Shown: one piece after another, positions 1-35,938 of the stretch
Layout of the letters: each line of letters starts with the position of its first letter
Position numbering within the stretch: position 1 is the first letter of the stretch
Virus record (IMG/VR): IMGVR_UViG_3300045988_106014
Source of the DNA: a virus
Direction: 5' to 3' (one strand)
DNA length: 35,938 bases
Made by a program: the position numbers and the translations under genes
Notes under the pieces: model-generated
What the model saw: the letters and a program-made list of their open reading frames with translations, nothing else
Told to the model about the DNA's origin: nothing
Database searches by the model: none

Positions 1-99
1 GTTTTTTTTTCGGCTTTGCCGTCGTCAGCGTGTTCAGATTCCACAGCGTAAGGATTTCGGGCAGAACTTGATAGATGCTGAACACCTCGAAGGAATCCA
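1..99. repeat. 99-bp terminal direct repeat, identical to 35840..35938 (circular-assembly overlap)
   Basis: Base-for-base identity of GTTTTTTTTTCGGCTTTGCCGTCGTCAGCG...GAAGGAATCCA at both window ends. The repeat cuts through an ORF. Confidence 0.95.
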
Positions 100-352
100 G
101 CCATTCTTCCACGCTGGACGGAACAGCGTCCTTGTCAGCGTGCTTCGCCATGATGTAGGCCACATTCTCAAACAGTCCAAGGTCGGTAGCTTCAAACTGT
201 TCCTGTTCGGTGGTGGCCTTTTCGTAAGCGTCGGACAGCTTCGACAAGTCCTGCATGATGTCACGCCCAAACTTGATACGGTACAGGCGTGGCACGGCAG
301 CAGTGGCACGCAGGCGGACTTCTTTGCCGTCGATGTTGATGGTTTTTTCCAT
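1..352 (-). CDS. tail assembly chaperone, gpG-like (first 352 nt; ORF continues across the circular junction and stops at 35832..35834)
   Basis: ATG at 352-350 with AGGAGA 8 nt upstream. Translates MEKTINIDGKEVRLRATAAVPRLYRIKFGRDIM...LNTLTTAKPKKKQG (119 aa in total). Lies between the major tail and tape measure genes. Not in the ORF track because it runs off the left edge. Confidence 0.8.
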   Translation of the reverse strand, partial: MEKTINIDGKEVRLRATAAVPRLYRIKFGRDIMQDLSKLSDAYEKATTEQEQFEATDLGLFENVAYIMAKHADKDAVPSSVEEWLDSFEVFSIYQVLPEILTLWNLNTLTTAKPKKK

Positions 353-393
353 GTGTATGATCTCCTGTATACAGGGTGTTCCGGTGGAACACT

Positions 394-963
394 TTAGGCT
401 GCATCAGTGGGCAGGGTAACGCTTGTGTACCAGCCGTTCAGCGTGGCGGGGGTGGCATCGTCTGCCGTGTGGGCCTTGATCGTACCGTCAGCCATCGGGG
501 ACACGGTGATGGTGGAAGTCTGGGTGTCGGGGTCGGTGGTTTCGCTCTTGGTGTTGGCGTTGATGCCGGGGCGGGTTGCCGAACAGTTGTAAAGCACATA
601 CTTACGCCCGGTGGTGTCGCCGTCCACTTCAAACAGCAGGGCGAAACTGGCGGGCTGGACGTTGGCATTCTCGACGATCAGACCGTTTTTGCTTTTCGTC
701 ATGCCCCAGATGTCAAGCATCATCTGTTCGGGGAACATGGCAACTTCAAAGTCGCCGGAATAGCCGTTGTTGCTCTGGCAGACATAGTACACAATGCCGT
801 CTGCGTAGAACTTCGTGACTTCACCCTCGGCATCCAGAGACAGCGACACACTGCCGGGGATGGCAACAGGGGTGTCGAAGGTGATCGTACCATCTTCGGT
901 AGTCGTCTTGTGCTTGGCATAGTGCGCGTTTTTGAGATTGAAAAGCACTTTATCTTTAGACAT
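394..963 (-). CDS. major tail protein (phi13-family-like)
   Basis: 189-aa ORF MSKDKVLFNLKNAHYAKHKT...; position directly upstream of the G/GT chaperone; sequence pattern typical of siphovirus major tail proteins. Confidence 0.8.
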   Translation of the reverse strand: MSKDKVLFNLKNAHYAKHKTTTEDGTITFDTPVAIPGSVSLSLDAEGEVTKFYADGIVYYVCQSNNGYSGDFEVAMFPEQMMLDIWGMTKSKNGLIVENANVQPASFALLFEVDGDTTGRKYVLYNCSATRPGINANTKSETTDPDTQTSTITVSPMADGTIKAHTADDATPATLNGWYTSVTLPTDAA

Positions 964-965
964 TT

Positions 966-1286
966 TTACACCTCAATTTCATAGATGACATAGAACATCT
1001 GTTCTTCGTCAATGTAGATTTCATCGGACTTTCTGTAAAAGATGCCCGCCGCCGTCAGCGCTTTTTCAAGCGCCGCTTCGGCGTCCGGGTCTTTCTCGGC
1101 TGTGTACAGTTCAAGGCCATAGCGGGTCTTTTTGGCGTACACAATGCCGTCTGCCGCAAAAGGATTATCGCGTTCAAAATAGAACACGCCGAACGGCAGA
1201 TCATGGCCGTTTTTCCATGCACGGTATACGAACGGAATACCGCTGCCGTCCAGAACCGTTTTTAACTCTGCCTGCGTCAACTGCAA
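966..1286 (-). CDS. tail terminator / tail completion protein (assigned by position)
   Basis: 106-aa ORF immediately upstream of the major tail gene and tightly spaced with it. No motif recognised. Confidence 0.45.
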   Translation of the reverse strand: MQLTQAELKTVLDGSGIPFVYRAWKNGHDLPFGVFYFERDNPFAADGIVYAKKTRYGLELYTAEKDPDAEAALEKALTAAGIFYRKSDEIYIDEEQMFYVIYEIEV

Positions 1287-1307
1287 TACCTCCGTTTCAA
1301 CTTTTTA

Positions 1308-1336
1308 TTGCATATATCGTGCATTTCTGCTATGCT
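1308..1336 (+). promoter_or_regulatory. sigma-A-type promoter for the plus-strand exonuclease moron (TTGCAT-17 nt-TATGCT)
   Basis: TTGCAT at 1308-1313, 17-nt spacer, TATGCT at 1331-1336; about 30 nt upstream of ATG 1368, which has an AAGGGTG SD. Confidence 0.4.
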
Positions 1337-1367
1337 GGTAGTAAATAAATGCGAAAGGGTGTTACTT

Positions 1368-1820
1368 ATGGCAAAGTGTAAACGCTGCGGCAAGTGGGGG
1401 CTTTTCTTAAAGCTGAACAGTTTCGGTCAATGCGAAAAGTGTGAAAAGGAACTTGCAGAAGCGGCACGCCTAGAACGGGAACGCAAGAAAGCAGCCTTTT
1501 GGGAAGAACTAAACAATCTTCCGCACGCAGAAATACGCCGTGACGGTGTGAAGCAAAAGGCGCAGCCTGTGTCTTATCTCAAAGAAGCAATGACATATCC
1601 CCGCGTTACAGCCAAGAGCAACGCCGCCAAGTTCGCGGATTTTGTTGTTCTGGACACCGAAACAACGGGGCTGTCATGCACTAAAGATGCAGTTCTGGAA
1701 GTTGCGGCAATCAAGGTAAAGAGTTTTAAATTTGTTGAGGTATTCCATACAATGATTACCCCCCCCCGCAGAAACTTTCGATGGATTCCGCGCGTGAGGC
1801 TATGTCCGTCAATGGCATAA
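1368..1820 (+). CDS. DEDDh (DnaQ-like) 3'-5' exonuclease, N-terminal fragment with Zn-ribbon (frame broken at the C9 tract)
   Basis: CKRCG...CEKCE zinc ribbon, then Exo I motif FVVLDTETTGL. The frame ends 18 codons after the C9 run. Confidence 0.75.
   Translation: MAKCKRCGKWGLFLKLNSFGQCEKCEKELAEAARLERERKKAAFWEELNNLPHAEIRRDGVKQKAQPVSYLKEAMTYPRVTAKSNAAKFADFVVLDTETTGLSCTKDAVLEVAAIKVKSFKFVEVFHTMITPPRRNFRWIPRVRLCPSMA
1759..1767 (+). repeat. homopolymeric C9 tract at the frame break of the exonuclease gene
   Basis: attaCCCCCCCCCgcag. The downstream frame is open from 1739, so the two frames overlap exactly around this tract. Confidence 0.9.
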
Positions 1821-2233
1821 CACCCGAAATGTTAGAGGGTGCGCCGATGCTGTACCAGATCATCCCGTCACTGCAAGAGTTCATCGGGGATATGCCGCTT
1901 CTCGGCCACAATCTGGAATTTGATTTAAAATTCCTGTGCCGCGCGGGTCTGGATGTCACGCCGGAAACGCGCCGCTTCTACGATACCTACGAACTGGCCG
2001 GGCATCTTCTGAAAAAGCCAAAGTGGACTTATGACAGGGATTCGGGCGGCTATGGGCCGAACTATAACCAAAACTATGATGTTATGGATTATAAGTTGGG
2101 AACCCTGTGCGCGCACTTCTGGATTGACAGAATGGATGCGCACCGCGCGTTGGGTGACTGCGTAGATACCGCAAAGGTATTTCGCTACTTGCTGGAAAAG
2201 AAGATAGATACCACGGCAGGCTTTGACAGCTAA
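1781..2233 (+). CDS. DEDDh exonuclease, C-terminal fragment (Exo II and Exo III motifs)
   Basis: NGITPEML, GHNLEFDLKFL (Exo II), HRALGDCVDTAKVF (Exo III, DEDDh type). Lies in the -1 frame relative to 1368..1820. Confidence 0.75.
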   Translation: MDSAREAMSVNGITPEMLEGAPMLYQIIPSLQEFIGDMPLLGHNLEFDLKFLCRAGLDVTPETRRFYDTYELAGHLLKKPKWTYDRDSGGYGPNYNQNYDVMDYKLGTLCAHFWIDRMDAHRALGDCVDTAKVFRYLLEKKIDTTAGFDS

Positions 2234-2234
2234 G

Positions 2235-2624
2235 TTACTTCGCGCTGTAAATTTTCTTCACACCGTTCATAACACGTTCAATCGCTCTTTCTTCGGCGGG
2301 TTTGATGTGCGGGTACGCCTGCACGCGCCCGCCGTTTTTCTTTGCGTGACCGTTTTCCAAGAGGTGGGTAAGCTGCCACGCAGAGCGGTTGCGGACAATC
2401 TCGCGCAGGCTGTCATTATCTTCCCATAGGGGCTTTATAGACCAGCCCTTGCGATATTTGCCCGTTCTGACAGGTGACGCGCTTTGAATTTCTTCCTTGC
2501 AGATTTTTGCCGTTTCACGAATCAGTTCTTTCGTTTCTTTGGTTGCCGCTTTGGAATAAGATTCAAGCTCCTTTCGGATAGCTGCCGCCAGTTGCTCCGG
2601 CTTGACCTTAATCGTGCTGCTCAT
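2235..2624 (-). CDS. HK97 gp10-family head-tail joining protein
   Basis: 129 aa; RTGKYRKGW and NGHAKKNGGRV pattern typical of the HK97 gp10 family; position in the connector module. Confidence 0.7.
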   Translation of the reverse strand: MSSTIKVKPEQLAAAIRKELESYSKAATKETKELIRETAKICKEEIQSASPVRTGKYRKGWSIKPLWEDNDSLREIVRNRSAWQLTHLLENGHAKKNGGRVQAYPHIKPAEERAIERVMNGVKKIYSAK

Positions 2625-2932
2625 GTGACGCCCCTTTTGGTTGCCGCGTACAGTTCCAGCGTGTCAGGGTCAGCCTGATAGGTGCGGTAAATCAGCTTTC
2701 TTTTGCCGTCCACCATGGCGTATTTCTCGCCGCTGTAATCCCACGGGCGCAGCACGAATTTCTGTACATTGCTGTACCCGTGGGAACCGGCGGTAAAAGA
2801 TTCTTCCCGGCTCACACTCTTAATGTCACCGTACACCGTCACGCGGCCCGTCTCGGTTTCGGTCTGCCTGCCCAACGCGTCAGTATCGGAACTGTCCGTT
2901 GCAATCAGAATAATTTCATCGCTGAAATACAT
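2621..2932 (-). CDS. head closure / head-tail adaptor protein (SPP1 gp16-like)
   Basis: 103 aa; 4-nt overlap with the next gene; position between the gp6-like and gp10-like genes. Confidence 0.6.
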   Translation of the reverse strand: MYFSDEIILIATDSSDTDALGRQTETETGRVTVYGDIKSVSREESFTAGSHGYSNVQKFVLRPWDYSGEKYAMVDGKRKLIYRTYQADPDTLELYAATKRGVT

Positions 2933-2933
2933 A

Positions 2934-3206
2934 TCAGCCCTCCAGATAATCCCCGCACAGGCTCAAACTGACCGCAAGGCTTTCATAGCTTTTCTGGTAG
3001 CGTTCGGCATCGCTGCCGCCGTACCCGAAATTACCCTTACAGTACAGCTTGACAGCCTGCTTGATAAGCGGGTCGTTGTCACTGATCTTTACGACACCAC
3101 GTTTGCGCAGATCAGCTTTGCAGGCAGCAATCAAATCTGTAAGTTCATCATCAAACGCAGTCTTGTTCTTGTTGCGCAGCACCCACACTCTTGCAAGTTC
3201 AAGCAC
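2934..3206 (-). CDS. gp6-like head-tail connector protein
   Basis: 90 aa; LTDLIAACKADL...AVKLYCKGNFGY pattern; first gene after the major capsid. Confidence 0.65.
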   Translation of the reverse strand: MLELARVWVLRNKNKTAFDDELTDLIAACKADLRKRGVVKISDNDPLIKQAVKLYCKGNFGYGGSDAERYQKSYESLAVSLSLCGDYLEG

Positions 3207-3224
3207 GGTTTACACCTCCGGGGG

Positions 3225-4499
3225 TTACACCTTGGCAGCTTCGCCCTTTTTGATGATGATAACGCCGTTGGGGTCAAGCAGCTTGCCGTCACAGATGTGC
3301 AGCACCTTGGTCTTGACGGTGTTATCGTCGTGATCCATCCACTTGACGGCGGCAAACTGACCGTTGCTGTTCTCGGCGTAGTCGCTGGGGTTGAAGTACA
3401 CGGCAATGACATCATCCTTGGCGGCAGCATCGAAGTTGGGGATGATGTCATCCTCGACGGTCTCCACAGGTTTGCCGCAGAAGCGGTACGTCTCTCCGCC
3501 GTCGATGCCGTAGTTCACACGCCCGATGGGCTGGCCGTTCTTATCGACCATGCCGTCAATGTAGCCGTCAAACGTGCCCTGCGCCATGGCAAACTCACCC
3601 TTGCGGTACGCCTTGGGAATCTTGGCGATGACCTTCTTGTGCCATGCGGAATAGTCGCCGATCTCATCAGGGGAAAGAACGACAACATTCTTGGTGGGCA
3701 CGCGGCTGTCCTTGGTGATGCCACAGAACTGCCCGCTGCCGGTACCGGAAATGATGGCCTTTTCCTTTGCGGCAACGATAGCTTCCACAGCCAGCGGCAC
3801 AAACATCTGCTGGAATTCGTCGAAGGTGACGACGGACGCAAGCAGGGTCTGTGCGATTTTGCATTCCAGACCGTAGTAGCTGAAGGAAACCTTCGTATTG
3901 GCGGTCAGCTTCTGATCGTCGCTGGACTTGCTCTCACCAATCCAGTTTGCGGTAGGCTTCAAGGTCAGAATCGGGAACTCGACACCGCCCTGCACGTTCA
4001 GCTTGCGGATTTTGGCGTACAGGTTGCCGTAGGACTTCATCTCGCGGATGATCTCGCGGGTGATCGTGGTGGGGATGACCGCGCTCGCGTCGGTGGTGGT
4101 CGTGGTAGCGGCCACATTCAGCATCGGGGCCACGCTGGCGCGCAGATCGGCGGGAATCTCGGTGCCGCGGCAGACGAAGTTCATAAACGCCGTGCGGTAC
4201 TCGTTCGTCTCGCTGGGGTCGGTATGGGCGGTCTGGGCGCCGAAGTTGTTGATCGTGACCATGTGCGGGGCAGCGTTGGTCTGGTCGGGGGTTACATCGG
4301 GCAGTTTGTAACTGCGGTTGCCGTTTTCCAGCGCGGCCAGATTCGCGCGGGCCTGTGCGGCAGCTTCATAATCCGCGTCAAGCTGGTTGATCTCATCGCG
4401 GCAGCGGTTGGAAGTCTCGATGTCGCCCGCGTCGATGGCGGCGCGCATATCGTTCAGCAGTTTGGTGCGCTGGGCATTGTACTGTTCTTTCGTCATCAT
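3225..4499 (-). CDS. major capsid protein, HK97 family (with N-terminal delta/scaffold-like coiled coil)
   Basis: Start chosen at ATGATG 4499-4494 (GGAG 8 nt upstream), directly after the protease stop. The longer ORF-track start at 4694 overlaps the protease gene. Confidence 0.9.
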   Translation of the reverse strand: MMTKEQYNAQRTKLLNDMRAAIDAGDIETSNRCRDEINQLDADYEAAAQARANLAALENGNRSYKLPDVTPDQTNAAPHMVTINNFGAQTAHTDPSETNEYRTAFMNFVCRGTEIPADLRASVAPMLNVAATTTTTDASAVIPTTITREIIREMKSYGNLYAKIRKLNVQGGVEFPILTLKPTANWIGESKSSDDQKLTANTKVSFSYYGLECKIAQTLLASVVTFDEFQQMFVPLAVEAIVAAKEKAIISGTGSGQFCGITKDSRVPTKNVVVLSPDEIGDYSAWHKKVIAKIPKAYRKGEFAMAQGTFDGYIDGMVDKNGQPIGRVNYGIDGGETYRFCGKPVETVEDDIIPNFDAAAKDDVIAVYFNPSDYAENSNGQFAAVKWMDHDDNTVKTKVLHICDGKLLDPNGVIIIKKGEAAKV

Positions 4500-4500
4500 G

Positions 4501-5157
4501 TTAGACAACTCCTTTTTTGATAAGATTTTCATAATCGGTTTTGGCCTGCGCCAAAGCAGCGGCGTTCTGATCGCGGAACATGGCAAGCGTCTTTTGCACG
4601 ACGCTTTCGGGCAGCAGTCCGGGCACGTCGGCAGCGACAAGGTCGCCGCCCATGACTTCATCCACAAGGCCAAGTTCCACGGCGCGGCGGGCATCGACCC
4701 ATGTTTCCGCGTCCATCATGGCGCGGATTTCATCGCGGGTTTTCCCGGTTTTACGCATATAGGCGTTGGCAAGGGCATCACAGGCAATATCAAGCCGATC
4801 ACCTGCACGATGCAGTGCGCGGTAGTCTCCATCGGCGCTGCTGTACACATTATGAATCATCATCTGACCCACGGGAGAAATCATGCTGTGCCCGGCCATT
4901 GCAATGACGCTGGCAGCGCTGGCGGCGTAGATGATCTTGATATTGACCTCGCCGGGATACTCGCACAAGGCTGTGTAAATGTCCGCCCCGGCATGAACAT
5001 AACCGCCGCCGGAATTGATATACACTTCAATGGGCTGTCCGTTTGCGGCGGCAAGGGCATCCGCAACGTCTTTCGGCGTGGTGGATTCCATGTCAAACCA
5101 GTCGTAGACGCGCTTATAATCCTGCGGGATAATCACGCCTTTTACGTTTACTCTCAT
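4501..5157 (-). CDS. ClpP-like (S14) head maturation protease
   Basis: 218 aa; INSGGGYV and AASAASVIAMAG motifs; sits between the portal and capsid genes. Confidence 0.9.
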   Translation of the reverse strand: MRVNVKGVIIPQDYKRVYDWFDMESTTPKDVADALAAANGQPIEVYINSGGGYVHAGADIYTALCEYPGEVNIKIIYAASAASVIAMAGHSMISPVGQMMIHNVYSSADGDYRALHRAGDRLDIACDALANAYMRKTGKTRDEIRAMMDAETWVDARRAVELGLVDEVMGGDLVAADVPGLLPESVVQKTLAMFRDQNAAALAQAKTDYENLIKKGVV

Positions 5158-6347
5158 TCGGTTTCACCTCCCGACTTCGTTTGTTTTACGGGCGCGGTGT
5201 CAAGACGGCGGATGGGTTCGTCACCGCCTGCCACAGGGGCAAGGCCAAAGACAGCGCGCCACTCGTTGGGCAGCATAGCGCCGCGGTCAACCATGGATTC
5301 AAGGGAAAGTTTCGTGCTCATGCTGGCGTATTGCAGATTTGAACTTTCCAGATACAGCTTGTTCCCGAATGCGCGCTGCCGACGGTTCCACAGTTTGCGT
5401 GTGTGCTCGGCAGCGATTTGCAGCAGATCGGGTTCAACTTGGGCTTCGTAGTAGCTTATCCACTCATTTTCCGAAAAAGAGGATTTCACGATTTTTTCGT
5501 TTGTGTTGAAGAAGCTGTACAGCCGCGTGATGTTGTTTTGACTTTGCAGGGCGTTTGGCACATAGTCGTGCGGCTCCAACTGCACGGCATCGGCCTTTAC
5601 GTCCGTACCTGCAACGCCCGTGCTGTTGTTGTTATCAAGGAAAGCATCGGCAAAGTCCTTTGTCTGCTTCTTGATGTCCTCCGGGCGCATACCGCTGGAT
5701 GTGAATTTCAGCAGCCATCGGATGACCGCGCCGTTGCGAACAGCGTTGATGATGCTGCGGTCAGTCGTGCCGATGACTTCCATGACGCTTTGAAGCGCAG
5801 GGCCGGGCGGCGTGCCGAACACGTCATTTTCGTTGTAATCGTTGCGCAGATGGATAACGTCGGTATAGGCAAACGTCCATGTGCTGCCGTTCGGCAACCA
5901 GAATTGCAGCAGCAGTTCGCCCGCTTTGTTATAGAGGGCCTGCACACTGCTGGCGACGATGGGAAACAGCGCAACGGGGAAACCGTTGTCATCGCGCTGG
6001 ATAAGCGCAAACGCATTGTTGTTCAAGATCAACTGCGTTTCCATTTTCTCCGCGTACATCTGCCACGTCATGTACTGGTTCGGTTCTTCCAGCAGCAGGC
6101 GAATGTAGGGGTCTGGGTTCGTCTGCGTGTTGGTTTTGCCGTCCGGGCCGATGGTCGTTCGGATGTGGCGCGGCATGGCCTTGCCCACGGCCTTGATTTT
6201 CGGGCGGATGCAGGCGCGCACGATGTCGCTTTTGTACAGGTTCCCGTCGTAGACATACAGGCCGTTGCCTGTCTCCGTTACCATCTTGACTTGTGCTGCG
6301 GTGGGACTGCGGGCGACAGCCGCGCGCAACCGTTGAAAAATTCCCAT
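5154..6347 (-). CDS. portal protein, HK97 family
   Basis: 397 aa; position after TerL; 4-nt overlap with the protease gene. Confidence 0.85.
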   Translation of the reverse strand: MGIFQRLRAAVARSPTAAQVKMVTETGNGLYVYDGNLYKSDIVRACIRPKIKAVGKAMPRHIRTTIGPDGKTNTQTNPDPYIRLLLEEPNQYMTWQMYAEKMETQLILNNNAFALIQRDDNGFPVALFPIVASSVQALYNKAGELLLQFWLPNGSTWTFAYTDVIHLRNDYNENDVFGTPPGPALQSVMEVIGTTDRSIINAVRNGAVIRWLLKFTSSGMRPEDIKKQTKDFADAFLDNNNSTGVAGTDVKADAVQLEPHDYVPNALQSQNNITRLYSFFNTNEKIVKSSFSENEWISYYEAQVEPDLLQIAAEHTRKLWNRRQRAFGNKLYLESSNLQYASMSTKLSLESMVDRGAMLPNEWRAVFGLAPVAGGDEPIRRLDTAPVKQTKSGGETE

Positions 6348-6362
6348 GTGGGCATCCTCCGA

Positions 6363-8075
6363 TCAAATCATAGTTTTGTAATCATCCTGTCGGTCTTGGA
6401 ACACAACGAAAGCATCCAGCAGAGCGGCCAGACCGTCAATGCGCTTGCGCGCCTTGCTGGTTTTGTTCGGCTTGATGTTGCCGTTTTTATCTTCCACAAT
6501 GCCCGTGTTAGCAAGGCACCATTTCAAGACAGGGTTATTGTTGTAAATGATAAGTTTGCTATCAAAATCTGCACCTAACTGCTTCATGGGTAGCGACAGC
6601 GTTTTCATGGTCTGCTGCACGGGTACGAACACGCCCTTGCCGAAGGTGTCCTGCATTTCGTCTACCCAGTAGCTTGCAGACCATGCGTCATAGCCGCCAC
6701 AATAGATATAGCAGTCAAGTTCGTTCTGTACTTCAAGGAACCATTCCGTGACATCTTTCTGCCGGACTTTGTTGCCCTCACAGGTACGCAGATAGCCTTG
6801 TTCTTTCCACAGGTCGTAAGGAATACGATCTTCCCGCACGCGGCGTTCAAGCAGTTCTTCGGGCAACCAGAACATACACAGGACATAGATGTGCGGGTCG
6901 CCCGGAACCATGAATATAACGACAGCAGCGGTAAGGTCGGTAGTGCTGGAAAAGTCCGCGCCGCCGATGCCATACCGTGGCCGAAGCTGGCGCACGTCGA
7001 ATGTGGCGGTGTTGTTCAACTGCTCAAAAGTCAGCCATGCTTCGCCGATAGTTTCGGGAATGTTGAAATCCTTGCAAAGCAGGTTCTTCACAAGTTTCGG
7101 GTTTGCAATGGCTTTCTGCACCTTGGCCCGCAACTGCTCCACAGACTTGATCGTACCTAAGCCGGGGTTTGCCTTGGCCCAGCAGCTTTCGTCTGTCCAT
7201 TCCTTGCGGCTGTCCAGTTCGTAGATGACGGGCAGGAAGTGTTCGTTTTTATAGCCGTTGTCGTCATAAAAACCGTTTATGACATTTTCGGCTTCTTGAT
7301 ACAGATCATCGTACAGACCTTCGCGCACCGTGCCCGCCGTGGTAGTCTCGAAGATCATCGGCTGTTCACGGGCGGTCACACCGTCAACAATAACGTCATA
7401 CAGGGCGCGCATAGGCGGTGCCCATGCGTGAATTTCGTCCAGCAGACCGCCGTGAACATTCAAACCATCCTGTGTGTCGCTGTCGTGACCTAGGGGCTTG
7501 TACACGCTGTCGTTGAAGTCGGAAACCATTTCGGCGACAAGCGGCTTGATTTTGCCGTTCGGTGTTTTGCGCGTCCAGTGCAGCACAGGTGACTTGCAGA
7601 CCATGCGGCGGGCTTCCTGCCAGATGATCTTTGCCTGATCTTTTTTGGTGGCGACGGCGTAGATTTCCGCGCCGGGTTCACCGTCTGCAACCATCAAATA
7701 CAGGCCGATGGCCGCAGACAATGTTGACTTGCCGTTTTTACGGGCGACAACAAGCAGGACTTCCCGATACTTTCGCGTTCCGTCAATGACATGGACGAAT
7801 CCGAACATGGCGGCGACAAGCGCTTTTTGCCACAGTTCAAGGATGAACGGCTTGCCGCCCGCTTTGCCTTTGCTATGGCGGCAGTAGTTTTCGATGAACT
7901 CTATTGCATGGTTGGCGCGCTTGGCTTTGTAGGCATAATCGCCGCAGCCGTTGACGACATCCTGCGCAAGTTTGCGGTATACCGTGGCAACCTTTTTACT
8001 GACAACAACCTGTCCGTTTTCAATGGCAGCGTTGTATTCAAGTATCGGGTTGTAGGTCAGTGGATAGCGAATCAA
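6363..8075 (-). CDS. terL: terminase large subunit
   Basis: 570 aa; Walker A-like VVARKNGKST; size and position. Confidence 0.9.
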   Translation of the reverse strand: MIRYPLTYNPILEYNAAIENGQVVVSKKVATVYRKLAQDVVNGCGDYAYKAKRANHAIEFIENYCRHSKGKAGGKPFILELWQKALVAAMFGFVHVIDGTRKYREVLLVVARKNGKSTLSAAIGLYLMVADGEPGAEIYAVATKKDQAKIIWQEARRMVCKSPVLHWTRKTPNGKIKPLVAEMVSDFNDSVYKPLGHDSDTQDGLNVHGGLLDEIHAWAPPMRALYDVIVDGVTAREQPMIFETTTAGTVREGLYDDLYQEAENVINGFYDDNGYKNEHFLPVIYELDSRKEWTDESCWAKANPGLGTIKSVEQLRAKVQKAIANPKLVKNLLCKDFNIPETIGEAWLTFEQLNNTATFDVRQLRPRYGIGGADFSSTTDLTAAVVIFMVPGDPHIYVLCMFWLPEELLERRVREDRIPYDLWKEQGYLRTCEGNKVRQKDVTEWFLEVQNELDCYIYCGGYDAWSASYWVDEMQDTFGKGVFVPVQQTMKTLSLPMKQLGADFDSKLIIYNNNPVLKWCLANTGIVEDKNGNIKPNKTSKARKRIDGLAALLDAFVVFQDRQDDYKTMI

Positions 8076-8443
8076 TCCGCATCACGTCCCGCAACGAAAC
8101 TGTCAAACTGATCGCCCGCGTCAGTGGTGGGCGGCGGTGCGGTAGCCTTGGGCAGCAAGTCGGTCAGCTTGGAAAGCAGTGTCGCATAATTCTTGATGGT
8201 GGTATTGTAGCTTTTCAGTGCAGGATTTTCGCGCAGCATGGATTGTTCACCCTGCACGAAGAAATCCAGTGGGCCGATTTCGTCGGCCTTATTCTTCAAG
8301 GTGTCAAGCATCCCGGACATCCAGATCAGTTCCGACACGACGTTGCTTGCAAGCGCGCGGCGTTCTTCCGGCACAGATTCAATCGTAGATTTCAATTCCT
8401 TTTCGGTCAGAATCCGAATCGGCTGGTTCTTCTTCCGTGCCAT
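8072..8443 (-). CDS. terS: terminase small subunit (P27-family-like)
   Basis: Start at ATG 8443 (GGGAGGG 6 nt upstream): MARKKNQPIRILTEKELK...; 4-nt overlap with terL. Confidence 0.75.
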   Translation of the reverse strand: MARKKNQPIRILTEKELKSTIESVPEERRALASNVVSELIWMSGMLDTLKNKADEIGPLDFFVQGEQSMLRENPALKSYNTTIKNYATLLSKLTDLLPKATAPPPTTDAGDQFDSFVAGRDAD

Positions 8444-8517
8444 TGCACGCCCTCCCTTGCAAAAAAATATAGGGCCGCAAACCGCCGACATCCATCGACA
8501 GTTTACGGCCCCACTCG

Positions 8518-8546
8518 GCCCTTAGTGCAGACCATTTACTGCACCG
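8518..8546. repeat. 29-bp perfect repeat, copy 1 (GCCCTTAGTGCAGACCATTTACTGCACCG) containing hairpin GTGCAG-N8-CTGCAC
   Basis: Identical 29-mer at 35162..35190. Both copies lie just upstream (minus-strand sense) of a major late gene. Confidence 0.9.
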
Positions 8547-8730
8547 CGCTTTTTTTCACTTTTCGCCGCACTTCCAAAACGATGATTTCACCGTTCTTTC
8601 GGCGCTTGATCTCGGCTGTGTTGCCATGTTCCAGTATGGCGCGCACAGCTTCAATTACATCGTCCGGCAACGTCCGTTCACCTCCGCCCGGATTCCTGCA
8701 AAACAGGAACAAATCTGTTTCATCTGTCAA
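8536..8730 (-). CDS. hypothetical small protein (TTG start)
   Basis: 64-aa ORF with no in-frame ATG and a weak SD. Its last codons lie inside the 29-bp repeat. Confidence 0.4.
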   Translation of the reverse strand: MTDETDLFLFCRNPGGGERTLPDDVIEAVRAILEHGNTAEIKRRKNGEIIVLEVRRKVKKSAVQ

Positions 8731-8813
8731 GACCCCCCGGTCATGTGAAAATAACCTGTGTGTTCTTTGTGGCTCACTCCCTCGGTTCTATGGCAAACCG
8801 GGCTAGGGCCTGC

Positions 8814-9143
8814 CTAGGGGGGAGTAGCGCCGCTGGCGTTGGCCTTGTCCGCTGGCTGCGGCTGGCCGTTTTCGTCAAAGTAGTAAAGATTTCCACCGTC
8901 ATTTTCAATTTTGTTGTGGCAATCGTGGCAGACATACAGGAAGTTCGCCGGATTCAAAGCAATGTCCGGGTCTGTGATGTTCTCCGGCGTCAGCCATACT
9001 TTGTGATGGACGATGTAGCCGGGCGCATCTCTGCATATCTGACACAAGCCGCCGTCAATGTTGACGCGGGAAGCAACGAACGCCGCGCGGCACTTGCGCC
9101 ACTTTGTTGATTTGTAAAACGCTTTCGCAAATGCCTGTGCCAT
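8814..9143 (-). CDS. HNH endonuclease (terminase-associated type)
   Basis: CQICR...HHKVW...CHDCHNKIE HNH/zinc motif; located just upstream of terS. Confidence 0.85.
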   Translation of the reverse strand: MAQAFAKAFYKSTKWRKCRAAFVASRVNIDGGLCQICRDAPGYIVHHKVWLTPENITDPDIALNPANFLYVCHDCHNKIENDGGNLYYFDENGQPQPADKANASGATPP

Positions 9144-9220
9144 AGTTCACCGTTGGTGTTCCAGTAGAACACGACGCAATCCGCCGGGGATTGTGTAGTA
9201 ATAGAATCGTTACTGCTGTG

Positions 9221-9301
9221 TGATGTGTAGCGGAATCGAACCGCCGCGCTGTGCGCCGTACCTTGCACACCATATAATCCCGGATTGCCCGCCGGGCCGG
9301 G
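9221..9301 (-). ncRNA. tRNA-like structured element A (5' hairpin, 7-bp acceptor-like stem, canonical T-arm GGCGG-TTCGATT-CCGCT); not a canonical tRNA
   Basis: Minus-strand reading CCCGGCCCGGCGGGCAATCCGGGATTATATGGTGTGCAAGGTACGGCGCACAGCGCGGCGGTTCGATTCCGCTACACATCA, in a 270-bp gap. A paralogue lies at 19113..19207. Confidence 0.5.
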
Positions 9302-9412
9302 TGTCGCCATAGAATAGGAGGAAGAAAGGCCGTCAGTGTTCCCAACTGACAATTCCACTATAGCACACTTGAAATCGCTTATCTGGCCAACATTATGAAC
9401 AAACTGTAAACT

Positions 9413-9742
9413 TTAGTGCTTAGGGCTTGCATCTGGAATAAGGCCAGCTTCAAGGGCTAGTGTGTAGCAGTATTCGCGCTTGTAGCGGCGGAAAGTCTTT
9501 TCGCTTATATTCAAGTCGAACTGCCGCAGCAGAGTTGCGACGCTGGGTCTGCGCGGGTGCTTGACGTTCACCTTGATGGCAGCGGCCAGACGGTGCGCTT
9601 CGTCCTGCTGGCCCGCCGGGTATTTGTCGAAGATCATCTGTTCCGCAGTGCACAGGGCTGAAAGATACGGTTCCGTTTTGGCCCCCTGTACCAGCCCTGC
9701 GCAGACCTTGACGATACCGGGCGGCAGGGTGTAGCGGTTCAT
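9413..9742 (-). CDS. HTH protein, candidate late-gene activator (ArpU/RinA-like position and C-terminal HTH)
   Basis: 109 aa; C-terminus ...LLRQFDLNISEKTFRRYKREYCYTLALEAGL resembles sigma region 4/ArpU-type HTH; last gene before the packaging module. Confidence 0.4.
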   Translation of the reverse strand: MNRYTLPPGIVKVCAGLVQGAKTEPYLSALCTAEQMIFDKYPAGQQDEAHRLAAAIKVNVKHPRRPSVATLLRQFDLNISEKTFRRYKREYCYTLALEAGLIPDASPKH

Positions 9743-9927
9743 GGCTCACGCTCCTTGCACTCGTCATAATCTTCATCATCTGGAATTTCGTCGGGCAATT
9801 CCCAGAGTTCACATATTCCGTCCCCACGCTGGAACATCGGGAAATTATACATCCGGCTTTCCTGATTGGTGCATCGTGCTTTCCAGTATTTGCATCTTCC
9901 ACAGCGCGGATAGTCGTTTATCAGCAT
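9739..9927 (-). CDS. small Cys-rich hypothetical protein
   Basis: 62-aa ORF; CGRC...C...C pattern; overlapping start/stop with its neighbours. Confidence 0.5.
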   Translation of the reverse strand: MLINDYPRCGRCKYWKARCTNQESRMYNFPMFQRGDGICELWELPDEIPDDEDYDECKEREP

Positions 9928-10235
9928 GGTTCACCCCCGAACTTTGCGCCGCAATACGGGCAATAACTGTACGATTTTGCCAACGCCGCGCCGTAGTCCT
10001 CATCTATGCACAGTTTGCAATTACTGCAAAATCCTGCATCGTGCGTACATTGCGCAGTTCCGCGCATAATGTGTGCCGTGGGCCGCAGGGTTTCCGGGTC
10101 GATAGTCGGTGTATCATCCACCAATCCGCGCCCATACTCTGCGCCGCTCTTATATGCCTGGTACTCGCCACCCTCATAAGCGCACCCGATCATATCAGAT
10201 AGTCGCGGTACTTTATCTGCGTCAATCAGCCGCAT
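9921..10235 (-). CDS. hypothetical protein with C-terminal zinc-ribbon
   Basis: 104 aa; CSNCKLC...CPYCG. Confidence 0.55.
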   Translation of the reverse strand: MRLIDADKVPRLSDMIGCAYEGGEYQAYKSGAEYGRGLVDDTPTIDPETLRPTAHIMRGTAQCTHDAGFCSNCKLCIDEDYGAALAKSYSYCPYCGAKFGGEPC

Positions 10236-10587
10236 GGTTATCCCTCACTTTCTCAAAATAGAATTTGATCGCTTTCGGATTTTCCAGCACATTTCCGTAC
10301 ACCACGCCGATCTTGTAGATGTAGTTCTCTTGCAGCTTTTGCGGGATCTCTGCAATGTATCGTCTGAATGTTTCAAGGTCGTGGGCGCGTTTGTAGTGAT
10401 TGCACATGCGGCAGGACGGCATAAGGTTTTCAATGTCGTCCGTGCCGGAATCCTCTGGGTTCCACGCCCTCTGCGGCTTGAAGTGGTCTACCTGCATATC
10501 ATTGTAGGCAATGTGGCGGCCACAGTAAGCGCAATGACCGTCAAATTTCTTGTACACCGCAACGCGGGTCTTTTTACTGATTGCCAT
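10222..10587 (-). CDS. HNH endonuclease (second copy, early region)
   Basis: HCAYCG...VDHFKP...NLMPSCRMCNHYK. Confidence 0.85.
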   Translation of the reverse strand: MAISKKTRVAVYKKFDGHCAYCGRHIAYNDMQVDHFKPQRAWNPEDSGTDDIENLMPSCRMCNHYKRAHDLETFRRYIAEIPQKLQENYIYKIGVVYGNVLENPKAIKFYFEKVRDNHAAD

Positions 10588-10854
10588 TTATTCATCCTCG
10601 CTGTACTTATAGTCGTAAAAAGTTCCGTCAGGTTCAACGAAAAATTCTTCTTCTTCCCATCGTGCATCACAGGTTTTATAATTTTCGCAAGAAGCAAGGC
10701 TCACGTCCATAGCCCCATCATCACCGCGCGTACAGCGTTTGCCAATTTTGCCATCCTTGCGCATTGTATAATTCAGCGAGTACTGATACAGATTGCTTAC
10801 AACAATGCGTCCGCCGCAGCGCGGACAGCATTTTATAACTGTTCCAAGGTTCAT
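10588..10854 (-). CDS. zinc-ribbon hypothetical protein
   Basis: 88 aa; CCPRCGG...C...C. Confidence 0.55.
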   Translation of the reverse strand: MNLGTVIKCCPRCGGRIVVSNLYQYSLNYTMRKDGKIGKRCTRGDDGAMDVSLASCENYKTCDARWEEEEFFVEPDGTFYDYKYSEDE

Positions 10855-11051
10855 TCTATGCCCTCCGTATCCGCCGGGGATTGTGTGACAGGCTCTTTCT
10901 GCTGCCAGTAACAGCAGCCGTCATCGCCGTCCGTGAAGTCGGCGCAATAGGGGCTTGCACCGCAGAAGCACACGCCGTTGAAATCTTCCCAATACAGGCA
11001 GGTTTCACAGCGCAGGCGTTCGGCAGGGGGCTTGTTCTTTCCGTTTTCCAT
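10851..11051 (-). CDS. small Cys-rich hypothetical protein
   Basis: 66 aa; 9 Cys; 4-nt overlap with the next gene. Confidence 0.5.
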   Translation of the reverse strand: MENGKNKPPAERLRCETCLYWEDFNGVCFCGASPYCADFTDGDDGCCYWQQKEPVTQSPADTEGIE

Positions 11052-11053
11052 CT

Positions 11054-11386
11054 TTACATGTTTCCACCTTTCCAGTTTTCAATGCTTTCAATGCGCAGAA
11101 TTTGCAGGATATAGTAGTATTTGTCCGGGTCTGCGCCCCATTCGCGCACACCGCCTTTGCCGAAGATGCAATGCACCCGCAATATGGCTGCTGGGGCTTT
11201 TGAATTGTATCCGGCACGAATTTTTACAGGAAAAATCTTGTATGCTTGACCTTTGCAATTCGGGTCGGCAACTATGGCAGAATTTATGCGAGTTTGGTAA
11301 TATTCTGTCGCTTCACGGTATTCTTCGCGCTTTTCACCGCGGCAGATCATGTCAAACCATTCCTGCTTTATGGGAAGTGTCAGCAT
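11054..11386 (-). CDS. ASCH domain protein
   Basis: MLTLPIKQEWFDMICRGEKREEYR N-terminus typical of ASCH/PUA-like proteins. Confidence 0.7.
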   Translation of the reverse strand: MLTLPIKQEWFDMICRGEKREEYREATEYYQTRINSAIVADPNCKGQAYKIFPVKIRAGYNSKAPAAILRVHCIFGKGGVREWGADPDKYYYILQILRIESIENWKGGNM

Positions 11387-11422
11387 TTTTCATTACTCCT
11401 TTGTGACCGGGGCAAGGCGGCA

Positions 11423-11971
11423 TCATTTGCCCTCGCGCTGTGCAATGGCGCGTTTCAGCTTGTTCAGATTAAAGTCCATTTCACCGACAAAGCGCAGGCA
11501 CAGGTCATGGTTGATACCGTTGCCCAGATAGGTATAGATGTAATCCATGCTTGTGCGTGTATAAATCGTGCCGCAAAATTGGTTGATACCGTTCAAGTGG
11601 TATTTCTGGCTTGCCGAACTGTATGACTTGCAGGCTTCACGGCTGCACCATTCAATAATCCGGGCATTCAGTTCGTCCAGCGTGTCCGCACCGTACAGCG
11701 GTACGGTGATATTGCGCGCCGGATAGACAATCAATTCAAGGCGCAGGTTCATAATTGCTTTCGGAAATGCGGATTGCAGGGCGTACCGAACCGCCTGATC
11801 TAATAAGATACCCTTTGCGTAGACAGGCGGCGGGGTCACGGTGGGTTCTGCTTTGATAAGCGCCCGGAAACTTTCAACAGCAAAATTGCGGGTCATGACA
11901 TGATTGTTATCCGCCGGGGATGAAGTGGGCAGGGATTGTTCAAGGTGGATTGCATCAATCAGTCGTTGCAT
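11423..11971 (-). CDS. hypothetical protein
   Basis: Start moved to ATG 11971 (GGAGGG 8 nt upstream): MQRLIDAIHLEQ... Confidence 0.55.
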   Translation of the reverse strand: MQRLIDAIHLEQSLPTSSPADNNHVMTRNFAVESFRALIKAEPTVTPPPVYAKGILLDQAVRYALQSAFPKAIMNLRLELIVYPARNITVPLYGADTLDELNARIIEWCSREACKSYSSASQKYHLNGINQFCGTIYTRTSMDYIYTYLGNGINHDLCLRFVGEMDFNLNKLKRAIAQREGK

Positions 11972-12248
11972 GGTCGTTGCCCTCCGAATCTTTAAGCAGC
12001 ACACCACCCACATCGTCACCGTAGCGCGTCCGCATTTGTAGGCACTTACTTAGCGCGTATGTGGCCGTTGTTCCGTCTCCTGCTTCCGCAGCAAGGTTGT
12101 ACGAAATCGCATGAAACCGCAGCAGAATGTCCACATTCCGCACGGGCGGTTTCAGCATACCGCTGATAACCCTGTGCCACCCTTCCGCTTTGCGTGGTTG
12201 GCCGCACAGATGTGCCATCATCAATTTCAAGCATCTTTTTTTAGTCAT
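11955..12248 (-). CDS. hypothetical protein
   Basis: 97-aa ORF; GGGAG SD 9 nt upstream of ATG 12248. Confidence 0.5.
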   Translation of the reverse strand: MTKKRCLKLMMAHLCGQPRKAEGWHRVISGMLKPPVRNVDILLRFHAISYNLAAEAGDGTTATYALSKCLQMRTRYGDDVGGVLLKDSEGNDHATTD

Positions 12249-12252
12249 AAGT

Positions 12253-12468
12253 TTATACTCCCAATAATTCAGCCGCTTTCAGCATGACAGCACATCCGTC
12301 AATGTGGCAGTTGTGTTCAAATCCACAGCCGACGCACTCACAATACTTGGGCGCAAAAGGGCGTGGGAATGCGGCAATCTTCTTTAGTTGCTCGATTAGT
12401 TCGGGGGATGCTTTTTCATACGGCTTGCTGGAACAGGCCGCTGCATCAAATTTCAGATGTTGGGGCAT
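12253..12468 (-). CDS. small Cys-rich hypothetical protein
   Basis: 71-aa ORF; CECVGCGFEHNCHIDGC. Confidence 0.5.
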   Translation of the reverse strand: MPQHLKFDAAACSSKPYEKASPELIEQLKKIAAFPRPFAPKYCECVGCGFEHNCHIDGCAVMLKAAELLGV

Positions 12469-12874
12469 CGGTATCCGCCTGCCTTTCTTCGTATATCGGC
12501 AAGTGTGGGTGTACTACAATCTGACAGCCGCACATAGGACAGCTAAAGGCATCATGCAGGCCGTCAACAATGGCGGTGTCGCTGATTATGGCTCCGTCAT
12601 TGTAGTAATGGAATCTGCCATAGTTGTGTTTTCCAACTACAGTGTAGCGATTGTCGTTGTACGGGATGAATTTATAGCCGCATACCTCACACTGTATATC
12701 GCGCATCGGCGGCGGGTTATCCGCCGGGCCGCTGTCGGATTCTGTATTGCGAGATTTTTTCAGCTTTTGTGCGAAAAAAAGCTTATCATAAGCAATAACG
12801 CCAGCCATACCGACACCATAGACGAAAAGGCCCGTTCCAATAGCAGGAAGAATCACTTTCAAAATTTCTCGCAT
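12446..12874 (-). CDS. membrane-anchored zinc-ribbon protein
   Basis: Start at ATG 12874 (GGGAGG upstream): MREILKVILPAIGTGLFVYGVGMAGVIAY (TM), then CEVCG...CPMCG. Confidence 0.55.
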   Translation of the reverse strand: MREILKVILPAIGTGLFVYGVGMAGVIAYDKLFFAQKLKKSRNTESDSGPADNPPPMRDIQCEVCGYKFIPYNDNRYTVVGKHNYGRFHYYNDGAIISDTAIVDGLHDAFSCPMCGCQIVVHPHLPIYEERQADTDAPTSEI

Positions 12875-12876
12875 TG

Positions 12877-14319
12877 TCATACCTCCCATGCAAACGGCAG
12901 ACCAATTTTGCATCCTTCGCGCCGTTCTTCGAAGAAATAGCATCCTTTGCAGCACTCGCCGCTGCCGTGGGCTTCACAGTAGTTGCTAAGATCGCGGGCC
13001 GCGTCAATCACGTCATCGCTGGCGGTAGGCTCTGTGCTCTCGACGGTGGGCGATTCTTCCTGCACGATGGGCGCGGGGGTAATCTCCGAAGGTTCGGGCG
13101 CGGTATCCGCCGGGGGCGCTGGGGTTTGGGTTTCGGTGTCGGGGGTCTGCTTGGGGGTGCAGTGCGTGCAGGCCGTGGGGCAAGTGGCTTTTTCAAGGCA
13201 CAGTTGACAGCATCCAGCGCATCCGATCATTGCACCGTTTTTGACGTGGGATAAAATGCCATCGGCATTGTCGCACATACCGTCTACGGTATCTGTGCAG
13301 TTATCGTTAATGAATGTCGCATATCTTTCTGCACGGGTCACAGGTGCTTTTTTCGGCTCTGCGGTTGCTTTCTTCGGCATCGGTTCGGGGGTGATGCCTG
13401 CACCAGCACAAGCTTTTACGAACTGCGCCCATGTATACTGTACGTGCTGACCGTCCAAGTAGAAGCGGATGCCCTTTGCGCTGGTATCCGTGATACCGCC
13501 GCAGAGGTTCGTTCCGCCTGTCGGGTCTTTGGCGAGGTCTTGCAGCATAGCGGCACTGAAATATTCCAGCTTGCGTACCCATTTTCGATTTACAAATTCC
13601 TTTGCCATAGGCAGCGCCCAGTCGGGAAAAGTTTCGGGAACAGATTCTTTCTTCTTGCGTATGGCTTCCATCGTAGGCACAGGATAGGTCGCGGCGATTT
13701 CTTCCTGCTGGCGGTTCGGCAGACTGCTAAGTTCGTAGGCCACTTGCGTGCCGATGGTGCCCGCTTTGTAACGCTGCATAAGCGTGGGGCACAAGTGCTT
13801 GTAGATAGCTTGGTATTTACCCGCCTGCGCCGAAGAAATGCCCAGCGCCGCCGCAACGGCAGTGCGGGTCTTGCCCTCCACCTTGCCGCCGTTGGCTTTG
13901 AACTCTTTTGCGATTTCGGCGGTCTTGACGGTTTCCATCATGTTTTCATATTCGGTTTCTTTGCGAGTGGTACGGTTCATAAGGATAAGCCGTGCTTGGT
14001 CGGCCAGCGCTCCTAAGCTGGATGTGATCTTCACGTCAACTTCGGCCCAGCGTTCCGGGTCTTTGGCGTAGAGGGTCAGCAGGGCCAGACGGCGGCGGTG
14101 TCCGCCGGTCAGACGGTATTTGCCAGATTCATCCGCCGGGCGGACAACTAAGGGCTGTTCCAGCCCGAAAGCATCAATGGCAGCGGCCAGTTCTTCAATG
14201 CCGTCTGTTTCGTAGAAATTTTCGGGGTCTGGCAGGATGTCGGCCAGTTTGATGCGCGCAAAGTGATCTTGTTCCGGCTGGGTGCTGGCGGCGCTCAAAA
14301 CATCTTGAATCAGATTCAT
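12877..14319 (-). CDS. ParB/Srx-domain protein with HTH and long Cys-rich C-terminal extension
   Basis: Start at ATG 14319 (GGAGGG upstream). GGHRRR box, TRTAVAAALGISSAQAGKYQ HTH-like segment, Pro/Thr linker, CAGCCQLC...CPTACTHC. Confidence 0.8.
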   Translation of the reverse strand: MNLIQDVLSAASTQPEQDHFARIKLADILPDPENFYETDGIEELAAAIDAFGLEQPLVVRPADESGKYRLTGGHRRRLALLTLYAKDPERWAEVDVKITSSLGALADQARLILMNRTTRKETEYENMMETVKTAEIAKEFKANGGKVEGKTRTAVAAALGISSAQAGKYQAIYKHLCPTLMQRYKAGTIGTQVAYELSSLPNRQQEEIAATYPVPTMEAIRKKKESVPETFPDWALPMAKEFVNRKWVRKLEYFSAAMLQDLAKDPTGGTNLCGGITDTSAKGIRFYLDGQHVQYTWAQFVKACAGAGITPEPMPKKATAEPKKAPVTRAERYATFINDNCTDTVDGMCDNADGILSHVKNGAMIGCAGCCQLCLEKATCPTACTHCTPKQTPDTETQTPAPPADTAPEPSEITPAPIVQEESPTVESTEPTASDDVIDAARDLSNYCEAHGSGECCKGCYFFEERREGCKIGLPFAWEV

Positions 14320-14363
14320 GTTGGTTCCCTCCGGGTGTTCCAATGGAACACCAAAACAGCGAT

Positions 14364-14570
14364 TTATTTCTTCTTTTCGGCAGTTTTGCGGGCTTTATTG
14401 CCTGTTTTCTGCCATTTCGGCAACATTTCGGATAAGGCCATAATATAGAACTGTGCGATAATATCCCGTGTATCATCGGGCAGGGTTTCAAACTGTCGGA
14501 TGATGTCCTGCCGCATCTTGGCGGGGTCGGATGTCTGGGTGCGCCGGATGGGCGCTTGCTTGCTTTTCAC
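14364..14570 (-). CDS. hypothetical small protein
   Basis: 68-aa ORF within a tightly packed array. Confidence 0.45.
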   Translation of the reverse strand: MKSKQAPIRRTQTSDPAKMRQDIIRQFETLPDDTRDIIAQFYIMALSEMLPKWQKTGNKARKTAEKKK

Positions 14571-14779
14571 AAAATTACTTCCTTTCCGGTTCTGGTATCA
14601 ACTTGCACGGGGCGGGTTCCTTTCAGTGCAAAATCGGGGTTCGTGGTGCGGTGGCATTGCAGATTCGGTTCATTCGGGTGGTTGGCGGCGCACCATTCAT
14701 GTTTACAGGCCGTGTTCTTGGCGGGGTCGCATTCGTACAGCGTAATTGTGCCATCGGCGGCAATGTTAATATCAATCAT
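14567..14779 (-). CDS. hypothetical small protein
   Basis: 70-aa ORF; 4-nt overlaps on both sides. Confidence 0.5.
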   Translation of the reverse strand: MIDINIAADGTITLYECDPAKNTACKHEWCAANHPNEPNLQCHRTTNPDFALKGTRPVQVDTRTGKEVIL

Positions 14780-14991
14780 CGTTTCCGTCCTTTCCTTTGG
14801 TTGTACAGGCCGTTTTTGCGAACATCCTTGCGGATTTTGTCGCCGCGTTCGGAATCAGCGGCATCAATGCGCCGTTCAGCTTCGCGGGCTGTCTGTATCT
14901 GGTTGCATACTTTTCGGTATTCGACATAGTCCGTGCAGGCGGTGTGGCAGTTGATGGCCCGCCGGGCGCATCGGTAACAGGGTGCATTCAT
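14776..14991 (-). CDS. small Cys-rich basic protein
   Basis: 71-aa ORF; CYRC...C...C, Lys/Arg-rich tail. Confidence 0.5.
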   Translation of the reverse strand: MNAPCYRCARRAINCHTACTDYVEYRKVCNQIQTAREAERRIDAADSERGDKIRKDVRKNGLYNQRKGRKR

Positions 14992-15129
14992 GTCCGTTTA
15001 TCCTTGATTTTGTAGCCTGCGGCTTTCATGGCTTTCTGATCTTCGGGGGATGGGATGCAGGCGGGATCATTGGTTTGCATCATAACGTGGCCATCCTTGG
15101 CAAGCACCGTAAAGAGGGCGGCGGGCAGG

Positions 15130-15918
15130 TCAGAGCGGCAACAACTGTTCACAGCCCAGCACCTCCAACACTTCATCCGCCAGCACGCGGAAATCGCGGG
15201 CGGCATTGCTCCAACGGCTGTACAACGACAGCGGCTTGCCCGCGTCGTTTCCGTTTTCGACTTTCTGTGTGCTTTCGCGGATAACCGTGCCCAGTAAGTC
15301 AAGGTCGGTCACATCGGCGATTTTCTCTTTTTGATCGGGGCGAAAGCGGGTAATAAGGGCGTAGGCTTTCAGCTTTGGATTTTCCTGCTGGGCCGCTTCG
15401 ATTTGCTCCCATACCTCGGCAAGACCCTTGCGGGCGTTCTTGTCCAGCGTGATCGGCACGATGGCAAGGTCTGCTGCCATAAGGGCGTTGATGCTTGCCA
15501 TGTCGATGTCCGGGGCGCAGTCCACAACAACGAATTCAAGCGCACCTTCATTTTCCGCAAGGTAGCGGCGCAGACGCTTATCGCGCCCGCTGGACGTGTC
15601 CAGCAACAGGGAAATGTTCGACTTCATAAGGCGGTAGTCGCTGGGCAGAATACGAAGATGCGGGTACGGCTTTCCGTTGGCGTTCAGGGCCGGAAGTGTA
15701 GCGTGAAGGGCGCAGGCATCAGCGGCGGTCTTGGCCGTCAGCACATCGCCCAGACCGTGGGTAAAATCGTGGATGTTGTAAAACTCGGTGCTGTTGCCCT
15801 GCTTATCGGCATCAATCAGTAGTGTCTCGCCGATGTTGGAAAGTTCGTATGCAAGGTTTGTTGCGGTGGTGGTCTTGCCGACACCGCCCTTTAAATTCAA
15901 AATGACGATGGTTTTCAC
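15130..15918 (-). CDS. parA: ParA/Soj-family ATPase
   Basis: GTG start with AAGGAG 9 nt upstream; deviant Walker A LKGGVGKTTT; 262 aa. Confidence 0.9.
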   Translation of the reverse strand: MKTIVILNLKGGVGKTTTATNLAYELSNIGETLLIDADKQGNSTEFYNIHDFTHGLGDVLTAKTAADACALHATLPALNANGKPYPHLRILPSDYRLMKSNISLLLDTSSGRDKRLRRYLAENEGALEFVVVDCAPDIDMASINALMAADLAIVPITLDKNARKGLAEVWEQIEAAQQENPKLKAYALITRFRPDQKEKIADVTDLDLLGTVIRESTQKVENGNDAGKPLSLYSRWSNAARDFRVLADEVLEVLGCEQLLPL

Positions 15919-16048
15919 TTTTTCTTGCTCCTTTTCTTCTTTGGGCGCTGTTTAGCTTTGGTACGGTCTTTGCTGGGCTTGGCGTAATAGTTCATCATAG
16001 TTTCAAAGCGGCGGTACGCACTGCCGCAGTGGCGTTTCTTGCTGTTGT

Positions 16049-17296
16049 TCACGTTTGGTAATCCTCAATAGACATTTGACCGGGTAGCTGGCCGGGTTCG
16101 TTTTCCCATTCCACGCCGATGTAGTCGAGTACGCGGCCCCATCCATACCAGTCACCATTTTCGTCACGACAAACATGGCGCATCCAGAATTCCCATTCTT
16201 TGGGGTTTGCGCTGCGCAGGCGATCAAACCGGTTTGGGCGCTGTTCCAGATGGATGCCGAAACCGCACATCGTACAGCCTGTGCGCTGCGCAAGGGTGGT
16301 GCACAGCGTTCCGTCCTTGTCTCGGACAATCTCGCCATATTCCGCCGGGATGGGAACATTCAAATCAAGGGCCAGTTGCAAAATGTCTTGCCTGCTGAAT
16401 ATGGCGAACGGTGCGCTTCGGATGGTGCTCTTACCGTAGTAATTGCACCCGTGCATCATAAGGCTTTTTTCTCTGCGTCCGCCCTCGGATGCCATCAAGC
16501 CAAGATACGGAACGCTGTTGTGCTCCTTGGCCCAATCGTCGCAAGGCTTTTCTTTGAGATAATAGCAGCAGCGTTCGGACACCTTGAACGGGGCAGCTTC
16601 ATATCCCAGGGCCGCGCCCTCTGCATCTGCACCGCCGAACTTTTCAAGCCATCTTTGGCTTAGTTCCATTCGGCTGTTTTTCTGAAATCCACCATATTCG
16701 CCTGTTTCGCCCGTAATGATTGCATGGCGAACAGTGGCGTTTTTTGGTGTCGGGTTTTGTAACAGACTGATCTTGCCTGCAATCTCTTTGCTAAGCACGG
16801 GCCAGCCCAATTCTTCAATGACTTTGGTTTTCGGTTTCAGAGGTTTCAAGAAATACATGCGGGGTACGGGCGGGCAGGCATCGTGCAGGGCCTGTTCCTG
16901 CGCTCTGGTATCTGGGTCTGTGATGGTGTCGATCTCATCCTGCGGCAGGGCCATGTGCGCGCCCAGCCATTCCCGCGCCGAGTAGGTGTTTTCCATTTCG
17001 GCGGCAATCTGCTTGTGTACAGCCTGCACGCCTTTCTGTTCTAGGGAAGAACAACTGACACAGGGAACATGTACGCCGCACATTTCAAGGAAGTAATGCA
17101 GGGTGATGGAATCCAAACCACCAACTGATACGTGACAGTTCAGGCCCATTTCGCTGCATTTGTCCTGATAACTGCGGGCGACATTTTCCGCATGGCGAAT
17201 TTTCTGTTTGTAGGTGTAGTTTTCCTGCATATAGCGGAAATTGTGAATATTGGCTTTTGCGCCGGTTTCCTGCATGATCTGCTGTACTGTTTTCAT
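16049..17296 (-). CDS. PAPS-reductase-superfamily PP-loop protein (IbrA/DndC-like)
   Basis: 415 aa; PP-loop SVGGLDS near residue 57. Confidence 0.8.
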   Translation of the reverse strand: MKTVQQIMQETGAKANIHNFRYMQENYTYKQKIRHAENVARSYQDKCSEMGLNCHVSVGGLDSITLHYFLEMCGVHVPCVSCSSLEQKGVQAVHKQIAAEMENTYSAREWLGAHMALPQDEIDTITDPDTRAQEQALHDACPPVPRMYFLKPLKPKTKVIEELGWPVLSKEIAGKISLLQNPTPKNATVRHAIITGETGEYGGFQKNSRMELSQRWLEKFGGADAEGAALGYEAAPFKVSERCCYYLKEKPCDDWAKEHNSVPYLGLMASEGGRREKSLMMHGCNYYGKSTIRSAPFAIFSRQDILQLALDLNVPIPAEYGEIVRDKDGTLCTTLAQRTGCTMCGFGIHLEQRPNRFDRLRSANPKEWEFWMRHVCRDENGDWYGWGRVLDYIGVEWENEPGQLPGQMSIEDYQT

Positions 17297-17754
17297 GGCT
17301 GGTATTGCGGTTTGTACCGCCCCTCCAAGTAATCCGTGATGACTGCGGCGGCAGCTTCCCAGCCCTTGCAGACTTCCACGGCATAACCGGCATCACGCAA
17401 GCGGGCAATCCACTGCTTCTGTGCAGCTGATACCGTACCGCCGCGCAGACGCTTCAATTCGATGTACAGGCCGTTGTACTTGGTGCGGATAATGGTATAC
17501 TGGCCGCGATCAACGGAATCTATCTTCTGAACGCCGACAGGCAGGAAGATGTCCGGCACGCCGGATTTCACACCCATTGCGCGGAAGCGGCCCGCTTCGG
17601 CTTTCCCACGCTTGCCGCCGTTTGGGATATGGTACATAAGGGAAAGTTCTGGATATTTGCCGCTTTGGGCATCGGCCCAGCGGAACAGGCACATTTGCTC
17701 TACATCTTCGGTAGGCGGCGGCATGGTGTATTTAATATCCGCCATTGAATGCAC
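17293..17754 (-). CDS. VRR-NUC domain nuclease
   Basis: PD-(D/E)xK elements VPDIFL and YIELK; GTVSAAQKQWI. Confidence 0.75.
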   Translation of the reverse strand: MHSMADIKYTMPPPTEDVEQMCLFRWADAQSGKYPELSLMYHIPNGGKRGKAEAGRFRAMGVKSGVPDIFLPVGVQKIDSVDRGQYTIIRTKYNGLYIELKRLRGGTVSAAQKQWIARLRDAGYAVEVCKGWEAAAAVITDYLEGRYKPQYQP

Positions 17755-18610
17755 GTCCTTTCTTTGTGGCAGGCGGCAGCGCGGCGTAATGATCGCGCGG
17801 GGCGCTGTCTGCCGGGGTTGTAATCAGTCTGTCGAACATAGGCCCGAAAAGCTGTGCAGGCGGCGGGAACGGTGCATCATTGTCTGCGGCCATACCGATG
17901 ACGGCTTTCACGTCCTTTTCTGTGTAGCCACGGTCAAACAAGCTGTACACCTGTTTTCTTGTCTGCTTATCGCCCTGCATATTGATACCAGTAAATGCTT
18001 GCAGCAAGGCCATAATACGGGTACAGCTTTCACGCCTGTTTTCAACAGACTTTTCAACAGCCGATTTCTGGGGAAGATTATGTTGGGGGTTTATTTCATT
18101 TTGTCTAATATAATCTTCTGTGCAGAAACTCGGTTTCTGTTGTTTGTTATTTGGGTTTTTGTATGCGGTTTCTCCGTTTTTGTGTACGAAAACTAAACCG
18201 GCGCGGGGTGTAACCTCTAAAAGCCAGTATTCAACAATAATCGGTATTTCGCCTGTACGCCGTGCGATGCCGTCCAGATAGCGGCTTTGTATCGCCCGAG
18301 AAGTTAATATTCCGTCCGTTGTAAATAAGGCTTTGTCGAAAAGTCCTAAAGACACGCACAGATCAACGATTGCCCGAACTTGGGTTGACTTCAACCCGCC
18401 GCCCAGCTTGCGCGCTGTCGATGCGGCGTTGTCATATCCCCAGCGGTAGAAATAACCATCGGTGGCGTAGGCTTTTTGGCACAGGGCAAAGTAGACATAA
18501 AAGCCCGCCGGGCCTTGTGCATCAATCAAGTTGTCAATAGAGGTGTCGTTTTCGAGAACATCCACATCCCACGTCGAATAGTTCAGATTCCGCTTCGGCG
18601 GTCTGCCCAT
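17732..18610 (-). CDS. replication organiser/initiator (DUF4373-like N-terminus, phage conserved C-terminus)
   Basis: 292 aa; WDVDVLENDTSIDNLIDAQGPAGFYVYFALCQKAY...; C-terminus FDRGYTEKDVKAVI. Confidence 0.65.
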   Translation of the reverse strand: MGRPPKRNLNYSTWDVDVLENDTSIDNLIDAQGPAGFYVYFALCQKAYATDGYFYRWGYDNAASTARKLGGGLKSTQVRAIVDLCVSLGLFDKALFTTDGILTSRAIQSRYLDGIARRTGEIPIIVEYWLLEVTPRAGLVFVHKNGETAYKNPNNKQQKPSFCTEDYIRQNEINPQHNLPQKSAVEKSVENRRESCTRIMALLQAFTGINMQGDKQTRKQVYSLFDRGYTEKDVKAVIGMAADNDAPFPPPAQLFGPMFDRLITTPADSAPRDHYAALPPATKKGRAFNGGY

Positions 18611-18634
18611 TCGTAATACCTCCGTGTGTGGATG

Positions 18635-18991
18635 TTACCCGCAAAACGTGCCGTCAGCGTCGTACAGCGCGGGATTCGCGCGGCGGTCACTCCATCCGTA
18701 CTTGATGCCAGCTTCAACAGCAGCGGCCTGCGCGGGCGCAGCCGTGCCGTAACACTGATTCATGGTGCGACATACCGTGTGACGAATTGCCAGTAGTGCG
18801 GCATCCTCTGCATCCACTGCGCAGAGCGGCGCACCTTTCACGCAATAGTAGGTATTGTCACCGGGGTAGACCTTGGCGGGCCGTCCGCAGTCGTATGGGT
18901 TGGGAACATAGGCGAACATCGGCATTCCGGGAAACACGCTGGGGAACATATCGCCGATGCAGGCTTTCGGGGTTTTGGTGGTAGTGTCCAT
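18635..18991 (-). CDS. hypothetical protein
   Basis: 118-aa ORF; AGGAGG SD upstream of ATG 18991. Confidence 0.55.
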   Translation of the reverse strand: MDTTTKTPKACIGDMFPSVFPGMPMFAYVPNPYDCGRPAKVYPGDNTYYCVKGAPLCAVDAEDAALLAIRHTVCRTMNQCYGTAAPAQAAAVEAGIKYGWSDRRANPALYDADGTFCG

Positions 18992-19112
18992 CTTTCAATC
19001 CTCCTGTTTGGTTTTTCTTCCTGCCTTTGCTTCATGCGGCGTTTGGCAGTTCATATAATGCCGGTCTTTCCCGGCTGTCAGCTAAGGAAAAGTATGGAGA
19101 GAAAAAGGGGCA

Positions 19113-19207
19113 GCGGGCTGTCAGAATCGAACTGACCGATGCTGTGAAATCTGCGCCAGCACCCGCACATGTACCCGGCAGGCGCGAACAGGTTTGCCCG
19201 CCGGGGG
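19113..19207 (-). ncRNA. tRNA-like structured element B (10-bp 5' hairpin, acceptor-like stem GCGGGT/GCCCGC, central hairpin TGCTG-N12-CAGCA, perfect T-arm GTCAG-TTCGATT-CTGAC)
   Basis: Minus-strand reading CCCCCGGCGGGCAAACCTGTTCGCGCCTGCCGGGTACATGTGCGGGTGCTGGCGCAGATTTCACAGCATCGGTCAGTTCGATTCTGACAGCCCGC, in a 375-bp gap. Shares CCCGGCGGGCAA and overall architecture with element A. Confidence 0.55.
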
Positions 19208-19365
19208 ATATGGGAAAATCCCACTTAGGTGTCCGGCACCTCTGCGCGGCAGATCAGCGGCCCGCGCAGTGCCCGTTCAGTCGTTCGTACCCCTTTCTGC
19301 AAGATGCGTCCGACTGCTGGTAGCGGTCAGTTCTGCGCCGATACCGCCAAACGCGCATAGAGTTG

Positions 19366-19830
19366 TTATTGATGACACATTTCTTCACACCGCTTATAGC
19401 CTATGTCGTTCCGCAGCATGTCCGCATTTGTGACGGCCTGCGAAAGAATGCAGATTCGTGTGCAACCAGAAATCTGAATTTTATGGGACGAAAAGCCGTT
19501 CTTATAGTGCAGCACCATCCAACTGCCGCCGCCAGCCGTGCAGTTATAACCTTCCGAAACAGAATATTCCAACTTCTCAAATTCCGGCATACTGATGCGC
19601 AGCATTTCCGAAATACTGCGCATGAAGTTTTTAGTCGGCGGGCATCCGTGGCGGATGGCGGTGACAGCTTCAACAGCTGACGGCGGCATGATCTTTGCGG
19701 CGCGGTCTGCCTGTTCGGCTATGATGGTGAACAAATCGGCAAGGGCCTGCGTCTTGACGGTAAGGGCATCTATTTTTTCGTTAGCTTCGTCAGTGTTCAG
19801 CGTGACGGCAATTTCGAAATCTTTATTCAT
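19366..19830 (-). CDS. hypothetical protein
   Basis: Start at ATG 19830, overlapping the stop of the upstream gene (ATGA): MNKDFEIAVTLNTDEANEK... Confidence 0.5.
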   Translation of the reverse strand: MNKDFEIAVTLNTDEANEKIDALTVKTQALADLFTIIAEQADRAAKIMPPSAVEAVTAIRHGCPPTKNFMRSISEMLRISMPEFEKLEYSVSEGYNCTAGGGSWMVLHYKNGFSSHKIQISGCTRICILSQAVTNADMLRNDIGYKRCEEMCHQ

Positions 19831-20090
19831 TCTGTTCCTTTCTTTGCACCCGCCAGGGAACGGCCACGGCGCTTGATGTTCTGATCGACAGTCTGCTGTG
19901 CCTTGGCGGCGCTGTACGCGCGGCATCCCTTGGGATTGAACGCGCCTGTATAGCCGCGTGCCAACTCTCTATATAGAGTAGCAAGGGAAACGTCCACCGC
20001 CGCCGCGATGGTCGGCAGTGGCGTTCCAGCGTCGTATAAAGTCGCAATAAGCTGTCGATCTTTTTGGGTGATTACCTTGTACTTCCGCAT
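19827..20090 (-). CDS. standalone IS30-type N-terminal HTH protein (regulator candidate)
   Basis: 87 aa. ITQKDRQLIATLYDAGTPLPTIAAAVDVSLATLYRELARG aligns position-for-position with LTYTDRLRIEKWLKDGYTYRQIADKLRVHISTIYREIKKG of the adjacent transposase. Confidence 0.6.
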   Translation of the reverse strand: MRKYKVITQKDRQLIATLYDAGTPLPTIAAAVDVSLATLYRELARGYTGAFNPKGCRAYSAAKAQQTVDQNIKRRGRSLAGAKKGTE

Positions 20091-20111
20091 TGAAATTTCC
20101 TAAAGTTCCAT

Positions 20112-20153
20112 ATATAAAAATGATGCGAAAGAGCGTTTAATCTCTTTCGCATC
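20112..20153 (-). terminator. rho-independent terminator downstream of the transposase gene
   Basis: Perfect 12-bp stem GATGCGAAAGAG/CTCTTTCGCATC (20122-20133 / 20142-20153) with an 8-nt loop, followed on the minus strand by ATTTTTATATA. Confidence 0.7.
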
Positions 20154-20154
20154 T

Positions 20155-21296
20155 ATTGTACCAGTCGCCGACCGCGGAGTCAATAGGTTTACGCAAAAAA
20201 GATGAAATTTAATTTTGTTGCATAGCGGAAAGGCATTCTTTGAAAGCCATGTCGGCGGTTTTGTAGCCTAGGATTTTGCGGGGGAAGCTGTTCATCCATG
20301 ATTCTACTTGTCGGACGGTGTAGGATGTTACTTTGGCAAAGTTCGTCCCTTTCGGAAACTGGCGGCGAATCATGCGGTTAAGATTTTCATTTGACCCGCG
20401 TTCCCAACTGCTGTACGGATGGCAATAGTAAATATGCGTGCGATTGCCCTTGCAGGCGATTGATTTTAGCATTCCTTCAAGGTCAGAAAATTCAACGCCG
20501 TTGTCTACGGTGATAGATTTAAAGATTTCGCGGAAAGCCGCACCGAAGCGCCGTTCAAGCCGATTCAAGGCCCGGACGGTGCTTTTTGCTGTCCTGTCCT
20601 GCATCAAGACTATAATTTCCTTGCGTGTCTTACGCTCGGTCAGCACAAGCAGGCAGCGGCGCGTGCTGTTTTTTGATGAATAGACGGTGTCCATTTCCCA
20701 GTGTCCGAACTCGTCGCGGGTGTCGATACTTTCGGGGCGGTTGTCGATGATCTCGCCAACAGGCGGGCGGGATGCCTTGCGTACCTTGTGATGCTTTTTG
20801 CCACGGCGGGCTTTTTCTGGCAAATCCTCGTTTGTCAGATTCAAAAACACGCCTTTTTCAATGTAGCTGTAAATCGTTTCGGCGCATACGGATGTTTTAA
20901 ACGTGCGTCCTTCCAGCGCGGCGCAGGCCAGCGCGGCAGCGGGCGAACATTTCTTAGTCAAGATCGTATTTTCTATGTAGGCGGCAAGCTCGTGATCTTT
21001 ACCGATTTTCAATTCTGCACCCTTGGCGCGAAGATTGTCTTGATAGTACTTTTCGGCAATGTCGGGGCTGTATGCGGCCTTATATTCGTATGTCCTGTAG
21101 TCTAAACGCTGGTACTCGCCCTTTTTGATTTCGCGGTAGATGGTGCTGATATGCACGCGCAGTTTGTCCGCAATCTGACGGTAGGTATAGCCGTCTTTCA
21201 GCCATTTTTCAATACGCAGACGATCAGTGTAGGTCAGATGTTTATACGCGCGTGCCATGGTTCAAGCCTCCCGTATGTGCCCACCGGGGCAGTATA
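20155..21296 (-). mobile_element. IS30-family element (boundaries approximate; inverted repeats not resolved)
   Basis: Single DDE transposase ORF with lower GC than its flanks (spot counts 40-48% against mid-50s). Bounded by the stop of ORF 21297..21455 and the terminator/HTH gene. Confidence 0.4.
20209..21258 (-). CDS. IS30-family DDE transposase
   Basis: 349 aa; HTH ...STIYREIKKGEY; catalytic region HWEMDTV ... TVDNGVEF ... ERGSNENLNRMIRR. Confidence 0.9.
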   Translation of the reverse strand: MARAYKHLTYTDRLRIEKWLKDGYTYRQIADKLRVHISTIYREIKKGEYQRLDYRTYEYKAAYSPDIAEKYYQDNLRAKGAELKIGKDHELAAYIENTILTKKCSPAAALACAALEGRTFKTSVCAETIYSYIEKGVFLNLTNEDLPEKARRGKKHHKVRKASRPPVGEIIDNRPESIDTRDEFGHWEMDTVYSSKNSTRRCLLVLTERKTRKEIIVLMQDRTAKSTVRALNRLERRFGAAFREIFKSITVDNGVEFSDLEGMLKSIACKGNRTHIYYCHPYSSWERGSNENLNRMIRRQFPKGTNFAKVTSYTVRQVESWMNSFPRKILGYKTADMAFKECLSAMQQN

Positions 21297-21455
21297 TCAA
21301 CAGTTTTCAGCGCCTTGTGCAAGAGCAAGCAAAAATTCAAGCTGGCGGACTGACATTGCAGGACGGCCACAAAAGCCACGTGCGCATTCATGTGCGCAGG
21401 CATCCGCCAGCCATTCGGCTACAGTGTACCCATCAAGAAATATAGGATTTTTCAT
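21297..21455 (-). CDS. small hypothetical protein (52 aa)
   Basis: ATG 21455 with GGGAGGG 8 nt upstream: MKNPIFLDGYTVAEWLADACAHECARGF... Confidence 0.45.
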   Translation of the reverse strand: MKNPIFLDGYTVAEWLADACAHECARGFCGRPAMSVRQLEFLLALAQGAENC

Positions 21456-21476
21456 AGCACAGGCCCTCCCACGGCC

Positions 21477-21505
21477 TTGATTTTTCCCGCCAAACCGATT
21501 ATAAT
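21477..21505 (+). promoter_or_regulatory. near-consensus plus-strand promoter TTGATT-17 nt-TATAAT
   Basis: TTGATT 21477-21482, 17-nt spacer, TATAAT 21500-21505. No plus-strand ORF follows. Confidence 0.5.
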
Positions 21506-21511
21506 AAAAAA

Positions 21512-21597
21512 TAAGCAAGGGGCGGTTGTAGTCTCTTAGCGGTTAAAGGTTAGATGGTTACTTTTGAAGGGGTCTCCATCTGGCCTTTTTGTTTTTT
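21512..21597 (+). ncRNA. candidate ~85-nt antisense sRNA (promoter to intrinsic terminator)
   Basis: Starts about 7 nt after the TATAAT. Terminator stem GGTTAGATGG/CCATCTGGCC (21548-21557 / 21576-21585, two G.U pairs) followed by TTTTTGTTTTTT. Antisense to the leftward early transcript. Confidence 0.4.
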
Positions 21598-21677
21598 AAC
21601 TGCGTCCATGCGATGTAAAGGTTGAAGTATTGCTGTTTTGATTTCGGGCTTAACTTTTCAAACTCTTTACTTTTCAT
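21558..21677 (-). CDS. possible 39-aa leader ORF of the leftward early transcript
   Basis: ATG 21677 with GAAAGGAA SD: MKSKEFEKLSPKSKQQYFNLYIAWTQLKNKKARWRPLQK. Too short for the ORF track, and its 3' end overlaps the sRNA terminator. Confidence 0.3.
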   Translation of the reverse strand: MKSKEFEKLSPKSKQQYFNLYIAWTQLKNKKARWRPLQK

Positions 21678-21720
21678 TTGGCGGTTCCTTTCTGTTTGTA
21701 CCGCCCCTTGCTATGGTTTA

Positions 21721-21749
21721 ATTATATCATGCGCATAACATAATTACAA
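21721..21749 (-). promoter_or_regulatory. leftward early promoter (TTGTAA-17 nt-TATAAT on the minus strand)
   Basis: -35 is the reverse complement of 21744-21749 and -10 the reverse complement of 21721-21726. Operator O1 lies in the spacer. Confidence 0.5.
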
Positions 21750-21808
21750 TAGTAATATTGCACAAAGATAATGCGCATTATCTGTACATGTTTTGTATTG
21801 CGCATTAC
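21725..21808. promoter_or_regulatory. three operator-like palindromes centred on ATGCGCAT (O1 21725-21740, O2 21766-21783, O3 21795-21808)
   Basis: O2 AGATAATGCGCATTATCT is a perfect 18-bp palindrome. O1 is TATCATGCGCATAACA and O3 is GTATTGCGCATTAC. The centres are 42 and 27 bp apart. Confidence 0.7.
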
Positions 21809-21826
21809 ATTCAAATGTGGTAAACT
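21798..21826 (+). promoter_or_regulatory. rightward promoter of the RHH gene (TTGCGC-17 nt-TGgTAAACT extended -10)
   Basis: The -35 overlaps O3. AAAGGAG SD lies 8 nt before ATG 21848. Confidence 0.5.
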
Positions 21827-21847
21827 ACCCTTAAAGGAGTGATTGCC

Positions 21848-22048
21848 ATGCCCGGAAAATATAACGATTATCGAAACCAGTTCCAGCGTGAAAACTATGA
21901 TCGCCTTAATGTTCCCGTTGCCAAGGGAACAGTCGCAGCGTTGAAAGAGTATGCAAAGCAAAAAGGCTATGACGGATATAGCGATTATATCCGCGCACTG
22001 ATTCTTGCAGACAGCGGCATTGATACAACACGCAAAAAAGAACAATAA
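21848..22048 (+). CDS. ribbon-helix-helix (Arc/CopG-type) repressor candidate
   Basis: 66 aa; RLNVPVAKGTVAALKEYAKQKGYDGYSDYIRALILAD fits a strand-helix-helix pattern; divergent from the early operon. Confidence 0.65.
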   Translation: MPGKYNDYRNQFQRENYDRLNVPVAKGTVAALKEYAKQKGYDGYSDYIRALILADSGIDTTRKKEQ

Positions 22049-22052
22049 ACGG

Positions 22053-22092
22053 AAACACGGCAGACCGCCCGCATGGGTTGTCTGCCGTGTTT
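22053..22092. terminator. bidirectional rho-independent terminator between convergent RHH and holin genes
   Basis: Perfect 13-bp stem AAACACGGCAGAC/GTCTGCCGTGTTT; A-rich upstream and GTTTTAG downstream. Confidence 0.75.
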
Positions 22093-22095
22093 GTT

Positions 22096-22338
22096 TTAGT
22101 CGTCGTCCACGTCGTCAGGGATGCCGTCACCGTCACTGTCGGGCACTTCCGGCAAGCCTGCAATGCTTGTCAGCAGAGACAGCAGGCCAGCAAGGGCGGA
22201 TGCACTGACAACGATACGCCAGTCAACAGCCCCCAGAACGGCGGCACTGCCGATGGTGGCAATGGCCGTTTGTGCAACGGTCTTGATCGCGCGAACGGTA
22301 GCGGCCTTTGCAAGGGCACGCAAATACTTCTTCTTCAT
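22096..22338 (-). CDS. holin (two TM segments, acidic C-terminus)
   Basis: 80 aa; RAIKTVAQTAIATIGSAAVLGAV and IVVSASALAGLLSLLTSIAGL; last gene of the lysis cassette. Confidence 0.65.
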   Translation of the reverse strand: MKKKYLRALAKAATVRAIKTVAQTAIATIGSAAVLGAVDWRIVVSASALAGLLSLLTSIAGLPEVPDSDGDGIPDDVDDD

Positions 22339-22676
22339 GTGTTCACTTCCATTTCTCCGCTATGTACGGGGAGACTTTCGCACGTTTCGACAATGTGCTT
22401 GATGGACGGGTCGCCATCTCCCAAAGCAACATAGGGGTCATAATAATTGCGCAGGGATTCCAGCCCGTAAGGCGGGATGTAGCCCTTACTTATATAGTGC
22501 AGGCCCAAATCCATGACTTGGCCGCGCAGAAGGGCTTTGACAGCGATTTTGACGTTCTTGTCCTCTGCCTTGGCTTCTTTCCTGCGGCCTGCCAGATAGC
22601 CTGCCAGAGCGCCCGCGCAGGCCGTCACAAGCGACGACAGCAGACCGGGCAGCATCTGTGCAATAATCTGTTCCAT
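22335..22676 (-). CDS. lysis-module membrane-anchored protein (holin-like/accessory)
   Basis: 113 aa; single N-terminal TM; between the endolysin and holin genes. Confidence 0.5.
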   Translation of the reverse strand: MEQIIAQMLPGLLSSLVTACAGALAGYLAGRRKEAKAEDKNVKIAVKALLRGQVMDLGLHYISKGYIPPYGLESLRNYYDPYVALGDGDPSIKHIVETCESLPVHSGEMEVNT

Positions 22677-22679
22677 CGG

Positions 22680-23576
22680 TCAGCCCTCCGCCCACGCGCT
22701 GGAATAGCCAACAGACAGGCCGTGTGCTTTCTGCTGCAAGACGCTGGCCGCAGCGGTGGTCATGGGCGGGAATGTGACGGTGTAGGCCGTCGGGGTGCTG
22801 CCATTGGCAGCGGCAAGGATAGCGTCGAAGTCGCCCTTGCTCATGGGGCCGATGGTGGGGCACTGCAACGGTGTGGTGTTTTCTGCGGGTTTCGTGTCGG
22901 TGCTGGGCTTCGGGTAGCCGTTCAGGCCCTTGGCGCGCATGATGGCAGGATAGTCCACATAGGACACATCACAATCCAGCGACGCGCCAAAGCCCTTGAT
23001 GCCCAGTGCGTTGCGGCTGGAATACTGCCACAGGCCGTTTTGCACAGCATTGGTGTCCGTGGCCGTGTAGGCCGCTTCCCACTTGTCGAAGCCGGTCAGC
23101 ACAGATAGGTTCGTGTAATTTACGAAGAAATCACGCGAACAATACACTGCTGCATAATAGCCCGCCTTTTCCCACACTTCCAGCGCGGATTTGATGATGG
23201 CGGTATTGACGGCTTTGCCGCACGTTTTGTTGAACGGCTCATATTCTACATCGTAATAGATCGGATAGTCGAACTTGTGCCCGGAAATAGCCCTGATGGT
23301 CTGTTCTGCCGTGACAGCCGCCGCGTCGGCGCTCTGATCGTAGCAATAGACATAGATACCCATGGGCACGCCGTACTGCTCACAGCCCTTGATATTGCGC
23401 AGCAGGTGGCTGTCCATGTACAGACCGCCTTTGCCGTGGCGGGCAGAATAGCCAGCGCGCAGGATGGCAAAACCGGGGTTTGTTCCGCCGTTCACACGGC
23501 GCAGTTCTGCCGCCACGGTTGCCCAGTTGATTGCGCCTTGATGGTGGGAAACGTCGATTCCGTAGATTTTAGACAT
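22680..23576 (-). CDS. endolysin, GH25 muramidase with C-terminal wall-binding region
   Basis: MSKIYGIDVSHHQGAINW... GH25 signature; 298 aa. Confidence 0.85.
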   Translation of the reverse strand: MSKIYGIDVSHHQGAINWATVAAELRRVNGGTNPGFAILRAGYSARHGKGGLYMDSHLLRNIKGCEQYGVPMGIYVYCYDQSADAAAVTAEQTIRAISGHKFDYPIYYDVEYEPFNKTCGKAVNTAIIKSALEVWEKAGYYAAVYCSRDFFVNYTNLSVLTGFDKWEAAYTATDTNAVQNGLWQYSSRNALGIKGFGASLDCDVSYVDYPAIMRAKGLNGYPKPSTDTKPAENTTPLQCPTIGPMSKGDFDAILAAANGSTPTAYTVTFPPMTTAAASVLQQKAHGLSVGYSSAWAEG

Positions 23577-23739
23577 CGGTTTGTTCCTTTCTGACCGGGC
23601 GGATGCCCAGCGCGTAGTTAAATTCGAGTTCTGCCAGCGCGGCCCGCTGGTCGGCGGTGTCCACCCCTGCCGCTTCGGCAGCGGTCAGCGCTTCGTCAGC
23701 CAGATCAAGCGCGGCGCGGGCAAGGTCTGTCGGCATCAT
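23569..23739 (-). CDS. small hypothetical protein
   Basis: Start taken at ATG 23739, overlapping the XkdX-like stop (TGATGATG): MMPTDLARAALDLADEAL... Confidence 0.4.
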   Translation of the reverse strand: MMPTDLARAALDLADEALTAAEAAGVDTADQRAALAELEFNYALGIRPVRKEQTDV

Positions 23740-23861
23740 CACGGGCGTGGGCCGCAAATCTGCGTCGCCTGCAACTCTGTCAGATTACCGCTGTCAACCT
23801 GTTCCCATACCTGTGCAGCGGTGACGCGGCCAAGCCTGTACATAAGTTTCCAGAATGCCAT
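23739..23861 (-). CDS. XkdX-family small protein
   Basis: 40-aa ORF not in the track: MAFWKLMYRLGRVTAAQVWEQVDSGNLTELQATQICGPRP. Pattern and position (between the fibre genes and the lysis genes) match XkdX. Confidence 0.6.
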   Translation of the reverse strand: MAFWKLMYRLGRVTAAQVWEQVDSGNLTELQATQICGPRP

Positions 23862-23864
23862 AGG

Positions 23865-24197
23865 TTACACCCCCATCATAACGGCCAGTGTGTCATAGAT
23901 TGCGTTGATTTGTTCCTGCACAGTGGGCAGGGGTTCATCCTCTGCCCATGCGGCGGCATACGTCCACCAATCGTCAAACTTGGCGTTGATGGTATCGGCG
24001 GTTTCACCGGAACGGTCTGCACCCAACTTGCCGATGGCAGTTTCACACTGCCACAGTTTAGCATCAGGCGTTTCATCACCGGTATCAGTTTCAACCTGTT
24101 TGGCGTTTTTACGCAAATACAGCCATGTCGTGCCATCGGGCAAGGGTTCCAGCGTAACGGCAGCAGGTTTGTTGTCGAGGGATTCCGTAATAATCAT
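23865..24197 (-). CDS. XkdW-position hypothetical protein (acidic, 110 aa)
   Basis: Start at ATG 24197, overlapping the RT stop (ATGA): MIITESLDNKPAAVTLEPL... Confidence 0.5.
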   Translation of the reverse strand: MIITESLDNKPAAVTLEPLPDGTTWLYLRKNAKQVETDTGDETPDAKLWQCETAIGKLGADRSGETADTINAKFDDWWTYAAAWAEDEPLPTVQEQINAIYDTLAVMMGV

Positions 24198-25426
24198 ACG
24201 GCAAGGCTCCTTTCTTTGATCGCGGCGGCGCGCACCGCCCATTTTGCAGATTTGAATAGTTTTTGCTGGTTCAACGCTTCGGCAGCAGCGCGGGATTTTG
24301 TGCCCTTGAAATATCCGTTGTAGCTTATCAGGCGGTACGAACGGTAAAGCGGGATGAAGTGGCTGCGCTTCAAGTCTGCCCCTGCGCGCATATACTGCCG
24401 CCGTGCTCGCTTAAAAATACCCGGGCGAACGGTAGTATAGGTGCGGTGCATGACATACCCTGCCATATCCAGACCGGGGCAACCTTTGGCCGCGCCTTTC
24501 AGGTGTCGGCGGCGGTGTTCCTCTGCCGGGGATAGAAAGTCAACGCGCACCCAACTGTCCTTGATTGTCAGGTGCAGCGTGTCTTTGACCCATTTTGTAA
24601 TCTTACGGGCCGCGCTCTGGATGTCAGCCCATCGTCGGCCCATCAACACAAGATCGTCCATATAGCTGCCACTGCGCACCACAAGCGGCACGGACACACC
24701 GCGCCGGGTCTTGACATAGCCAAGGATGCGGACAAGAATATAACTTGCGACAAGATTGAACATCCATGCTTCCAGATAGCCGCCGATCAGCAAGCCGCCG
24801 TTCGGTGACATTGCCAGCAGGCAGCGCACAACGGCCAGCAGCCAAGCGGCGAGCGGAATTTCATATTGCAGAATCGCAAGCACAAGTTCCTGTTTCGTAT
24901 GCTCGTATGCGCCTTTGACATCCAGTTTTAAGGCGTGCTGGATGCCAAGACTTTTACGGCGCAGCCATCGTTCAACTTGCCGCTTTAGTGCCGTCTGGCC
25001 TTTCTTCGGGATGCTGGCGAACTGATACGGCAACAGTCTTGCGCGCAGCAGTGGCCGCAGGCCAAGATAGGCCAGATGCCCGAAACATTGATGCAGCGGG
25101 CAGCAGTCAGACAACTGCCGCAGTTTCATACTGATACCATCAATGCGCGGGAAAGTATGCACCGGGTCAAGGTCAAGATCGTTTGCACTGCCGTCCAGCG
25201 GATCATCAATGCGCTGTTCCATTTCAAGGGCAATGCCGTGAACTACTTCAAGGCGCGGCCCCATATCCGCCACGCGGGCGGCGGTCTGTAATTCTGCACG
25301 GGTAACACCTCCGTACTTTTCCGCCATAGCCAGATAATTACGACGGAACCATTTATCGTTAAAGGCTTCTAAGGCCGCTTGCTCACACAGTTCATGTGTA
25401 AGCGGCATATATCTGTTCTTTTTCAA
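24194..25426 (-). CDS. reverse transcriptase of a diversity-generating retroelement
   Basis: 410 aa; YMDD at 24653..24664; LDVKGAYEH (motif 3); LIGGYLEAWMFN (motif 4); lies directly downstream of TR. Confidence 0.9.
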   Translation of the reverse strand: MKKNRYMPLTHELCEQAALEAFNDKWFRRNYLAMAEKYGGVTRAELQTAARVADMGPRLEVVHGIALEMEQRIDDPLDGSANDLDLDPVHTFPRIDGISMKLRQLSDCCPLHQCFGHLAYLGLRPLLRARLLPYQFASIPKKGQTALKRQVERWLRRKSLGIQHALKLDVKGAYEHTKQELVLAILQYEIPLAAWLLAVVRCLLAMSPNGGLLIGGYLEAWMFNLVASYILVRILGYVKTRRGVSVPLVVRSGSYMDDLVLMGRRWADIQSAARKITKWVKDTLHLTIKDSWVRVDFLSPAEEHRRRHLKGAAKGCPGLDMAGYVMHRTYTTVRPGIFKRARRQYMRAGADLKRSHFIPLYRSYRLISYNGYFKGTKSRAAAEALNQQKLFKSAKWAVRAAAIKERSLAV

Positions 25427-25676
25427 ACCCTCAAAGCCTTTCGTTCTTGCTGATGTTCAACGACGTTCGGTTGCTGTGGCCCTTGCAGCAGGGCCGCAGT
25501 ATCTACTACTAGCCGCCACGCAGGCCCATGGCCTGCGGCCATACACACCACCCCGCGCGTATCTCTCGCATCGGCGCAGCTATATGGTGTCGGTATCACA
25601 TGATCTTAGCGGTCAAAGCCGCAGGCGCGGTACAACGCTTTTGCCCGCATTGTGCGGACTTTATTTTCATCAGCAT

Positions 25677-25819
25677 GGCGGGGCGAACCGTTCCAATTCG
25701 AGTTCGCGGGCGAATTGTTGCCATTCGCGCACGGGATGCCACACGCGCCATTGTCGTTAAGATTGCCAGAACGCCAAGGCGCGTACAGGCCCGCACTACC
25801 GGGGGAATTGAAAGCCGCC
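25677..25819 (-). repeat. DGR template repeat (TR), 143 bp
   Basis: Aligns with 25940..26082 at an offset of 263. The 12 mismatches are all T in TR on the plus strand, which is A on the transcribed strand. Confidence 0.9.
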
Positions 25820-25895
25820 GAACGCCGCTGTACCACTCCATAAGGAATATTGCTTACAGGATTATGTAGGGGCCTGCTGCCCCTCTGGGTGGCGC

Positions 25896-27629
25896 TTACG
25901 CGCTCACCCATTCACCCCGCTTTTTACCGCTTCCTGCAAGGCGGGGCGAACCGTACCAATACGAGATCGCGGGCGAATAGTTGCCATGCGCGCACGGGAG
26001 GCCACACGCGCCATGGCCGTAAAGATGGCCAGAACGCCAAGGCGCGTACAGGCCCGCACTACCGGGGGAAGCGAAAGCCGCCCGCACATAGGTGGAATCA
26101 CTGCCGCCAAATTTCACAGGGTTCATGGATTCAGCGGCAAGTTTGTTCAGTGCGCGGATATAGTTCCAACTCCATTTGTTGGCGTTGGGCAGATCGAACG
26201 AACTGGTCTTTTCATAGTTCGCCGTGATGCTGCCCGCCTGTTTCTCGGAATCGCGGCAGGAATAGACATCATAGTGCCAGTGATCGTCAACAAGACTTGC
26301 CTGCCACAGCGGGTCGAGTTGTTCGGTATAGTTGCCGATCTGCATTTCAACGCCTGCCACGCGGTAGGGGTATTTACCATTCGTCAGGTTGCCCATGCAG
26401 CCATCACTATGACCGGGCAGACATTCCGTCGTGCCGGACGGCCAAGGCATGGTAGACAGCAGCATGGTAGTGGTCGGGGAAATGGCATCCGTCAAATCCA
26501 GATTCACAATGCCGTATTCCACGCCGCCGATAACTTCGGATGTGACGCTGACGACCTTTGCCCAGTTGAAAATATTGTGGTTGTAGGACTGGTTTCTATC
26601 GGTGGTGGGGCTGGTTTCGCCGCTGCGCTCACCCAGACACACGCCGGAACCGGGCAGGATGTTTGCGGCCTGCGCCGTAGTCAGCACAACGCGCTTGACG
26701 TTCGCTTCGGCCACGGCGGGGGTATACTGGTAATTGTAGGACGTGCAGCCCTCCAACTTGCCGCTGTTGCTCTTTGTCCAGTGGCGCAGCCGCCATGCGG
26801 ACAAGGCAAACTGCTGATCACAGTCGTTCCACAGTCCTTCGTATGTGGTAGTTTTACGTGCCAGAGGGATGCCAGCGTTGGCACTGACCCAGACCATGGG
26901 CGGCTTGCCGATGCCGCTTGTCATTCCGCCCTTCGTGTTCAGACCGCCGCAGTAGGCGGGATGCCATGTCATAACGCGCATCGTGCCATCGGGGGCCACG
27001 TCACCAGCCATCGGCACATAGCCGTTGCCGGGATAGGTGCGCCAACTGTTATACATATAGCTGGCATCTTCCCATTCTTTCAGGCACAGCGCCAAAGAGA
27101 AGCAGTAGACGGGGGCGGTTTCGCCCGTGATGTCAAACTCGCGTTCACCTTCCAGCGCAAGGATGTTCATAGTGCCATCGGCAAGGCTCAAAGCATTACC
27201 GCGAATGTACCACGTCATCAAATCTTCTTCGGCCCAGTCGGTTACATCGGTGGTTGTATCGGTCACAAGCGGTGCGGCGGAACGGCCATCCGCCAGATCG
27301 TCCAGCGGCGTACCCGTGTAGTCAGAAGATACCGTGTCCAGATAGAAGCGCAGCGTGTAGGCCAGTTTGTACCCGGCTTTTGCCATCATGGCAAAGAAGC
27401 GGCACAGGCGGTCATACTTCGATGCACCGCCGGTGGCGCTCAACGGCCACCAAAGCCAAAATACTTTTGTAGTGTTCGTGCCGTCCAGCAGTGCGCCAAA
27501 ACTCGCATCAATGAATTCGGCGCTTGCGTTGCCTGCCGCAATCGCGGCCAGCAATTCCGTCTGCTGCGACATGAGATCACGCATTTCTTTGCCTGTGTCA
27601 TCGGTAAAAGGAAAACATACAGGGTTCAT
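25896..27629 (-). CDS. DGR target / variable protein, probable distal receptor-binding protein (C-type-lectin-like VR at the C-terminus)
   Basis: 577 aa. The C-terminus ...SPGSAGLYAPWRSGHLYGHGACGLPCAHGNYSPAISYWYGSPRL is encoded by VR. Follows the tail fibre genes. Confidence 0.85.
   Translation of the reverse strand: MNPVCFPFTDDTGKEMRDLMSQQTELLAAIAAGNASAEFIDASFGALLDGTNTTKVFWLWWPLSATGGASKYDRLCRFFAMMAKAGYKLAYTLRFYLDTVSSDYTGTPLDDLADGRSAAPLVTDTTTDVTDWAEEDLMTWYIRGNALSLADGTMNILALEGEREFDITGETAPVYCFSLALCLKEWEDASYMYNSWRTYPGNGYVPMAGDVAPDGTMRVMTWHPAYCGGLNTKGGMTSGIGKPPMVWVSANAGIPLARKTTTYEGLWNDCDQQFALSAWRLRHWTKSNSGKLEGCTSYNYQYTPAVAEANVKRVVLTTAQAANILPGSGVCLGERSGETSPTTDRNQSYNHNIFNWAKVVSVTSEVIGGVEYGIVNLDLTDAISPTTTMLLSTMPWPSGTTECLPGHSDGCMGNLTNGKYPYRVAGVEMQIGNYTEQLDPLWQASLVDDHWHYDVYSCRDSEKQAGSITANYEKTSSFDLPNANKWSWNYIRALNKLAAESMNPVKFGGSDSTYVRAAFASPGSAGLYAPWRSGHLYGHGACGLPCAHGNYSPAISYWYGSPRLAGSGKKRGEWVSA
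25940..26082 (-). repeat. DGR variable repeat (VR), 143 bp, inside the 3' end of ORF 25896..27629
   Basis: See TR. The invariant GC-rich 3' end CGGTTCGCCCCGCC (coding strand, 25940-25953) is IMH-like. Confidence 0.9.
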
Positions 27630-27632
27630 GCT

Positions 27633-28457
27633 TTATACCTCGCTTTCATCGTTTACGAAAAATGCAAATCTGCCGTCGCTGGTATAGCCGAAAGAATACT
27701 TTGCCGCGCCAGCATAGCCCGCCGCTTCGTCGGCGTATGTCTTGGCCTGCTGCATCAACTTGTCCGCAGCGTCCTTGCTCCGGGCGGCCTGCGTGGCCTG
27801 CTGGGCGGCGGCGTTCTGTGCTGCCTTGGCAACATCACGGGCGGCAACAGAGGTTGCCGAAGCGTCAGACGCTTCCTTCGCGCTGTCAATGATGGATTCC
27901 ACAGCTTCAAGGGCAGTGTTCTTGCCTTGCTCGACCTGCTCGGCGGCGTTCTTTACATCGGCGGTGGCATCGGCAGTGACCTTTGCGTTGTTTGCAACCT
28001 GCACGGCCATGGCCTGCAAATGCGCCACAAGATCAGCGCCGCCGATGTCCTCAACGGGGGCTTCAGCGTTTTCCTTGGCAATACCCGTGCCCATTTCGCT
28101 GTGCCATTCATGCAGTGACACGCCGCTGTCATCAACTTCGATACCGCACACATTGAAATGCAGCTTGCCTTTGCGCGCCATTGCGGCGGGGCTGGGTGTC
28201 CAGTCCATTTCAATGCAACCATCAGATGTAAGCGTGGTGATGTCGATGGGGTCGGAGAACGGCCCGCCGCCGCCATTGTTACCAACGACGCGCCAAACAA
28301 AATTTTGGGACAGGTCAAGGCCGCTGGCGGTTACATGGCCGTTGATGCGGATGTGCTTTGTTTCAACATTTTTGTCACCGGCGACACCGAACAATTCCTG
28401 CCCGGTGGGAATAGTGATTGCACGGGTCAAGACATCAATCGTGATAAGTTCTGCCAT
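27633..28457 (-). CDS. tail fibre/baseplate-associated protein with Ala/Gln-rich coiled coil (BppU-N-like N-terminus)
   Basis: 274 aa; ITIDVLTRAITIPTGQELFGVAGDKNVETKHIRI... N-terminal pattern; long AxxA coiled-coil region. Confidence 0.5.
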   Translation of the reverse strand: MAELITIDVLTRAITIPTGQELFGVAGDKNVETKHIRINGHVTASGLDLSQNFVWRVVGNNGGGGPFSDPIDITTLTSDGCIEMDWTPSPAAMARKGKLHFNVCGIEVDDSGVSLHEWHSEMGTGIAKENAEAPVEDIGGADLVAHLQAMAVQVANNAKVTADATADVKNAAEQVEQGKNTALEAVESIIDSAKEASDASATSVAARDVAKAAQNAAAQQATQAARSKDAADKLMQQAKTYADEAAGYAGAAKYSFGYTSDGRFAFFVNDESEV

Positions 28458-28471
28458 GGTTCATCCCTTTC

Positions 28472-30166
28472 TTAGTAATACAGCAGGGTGATATTTCGTA
28501 TAGGAGTGCCACCCTGTCGGTTTGCGACATATATAGTGTTTCCCACAATACGAATGCTATCTACTATGTTGCTACTTCCATCGCCGGAACCGCCGTCAAG
28601 CGACGCGACACCGACAAGCGTTCCACCTGTCAGCGTATAGTGCCACTCCATTGCGGGGTATTCGTGCGGCCAGCTTGAAACGTTCATGGTGATCGTCTTT
28701 AAGGGCTTGGCAACTACGCTGCCGCCGCCACTGTGCTTTCCGGGTGGCACCGTGATAGACCCGCCCGGCGCAAGCGTTGCGCTCCAGTCGCCGTTGTCGG
28801 CCATCTGGCCCCCTTGCTTGCTTTTGGCATCGGTGTTATAGAATGTTTTTCCCGCCAGAACATCAGCAGCGGTGGCGCTGCCGGACAGGGCAAGCGTGCC
28901 CCTCTTTTTGGTTTTGGGGTCGTTGGTGTAAAACTCTTTCCCGCTAAGAACATCGCTTGTGTCGGCGTTGCCGGACAGAATCAGCGTACCGCCAATGCGC
29001 AAGCCCTCTTTGCTGGTCATGGTGTACCCGGCCATCAATTCACCCTTGCCAGCCGTGCCGAACTCTGTCATCTTGGCTCGGGCTTCGGGGGCATTTTTAG
29101 CATCGTCAGCGTGGTAGTAGCCTTCAGGCAGATCACGGATTGCTATATAGTCGGTTCCGGCTTCCACGCTCCCGCCGTACTGGTTTTGACCACGGTCAGG
29201 CATGGTTCCTTTTTTCAGCGCTTTGTTGCCCGCATAGTACGGAACGCCCGCCAGCACTTGACCGGGCTTGGCGGTGGCCTGTGCCAGCTTTCCAAGGGAT
29301 AACCCACCGCCGCCGCTAAAATTTAGCTGGGTTCCGTCGTAAGAGAACAACACCCAACGGCCCGCAACGATTGCGTCGCCGTCCACGGCATCCGCGCCGC
29401 AGTAGGCGGGAACGTTCTTGCCGTTTACCGTCCATGTGTCGCCGCTGGCCCACGCCGCAGGGACTTTGAAGCGGCCAAAACCGCCGTGTCCTGTCAGCGC
29501 GTAGACCTTGCCGCTTTTGGTACACTTGTAAATTTGTGCAGTTACATCCACACCGCTGCCGTTCGGGTCGTACTGCGCTTTTGTCATAACTGCCGTGCCC
29601 GCGTTCAACTGGTTCAGCTCCGAACTGACGGCGGAAATCATTTCATCGACTGCCGCCTGCATGACGGATGTGCCGATGCCAGAAAACTTGCAGTAGACAT
29701 ACCCGCACAGATCAGCGTCGGCGCGGCGGTCTGTAATCATGGATGCCGTAATGGCGGTAGCGCCTGCGGGAATCCGCACATGATACAGGCACAAATCGTA
29801 TGCGTCGGCATCACGGGTGCAGGCAGGGGCAGTCGGGTTGATGGCAGGCGTACCGGGTACAACAACGGCGTGGATGTCGCGGGAATTGACATCCCGCCGC
29901 AGCATGACCGCGTCAATGCGCGCCAGCGTGCCGTCAGCATAGCCGAATGTAAGCGTTAAGGGGCTGTCGTTCTGGTAGTGGTAGCCATTTACCAGTGCGC
30001 GGCCCGCGCCCAGTGCGGCGGTCATGGCGCCTGCCGGGGCAAGCGTCAGATCATCGTTTTGGCACACGCCAGAGTGGAACAGCGCATCGGTGATCGCGGC
30101 AATGTGGGCTGTTTTGTACTTCCTGTCGCCGCCGGACGACGGGAAAAAGCCGCTCCATTCTCCCAT
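28472..30166 (-). CDS. tail fibre / host-specificity protein with three (A/T)xxDVLxGKxFY repeats
   Basis: 564 aa; N-terminus MGEWSGFFPSSGGDRKYKTAH...; repeats GQVLAGVPYYAG, SDVLSGKEFYTN, ADVLAGKTFYNT. Confidence 0.6.
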   Translation of the reverse strand: MGEWSGFFPSSGGDRKYKTAHIAAITDALFHSGVCQNDDLTLAPAGAMTAALGAGRALVNGYHYQNDSPLTLTFGYADGTLARIDAVMLRRDVNSRDIHAVVVPGTPAINPTAPACTRDADAYDLCLYHVRIPAGATAITASMITDRRADADLCGYVYCKFSGIGTSVMQAAVDEMISAVSSELNQLNAGTAVMTKAQYDPNGSGVDVTAQIYKCTKSGKVYALTGHGGFGRFKVPAAWASGDTWTVNGKNVPAYCGADAVDGDAIVAGRWVLFSYDGTQLNFSGGGGLSLGKLAQATAKPGQVLAGVPYYAGNKALKKGTMPDRGQNQYGGSVEAGTDYIAIRDLPEGYYHADDAKNAPEARAKMTEFGTAGKGELMAGYTMTSKEGLRIGGTLILSGNADTSDVLSGKEFYTNDPKTKKRGTLALSGSATAADVLAGKTFYNTDAKSKQGGQMADNGDWSATLAPGGSITVPPGKHSGGGSVVAKPLKTITMNVSSWPHEYPAMEWHYTLTGGTLVGVASLDGGSGDGSSNIVDSIRIVGNTIYVANRQGGTPIRNITLLYY

Positions 30167-31189
30167 TTAGATGTCCTCCAAATTCAAAGTTTCGGATTTT
30201 GTTTTGCCCGTCACCGGGTAGATCGTGACACTGCCTTTTTCATAGACTTCTTCAACCTCGGTAACACGTTCGTTCATGGTGATGCCAATACTGGAATCGC
30301 CTGTTGTAACGATGTCGCCCAAGTCCCAATCCTGCATATAGGCGAAGTTCTCAATGTTCACGGCAGTGCCCGTGAAAGATTTCGTTTTGATGTGGTCGAA
30401 CAGGCCCCAACCACATTGTGTTTTCAGCTCGTCCAGATAGGCCGCTTCGGTTTTGTCATCGGGCGTGATGCTGGACGCATCCACAAAGCAGACGCGCTTG
30501 CGCCCGCCGTTGGAACGGTCAATACAGGCAACCTTGCCGTCACTGCCGCGCGCATAGGCTACATTGCAGTAGTCGGATTCGTCAAAACTGTATTCCGGGT
30601 CGATGAAGTTCTGAAATTCATCGGTGAAATACACAATGTTGTTGTCGGTCTGATCGGCACTTCGGTCTGTGCCCTCGTACACTTGGAAGGTGAACTGCTG
30701 GTTTTCGGAAAATAACAGGCGGAAGCCCAGTCCGTAGGCTTTGGCAACGGCTGTCATGGCTTTCAGCGTGTTCTTGAAGTCCAGCTGAATCGTGATTTTT
30801 GCGCCGCTGGGTAGTGCCGTTTTGTCAACGACCAGTTCGGGCACGGATTCGCGGGCATCTTCGGCCAGTTGGCAAAGGATTTCGGCAGGCGTGCCCGTGA
30901 AGGATTTCGTTCCGATGACATAGGCCATCGAAAAATATATTTCAAGCATCCGCGCAAAGGCGGTGATCTCGCCGCCTTTGGTTTTGATGCCCATAATGCG
31001 GGCGGATTCGGTGCGACCTACCCTGCGCAGGATAACGCCCGCTCGGATAGCGGCAAGGTTTTCTTTGGTAGCGGGCAGATGCAGTTCAACTTCTCCGGCA
31101 GTCCAATACTGCCGCCGCCAGCGCAGGGATGTGTAGAAGTCAATGGTTCCGATAAATTCGCCGTTTTCGCGGTAGGCATACAGTTCCAT
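30167..31189 (-). CDS. Sipho_Gp37-like tail-associated (Tal-position) protein
   Basis: 340 aa; position directly after Dit; N-terminal pattern MELYAYRENGEFIGTIDFYTSLRWRR. Confidence 0.6.
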   Translation of the reverse strand: MELYAYRENGEFIGTIDFYTSLRWRRQYWTAGEVELHLPATKENLAAIRAGVILRRVGRTESARIMGIKTKGGEITAFARMLEIYFSMAYVIGTKSFTGTPAEILCQLAEDARESVPELVVDKTALPSGAKITIQLDFKNTLKAMTAVAKAYGLGFRLLFSENQQFTFQVYEGTDRSADQTDNNIVYFTDEFQNFIDPEYSFDESDYCNVAYARGSDGKVACIDRSNGGRKRVCFVDASSITPDDKTEAAYLDELKTQCGWGLFDHIKTKSFTGTAVNIENFAYMQDWDLGDIVTTGDSSIGITMNERVTEVEEVYEKGSVTIYPVTGKTKSETLNLEDI

Positions 31190-31192
31190 AGG

Positions 31193-32056
31193 CTACACCC
31201 CCCAGAATACCGGTGTGCTGGACATAACGACATCCAGATTGTCAACGCCGCTTTCCGCATCGTAGCGGAACACGTTGCTGCCGGGTTCAACCTGTAACCA
31301 CGTCGAACCGAACACCCACGTATTGTTTGCGCCCTTTTCCACGCCGCCCGATTTCAGCGTGATTCGCTTATTCTTGAATCCCGTCGTGACGGTCAGCACG
31401 TCGCCCGCGTGCATCTGGCAGTGTATTTTAAAGCCCTTTTGGCTTCGGACTTCAAACAGGCTTGGATTCGTCACCGCACCCGTTGCCATGAATTGCACGG
31501 TCAGGCCGCGCGCAACGTTGCTTGTGTTTTCAACGGCAACAGCCAAGTTGGCACGCTTTGCCGTCATTTCAAACGGTTCGTCTGGCAATTCAAGCACGTC
31601 ATCGGGAAATTCAATCAGCCCGTCCCACACAGCCATTTCAACACGGTCATCGGTAACAGCCTTGAATTTCGGGTCGGGGCACACCAAACTGATCGTGACT
31701 TTGCGTTGCTGGCCCGTGGGGTCAACATGGACAAATTCGGGTACATAGTCAATTTTGCGGGTGATGCCCTCATCGGTCACGTACAGCGTGCCCGTGGAGT
31801 CGCGCGGAAAGTAACTGTACAGTTTTTCCCGCATAGAACGGATGTTATCCTTTAGCCAGCAGTAAATTACAATGTTGCGCTTCGTGGCCGTGCTGGACTT
31901 GTAGTGTTCGCCGTCCTGATCGTTGCCTTTTTCGGTATCGACGTCAAAATCGGAACTTGTCAGGCCGTCCACATCTTCCAGCCAGAGCGGCCAGCGGAAG
32001 CCGACTGTAATTTTCTCGCCGCTGCCGTTATCACAGACAAGCAGGAAATTTCGCAC
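31193..32056 (-). CDS. distal tail protein (Dit)
   Basis: 287 aa; directly downstream of the tape measure gene. Confidence 0.7.
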   Translation of the reverse strand: MRNFLLVCDNGSGEKITVGFRWPLWLEDVDGLTSSDFDVDTEKGNDQDGEHYKSSTATKRNIVIYCWLKDNIRSMREKLYSYFPRDSTGTLYVTDEGITRKIDYVPEFVHVDPTGQQRKVTISLVCPDPKFKAVTDDRVEMAVWDGLIEFPDDVLELPDEPFEMTAKRANLAVAVENTSNVARGLTVQFMATGAVTNPSLFEVRSQKGFKIHCQMHAGDVLTVTTGFKNKRITLKSGGVEKGANNTWVFGSTWLQVEPGSNVFRYDAESGVDNLDVVMSSTPVFWGV

Positions 32057-32060
32057 TGTC

Positions 32061-35000
32061 TCACCCCTTTATTTTGGAAATCAGATCGCGGGTTGCAACA
32101 CGGGTCGCCCGTGCCGTCTCTGCGGGGGATACCGGGTCGGGGCTTGTCACATTGATGGTCTGGTTGTAGTTGATGGTTTTCGTGGTGGGCACGGGGGCCG
32201 CGCCTGCGCCTGCAAGCTGCGGGCCGTTTACCATGATCGCCATTCCTGCGGTGATGCCGTCAAGGGTCTTTTGCAAGTACGGCATGGCGCTGCGCATTGC
32301 ATCAGCGTAACCGTGGATGAAGTCCACAGGCCACTTTTCGTAATCGCGCAGCGGCCCTTCATCGGGACGGGAAAAATGCAGCAGACTGCGGATGTCATCG
32401 GCAAGGCCGCGCACATTGTCCACAACAGCGCTTGCCGCATTGGCGATGCCCTTTGCAAATCCGTTGATGAAATCCCTGCCCCATCCAAGCGCCTTTTCGG
32501 GCAGTTCCTTGATGAAGTCCACAGCCTTGTTGATGCAGCCTGTAGCAGCACTGTAGACTGTGCCGGCCATGCCCTTAATTGCATCGGCCATGCGCTGGAA
32601 CATCGTTCGGCCCAGCGTTGCCAACGTGGACGGCAGAGCGCGGAAGAAATCAAGAATGCCGTTCCAGATGTTCTGTACGGTGGTGCTGATTGTCTGGCAC
32701 AGGCTGGAAACGGTGGCAAGGAATCCATTCCACGCGGTGGTGACAGCGTTGCCGATGGCGGTCATGGTGGACGACAAGAACGTCTTGATTGCGTTCCAAA
32801 TTGCCTGTACGGCGGTGCTGATCGCATTGCACACGGTGCTGATAATCGTCAGCAGGCCGTTCCATTCTGCCTGTAAAAAGCTGACAATGGCCGACATGAC
32901 ACCGCTGATAAATGTCTGGATGCCGTTCCAGATACCGGAAATTGCTTCCGACAGTGCGGACAGGATGTTGGAAATATCACTTTTCAGCGCGTCAAAATCG
33001 CCGGTGACTAAATCGCAGATGATAAGGACAACGCCCAGCACAGCGGTCTTGATGGCGTCCCAGATGCTTGTAAAAATCTGCTGGATGCCCTCAAAAGCCG
33101 TTGTCACACCGTCGCTGACGATGTCCCACGCATTTTGAAGCGTTGTTGCAATGACGGTGACGACGGTTTCAACAATGGCTTTGATGCCGTCCCAAGCCGT
33201 GGTAAAGATTGTCTGTATTGTTGTCAAGGCAGTCTGCACGGCGGTGGTGATTCCCGTCCATGCGGCCTGCAATGTGCTGGCGATGGCAGATACGACGGTG
33301 GAAACAACGGTCTGAATCGCATTCCATGCAGTAGAAAACGCCGTTTGCAAAACAGTAAACAAATTCTGCACGGTGGTGATCGCGGTAGAAACAGCGGATT
33401 TTATAGCTTCCCACAACCCAATCCAGAAATTGCGGAACGCTTCGGATTTGTTCCAGAGGGTGACAAACCCGGCAACCAGTGCCACAATGCCCGCCACGAC
33501 CAGTACAAACGGGTGTTTGGCCAACAGGCCAAACAGCCCCGAAACAGCGCCCTTGACCTTGGCAACGGCGGAAACAATTTCGGGTGCGGCTTTCAGCGCG
33601 CCGCCGATGCTGGATGTCAGATTGCCAATAAATATCAGTACAGGCCCCAGCGCGGCAATTAGGCCGCCCACGGTCAGGATGATTTGCTGTGTGGATTCAT
33701 CCATACCGCTGAATTTGTCCACGACACCCGTCACGCCTTTGATGATTTGCGTGATGCTTGGCAGCAGCTTGTCCATCAAGTCGATCAGGGCGTTTTTGGC
33801 TTCGTTCAGCGCTTTGGCAAATTTCTGGTTGGTGGTGTCGGTGACTTTCTGGAACGCTTCATCTGTTGCCTTGCCGCAATCCTGCATCTGGGTCAGAATT
33901 TCGTTGTAGTCCGCACCGTCGTTACGGGCAAGCACCATTGCGGCAGAACCGGCTTCGACACTGCCGAACATGTCTTTCAGGGTCTTGCCGTCTGCTTCGG
34001 CGGCATCGGACAGCATGTTCAGGATGTCGGATGTGGAATCGCCCTCGGCTTTCAGATCGGCAAAGCCTTTGCCCGTCAGTTCGCGCAGGGTGGTGTCGGT
34101 GATGCTGCCGGACTTTGTAAGTTCGTTCAGCATGGATTTTAAGTAAGTGCCGGATTCTGCGGTGGCAATGCCGTTCTTGGTAAGCAGGGCGTAGGCAGAC
34201 GAAAGTTCGGTCATGTCGTAGTTGGCCGCAGCGGCCACGGGAATGACCTTGCCCATGCTGGACGCAAGTTCGTCAACGGTGGTTTTGCCCAAATTCTGCG
34301 TGGTAATCAGCAAATCGCTGATCTTGGTTGCATCCTCTGCTTTCAGCTGATAGCCATTGATGGCTGTTGTCATAACATCAACGGCTTTTGCGGCATCGGT
34401 AAAGCCGCCCTTTGCCAATTTGACCGCCGATGTGGTGAAATCAATAGCATCGGCAGCGCCCACACCGGCAGAAATAGCGCTGTACACAGCTTCGGAAAAA
34501 TCGTTGACGGAAACGCCCGTTTCATTGCTGGCGGTCATGATGTCGGCCTTGTACGCTTCAAAGTCGGCAGACGATGCGTCCAACAGGGTGCTGACCTTGG
34601 CGAAAGCATCTTCAAAGTCTGCGGCCAGCTTCAAGCCCACACCGCCAACACCTGCCACGGCGGCAGAGACAGGGGCAACGGCCTTGCCGACGGCAGATAT
34701 ACCGTCGCCCACTTTCTGCATCTTATCGCCCACAGCAGCCAGTTTTTGGGCGGCTGTGTTCGATTTATTGTAAGTGTCGGTCAGATCATCAATGCGTTGC
34801 TTTGTCTGTTCGATTTCGGCGCACAACTTGCGGTATTCCGCTTGTTCTTCTTCCGTGCCGTTCTGCATCGTCTTACTGCACTGTTCTTTTGCTTGGGTAA
34901 GTGCTGCAAGTTTGTCTTTGCTTGCGGCAATTTCCTTTGTCAAAAGTTCCTGCTTTTGGGTAAGCAGAACGGTATTGCTGGGGTCGAGTTTCAGTAGGCG

Positions 35001-35126
35001 GTTCAACTTGCCGATTTCGGTAGCCGAACTGTTTACTTTCCTGTTCAGTTCATCCAGCGCCGTGTTGAAATTTTTGGTATCGCCGCCAATCTCTACGGTG
35101 ATACCTTTAATGTTATAGGCAGGCAA
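32061..35126 (-). CDS. tail tape measure protein
   Basis: 1021 aa; TTG start with GGAAAGGGGG upstream; TP901-type core; hydrophobic central segment; Trp-periodic repeats; LHFSRPDEGPLRDYEKW near the C-terminus. Confidence 0.9.
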   Translation of the reverse strand: MPAYNIKGITVEIGGDTKNFNTALDELNRKVNSSATEIGKLNRLLKLDPSNTVLLTQKQELLTKEIAASKDKLAALTQAKEQCSKTMQNGTEEEQAEYRKLCAEIEQTKQRIDDLTDTYNKSNTAAQKLAAVGDKMQKVGDGISAVGKAVAPVSAAVAGVGGVGLKLAADFEDAFAKVSTLLDASSADFEAYKADIMTASNETGVSVNDFSEAVYSAISAGVGAADAIDFTTSAVKLAKGGFTDAAKAVDVMTTAINGYQLKAEDATKISDLLITTQNLGKTTVDELASSMGKVIPVAAAANYDMTELSSAYALLTKNGIATAESGTYLKSMLNELTKSGSITDTTLRELTGKGFADLKAEGDSTSDILNMLSDAAEADGKTLKDMFGSVEAGSAAMVLARNDGADYNEILTQMQDCGKATDEAFQKVTDTTNQKFAKALNEAKNALIDLMDKLLPSITQIIKGVTGVVDKFSGMDESTQQIILTVGGLIAALGPVLIFIGNLTSSIGGALKAAPEIVSAVAKVKGAVSGLFGLLAKHPFVLVVAGIVALVAGFVTLWNKSEAFRNFWIGLWEAIKSAVSTAITTVQNLFTVLQTAFSTAWNAIQTVVSTVVSAIASTLQAAWTGITTAVQTALTTIQTIFTTAWDGIKAIVETVVTVIATTLQNAWDIVSDGVTTAFEGIQQIFTSIWDAIKTAVLGVVLIICDLVTGDFDALKSDISNILSALSEAISGIWNGIQTFISGVMSAIVSFLQAEWNGLLTIISTVCNAISTAVQAIWNAIKTFLSSTMTAIGNAVTTAWNGFLATVSSLCQTISTTVQNIWNGILDFFRALPSTLATLGRTMFQRMADAIKGMAGTVYSAATGCINKAVDFIKELPEKALGWGRDFINGFAKGIANAASAVVDNVRGLADDIRSLLHFSRPDEGPLRDYEKWPVDFIHGYADAMRSAMPYLQKTLDGITAGMAIMVNGPQLAGAGAAPVPTTKTINYNQTINVTSPDPVSPAETARATRVATRDLISKIKG
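32649..33425 (-). repeat. about 10 tandem 22-aa Trp-anchored repeats within the tape measure (residues ~568-826)
   Basis: WNAIQ, WTGIT, WDGIK, WDIVS, WDAIK ... WNGIQ, WNGLL, WNAIK, WNGFL, WNGIL, each 22 residues apart. Confidence 0.8.
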
Positions 35127-35161
35127 ACGTCGCCGCCCCCTTTCCGTAGCGGCTCCATTTA

Positions 35162-35190
35162 GCCCTTAGTGCAGACCATTTACTGCACCG
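35162..35190. repeat. 29-bp perfect repeat, copy 2 (identical to 8518..8546)
   Basis: GCCCTTAGTGCAGACCATTTACTGCACCG, 36 nt upstream (minus sense) of the tape measure start. Confidence 0.9.
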
Positions 35191-35196
35191 TTAATA

Positions 35197-35225
35197 TTGC
35201 CCCTGCAAATAATGTGTGCTATCCT
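35197..35225 (+). promoter_or_regulatory. promoter of the plus-strand moron (TTGCCC-17 nt-TGcTATCCT)
   Basis: TTGCCC 35197-35202, 17-nt spacer, TATCCT 35220-35225 with an upstream TG; AAAGGGGG SD before ATG 35249. Confidence 0.4.
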
Positions 35226-35248
35226 TGTAGGCAAAGGGGGCATTTGCC

Positions 35249-35554
35249 ATGACAAAACAGCAGTATAAAATTTTCACCGCCGTTCGGAAGTACAAGAAAC
35301 TGGGTAAGGTCTTGGAAGCAACAAAAGTAGGCGACTACATCAAACTGCAAGAAACCGTTGGTGCAGATATGCTTGACTTTTCCGATGCCAAATACGATGA
35401 TGGCACAGATGTGACGCTGTCTACGAAAGCAACAGATGAATACGAAAGTCGAAAAAAGGACAATATCGACAAAGCAGTTACAAATCTTATTGCTGGTTAT
35501 GGCGCTATAGTAGCAACTATTTCGTTGCTAATGTCACTATCAAGATTGTGTTGA
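35249..35554 (+). CDS. AT-rich moron: tail-anchored membrane protein (101 aa)
   Basis: Own promoter and SD; about 40% GC in the first 60 nt against mid-50s nearby; C-terminal TM AGYGAIVATISLLMSLS. Confidence 0.6.
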   Translation: MTKQQYKIFTAVRKYKKLGKVLEATKVGDYIKLQETVGADMLDFSDAKYDDGTDVTLSTKATDEYESRKKDNIDKAVTNLIAGYGAIVATISLLMSLSRLC

Positions 35555-35639
35555 TAACTGCGGTATACACAGAAAGCCAAAAGCCGGGAATGTCGGACAG
35601 TCTCCGAAGAAGCTGCACGGCGCTCTTGAAGCGTTTCAT
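35517..35639 (-). CDS. possible 40-aa hydrophobic peptide, convergently overlapping the moron 3' end
   Basis: ATG 35639 with GAGGTG 6 nt upstream, 10 nt after the gpT stop: MKRFKSAVQLLRRLSDIPGFWLSVYTAVINTILIVTLATK. Not in the ORF track. Confidence 0.3.
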   Translation of the reverse strand: MKRFKSAVQLLRRLSDIPGFWLSVYTAVINTILIVTLATK

Positions 35640-35649
35640 AATCTTCACC

Positions 35650-35938
35650 TCACCCAAAGAATTTGTCGATGTCTGCCTGCGTCGCTTTCAGCGGCCACTT
35701 GTAGTCATCGTTTTCCCGTTCAATCGCCATGTCGTTTACCATGCCGACGGTCAGCAGATCAAGATCGCGCAGAGCAATGCCCATCTGCACGCAGCGCAGT
35801 AAAAACAGCGGCGTTGTCATTTCGCGGGTAGTTACCCTTGTTTTTTTTTCGGCTTTGCCGTCGTCAGCGTGTTCAGATTCCACAGCGTAAGGATTTCGGG
35901 CAGAACTTGATAGATGCTGAACACCTCGAAGGAATCCA
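35650..35938 (-). CDS. 3' end of gpG (stop 35832..35834) plus the -1-frame gpT extension (stop 35650..35652), giving the G-T fusion chaperone
   Basis: G frame ...ACG GCA AAG CCG AAA AAA AAA CAA GGG TAA. The -1 frame continues ...KKTRVTTREMTTPLFLLRCVQMG...DIDKFFG. Confidence 0.7.
   Translation of the reverse strand, partial: GFLRGVQHLSSSARNPYAVESEHADDGKAEKKTRVTTREMTTPLFLLRCVQMGIALRDLDLLTVGMVNDMAIERENDDYKWPLKATQADIDKFFG
35840..35938. repeat. 99-bp terminal direct repeat (identical to 1..99)
   Basis: See 1..99. Confidence 0.95.
35841..35849 (-). promoter_or_regulatory. -1 programmed ribosomal frameshift slippery run (A AAA AAA within A9; duplicate copy at 2..10)
   Basis: A9 lies 2 codons before the gpG stop. 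The overlapping ORF is in the -1 frame, as in the conserved G/GT arrangement of long-tailed phages. Confidence 0.65.

Follow-up and report, generated by a model that had tools for sequence, protein, structure and literature searches.

Probable anticodon-less tRNA-like RNA modules in the structured operon leaders of phages

The window analysed here (the whole stretch of viral DNA, 35,938 nucleotides) carries two small elements, A and B, which very probably (we put this at roughly 85%) belong to a family of anticodon-less tRNA-like RNA modules lying in long, structured phage operon leaders. We read the module, with the same confidence, as a 6-pair acceptor-like helix plus a variable layer 7:66, stacked on a 5-bp T stem. 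A variable central part replaces the D and anticodon arms, and a U lies directly 5' of the helix. Element A precedes the HNH/terminase packaging genes, and element B the replication genes. Since the fold is kept by paired changes across eight types of relatives (A-H), the module appears to be under selection.

Elements A and B and their genomic setting

The genome is a circular assembly of 35,839 bp, the first 99 nt of the window being the same as its last 99 nt, and nearly every gene lies on the minus strand. In the order of transcription, the replication module is followed by the gene of a 109-aa protein, the HNH gene, the genes of the small and large terminase subunits and the head/tail genes, and then by a diversity-generating retroelement, lysis genes and an IS30-family transposase gene. 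The host genes found beyond the transposase in four large contigs form four different sets, and the prophage boundaries coincide with the IS30 transposase gene, approximately 1 kb from element B. The main genes are as follows:

8814..9143, minus strand: HNH endonuclease gene, the first gene past the leader of A (PHROG HNH families, E 3e-14)
9413..9742, minus strand: 109-aa protein, always directly upstream of the A-type leader (synteny in L304-L309, L332 and L335)
12877..14343: ParB-like protein
15130..15918: ParA
17732..18610, minus strand: replication initiator
19827..20090: IS30 N-terminal fragment (87 aa), at the prophage end opposite the transposase
20209..21258: IS30-family transposase

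This layout matches that of the IScream phages, IS30-bound prophages of Clostridia described in 2025 (PMC12823448), for which approximately 1,780 candidates from gut viromes were reported. The word tRNA does not occur in that paper, which defines this abundant class of gut phages and has Blautia hansenii ATCC 27552 as a cultured host. The regulatory layout of the IScream phages includes a promoter that is formed only on circularisation.

Element A and its leader comprise the following features, all on the minus strand:

9365..9357: extended -10 TGCTATAGT, with the predicted transcript start near 9353-9350
9350..9332: 5'-terminal hairpin GTCAGT-TGGGAAC-ACTGAC, followed by a C/U-rich tract to 9312
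9296..9279: P1 hairpin CCCGG-CGGGCAAT-CCGGG, whose 5' strand and loop carry a copy of the 8-mer CCCGGCGG (box1, 9296..9289)
9272: invariant U(-1), T in column 1 of all 14 distinct type A-H sequences, adjoining the predicted RNase P cut
9271..9221: tRNA-like core A (reproduced by the MFE fold, showing covariation, and matching the A/C model with 115 bits)
9271..9265: 5' strand of the acceptor helix
9264..9257: joining strand
9256..9246: middle hairpin GCGC-ACA-GCGC
9245..9229: T arm, with GGCGG at 9245..9241, the loop TTCGATT at 9240..9234 and CCGCT at 9233..9229
9228..9222: 3' strand of the acceptor helix
9221: discriminator A
9181..9188: box2, the last CCCGGCGG copy, approximately 33 nt 3' of core A
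9156..9172: palindrome/hairpin GTGTTC-TACTG-GAACAC, directly upstream of the HNH ribosome-binding site

Every feature that the first-pass annotation had placed on the minus strand is present, including the T arm GGCGG-TTCGATT-CCGCT at 9245..9229, a true 5-bp stem (its outermost pair is G.U) with a 7-nt loop. Its description of a tRNA-like element with a T arm and an acceptor stem, devoid of a D arm and an anticodon loop, holds. The 7-bp acceptor stem drawn between TGGTGTG (9272..9266) and CACATCA (9227..9221) stands for the most part: six Watson-Crick/G.U pairs (9271..9266 with 9227..9222) are kept across relatives, whereas the outermost pair, U9272-A9221, is not conserved. U9272 is better read as an invariant N(-1), and A9221 as the discriminator. 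Layer 7:66, represented in A by C9265/A9228, is variable among relatives. The resulting geometry is tRNA-like, with 7 + 5 stacked layers and without bulges. The alternative hairpin GTGTGC-N8-GCGCAC, which had also been considered, cannot form in the type C relatives and was rejected.

It had also been argued that such a T arm is very unlikely to arise by chance, and the counts agree. In the window, TTCGATT is enclosed by a 5-bp stem at two places, where 0.057 would be expected, and none of 300 dinucleotide shuffles of the window reached two such arms. When an in-register 6-bp acceptor helix is demanded as well, two are observed in the window against 0.01 expected. The bare 9-mer GTTCGATTC, with up to one mismatch allowed, is not enriched (9 found against 8.45 expected).

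The leader has the same order throughout the A family: the 109-aa gene, the extended -10, a hairpin with the loop UUGGG followed by a CU tract (present in all A-family leaders), P1, the tRNA-like core, box2, the GTGTTC..GAACAC hairpin, the ribosome-binding site and the HNH gene. Counterparts of the extended -10 were found at the same place in types C (TGTTATAGT), E (TGATATAAT), F (TGCTATAAT), and G and H (GTATAAT). Element A lies approximately 80 nt into this conserved leader of about 210 nt. A terminator-like site at 9352..9330 overlaps the 5'-terminal hairpin. Past A the leader continues into the HNH gene free of terminators, so that a discrete small RNA would need processing. The first strong terminator past A (8514..8469, a 20-bp stem and a U run) follows the HNH gene and a gut-2 RNA and sits between the HNH and small terminase genes. 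Of the suggestion that A might be a separately initiated short RNA, the extended -10 holds, being conserved in relatives whose upstream protein is only 53-63% identical, while the separate short RNA itself is not established, as no terminator precedes HNH.

That upstream 109-aa protein had been labelled a late regulator, a name which finds no support in Pfam, PHROG, NCBIfam or PDB matches. The protein has no match in the first three collections, and its confident model (five helices, pLDDT 86) has no match in the PDB better than E 0.28. The proteins encoded upstream of A and B were considered as paralogous partners and rejected, as there is no similarity between them.

Element B, also on the minus strand, is composed as follows:

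18992..19365: structured leader holding B (374 nt), upstream of a 118-aa ORF and the replication initiator
19205..19112: element B, upstream of the replication genes
19205..19174: P1-B hairpin, a 10-bp stem containing the 8-mer
19167: U(-1)
19166..19161 with 19118..19113: acceptor helix, GCGGGU with GCCCGC
19160..19141: hairpin GCUG-N12-CAGC, D-arm-like, followed by AUCG
19136..19120: T arm GTCAG-TTCGATT-CTGAC
19112: discriminator U

The second T arm, already pointed out at 19120..19136, is thus present, and a model built from types A and C alone finds B with 24.5 bits (E 1e-4). When run on the window, this covariance model detected B besides A and nothing else. The 374-nt intergenic leader of B is more stable than all of 100 shuffles (z = -3.1) and is kept downstream of three or more different upstream genes. 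Four further helices within it have changed on both sides between the window and its relative L170:

CAGUCG/CGACUG in the window, CAGCCG/CGGCUG in L170
CUGCGCGG/CCGCGCAG in the window, CCGUGCGG/CCGCACGG in L170
UGGGA/UCCCA in the window, GGGGC/GCCCC in L170
CUGCC/GGCAG in the window, CCGCC/GGCGG in L170

These additional covarying helices indicate that the tRNA-like core is one domain of a larger structured leader.

Relatives of the module and covariation of its helices

An exact-pattern scan of viral contigs yielded 31 loci of three types: type A (the form of element A), type B (the element at 19,1xx) and type C, located upstream of an HNH gene that is 82-84% identical. Types E, F, G and H were found at the loci of homologues of the 109-aa protein (53-63% identical), and the A/C model scored 44.9 bits for E and 36.5 bits for F. 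A pattern scan of genome contigs gave 107 matches, nearly all of them due to chance or to real tRNAs of GC-rich genomes, and a single one, in a Clostridia MAG (L161), was kept as type D. Its surroundings are those of an unrelated Clostridia prophage, with cro-like HTH genes on one side and the next early gene on the other. The pattern by which type D was retrieved demanded the 8-mer and the T-loop, so that CCCGGCGG stands beside it by construction, and the A/C model gave no detection at E<0.05. Among the matches listed from the metagenome pattern scan there were only further variants of A, B and C, and further scans of viral contigs gave no new types. A weak third model match in L170 (5300-5380) was dismissed, as it is merely a P1-like hairpin within a gene. 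There are exactly two copies of the element per genome.

The acceptor helices of the types differ widely in sequence:

Type A: 5' GGUGUG, 3' CACAUC
Type B: 5' GCGGGU or GCGGGC, 3' GCCCGC
Type C: 5' GGUACA, 3' UGUACC
Type D: 5' GGGCGA, 3' UCGCCU
Types E and F: 5' GGCGCG, 3' CGCGCC
Type H: 5' ACAGCC, 3' GGCUGU

As a MAFFT alignment put A and B out of register, model-based and helix-only alignments were used, and in the latter the length-variable middle cannot misalign. In the 14 distinct sequences of the 8 types, 91.7% of the cells are standard pairs, compared with 33-48% when the partners are slid by 1-3 columns as a control. Ten of the 12 acceptor and T-stem pairs have changed on both sides, a number matched by 4 of 500 column shuffles. 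The sequences represent about 8 independent lineages, several of them closely related, and the covariation counts therefore partly reflect shared descent. Conservation and covariation of the stems in homologous phages, on which the first-pass annotation had made its reading depend, were thus both found.

The T stems (GGCGG/CCGCU, GUCAG/CUGAC, GCCGG/CCGGC and GUUGG/CCAGC) are paired in 94% of the cells across the 14 sequences, with three pairs changed on both sides. Four features are invariant in all 14 sequences, i.e. U(-1), G53-C61 (columns 16/24), U54 (column 17) and A58 (column 21). Layer 7:66 is a standard pair in 5 sequences and a mismatch in 9 (C.A, G.A, G.G, U.G, U-A and C-G occur), and the discriminator is A, U or G. 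The T-loops are UUCGAUU, UUCAAUU, UUUGAUU, UGCGAUA and UGUGAAC, with variation at positions 55/56, and those of types A-D follow the consensus GGTTCGATTCC. Between the acceptor helix and the T arm lie 20-40 nt, variable among the types: 8-10 nt and a 4-bp hairpin in A and C, 8-9 nt and a 5-6-bp hairpin with a loop of 8-16 nt in E, F and G, and two small hairpins in H. Thermodynamic folding of isolated segments reproduced the junction in 6 of 7 types. The sense fold was more stable than the antisense fold in 6 of the 7 segments, the G.U pairs being on the coding strand. A GC hairpin stops 7-8 nt short of the predicted cut in types A, B, C, E, F, G and H, and the single-stranded leader past P1 measures 7-10 nt.

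The comparison of A- and C-type phages is especially instructive. P1 is 100% identical between them, the middle hairpin with the T arm 93%, and the flanking genes 76-78%, whereas identity falls to 50% and 38% in the two acceptor strands, with all changes compensatory. Judged from the sequences compared, such a pattern marks an RNA structure under selection, as opposed to a pseudogene in decay.

Comparison with known RNA classes

ARAGORN found neither tRNA nor tmRNA genes in the window, as had been expected, and none in L007, L012, L048, L161 and L170. The forecast that Infernal searches against Rfam would be negative or low-scoring proved equally correct: under permissive settings A gave only a sub-threshold alignment to tRNA-Sec (17.8 bits, E 0.55), which skips the D and anticodon arms. 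The best tRNA-clan scores, all for tRNA-Sec, were 17.8 (A), 19.7 (B) and 18.5 bits (D) against a gathering score of 47, and a scan of the whole window with tRNA-clan models gave nothing at E<=1. At gathering thresholds Rfam reported two gut-2 RNAs (RF02990; 8501..8548 and 35145..35192), neither of them at A, and at gathering or permissive thresholds the element matched no family. No published description of the element was found in the literature searched. It may be among the 10,006 candidate RNAs of phages catalogued in 2023, 206 of which are expressed (PMC10690425).

The module shares with canonical and phage tRNAs (RF00005) a 7-layer acceptor helix on a 5-bp T stem, and its T arm has all the features of the motif (5-bp stem, G53-C61, 7-nt loop, U54 and A58). 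A tRNA is the probable evolutionary origin of the module. Unlike a tRNA, it lacks the D arm, the anticodon stem-loop and the CCA (the bases that follow the element are CAC, GCC or CGA, depending on the type), has a mostly mismatched layer 7:66 and lies inside an mRNA leader. The possibility of a real tRNA was rejected, as the cloverleaf is absent and a single short hairpin stands between the acceptor helix and the T arm in A.

The same layout is found in the tRNA-like domains of tmRNA and YrlA, in which an acceptor helix is likewise followed by a single-stranded substitute for the D-loop, a helix replacing the anticodon arm, and a T arm (PMC4201824). The element is not a tmRNA: ARAGORN and Rfam were negative, pair 3:70 is U-A, G-C or C-G by type instead of a conserved G3.U70, and there is no tag reading frame and no pseudoknot. 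An identity with YrlA or another bacterial Y RNA was also rejected, as Rfam gave no YrlA match, either in the leader (E<=10) or in the window (E<=1), and the module lacks a long junction helix and the long Ro-binding stem. Nor is A a plant-virus 3' tRNA-like structure, being internal, approximately 78 nt upstream of a start codon, and without a CCA.

Three further candidates were discarded. A and B are intact, approximately 9.3 kb apart, inside an integrated prophage within a 1.14-Mb contig (L245), and are therefore not attP or a remnant of integration into a tRNA gene. A link to the reverse transcriptase is not tenable either, this enzyme being part of a diversity-generating retroelement that lies 5-15 kb off and brings its own 147-nt template and variable repeats. 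Finally, the 5' box was compared with the 3' end of host 5S rRNA and with a pre-tRNA leader. In L190 and L171 real tRNAs follow CCCGGCGGGCAA and there is no rRNA. As the L190 region also looks like an ordinary tRNA promoter, the CCCGGCGGGCAA resemblance is due to chance.

Possible functions of the module

The acceptor/T-arm stack with its single-stranded, U-ending leader has been kept and the decoding part lost; together with the position at module boundaries and the GC hairpin, this leads us to propose, tentatively and at somewhat less than even odds, that the module is a signal for host RNase P (possibly also RNase Z) and punctuates phage transcripts. Here we infer transcription, cleavage and consequence alike. 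Bacterial RNase P measures and cleaves acceptor/T-arm minihelices, which are its minimal substrate, and prefers U(-1). RNase Z and the CCA-adding enzyme also read this minihelix. The module has the layout of such a substrate, with 6 pairs, layer 7:66 and 5 T-stem pairs following one another without an intervening nucleotide, and the RNase P-preferred U(-1) and G(+1) are found in 14 and 13 of the 14 sequences, respectively. Both elements lie at boundaries between functional modules, within conserved leaders.

RNase P would cut after U(-1), at 9272/9271 in A and at 19167/19166 in B, leaving separate transcript modules. A few nucleotides would separate the 3' end of the upstream RNA from P1, a stable GC hairpin that could shield this end, and the downstream mRNA would start with a compact structured domain, or just behind it after the action of RNase Z. 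In this way the stability and dosage of neighbouring transcript modules might be set independently, with the early regulators separated from the replication genes, and the 109-aa gene or the promoter leader from the packaging genes. The overall scheme would be a phage version of tRNA punctuation. Several facts speak against it. The module encodes no CCA, and its discriminator varies. Neither T-loop positions 55/56 nor the D-loop GG are conserved in types E-H, so that the canonical tRNA elbow, which is used in full-length RNase P recognition, is not maintained. Moreover, a simple cleavage signal would not account for the 8-mer in P1, box2 and the GTGTTC palindrome.

The mechanism we propose has its closest analogue in mascRNA and MEN-beta of the MALAT1 and NEAT1 transcripts, where a tRNA-like fold also lies within a longer transcript. 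RNase P cuts on its 5' side, thereby making the 3' end of the upstream RNA, and RNase Z cuts on the 3' side. These are eukaryotic nuclear lncRNAs, with a full cloverleaf with a reduced anticodon loop and a triple-helix protector, in place of which the phage module has a GC hairpin; their processing has been demonstrated, whereas that of the module is predicted. In mitochondria, tRNAs between coding units serve as RNase P/Z cut sites, and some mitochondrial tRNAs are armless. In contrast to the phage elements, which are anticodon-less and number only two per 36-kb genome, those are functional tRNAs. Among phages, the P4 CI RNA and the P1/P7 C4 antisense RNA are regulatory RNAs cut from an operon leader by host RNase P. 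Lacking a T arm, they work by pairing with target sequences that occur as repeats. The Rfam scan gave no C4 or c4-a1b1 match in the window.

The main rival to RNase P punctuation, which we regard as unlikely, is a cis-acting antitermination RNA in the style of HK022 put or Bacillus EAR, i.e. a leader that binds the polymerase and lets it read through downstream terminators. The put RNAs of HK022 occur in two copies per phage, in leaders past promoters and before long operons, and consist of two plain stem-loops. The two elements are likewise placed past a promoter region and ahead of a long operon, transcripts from the 9357 promoter must pass the 8514..8469 terminator to reach the packaging genes, and conservation spans the whole leader, beyond its tRNA-like part. 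However, the terminator-like hairpins beside both promoters lie upstream of the elements and therefore cannot be the targets of antitermination. Moreover, put has no tRNA features and shares neither sequence nor model similarity with the module, no EAR resemblance or Rfam match was found, and antitermination would leave the kept U54, A58, G53-C61, 12 stacked layers and U(-1) unexplained.

Slightly less likely still, the tRNA mimic could be a binding platform or decoy for a protein that recognises the acceptor/T-arm half of tRNA, titrating or recruiting it or protecting the phage RNA. Such a partner could be a modification enzyme, the CCA-adding enzyme, EF-Tu or a defence toxin that targets the acceptor end, and the module could act in cis or after its release. 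The exact retention of the acceptor/T-arm half and loss of the anticodon half would be in keeping with this, and bacterial Y RNAs offer a precedent for tRNA-like domains as protein platforms (PMC4201824). Type B has G1-C72, C2-G71, G3-C70 and U73. We take this combination to be the bacterial glycine acceptor identity set. The acceptor identity is not conserved among the types, and consequently no single synthetase or identity-specific binder fits. Furthermore, A and B have no linked gene in common that could encode such a partner, their upstream proteins being unrelated, and the element forms part of mRNA leaders instead of standing alone as a gene that ends in a terminator of its own.

A further alternative concerns the DNA itself: the hairpins could form in single-stranded DNA and signal initiation or recombination, or the conservation could stem from protein-binding sites such as the 8-mer and the GTGTTC palindrome. 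CCCGGCGG is the commonest 8-mer of the minus strand, with 12 copies there and none on the plus strand, and the stretch that holds all 12 runs from 19205 (in P1 of B) to 9188 (box2, immediately past A). Genes harbour nine of the copies. Eight of these share one reading frame (xxC-CCG-GCG-Gxx), in which they specify Pro-Ala-Asp/Gly/Glu, for the most part within linker-like peptides, and the ninth is read in an Arg-Arg frame of a small unlisted ORF. When the synonymous codons of the early genes were shuffled, 0.66 +/- 0.76 copies were expected against the 7 present, a number reached in none of 300 shuffles, and in the late genes 0.72 were expected and none observed. By these counts the copies are strongly selected at the nucleotide level. 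A one-strand array ending at box2 is found in all related loci, including the distant E, F and H phages, which have 9-10 copies in approximately 3.5 kb and none downstream or on the other strand. The region of box2 is 89% conserved between types A and C and is present in the E-H leaders. The palindrome GTGTTC..GAACAC occurs three times in the window (376-392, 9156-9172 and 14335-14351) against 0.03 expected, and is also retained in the E-H leaders.

This strand-specific array, to which the 8-mer of P1 belongs and which runs through coding sequence too, the operator-like palindrome and the position of B directly upstream of the replication module are what a signal in the DNA would have to recommend it, and compensatory changes alone cannot separate RNA from single-stranded DNA. 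We nevertheless consider it improbable. Several of the helices use G.U pairs, which are C.A mismatches on the other strand, the orientation of the element is always that of transcription, and the T-loop invariants are features of an RNA fold. Least likely of all, and very improbable, are decaying, functionless remnants of phage or host tRNAs that have lost their middle: the textbook T-loop GGTTCGATTCC of types A-D and the tRNA-Gly-like acceptor of type B make tRNA ancestry likely, but the helices are kept by compensatory change in phages whose flanking proteins share only 53-78% identity, conservation of the element exceeds that of the neighbouring genes, its architecture persists with drifted T-loops (UUUGAUU, UGCGAUA, UGUGAAC) that have kept U54 and A58, and its position in the leader is always the same.

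The array itself might possibly serve the early operon as a signal in the sense-strand RNA or the non-template strand, be bound by the ParB-like or HNH protein, or mark nicking sites. The orientation of CCCGGCGG, with its 3' side toward the presumed cos end, would suit a Chi-like signal. As a Chi-like sequence of the host it is not supported, with 1 copy in 30 kb of host flank and the 7-mer at random expectation, in what is a small sample. One copy is displayed in a hairpin beside each tRNA mimic. It is conceivable, although doubtful, that tRNA mimics bracketing the 10-kb early region and cut by RNase P/Z form, together with the CCCGGCGG marks, a regional signalling system of the IScream phages.

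Mimicry of tRNA is already known from RNA viruses, tmRNA, Y RNAs and mammalian lncRNAs. The conserved anticodon-less tRNA-like module in the operon leaders of dsDNA phages is absent from Rfam. The 8-mer array, the circularisation-dependent promoter and the repeated palindrome point to an unusually rich and unstudied regulatory layout in the IScream phages. If cleavage by host RNase P/Z proves true, it would mean that phages punctuate and tune polycistronic transcripts with borrowed tRNA-processing machinery, and the module might constitute a compact, portable RNA processing signal for Clostridia.

The octamer array of the early region

The coding (minus) strand carries 12 copies of the octamer CCCGGCGG versus none on the opposite strand, as shown by a census of the window. 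All copies are confined to an early region of approximately 10 kb (9181..19205), whose borders are the two tRNA-like elements, A and B.

First bases of the CCCGGCGG copies (minus strand)
19205, 18512, 16349, 14966, 14140, 13114, 12728, 11918, 10878, 9620, 9296, 9188

One common reading frame (Pro-Ala-Asp/Gly/Glu) is used by 8 of the 9 intragenic copies, and the early genes contain 7 copies versus 0.66 expected under synonymous shuffling (0/300). or The array is kept in distant relatives, ending in every case with box2, the copy located 3' of element A. The octamer is rare in the host flank (1 copy in 30 kb).

In type H of the tRNA-like element (contig L332, 2938..3040), the octamer also overlaps the 3' strands of both the T-stem and the acceptor (GAAC-CCGGC-G-GGCUGU); the matching position is occupied by CCGGCG in types D, F and G. 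The octamer box and the T arm are possibly linked in sequence.

Leaders, a repeated palindrome and early proteins

Element B sits within a large structured leader of 374 nt (18992..19365, minus strand; fold z = -3.1), and compensatory changes in the related locus L170 affect four or more additional helices within it. The genes upstream of this leader differ between relatives, yet the leader itself is conserved, which indicates a mosaic boundary.

A perfect palindrome, GTGTTCC-N3-GGAACAC, is present in the window in 3 copies versus 0.03 expected, and a start codon follows each of them at a distance of approximately 10-30 nt:

376..392, upstream of the gene near 309
9156..9172, upstream of the HNH gene
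14335..14351, upstream of the ParB-like gene

Also kept in the leaders of types E-H, this palindrome could serve as an operator or form a hairpin that acts on translation.

The early region encodes ParA (15130..15918) and a protein with a ParB N-terminal domain (12877..14343). The A-type leader is always preceded by the gene for a 109-aa protein (9413..9742), and in distant relatives the ParB-like gene is kept beside this gene. The structure of the 109-aa protein was modelled confidently as five helices (pLDDT 86, pTM 0.80); no fold match was found in PDB (best E 0.28), nor any match of the protein in Pfam, PHROG or NCBIfam.

The retroelement and the gut-2 RNAs

A diversity-generating retroelement is located at 24194..27629, with a pair of 147-nt repeats sharing 91% identity, and two gut-2 RNA motifs (RF02990) were detected on the minus strand (54.7 and 53.5 bits).

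24194..25426, reverse-transcriptase-like ORF of 410 aa with a YMDD motif
25673..25819, template candidate of the repeat pair
25936..26082, variable copy of the repeat pair, in the 3' end of a 577-aa ORF (25896..27629)
8501..8548, minus strand, gut-2 RNA between the HNH and small terminase genes
8514..8469, minus strand, strong intrinsic terminator (20-bp stem and U run), into which the 3' hairpin of this gut-2 RNA runs
35145..35192, minus strand, gut-2 RNA just upstream of a 1021-aa gene (32061..35126)

Prophage ends and the junction promoter

The window begins and ends with the same 99 nt (1..99 and 35840..35938), which shows that its assembly is circular or terminally redundant and that the genome measures 35,839 bp. 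The phage is a member of the IS30-bound 'IScream' class (19827..21258). One prophage end carries a full IS30 transposase gene (NCBIfam transpos_IS30, E 5e-69) and the other a truncated IS30 N-terminal HTH of 87 aa. In the related loci L310-L313, the prophage is adjoined by four different host loci.

When the prophage ends are joined, they read TTGACTCCGCG directly followed, across the joint, by GTCGGCGACTGGTACAAT (20122..20209, minus strand).

TTGACT, minus strand, predicted -35 box, in the right prophage end after the IS30 transposase gene
TACAAT, minus strand, predicted TG-extended -10 box, in the left prophage end
20153..20122, minus strand, 12-bp hairpin and U run directly 3' of the junction promoter

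As its -35 and -10 boxes lie in opposite prophage ends, this predicted early promoter is present only in the circular form of the genome. In this it resembles the junction promoters of IS30 minicircles.

What the first reader, a model, noticed from the sequence alone, without database searches (positions are those of the whole stretch)
19113..19207. Second, paralogous tRNA-like element B with compensatory stem changes: a two-copy structured RNA family
The 375-bp gap 18992..19365 carries GTCAG-TTCGATT-CTGAC (19136..19120, a perfect 5-bp stem). One nt after it comes GCCCGC, which pairs with GCGGGT (19166..19161). Between them is a central hairpin TGCTG-N12-CAGCA. A strong 10-bp 5' hairpin CCCGGCGGGC-N12-GCCTGCCGGG precedes the whole structure. 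Element B shares with element A the 12-mer CCCGGCGGGCAA, the linker TA.ATG.TG, the T-loop, and the single A between the T-stem and the 3' strand. The acceptor-like stems differ but stay paired (A: GGTGTG/CACATC; B: GCGGGT/GCCCGC), and so do the T-stems (GGCGG/CCGCT against GTCAG/CTGAC). That is covariation, which argues for a functional RNA fold and against a tRNA-gene remnant or an attP core. Element B is followed by TGCCCCTTTTTCTCTCC. Possible roles are tRNA-mimic punctuation for RNase P/Z processing of the long leftward transcript, a decoy for tRNA-targeting host factors, or a terminator/antiterminator module. I know of no described family with this architecture, but I could not search.
Basis: partly seen in the sequence, partly recalled or inferred. 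Interest (0 to 1): 0.75.

Follow-up and report, generated by a model that had tools for sequence, protein, structure and literature searches.

The report
Anticodon-less tRNA mimic in phage leaders
A gut Clostridia phage carries two related copies of a small RNA fold that imitates only the acceptor/T-arm half of a tRNA, placed ahead of its replication genes and its DNA-packaging genes; it most likely marks sites where host tRNA-processing enzymes cut the long phage transcripts, but this has not been tested.

Summary
At 19205..19113 (- strand) there is a 10-bp hairpin (P1), a 7-nt A/U-rich linker, a 6-bp acceptor-like helix (GCGGGT/GCCCGC), a small hairpin and a canonical T-arm (GTCAG-TTCGATT-CTGAC). 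Element A (9296..9222, -) has the same plan.

- **Paralogy:** a covariance model built only from A-type sequences finds B as the second-best hit in the window (24.2 bits, E about 1e-4).
- **Covariation:** across types A, C, B and B', the acceptor-like helix takes three different sequences, all fully paired, and 5 of 6 pairs change on both sides. G.U pairs place the RNA on the gene strand.
- **Known families:** none matches. ARAGORN finds 0 tRNAs and Rfam gives only sub-threshold tRNA-Sec and tmRNA T-arm hits. It does not lie at a prophage end.
- **Distribution:** the family is confined to one lineage of metagenomic gut phages, with two copies per genome.
- **Context:** B sits inside a roughly 370-nt conserved intergenic region with further covarying hairpins.
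- **Independent parallel:** a related phage has, at A's position, an unrelated anticodon-arm-less tRNA-like element whose 26-nt T-arm/acceptor core is found in 76 IMG/VR contigs.

Best reading, at about 0.4: a tRNA-mimic processing signal for RNase P and possibly RNase Z. The function is inferred, not shown.

The parts
19174..19205 (-). P1 hairpin of element B: CCCGGCGGGC / 12-nt loop / GCCTGCCGGG
   Evidence: Read directly from the sequence. The changes seen within the helix (G-C to G.U, one U-A) keep it paired in variants B' and B'', apart from three unpaired cells in the divergent L122 variant. The base CCCGG/CCGGG is shared with A and C.
19167..19173 (-). 7-nt A/U-rich linker TACATGT, ending in U(-1) before G(+1)
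   Evidence: The linker is the same length in A (ATTATAT), C (ATATTGT) and B' (TATATAT). U(-1) and G(+1) are invariant in all variants.
19161..19166 (-). 5' strand of the acceptor-like helix, GCGGGT
   Evidence: Pairs with 19118..19113. The change U.G to C-G is seen in B' and B''.
19137..19160 (-). Connector: small hairpin GCTG-N12-CAGC containing a GG, plus ATCG
   Evidence: A GG dinucleotide lies 9-13 nt after G1 in all types, read from the sequences. An alternative 7-bp form, GGTGCTG/CAGCATC, competes with the acceptor helix.
19120..19136 (-). T-arm GTCAG-TTCGATT-CTGAC with the canonical tRNA T-loop
   Evidence: the T-arm is aligned to the tRNA-Sec model. The stem covaries with GGCGG/CCGCU of A.
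19113..19119 (-). Unpaired purine (7:66 position) plus the 3' strand of the acceptor-like helix, GCCCGC
19096..19112 (-). Pyrimidine-rich tail TGCCCCTTTTTCTCTCC
   Evidence: It may pair with GAAAGGGGTA (19295..19286), a 10-bp helix that is 100% paired in 7 sequences. This pairing is tentative.
19210..19316 (-). Upstream hairpins of the B leader: H2 (19316..19278), H3 (19269..19242), H4 (19241..19227), H5 (19224..19210)
   Evidence: RNAalifold and pair counts. H3 and H5 each have 3 pairs changed on both sides. H2 has one compensatory pair. H3 is also kept in the divergent relative L129.
19336..19356 (-). 21-mer GCGCGTTTGGCGGTATCGGCG at the 5' edge of the B leader, identical in every B-type relative compared
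   Evidence: Its proposed long-range pairing with 19050..19034 is only weakly supported and is absent from L129.
19052..19081 (-). CTGACAGCCGGGAAAGACCGGCATTATATG: promoter-like cassette with a hairpin spacer, downstream of element B
   Evidence: Invariant except one G (L067) and a T/C position before TATATG in B-type loci. A version with a perfect TTGACA recurs in the late leader of L021. It does not pass the sigma-70 scan.
9222..9296 (-). Element A, the paralogue: P1 (9296..9279), linker (9278..9272), GGTGTG (9271..9266), connector with GCGC-ACA-GCGC (9265..9246), T-arm (9245..9229), A (9228), CACATC (9227..9222)
   Evidence: Type C homologues carry GGTACA/TGTACC, which gives 3 compensatory pairs.

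Best explanation
Elements A and B are cis-encoded tRNA mimics, transcribed in the gene sense as part of the phage's long leftward transcripts. Each reproduces only the half of a tRNA that tRNA-processing enzymes read. That half is a 12-layer acceptor/T-arm coaxial stack (6 bp, a non-canonical 7:66 layer, then 5 bp), a canonical T-loop, and an unpaired GG that could dock on the T-loop like a D-loop. There is no anticodon arm.

Proposed mechanism (inferred):
1. Host RNase P cuts between the invariant U(-1) and G(+1).
2. RNase Z may also cut after the discriminator, because no CCA is encoded.
3. The cuts separate the upstream message from the downstream one. The upstream fragment would then end in the GC-rich P1 hairpin plus a 7-nt tail. 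The downstream messages are the replication genes after B and the HNH/terminase packaging genes after A.
4. The downstream RNA then starts with, or has released, a compact tRNA-like fold.

Shown: the fold, its paralogy, its covariation, its strand and its placement. Inferred: recognition and cleavage by RNase P/Z, and any effect on mRNA stability.
For: - Structure and covariation: the acceptor-like helix takes three different sequences, all 6/6 paired, and 5 pairs change on both sides. The T-stem has 2 such pairs.
- Strand: the G.U pairs only work on the - strand.
- tRNA-machinery determinants, read: T-loop GTTCGATTC with G53-C61. G1-C72 and U(-1) in every variant. A at -4 in A, B and B'. A GG 9-13 nt after G1. 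No encoded CCA. One purine or C.A mismatch at 7:66, so the stack keeps the 12 layers of a tRNA.
- Independent convergence: related phage L021 has B but not A. Upstream of its packaging genes it carries an unrelated anticodon-arm-less tRNA-like element. This scores 40.9 bits on Rfam tRNA (gathering score 29), is not called by ARAGORN, and has U(-1), G1-C72 and no CCA.
- That element's 26-nt T-arm/acceptor core occurs in 76 IMG/VR contigs. It is again preceded by a hairpin plus an A/U-rich linker such as GGGGTTTTATAT|G. What the two elements have in common is tRNA acceptor/T-arm shape, not sequence.
- Placement: both copies lie between genes at module boundaries of a transcript read in one direction.
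- Established knowledge (from memory, not tested here): an acceptor/T-arm minihelix is a sufficient substrate for bacterial RNase P, RNase Z and the CCA-adding enzyme, and U(-1)/G(+1)-C72 is the preferred RNase P context.
Against: - There are no transcript-end data.
- MFE z-scores are weak.
- There are few independent lineages, and the A-versus-B alignment was fitted by the model.
- In B the acceptor 3' strand has other possible partners: the P1 5' strand (the tRNA-Sec alignment), CGGGC at about 19272, and a 10-nt perfect complement to the T-arm 5' half at 19333..19324. B-type sequences alone cannot exclude these.
- The divergent relative L129 keeps the leader, P1 and the linker but has no tRNA-like part. 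The mimic is therefore dispensable there.
- The helix is 6 bp plus a mismatch rather than 7 bp.
- The 3' tail (UGCC or ACAC) cannot make the RCCA contact with RNase P.
Confidence: 0.4

Rival explanations
1. Leader-RNA switch or antitermination device. The T-loop-containing fold is part of a larger cis-regulatory leader. It could be an attenuator, or a put-like processive antiterminator acting on RNA polymerase. It would control read-through into the replication operon (B) and the late packaging operon (A).
For: - There are two copies, each at the head of a major gene module. This parallels putL/putR of HK022 (from memory).
- B lies in a roughly 370-nt conserved region of covarying hairpins.
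- Mutually exclusive pairings exist: an anti-T-arm 10-mer; the P1 5' strand with GCCCGCUG in B, and with UGCCCGCUGG in type C (read); and a 7-bp versus a 4-bp central hairpin.
- B is followed by a U-run.
- A strong 20-bp hairpin plus T7 terminator-like site lies between HNH and terS, downstream of A. Late transcription would have to pass it.
Against: - The alternative pairings are not conserved between A and B.
- No U-tract follows A.
- The U-run after B starts 6 nt beyond the helix.
- No strong terminator is predicted downstream of B on the - strand.
- A switch does not explain why an unrelated element at the same place in L021 is again tRNA-shaped.
- No ligand or protein partner is identified.
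Confidence: 0.2
2. Stand-alone small RNA acting as a tRNA decoy. After excision, the roughly 50-55-nt mini-tRNA accumulates. It would titrate or mislead a host factor that reads the acceptor/T-arm, such as a tRNA-targeting defence toxin, a nucleotidyltransferase, or a modification or CCA-adding enzyme.
For: - The determinants kept are exactly the acceptor/T-arm half, with no anticodon arm.
- The arrangement resembles the tmRNA tRNA-like domain.
- Relatives carry real tRNA genes in the variable region just upstream of B. These phages therefore do handle tRNA biology.
- The convergent anticodon-less element is common in gut phage contigs.
Against: - No own promoter or terminator is evident around either copy.
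- Anticodon nucleases, the best-known tRNA-directed defences, would not see it.
- The acceptor sequences differ completely between A, C and B, which argues against a sequence-specific acceptor-binding target.
- L129 lacks it.
Confidence: 0.15
3. Non-functional relic. The elements are decaying copies of phage-borne tRNA genes, or the tRNA-derived core of an attachment site, with no present function.
For: - The T-loop is identical to the tRNA consensus.
- Relatives carry genuine tRNA genes within 1-3 kb of B.
- The family is narrow: one phage lineage.
Against: - Compensatory changes keep the helices paired.
- The B intergenic region is as conserved as flanking coding sequence: 81.7% against 76.7-91.8% nucleotide identity with L122.
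- Two copies sit at fixed, syntenic positions in all relatives.
- The prophage end is about 0.9-1.1 kb from B's core and about 10 kb from A.
- The flanking tRNAs do not match.
- No tyrosine or serine integrase gene was found in the window, only an IS30-type transposase.
Confidence: 0.07
4. DNA-level element. The hairpins would act in DNA, as an origin next to the replication initiator gene (B) and a packaging or cos-related site next to HNH/terminase (A).
For: - B is about 0.5 kb upstream of a Lin1244_N replication-initiator gene. A is 1.1 kb upstream of TerL.
- GC-rich inverted repeats are present.
Against: - G.U (G.T) pairs occur in P1, the acceptor helix and the T-stem. They would be A.C mismatches on the other strand, so only one strand folds.
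- The spacing between the P1 arms varies (8, 12 and about 20 nt), unlike a protein operator.
- A canonical tRNA T-loop has no known DNA role.
Confidence: 0.05

Closest known systems
tRNA-like domain (TLD) of tmRNA
   Same: An acceptor helix closed by the 5' and 3' strands. A stem-less D-loop substitute containing GG. A canonical T-arm (GGUUCGAUUCC). No anticodon arm. Rfam's cyanobacterial tmRNA model aligns to A's T-arm.
   Different: There is no mRNA-like reading frame, pseudoknots or long P2 helix, only a 4-bp stub hairpin. There is no G3.U70 alanine identity pair and no encoded CCA. ARAGORN finds no tmRNA. The element is about 50-55 nt and sits inside an mRNA leader.
Canonical tRNA genes, including phage-borne ones (Rfam RF00005/RF01852)
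   Same: The T-loop consensus, G53-C61, G1-C72, and 12 stacked layers of acceptor plus T-stem.
   Different: There is no D-stem and no anticodon arm. ARAGORN returns 0 genes. The best Rfam clan hit is tRNA-Sec at 19.7 bits against a gathering score of 47.
Anticodon-arm-less tRNA-like element of related gut phages (L021 6223-6280; 26-nt core in 76 IMG/VR contigs), found here
   Same: Same genomic role position, ahead of the packaging module. Same logic: an upstream hairpin, an A/U-rich linker ending in U(-1), G1-C72, a T-arm, no CCA and no anticodon arm.
   Different: The sequence is unrelated. It keeps a real D-arm and a 7-bp acceptor stem, and it passes the Rfam tRNA threshold (40.9 bits). 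Model R1, built from A/C, does not detect it.
tRNA-like processing signals in long transcripts (mitochondrial tRNA punctuation; mascRNA at the MALAT1 3' end); phage RNAs matured by RNase P (P1 C4 RNA, P4 CI RNA, T4 stable RNAs). Recalled from memory.
   Same: A tRNA-shaped fold embedded in a longer transcript that recruits RNase P/Z to define RNA ends.
   Different: Those cases have experimental cleavage data. None has the P1-linker-minihelix plan or this sequence. Here cleavage is only inferred.
HK022 putL/putR antiterminator RNAs. Recalled from memory.
   Same: Two paralogous structured RNA copies in one phage, each near the start of a major operon, acting in cis.
   Different: put RNAs are two simple stem-loops without a T-loop or acceptor-like closure. 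No sequence or structural match was tested or found.
Bacterial Y-RNA-like YrlA (tRNA-like module)
   Same: A tRNA-like acceptor/T-arm module embedded in a larger RNA. Some are phage-encoded.
   Different: No Rfam YrlA match even at E up to 10. No Ro/Rsr-type gene was seen among the window ORFs scanned.

Membership tests
tRNA gene (RF00005 / clan CL00001) | A cloverleaf with D-arm and anticodon arm, detected by tRNA finders at threshold | tested here: not met
   ARAGORN finds 0 genes in the window. The best Rfam clan hit on B is tRNA-Sec at 19.7 bits against a gathering score of 47. On A only a 15-nt T-arm match was found.
tRNA gene (RF00005 / clan CL00001) | A canonical T-arm (5-bp stem, 7-nt loop UUCRANY, G53-C61) stacked on an acceptor helix | tested here: met
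   GTCAG-TTCGATT-CTGAC in B and GGCGG-TTCGATT-CCGCT in A, each followed after 1 nt by the 3' strand of a 6-bp helix.
tmRNA | A tRNA-like domain plus a tag-peptide reading frame and pseudoknots, with a G3.U70 pair | tested here: not met
   ARAGORN finds no tmRNA. Rfam tmRNA models match only the T-arm at 11.7 bits. Pair 3:70 is U-A (A, C) or G-C (B). The 5' and 3' strands are only 44-46 nt apart.
Phage attP core / tRNA 3'-end remnant | Located at the prophage-host junction next to the integrase, and identical to the 3' part of a host tRNA gene | tested here: not met
   In the integrated copy L125 the host genes (SCIFF, radical-SAM) end about 0.9-1.1 kb upstream of B's core, and two phage genes lie between. 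A is about 10 kb further in. tRNA genes flanking B in relatives have different T-arm and acceptor sequences.
Phage attP core / tRNA 3'-end remnant | Only the 3' half of the tRNA is present, with no constraint on a 5' partner strand | tested here: not met
   The 5' strand is present and covaries with the 3' strand: GGTGTG/CACATC, GGTACA/TGTACC and GCGGGY/GCCCGC.
Any Rfam 15 family (including YrlA, gut-2, D12-methyl, GOLLD, ROOL) | A score at or above the family gathering threshold | tested here: not met
   The gathering scan of the whole window returns only gut-2, at 8501-8548 and 35145-35192. Permissive scans of both loci return nothing credible.
RNase P / RNase Z substrate class (tRNA-like processing signal) | An acceptor/T-arm coaxial stack of tRNA length with a T-loop 'elbow', U(-1)/G(+1)-C72, and no 3' CCA for RNase Z | tested here: met
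   6 bp, a 7:66 mismatch layer and 5 bp make 12 layers. U(-1), G1-C72 and GG in the connector are present in all variants. No CCA follows the discriminator.
RNase P / RNase Z substrate class (tRNA-like processing signal) | Demonstrated endonucleolytic cleavage at the predicted positions | not testable with these tools
put-type processive antiterminator RNA | A cis-acting RNA just downstream of a promoter that makes RNA polymerase read through downstream terminators | not testable with these tools
   Only circumstantial. A strong terminator-like hairpin lies about 700 nt downstream of A. None lies downstream of B. No put model exists to score against.

The most novel reading that the evidence does not exclude
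Gut Clostridia phages use a previously undescribed class of anticodon-less tRNA mimics as a transcript 'punctuation' or operon-insulation system. A hairpin-linker-minihelix cassette is placed at module boundaries and has arisen at least twice from unrelated sequences: the A/B/C family here, and the D-arm-containing element whose core occurs in 76 contigs. The cassette hijacks host RNase P/Z, and possibly CCA addition, to cut the genome-length transcripts into separately regulated mRNAs. This would be a bacterial-virus counterpart of mitochondrial tRNA punctuation. Alternatively, the released mini-tRNAs may have a trans-acting role of their own.
Probability: 0.3. Interest if true: 0.8.

Novelty: new variant of a known kind. 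Interest (0 to 1): 0.6.

Why it matters
If these mimics really recruit RNase P/Z, they would show that temperate phages of abundant gut Firmicutes organise gene expression by tRNA-style punctuation of long transcripts. That mechanism is known from organelles and from a few eukaryotic non-coding RNAs, but it has not been described as a recurrent phage strategy.

The finding gives a compact substrate of about 95 nt that can be tested directly, with natural compensatory variants. A second, convergent element is common in gut viromes. Such elements are also likely to be mis-annotated or missed: the L021 element passes the Rfam tRNA threshold although it has no anticodon, while A and B are missed by all finders.

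If the alternative reading (a leader switch or antiterminator) is right, this would be a new T-loop-based regulatory RNA class.

Tried and rejected
- **tRNA or tmRNA gene:** ARAGORN and Rfam were negative.
- **Known phage relatives:** megablast of 24 kb and blastn of both intergenic regions against INPHARED phages gave nothing useful.
- **Host identification:** the pattern scan of GTDB genomes returned 44 hits of variable length in GC-rich soil and water taxa.
- **Wider family search:** HNH and replication-initiator homologues at 34-56% identity (L050-L058, L075, L077) have no R1 match. Scans with conserved flanks added only L129. The metagenome scan returned the same types plus chance hits.
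- **Third copy in the window:** the candidate at 14405..14486 and the 1-mismatch copies of the 12-mer at 9609 and 14955 all lie in coding sequence and were rejected.
- **Hidden small ORF:** one starting at the linker ATG was rejected. Type C has no ATG there, and the frame runs into the HNH gene.
- **16-bp long-range 'closing helix' of the B region:** downgraded. It disappears from the consensus when more sequences are added, has an indel and an A.C break, and has no partner in L129.
- **Sigma-70 promoters:** those I read by eye upstream of A and downstream of B did not pass the scan.
- **'Late regulator' label:** the ORF upstream of A could not be labelled a late regulator. It has no family hit and no similarity to the L021 counterpart.
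- **Literature:** searches found no description of such elements, nor of gut-2 or D12-methyl, in the held library.
Full report
**1. What is in the sequence**

- P1 is a 10-bp hairpin: CCCGGCGGGC (19205..19196) with GCCTGCCGGG (19183..19174).
- A 7-nt linker TACATGT follows.
- GCGGGT (19166..19161) pairs with GCCCGC (19118..19113).
- Between these strands lie a small hairpin (GCTG-N12-CAGC) and a T-arm, GTCAG-TTCGATT-CTGAC (19136..19120).
- One A separates the T-stem from the 3' strand, and a pyrimidine run follows.

Element A (9296..9222, -) has the same order of parts: P1 CCCGG-N8-CCGGG, linker ATTATAT, GGTGTG, a connector with GCGC-ACA-GCGC, T-arm GGCGG-TTCGATT-CCGCT, A, then CACATC.

A simple descriptor for 'T-arm closed by a 6-bp helix' finds exactly these two sites in 35.9 kb, both on the - strand. 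In 300 dinucleotide shuffles the mean is 0.15 sites, and 3 shuffles reach two. Single-sequence folding energies are not special: z = -1.39 and +0.26. The case therefore rests on comparison.

**2. What it is not**

- ARAGORN calls no tRNA or tmRNA in the window.
- Rfam at gathering thresholds reports only two gut-2 RNAs elsewhere.
- Permissive Rfam scans give B a sub-threshold tRNA-Sec match (19.7 bits against 47) and give A only a 15-nt tmRNA T-arm match.
- The window is a siphovirus-like phage genome transcribed almost wholly leftward. It encodes TerL, portal, major head protein, tape measure, endolysin, a replication initiator and ParA/ParB-like proteins, together with an IS30-type transposase and a reverse transcriptase.
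- Nothing similar exists among deposited phage genomes.

**3. Relatives**

A pattern joining the shared 12-mer to the T-loop retrieved 30 IMG/VR loci in three length classes: A-type, B-type, and a third class, type C.
- Type C is the A-homologue of a sister lineage. Its acceptor-like helix is GGTACA/TGTACC instead of GGTGTG/CACATC.
- The sister lineage also has its own B variant (B'), found in L066 and L067.
- Homologues of the 118-aa protein encoded just downstream of B led to further B variants (L122, L124, L130-L132). They also led to an integrated, decaying prophage in an NCBI assembly, next to SCIFF and radical-SAM genes, which points to a Clostridia host.
- Every genome with enough sequence has two copies about 9.9 kb apart, at fixed syntenic positions. 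B lies ahead of the 118-aa ORF and the replication initiator. A or C lies ahead of HNH, terS and TerL.
- More distant HNH and replication-initiator relatives lack the element.
- Genome and metagenome scans added no new types.

The family is real but narrow.

**4. Tests of paralogy and pairing**

- A covariance model (R1) built from six A/C-type sequences only finds B as the second-best hit in the window: 24.2 bits, E = 1.6e-4, with the next hit at 9.8 bits. Its alignment uses the same architecture, namely P1 base, linker, closing helix and T-arm.
- Within A/C, three of the six closing-helix pairs are compensatory and one changes G.U to G-C.
- On the model-guided alignment of 13 distinct A, C, B and B' sequences, the closing helix is 100% paired with 5 of 6 pairs changed on both sides. 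The T-stem has two such pairs, and the P1 base is invariant. Sliding the partner by 1-3 columns drops pairing from 98.6% to 31-49%.
- G.U pairs in all three helices work only on the - strand, so this is an RNA (or single strand) in gene sense.

Caveats. There are only about 4-6 independent lineages. The A-to-B alignment is fitted to the model. The tool's documentation warns that related sequences can exceed every shuffle without any structure.

**5. B is the core of something larger**

- The whole B intergenic region is as conserved as neighbouring coding sequence: 81.7% against 76.7-91.8% identity with L122.
- It contains further hairpins with compensatory changes. H3 (19269..19242) and H5 (19224..19210) each have three double-sided pairs, and H2 has one.
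- Its first 21 nt (19356..19336) are identical in all relatives.
- The pyrimidine tail after B may pair with the H2 loop (GAAAGGGGTA/TGCCCCTTTT). This is 100% paired in 7 sequences, with one double-sided and one one-sided change.
- Several alternative partners exist for the acceptor 3' strand and for the T-arm 5' half. B-type sequences alone cannot rank them.
- A 16-bp long-range closing helix suggested by the first consensus fold did not survive added sequences.
- In the divergent relative L129 the leader keeps the 21-mer, H3, a 12-bp P1 and the linker ATTGTAT, but it has no T-arm or closing helix. It also carries two copies of a dispersed repeat. The tRNA-like part is therefore a module that can be lost.

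**6. An independent parallel**

Phage L021 has B but not A.
- Upstream of its packaging genes it carries a 58-nt element with a 7-bp acceptor stem, a D-arm and a T-arm, but no anticodon arm. Rfam's tRNA model scores it at 40.9 bits (threshold 29), and ARAGORN does not call it.
- A D12-methyl RNA motif, a DNA methyltransferase gene and terS follow.
- Its 26-nt T-arm/acceptor core occurs in 76 IMG/VR contigs.
- Upstream there is again a hairpin. One form has a GCAA tetraloop and a covarying stem; another is a GC-rich stem. An A/U-rich linker follows and ends in U just before G1, for example GGGGTTTTATAT|GCCCTTG.
- R1 does not detect this element.

Two unrelated sequences with the same truncated-tRNA shape, in the same place, argue that the shape itself is what is selected.

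**7. Mechanism**

The features kept are those read by tRNA end-processing enzymes.
- The acceptor/T-arm stack has 12 layers: 6 bp, a purine-purine or C.A layer at 7:66, then 5 bp.
- The T-loop consensus and a GG able to mimic D-loop G18/G19 are present.
- U(-1)/G(+1)-C72 is invariant, and A is usually at -4.
- No CCA is encoded.

From established knowledge, such minihelices are sufficient substrates for bacterial RNase P, RNase Z and the CCA-adding enzyme.

I therefore favour, at about 0.4, a processing or 'punctuation' signal that separates upstream from downstream messages. P1 would cap the new 3' end. The mimic would either cap the new 5' end or be released.

| Rival | Probability | Main point |
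|---|---|---|
| Leader switch or put-like antiterminator | 0.2 | Supported by alternative pairings, the U-run after B, and a strong terminator-like hairpin between HNH and terS |
| Excised decoy RNA | 0.15 | Keeps only the acceptor/T-arm half |
| Non-functional relic or attP core | 0.07 | Contradicted by covariation, synteny and distance from the prophage end |
| DNA-level site | 0.05 | Contradicted by strand-specific G.U pairs |

None of these can be settled without transcript-end or biochemical data.

**8. Comparison and novelty**

- The closest structural analogue is the tRNA-like domain of tmRNA. Membership fails: there is no reading frame, no G3.U70, and no tmRNA call.
- It is not a tRNA gene, not an Rfam family and not an att remnant.
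- Functionally it resembles tRNA-like processing signals known from organelles and some long non-coding RNAs, and phage RNAs matured by RNase P. That comparison is from memory and is not tested here.
- I found no description in the searchable literature.

I rate it a new variant of a known kind (tRNA mimicry in a transcript). It is of moderate-to-good interest because the fold is well supported, the convergent case is common in gut viromes, and the hypothesis is directly testable.

Noticed in passing
window 8501-8548 (-) and 35145-35192 (-): Two copies of the Rfam gut-2 RNA motif (54.7 and 53.5 bits; gathering score 39.8). The first lies between the HNH gene and terS, and overlaps a 20-bp hairpin plus T7 terminator-like site (8514..8469) just before the terS ribosome-binding site. 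The second lies immediately upstream of the tape-measure gene.
   Followed up: partly
window 24194-25426 (-), 25673-25819, 25936-26082: A probable diversity-generating retroelement. It comprises a reverse-transcriptase ORF and a 147-nt repeat pair at 91% identity. One copy (the presumed VR) lies at the 3' end of the 577-aa tail-like ORF 25896-27629. The other (the presumed TR) lies between that ORF and the RT gene.
   Followed up: partly
L021 6223-6280 (-), and L134-L208: An anticodon-arm-less tRNA-like element (acceptor, D-arm and T-arm only; 58 nt). It passes the Rfam tRNA threshold (40.9 bits) but is not called by ARAGORN. Its exact 26-nt T-arm/acceptor core occurs in 76 IMG/VR contigs. It shows a compensatory D-stem variant (GCTA/TAGC) and covarying upstream hairpins.
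   Followed up: partly
L021 5855-5918 (-): A D12-methyl RNA motif (RF02950, 91 bits). It lies between the tRNA-like element and a DNA methyltransferase gene, ahead of terS.
   Followed up: no
window 20209-21258 (-); L029 1977-4042; L006, L008, L011, L019: The segment between the lysis genes and the early genes is a variable cargo slot. Homology among relatives breaks at window position 19916. This window carries an IS30-type DDE transposase (HTH_38 plus rve). Relatives carry real tRNA genes instead: Ser x2 with hisIE- and PHP-like genes (read from translations), or Gly/Asn/Leu, or Pro.
   Followed up: partly
window 19052-19081 (-); L021 about 6470-6505 (-): The cassette (C/T)TGACAGCCGGGAAAGACCGGCATT(T)TATATG, preceded by a pyrimidine-rich tract, is shared between the 3' part of the B region and the late leader of L021. 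It looks like a -35 box, a hairpin spacer and a weak -10 box, but it fails the sigma-70 scan.
   Followed up: no
window 19324-19333 vs 19129-19138: A 10-nt perfect complement, GAACTGACCG, lies upstream in the B leader and matches the 5' half of the T-arm (CGGTCAGTTC). Both are invariant in most B relatives (the upstream 10-mer differs in L122 and L124). This could be an alternative pairing or chance; about 0.07 such matches are expected in a region of this size by my own estimate.
   Followed up: no
L129 (gene sense) 4545, 4745, 6180, 6919, 8962: A dispersed repeat of about 40 nt or more (GGTCTGCCCTCATCCGCCGCTGCGGCGGCACCTTCCCCC) occurs at least five times in this divergent relative. Two copies are inserted in its B-type leader, which suggests a MITE-like element.
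   Followed up: no
L005, L006, L008, L011, L016, L027 compared with the window: Several short IMG/VR contigs join window segments in a different order, for example 22492 next to 18651, and 6685 next to 17899. These are either real rearranged or defective prophages or assembly chimeras.
   Followed up: no
type C loci, e.g. L002 1085-1180: In type C, the sequence just after the acceptor 3' strand (TGCCCGCTGG) is complementary to the P1 5' strand (CCGGCGGGCA, 10 bp) and resembles B's acceptor 3' strand. In A and C, a near-copy of the P1 5' strand (CCCCGGCGG) recurs about 35-50 nt downstream of the element.
   Followed up: no

Follow-up and report, generated by a model that had tools for sequence, protein, structure and literature searches.

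The window analysed here, a stretch of 35,938 nt of viral DNA, raises the question of whether a reverse transcriptase gene and a pair of direct repeats at the end of a tail gene constitute a working diversity-generating retroelement (DGR), and how such an element operates when the accessory gene avd cannot be recognized. The siphovirus genome in the window is complete, with a length of about 35.8 kb, and all parts of the DGR lie on its minus strand. The gene order is target, template repeat (TR), reverse transcriptase (RT), with no accessory domains detected by Pfam, which is the Avd-less "target-TR-RT" architecture already known from an earlier survey (PMC5758913). The analysis leaves us nearly certain that the locus is an active DGR of this type. 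The parts that define it are the following.

25896..27629, minus strand: the DGR target gene, encoding a tail-fibre-like receptor-binding protein of 577 aa whose variable domain is C-terminal.
25940..26082, minus strand: the variable repeat (VR), with TR homology continuing to 25936.
25940..25953, minus strand: the GC-rich 3' end of VR, CGGTTCGCCCCGCC, a putative IMH-like transfer boundary as read from the sequence.
25677..25819, minus strand: the TR, non-coding, with 24 adenines.
24194..25426, minus strand: the DGR RT, 410 aa, with a TTG start and a YMDD motif.

Direct comparison shows that TR and VR are 143-nt repeats at an offset of 263 and differ at exactly 12 positions. At all 12, the plus strand of TR carries T (A on the coding strand), replaced in VR by A, G or C, such that 12 of the 24 TR adenines are changed; the chance of all 12 mismatches falling on those 24 of the 143 sites is P = 2.8e-11. 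Every TR adenine (24/24) occupies codon position 1 or 2 and none the third position, AAY accounts for 10 of the 47 TR codons, and the in-frame translations of TR and VR differ by 11 amino acids. VR ends about 14 codons ahead of the stop of the 577-aa ORF, and TR is located 247 nt upstream of the RT start. An earlier interpretation of this DNA, made from the letters alone (hereafter the sequence-only reading), had described the repeats, their adenine-only mismatches, the AAY-rich translation, the position of the VR end and the GC-rich block closing the homology, and all of these were reproduced. The homology reaches 4 nt further, to 25673 in TR and 25936 in VR, and includes a 13th difference, from TR-A to VR-T, at 25676 (VR 25939). 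Its fixation in every relative makes it a mark of where the transfer ends, not of mutagenesis.

The sequence-only reading identified the target as the distal tail protein (Dit). This assignment has to be abandoned, as the Dit homologue, recognized by the Pfam families Sipho_tail and SPP1_Dit, is a separate gene at 31193-32056. The target matches phrog_17147 with an E-value of 1e-164 and is a tail-fibre-like protein of PHROG 17147. Pfam gave no match for it, FGE-sulfatase and DUF1566 included. Relatives of the target are fused to BppU_N, and the 274-aa protein encoded upstream of the target shows no similarity to the BppU_N part of these fused relatives. The AlphaFold (AF2) model of the target has a pLDDT of 93.7. 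In a Foldseek search against the PDB, its top match is the variable protein TaqVP (5vf4, E 9e-6, probability 1.0), with Mtd at rank 5, and its matches in BFVD are tail-fibre, tail-collar-fibre, TvpA-like and FGE-like proteins. The model thus assigns the variable domain to the C-type-lectin-like fold class, as the sequence-only reading had expected.

The sequences flanking both repeats contain a series of predicted helices.

25887..25909, minus strand: Hairpin 1, after the target stop codon, GGGTGAGCGC-GTAA-GCGCCACCC, a candidate target-recognition hairpin or cruciform.
25868..25884, minus strand: Hairpin 2, AGGGGC-AGCAG-GCCCCT, between VR and TR, conserved family-wide.
25826..25836, minus strand: the 5' arm of duplex S1, GTGGTACAGCG, just upstream of TR, pairing with 25627-25637.
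25668..25675, minus strand: the 5' arm of helix P1, TGCTGATG, directly 3' of TR, complementary to 25448-25455.
25645..25657, minus strand: Hairpin P2, just downstream of TR, with stem sequences that differ in relatives.
25627..25637, minus strand: the 3' arm of duplex S1, CGTTGTACCGC.
25586..25622, minus strand: a short stem-loop (25609-25622) followed by a highly conserved A-rich block, CTAAGATCATGTGATACCGACACC, seen in the alignment.
25444..25540, minus strand: the structured core of the TR-RT spacer RNA, with helices A, B and C and invariant GUAGUA and AACCGAA.

On the VR side, the GC block is accompanied by the two conserved hairpins 30-70 nt downstream of the VR 3' end. Hairpin 1 has a fold z-score of -3.75, and its stem differs in sequence with retention of pairing in four relatives (L011, L024, L027 and L091). 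By analogy with BPP-1, the hairpins may play a role in homing; they could also be terminators. A scan for promoters and terminators gave nothing exceeding the shuffled expectation.

On the TR side, covariation is seen for S1 (11 bp), for which 96% of the alignment cells are paired and 51 compensatory cells occur over 18 lineages, with a covariation score of 0.81 compared to at most 0.23 for slid controls. The spacer core has 84.9% of its cells paired, compared to 32-49% in slid controls, and double changes in 19 of its 22 pairs, and a covariance model built for it (R1) matches once in each locus, ahead of the RT, in 37 of 39 sources. When RNAalifold was run on the raw MAFFT alignment, the structure emerged in part only, and an all-against-all column scan returned helix B only, owing to register shifts. 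P1, whose 3' arm (25448-25455) lies inside the spacer core, takes at least 7 different forms among relatives, with compensating sequence changes; the longest-helix search with shuffles was too noisy for a statistical test of this helix. P1 is one of two candidate template-primer pairings between TR and spacer, the other being a short GC pairing between the 3' arm of P2 and the GC block of TR. In the alignment of 25586-25622, AATC never varies, and changes in the stem are compensated. P2 sits where Avd-type DGRs have the stem-loop that follows TR (10.1101/2023.10.23.563531). S1, the stem-loop and the A-rich block match the RNA layout of BPP-1-type DGRs, to which they may, by this analogy, also be functionally equivalent. 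A search of 24000-26200 against Rfam matched no family.

The sequence-only reading placed the locus under the paradigm of Bordetella phage BPP-1. The hallmarks of adenine-directed mutagenic retrohoming are indeed present, but the strict BPP-1 layout is not, no Avd being recognized. In the BPP-1 paradigm Avd is essential; it is a basic protein of about 110-130 aa that forms a four-helix-bundle pentamer. Pfam detected no Avd homologue in the 40 ORFs of the complete genome, a result to be read with the poor conservation of avd genes in mind. The sole small protein adjoining the cassette, designated protein X, is acidic and has a beta+alpha model.

23865..24197, minus strand: protein X, 110 aa, acidic (pI 4.1), its start overlapping the RT stop (ATGA).
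23739..23861, minus strand: a 40-aa XkdX-like ORF after X, given for context and not part of the DGR, with a weak match to Phage_XkdX.

It is possible, and we suggest it only tentatively, that this RT clade retrohomes without an Avd-like partner, the job of Avd falling to the RT's N-terminal extension of about 100 aa or to protein X, whose gene is translationally coupled to that of the RT. [quoted passage not shown]

We have also considered the more specific proposal that X is a dedicated accessory of this DGR lineage, replacing Avd in the manner of CH1 in the Avd-less Bacteroides DGRs, and find it rather unlikely. The association with the RT is close: besides the overlap at the stop codon, X is the neighbour of the RT in 76 of 77 IMG/VR loci, with RT identities as low as 37%, and in 23 of 23 genome loci, the RT-X pair is seen with varying neighbours, and one contig contains an RT-X fusion ORF. 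CH1 of the Lineage 3a Bacteroides DGRs, compared by description, is like X small, acidic and motif-free, and occurs only in Avd-less DGRs (PMC5758913); its pI is about 4.7 versus 4.1-4.8 for X, and its length 160-169 aa versus 84-149 aa. However, in one relative, L113, the RT and TR are deleted, yet X and the XkdX-like ORF are retained. X is always accompanied by an XkdX-like ORF of 40-54 aa (in the window, the match of this ORF to Phage_XkdX is weak, E 0.0017, below the Pfam cut-off), and its place, with the fibre gene on one side and the lysis genes on the other, is the classic XkdW/XkdX position in Firmicutes phages. In two loci, L134 and L135, X is found between VR and TR, in the slot that avd occupies in BPP-1. 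Given the XkdW/XkdX-type position of X, this arrangement can equally be read as a TR-RT unit inserted after X and its XkdX-like partner. In addition, X differs from the basic, helical Avd in being acidic and in its beta+alpha model (pLDDT 68), and it has no nucleic-acid-binding signature. X was accordingly rejected as an Avd analogue, being acidic and not all-helical, and downgraded as a DGR-specific accessory on account of L113 and the XkdX-like partner. No match to X was found with Pfam (13 members), in a PDB profile search or by tblastn against phages, and Foldseek on the pLDDT-68 model gave noise. X is probably an XkdW-position phage gene that is not part of the DGR.

The RT itself is divergent. 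It matches the Pfam family RVT_1 weakly but specifically (E 0.0045), with a score below the Pfam and NCBIfam cut-offs, and phrog_1423 with an E-value of 5e-52; a search with NCBIfam yielded nothing useful. A profile of its family against the PDB finds 8ub7, the 328-aa DGR RT of BPP-1 (bRT), as the sole match (E 8e-7). Residues D169, D257, D258, R103 and I214 are invariant in 18 homologues, which also share YMDD and the motif A Asp without exception; in the family, neither the catalytic Asp residues nor the counterparts of bRT R74 and I181 vary. DGR RTs carry the motif 4 signature [I/L]GxxxSQ, represented in bRT by I181...S186 Q187. This signature is not found in the present family, which reads LIGGY[LM][ED][AS]W: Ile and Gly are retained, Ser occurs in some members, and Gln is always Trp. 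In the window, LIGGYLEAW stands in place of the IGSLTSQ of bRT, the dNTP-contacting Gln187 being replaced by Trp; residues I181-Q187 are contained in chain 8ub7 (10.1101/2023.10.23.563531). A-biased TR/VR pairs accompany the RT throughout the family, and the altered motif 4 is a deviation confined to one motif that does not extend to function. On these sequence comparisons we classify the protein as a divergent DGR-clade RT whose catalytic motifs are intact, which supports the earlier identification of a YMDD RT following TR. Among other deposited phages, no RT match beyond 37% was obtained.

The divergence of the RT, with its score below the Pfam cut-off and its motif 4 lacking the canonical SQ, raises the possibility that the DGR is a relic, in which a diverged VR was left behind by a once-active element and the cassette is now dead. 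The absence of Avd would fit such a picture, and decay is known in the family, since L113 is without TR and most of the RT. The evidence from relatives makes this very improbable. The RT ORF is intact and 98-100% identical across many independent contigs, and its catalytic residues are invariant. The TRs are near-invariant across relatives, while the VRs differ, and over more than 80 related loci and the window 1451 of 1502 TR/VR mismatches (97%) fall on TR adenines: 221/221 in the window and 14 target-based loci, 911/942 in 63 RT-based IMG/VR loci, and 319/339 in 21 bacterial genome loci. Rare non-A polymorphisms of TR reappear in the cognate VR, and the information flow is one-way, from TR to VR. 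The target genes of the window and of L004 show no difference at the 1591 sites outside VR and 17 at the 143 sites inside it, all at TR adenines. That two genes should differ only at 17 TR-A sites of VR over 1734 nt requires very recent activity. The VRs of near-identical phages likewise differ only, or almost only, at TR-adenine sites, and the 90% identity cluster of the target comprises 3111 distinct sequences, every one of the full-length members listed differing at VR codons. These differences between assemblies indicate that diversification is ongoing or recent in the lineage, and they bear out the expectation of the sequence-only reading that VR heterogeneity would be found at the TR-adenine positions. 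An ordinary 3'-end duplication or gene-conversion cassette under normal mutation, next to the RT of an unrelated retron or group II-like element, can be dismissed: the RT does match a group II RT/maturase model weakly (E 0.0028, with otherwise nothing specific), but the A-only asymmetry (P about 3e-11) recurs in more than 80 loci, third codon positions lack adenines, copying is one-way from TR to VR, and there are no intron RNA or maturase features and no Rfam match.

For an active Avd-less DGR, the following mechanism can be proposed. A transcript extending roughly from 25836 to 25444 (TR and its flanks) would fold, with the sequence just upstream of TR pairing with a spacer segment to give S1 and the spacer forming its conserved multi-helix core. 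The RT encoded directly downstream would then copy TR into cDNA, misincorporating opposite adenines, with the cDNA starting inside or beside the GC-rich 3' end of TR; priming in cis from the spacer, and the exact site of initiation, are suggested by analogy with BPP-1. The cDNA would replace VR in the 3'-terminal part of the tail-fibre-like gene, randomizing up to 12 codons, 10 of which are AAY, in the C-type-lectin-like domain and so retargeting receptor binding. The biological pay-off, again by analogy with BPP-1, may be host-range switching. The phage is a gut phage of Faecalibacterium type, and its host is probably Faecalibacterium or another member of Oscillospiraceae. The nearest prophage relatives are found in Faecalibacterium genomes, and a related prophage is present in a cultured host, Faecalibacterium prausnitzii strain 2 (NZ_CP186691.1). 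Megablast of the locus and genome against 50,697 GenBank phage records gave no match.

The locus adds a clear, if ordinary, new case to a well-known system, in its known Avd-less variant. Gut phages, those of Faecalibacterium included, commonly carry DGRs that act on tail-fibre genes, and the discovery is in this respect unsurprising. Its value lies in a clean, well-populated Avd-less DGR for which both a complete phage genome and a relative in a cultured host are available. With hundreds of natural variants in the family, and strong RNA covariation for both the duplex bracketing TR and the structured spacer, it offers a practical system for the question of how DGRs work without Avd, which has stood since the 2018 survey. 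It may also be of use for studies of how the phages of an important gut commensal retarget their receptor binding.

It is instructive to compare the locus with known systems. With the BPP-1 DGR (mtd-avd-TR-brt) it shares the A-to-N transfer from TR to VR into the C-terminal variable domain of a tail-fibre receptor-binding protein, the GC-rich 3' boundary beyond which TR and VR diverge (putatively IMH/IMH*-like), a hairpin downstream of VR, and a long-range duplex between upstream and downstream RNA that brackets TR and is followed by a stem-loop and adenosines (cf. "cPRT Stop"); the RNA layouts of the two run parallel (10.1101/2023.10.23.563531). bRT is the only solved relative of the window RT. 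The differences are that the window lacks an avd gene, that its RT has 410 aa with about 100 extra N-terminal residues, that identity to bRT is barely detectable (E 0.004 for the single sequence, 8e-7 for the profile), and that its IMH and IMH* equivalents share almost no sequence past the GC block. The target resembles the C-type-lectin-fold variable proteins Mtd and TvpA by structure match, and most closely TaqVP, the DGR variable protein of Thermus aquaticus, in which the variable residues are also C-terminal. Sequence identity to TaqVP is about 10%, and the target, at 577 aa, is the larger protein; it has a helical region at its N-terminus and additional beta domains of a kind typical of phage fibres. 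The Avd-less DGRs described from phages of Faecalibacterium prausnitzii (Cornuault et al. 2018, PMC5883640) have gut Firmicutes phage hosts and the target-TR-RT order in common with the window, whose RT shares only about 23% identity with the FP_Epona RT. Finally, Pfam recognized no accessory domain, and with its TR-RT core and adjacent upstream target the locus has the gene order of the Avd-less "Architecture A1" DGRs, which likewise carry no recognizable accessory gene, be it avd, HRDC, MSL or CH1 (Wu et al. 2018, PMC5758913).

The 143-nt direct repeats at 25677–25819 (template repeat, TR) and 25940–26082 (variable repeat, VR), with an offset of 263, show 12 mismatches on direct sequence comparison, and at all 12 the TR has T on the plus strand, i.e., A on the minus strand, on which all genes of this region lie. 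The minus strand of the TR contains 24 adenines, and the probability that 12 mismatches fall exclusively on these by chance is 2.8e-11. The repeat geometry, the 12 changed adenines out of 24, and the 11 amino-acid substitutions described in the sequence-only reading are all recovered. Read in register with the 577-aa ORF, every one of the 24 adenines occupies codon position 1 or 2 and none position 3, with AAY at 10 of the 47 codons. The homology extends 4 nt further, taking in a 13th A-to-T difference at 25676. This difference is the same in every VR of the target-based loci compared, so the site would lie outside the transferred segment and represent a marker of the IMH/IMH* type, the boundary sites at the 3' ends of VR and TR.

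Features of the locus and its surroundings
32061–35126, minus strand, tape measure protein
31193–32056, minus strand, Dit (Sipho_tail and SPP1_Dit)
30167–31189, minus strand, Sipho_Gp37 tail protein
28472–30166, minus strand, 564-aa structural protein
27633–28457, minus strand, 274-aa structural protein
25896–27629, minus strand, target protein (phrog_17147), with the VR near its 3' end
25868–25909, minus strand, two hairpins
25677–25819, minus strand, TR
about 250 nt, minus strand, TR-to-RT spacer
24194–25426, minus strand, 410-aa reverse transcriptase (RT) with YMDD
23865–24197, minus strand, 110-aa acidic ORF X, whose start overlaps the RT stop
23739–23861, minus strand, 40-aa XkdX-like ORF
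22680–23576, minus strand, GH25 endolysin

It is the related loci that settle, in terms of sequence, that the element is a working diversity-generating retroelement (DGR). Scanning IMG/VR with the target yielded 23 loci. In the window together with the 14 loci having a complete repeat pair, every one of the 221 TR/VR mismatches falls on a TR adenine; the TRs of these loci barely differ from one another, and no VR is like another. The rare non-adenine changes in the TR (L003, L005, and L007/9/10) reappear in the cognate VR, which demonstrates TR-to-VR copying. An RT-based scan gave 80 loci with RT identities of 37–100%, of which 63 share the VR-TR-RT layout; TR adenines account for 911 of the 942 mismatches in these, and the corresponding count for bacterial genomes (21 of 23 loci) is 319 of 339. 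In contig L004, the 1591 target-gene positions that lie outside the VR all agree with the window; inside the VR 17 of 143 positions differ, all 17 being TR-adenine sites. The target's 90%-identity cluster comprises 3111 distinct sequences, and the VR-codon residues differ in every full-length member among those listed. Such a pattern argues for recent DGR activity in the window's own lineage, and the heterogeneity confined to TR adenines that the sequence-only reading proposed to look for is thus seen between assemblies. The same cluster (P0121) also holds proteins of 272–279 aa, which are the product of the upstream gene (27633–28457) and presumably came to be linked because gene calls in some assemblies read through or are fused.

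That reading had placed the DGR on a distal tail protein. The DGR stands, but the name does not, because Dit is a separate gene; the target is the last gene of the tail module. The AlphaFold2 model of the target, built from 42 diverse homologues, has a pLDDT of 93.7, and significance in the PDB search is reached only by chains of the DGR variable protein TaqVP (E 9e-6), with Mtd at rank 5, in line with the CLec fold that had been expected. In BFVD, the matches comprise TvpA-like and FGE-like entries in addition to gut-phage tail-fibre and tail-collar-fibre proteins. Long N-terminal additions, BppU_N included, are common in the homologues, which fits a modular receptor-binding protein. Many relatives (proteins P0134–P0240; L138:5001-7415) are 804 aa long, consisting of a target module of roughly 540 aa and an N-terminal BppU_N baseplate domain, and have the same RT and X downstream.

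The RT following the TR does contain the reported YMDD, and the catalytic aspartates are invariant in its family, as are the equivalents of R74 and I181 of bRT, the RT of the Bordetella phage BPP-1 DGR. The enzyme is divergent, with E 0.0045 against Pfam RVT_1 and 5e-52 against phrog_1423. A profile of 18 homologues matches a single PDB sequence, the 328-aa RT of entries 8ub7–8ube (E 8e-7), whose aligned IGSLTSQ corresponds to I181–Q187 of bRT as described in 10.1101/2023.10.23.563531. Gln187 of bRT, which contacts the dNTP, is always replaced by Trp in the present family (LIGGYLEAW). Avd, the helper protein of the BPP-1 DGR, was not detected among the 40 ORFs of the window genome.

Conservation is higher in the TR flanks than in the proteins. 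An 11-bp duplex (S1) is formed by 25826–25836, just upstream of the TR, with 25627–25637 in the spacer. Over 18 lineages, 96% of the cells are paired and 51 are compensatory, the covariation score being 0.81 compared to at most 0.23 in slid controls; S1 was found by scanning, and hence the shuffle control is no independent test. After S1 come a short stem-loop and an A-rich block that is conserved. The covariance model of the spacer 3' core has three helices with invariant GUAGUA and AACCGAA, and in 37 of 39 sources it gives exactly one match per locus, a short way upstream of the RT. Its pairing amounts to 84.9% of cells versus 32–49% when slid, with double changes in 19 of 22 pairs. In a further helix (P1), the 8 nt after the TR pair with the 8 nt before the RT start, in at least seven compensating versions. 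Both hairpins 3' of the target stop codon are conserved, one via compensation and the other via sequence, and may correspond to the target-recognition hairpin of BPP-1.

The possibility that X is an accessory factor of the DGR is considered unlikely. X does come after the RT in 76 of the 77 IMG/VR loci and occurs in all 23 genome loci. Nothing matches it in Pfam, in the PDB, or by fold, and with its pI of 4.1–4.8 it resembles CH1, the acidic accessory protein found with Bacteroides DGRs that lack Avd (PMC5758913). However, X is retained in L113, a locus that lacks the TR and has only an RT remnant, and it is always followed by an XkdX-like ORF of 40–54 aa, a pair that L134 and L135 carry ahead of TR-RT. 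Most simply, X and the XkdX-like ORF would be the genes that Firmicutes phages usually have at the fibre-to-lysis junction, with TR-RT beside them.

L113 (3189-5470) is a DGR-loss variant in which the target homologue (47% identity) leads directly to X and the XkdX-like ORF, with RT residues 343–395 from the C-terminus as the sole remnant in between and no match to the spacer-core covariance model. L134 and L135 (2373-4790), both prophages from rumen MAGs, are arranged as target(VR)-X-XkdX-like-TR-RT rather than target-TR-RT-X, and still show adenine-only TR/VR mismatches. The 40-aa ORF of the window, MAFWKLMYRLGRVTAAQVWEQVDSGNLTELQATQICGPRP, is conserved after X in relatives; these ORFs share a C-terminal ICGPRP motif and match Phage_XkdX weakly. 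In L014/L063 (IMGVR_UViG_3300007360_000164), RT and X form a single ORF of 535 aa; the two may be naturally fused, or the assembly may have a 1-nt error where they meet at ATGA.

Positions 1–99 of the window are identical to 35840–35938, and these 99-nt identical ends show that the assembly is circular and the genome complete, at about 35.8 kb (35,839 bp). The genome also encodes terminase, portal, protease, and ParA/ParB, the ParB-like and ParA-like partition genes lying at 12877–14343 and 15130–15918 (minus). The scanned ORFs of the window showed no integrase, and the phage may persist in its host as a plasmid prophage; those relatives that lie in bacterial genomes adjoin serine or tyrosine recombinases. 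A transposase gene (20209–21258, minus; phrog_4646, E 1e-124) is located in the lowest-GC stretch of the window (45–49% vs about 54%), which suggests a recently acquired IS element. Two overlapping plus-strand ORFs, 1308–1820 and 1781–2233, correspond to consecutive segments of a DnaQ-like DNA polymerase exonuclease subunit (phrog_192) and may be a frameshifted or split gene; they lie between the tail terminator and Neck1 genes, on the strand opposite to the structural genes. The 415-aa protein at 16049–17296 (minus) matches the PAPS-reductase-like phage family phrog_424 and adjoins replication genes.

Among bacterial genomes, the nearest relatives occur as prophages of Faecalibacterium prausnitzii and of uncultured Faecalibacterium (RT identity 72–74%), followed by Subdoligranulum, Oscillospiraceae, and other Clostridia. 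None of the deposited phages is close: megablast of the locus against GenBank phages gave no match, and the best RT match among them has 37% identity. We read the element, from sequence and predicted structure, as an active Avd-less DGR acting on a tail-fibre-like receptor-binding protein of a phage of gut Clostridia.

DGRs are present in 10 of 18 F. prausnitzii phages, only two of them with Avd (PMC5883640), and 29% of the DGRs in a 2018 survey have no accessory genes (PMC5758913). What appears modestly new is the RT clade with the Q187-to-W replacement and a DGR RNA architecture backed by covariation without Avd, together with a close relative whose host is in culture. The BPP-1 DGR RNA has a template:primer duplex flanked by a stem-loop, adenosines, and an upstream:downstream duplex called "cPRT Stop" (10.1101/2023.10.23.563531), and the layout in the window is parallel, with a bracketing duplex, a stem-loop, and an A-rich block. 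The DGRs surveyed in that study contain Avd, whereas the same kind of duplex is found here in an Avd-less family.
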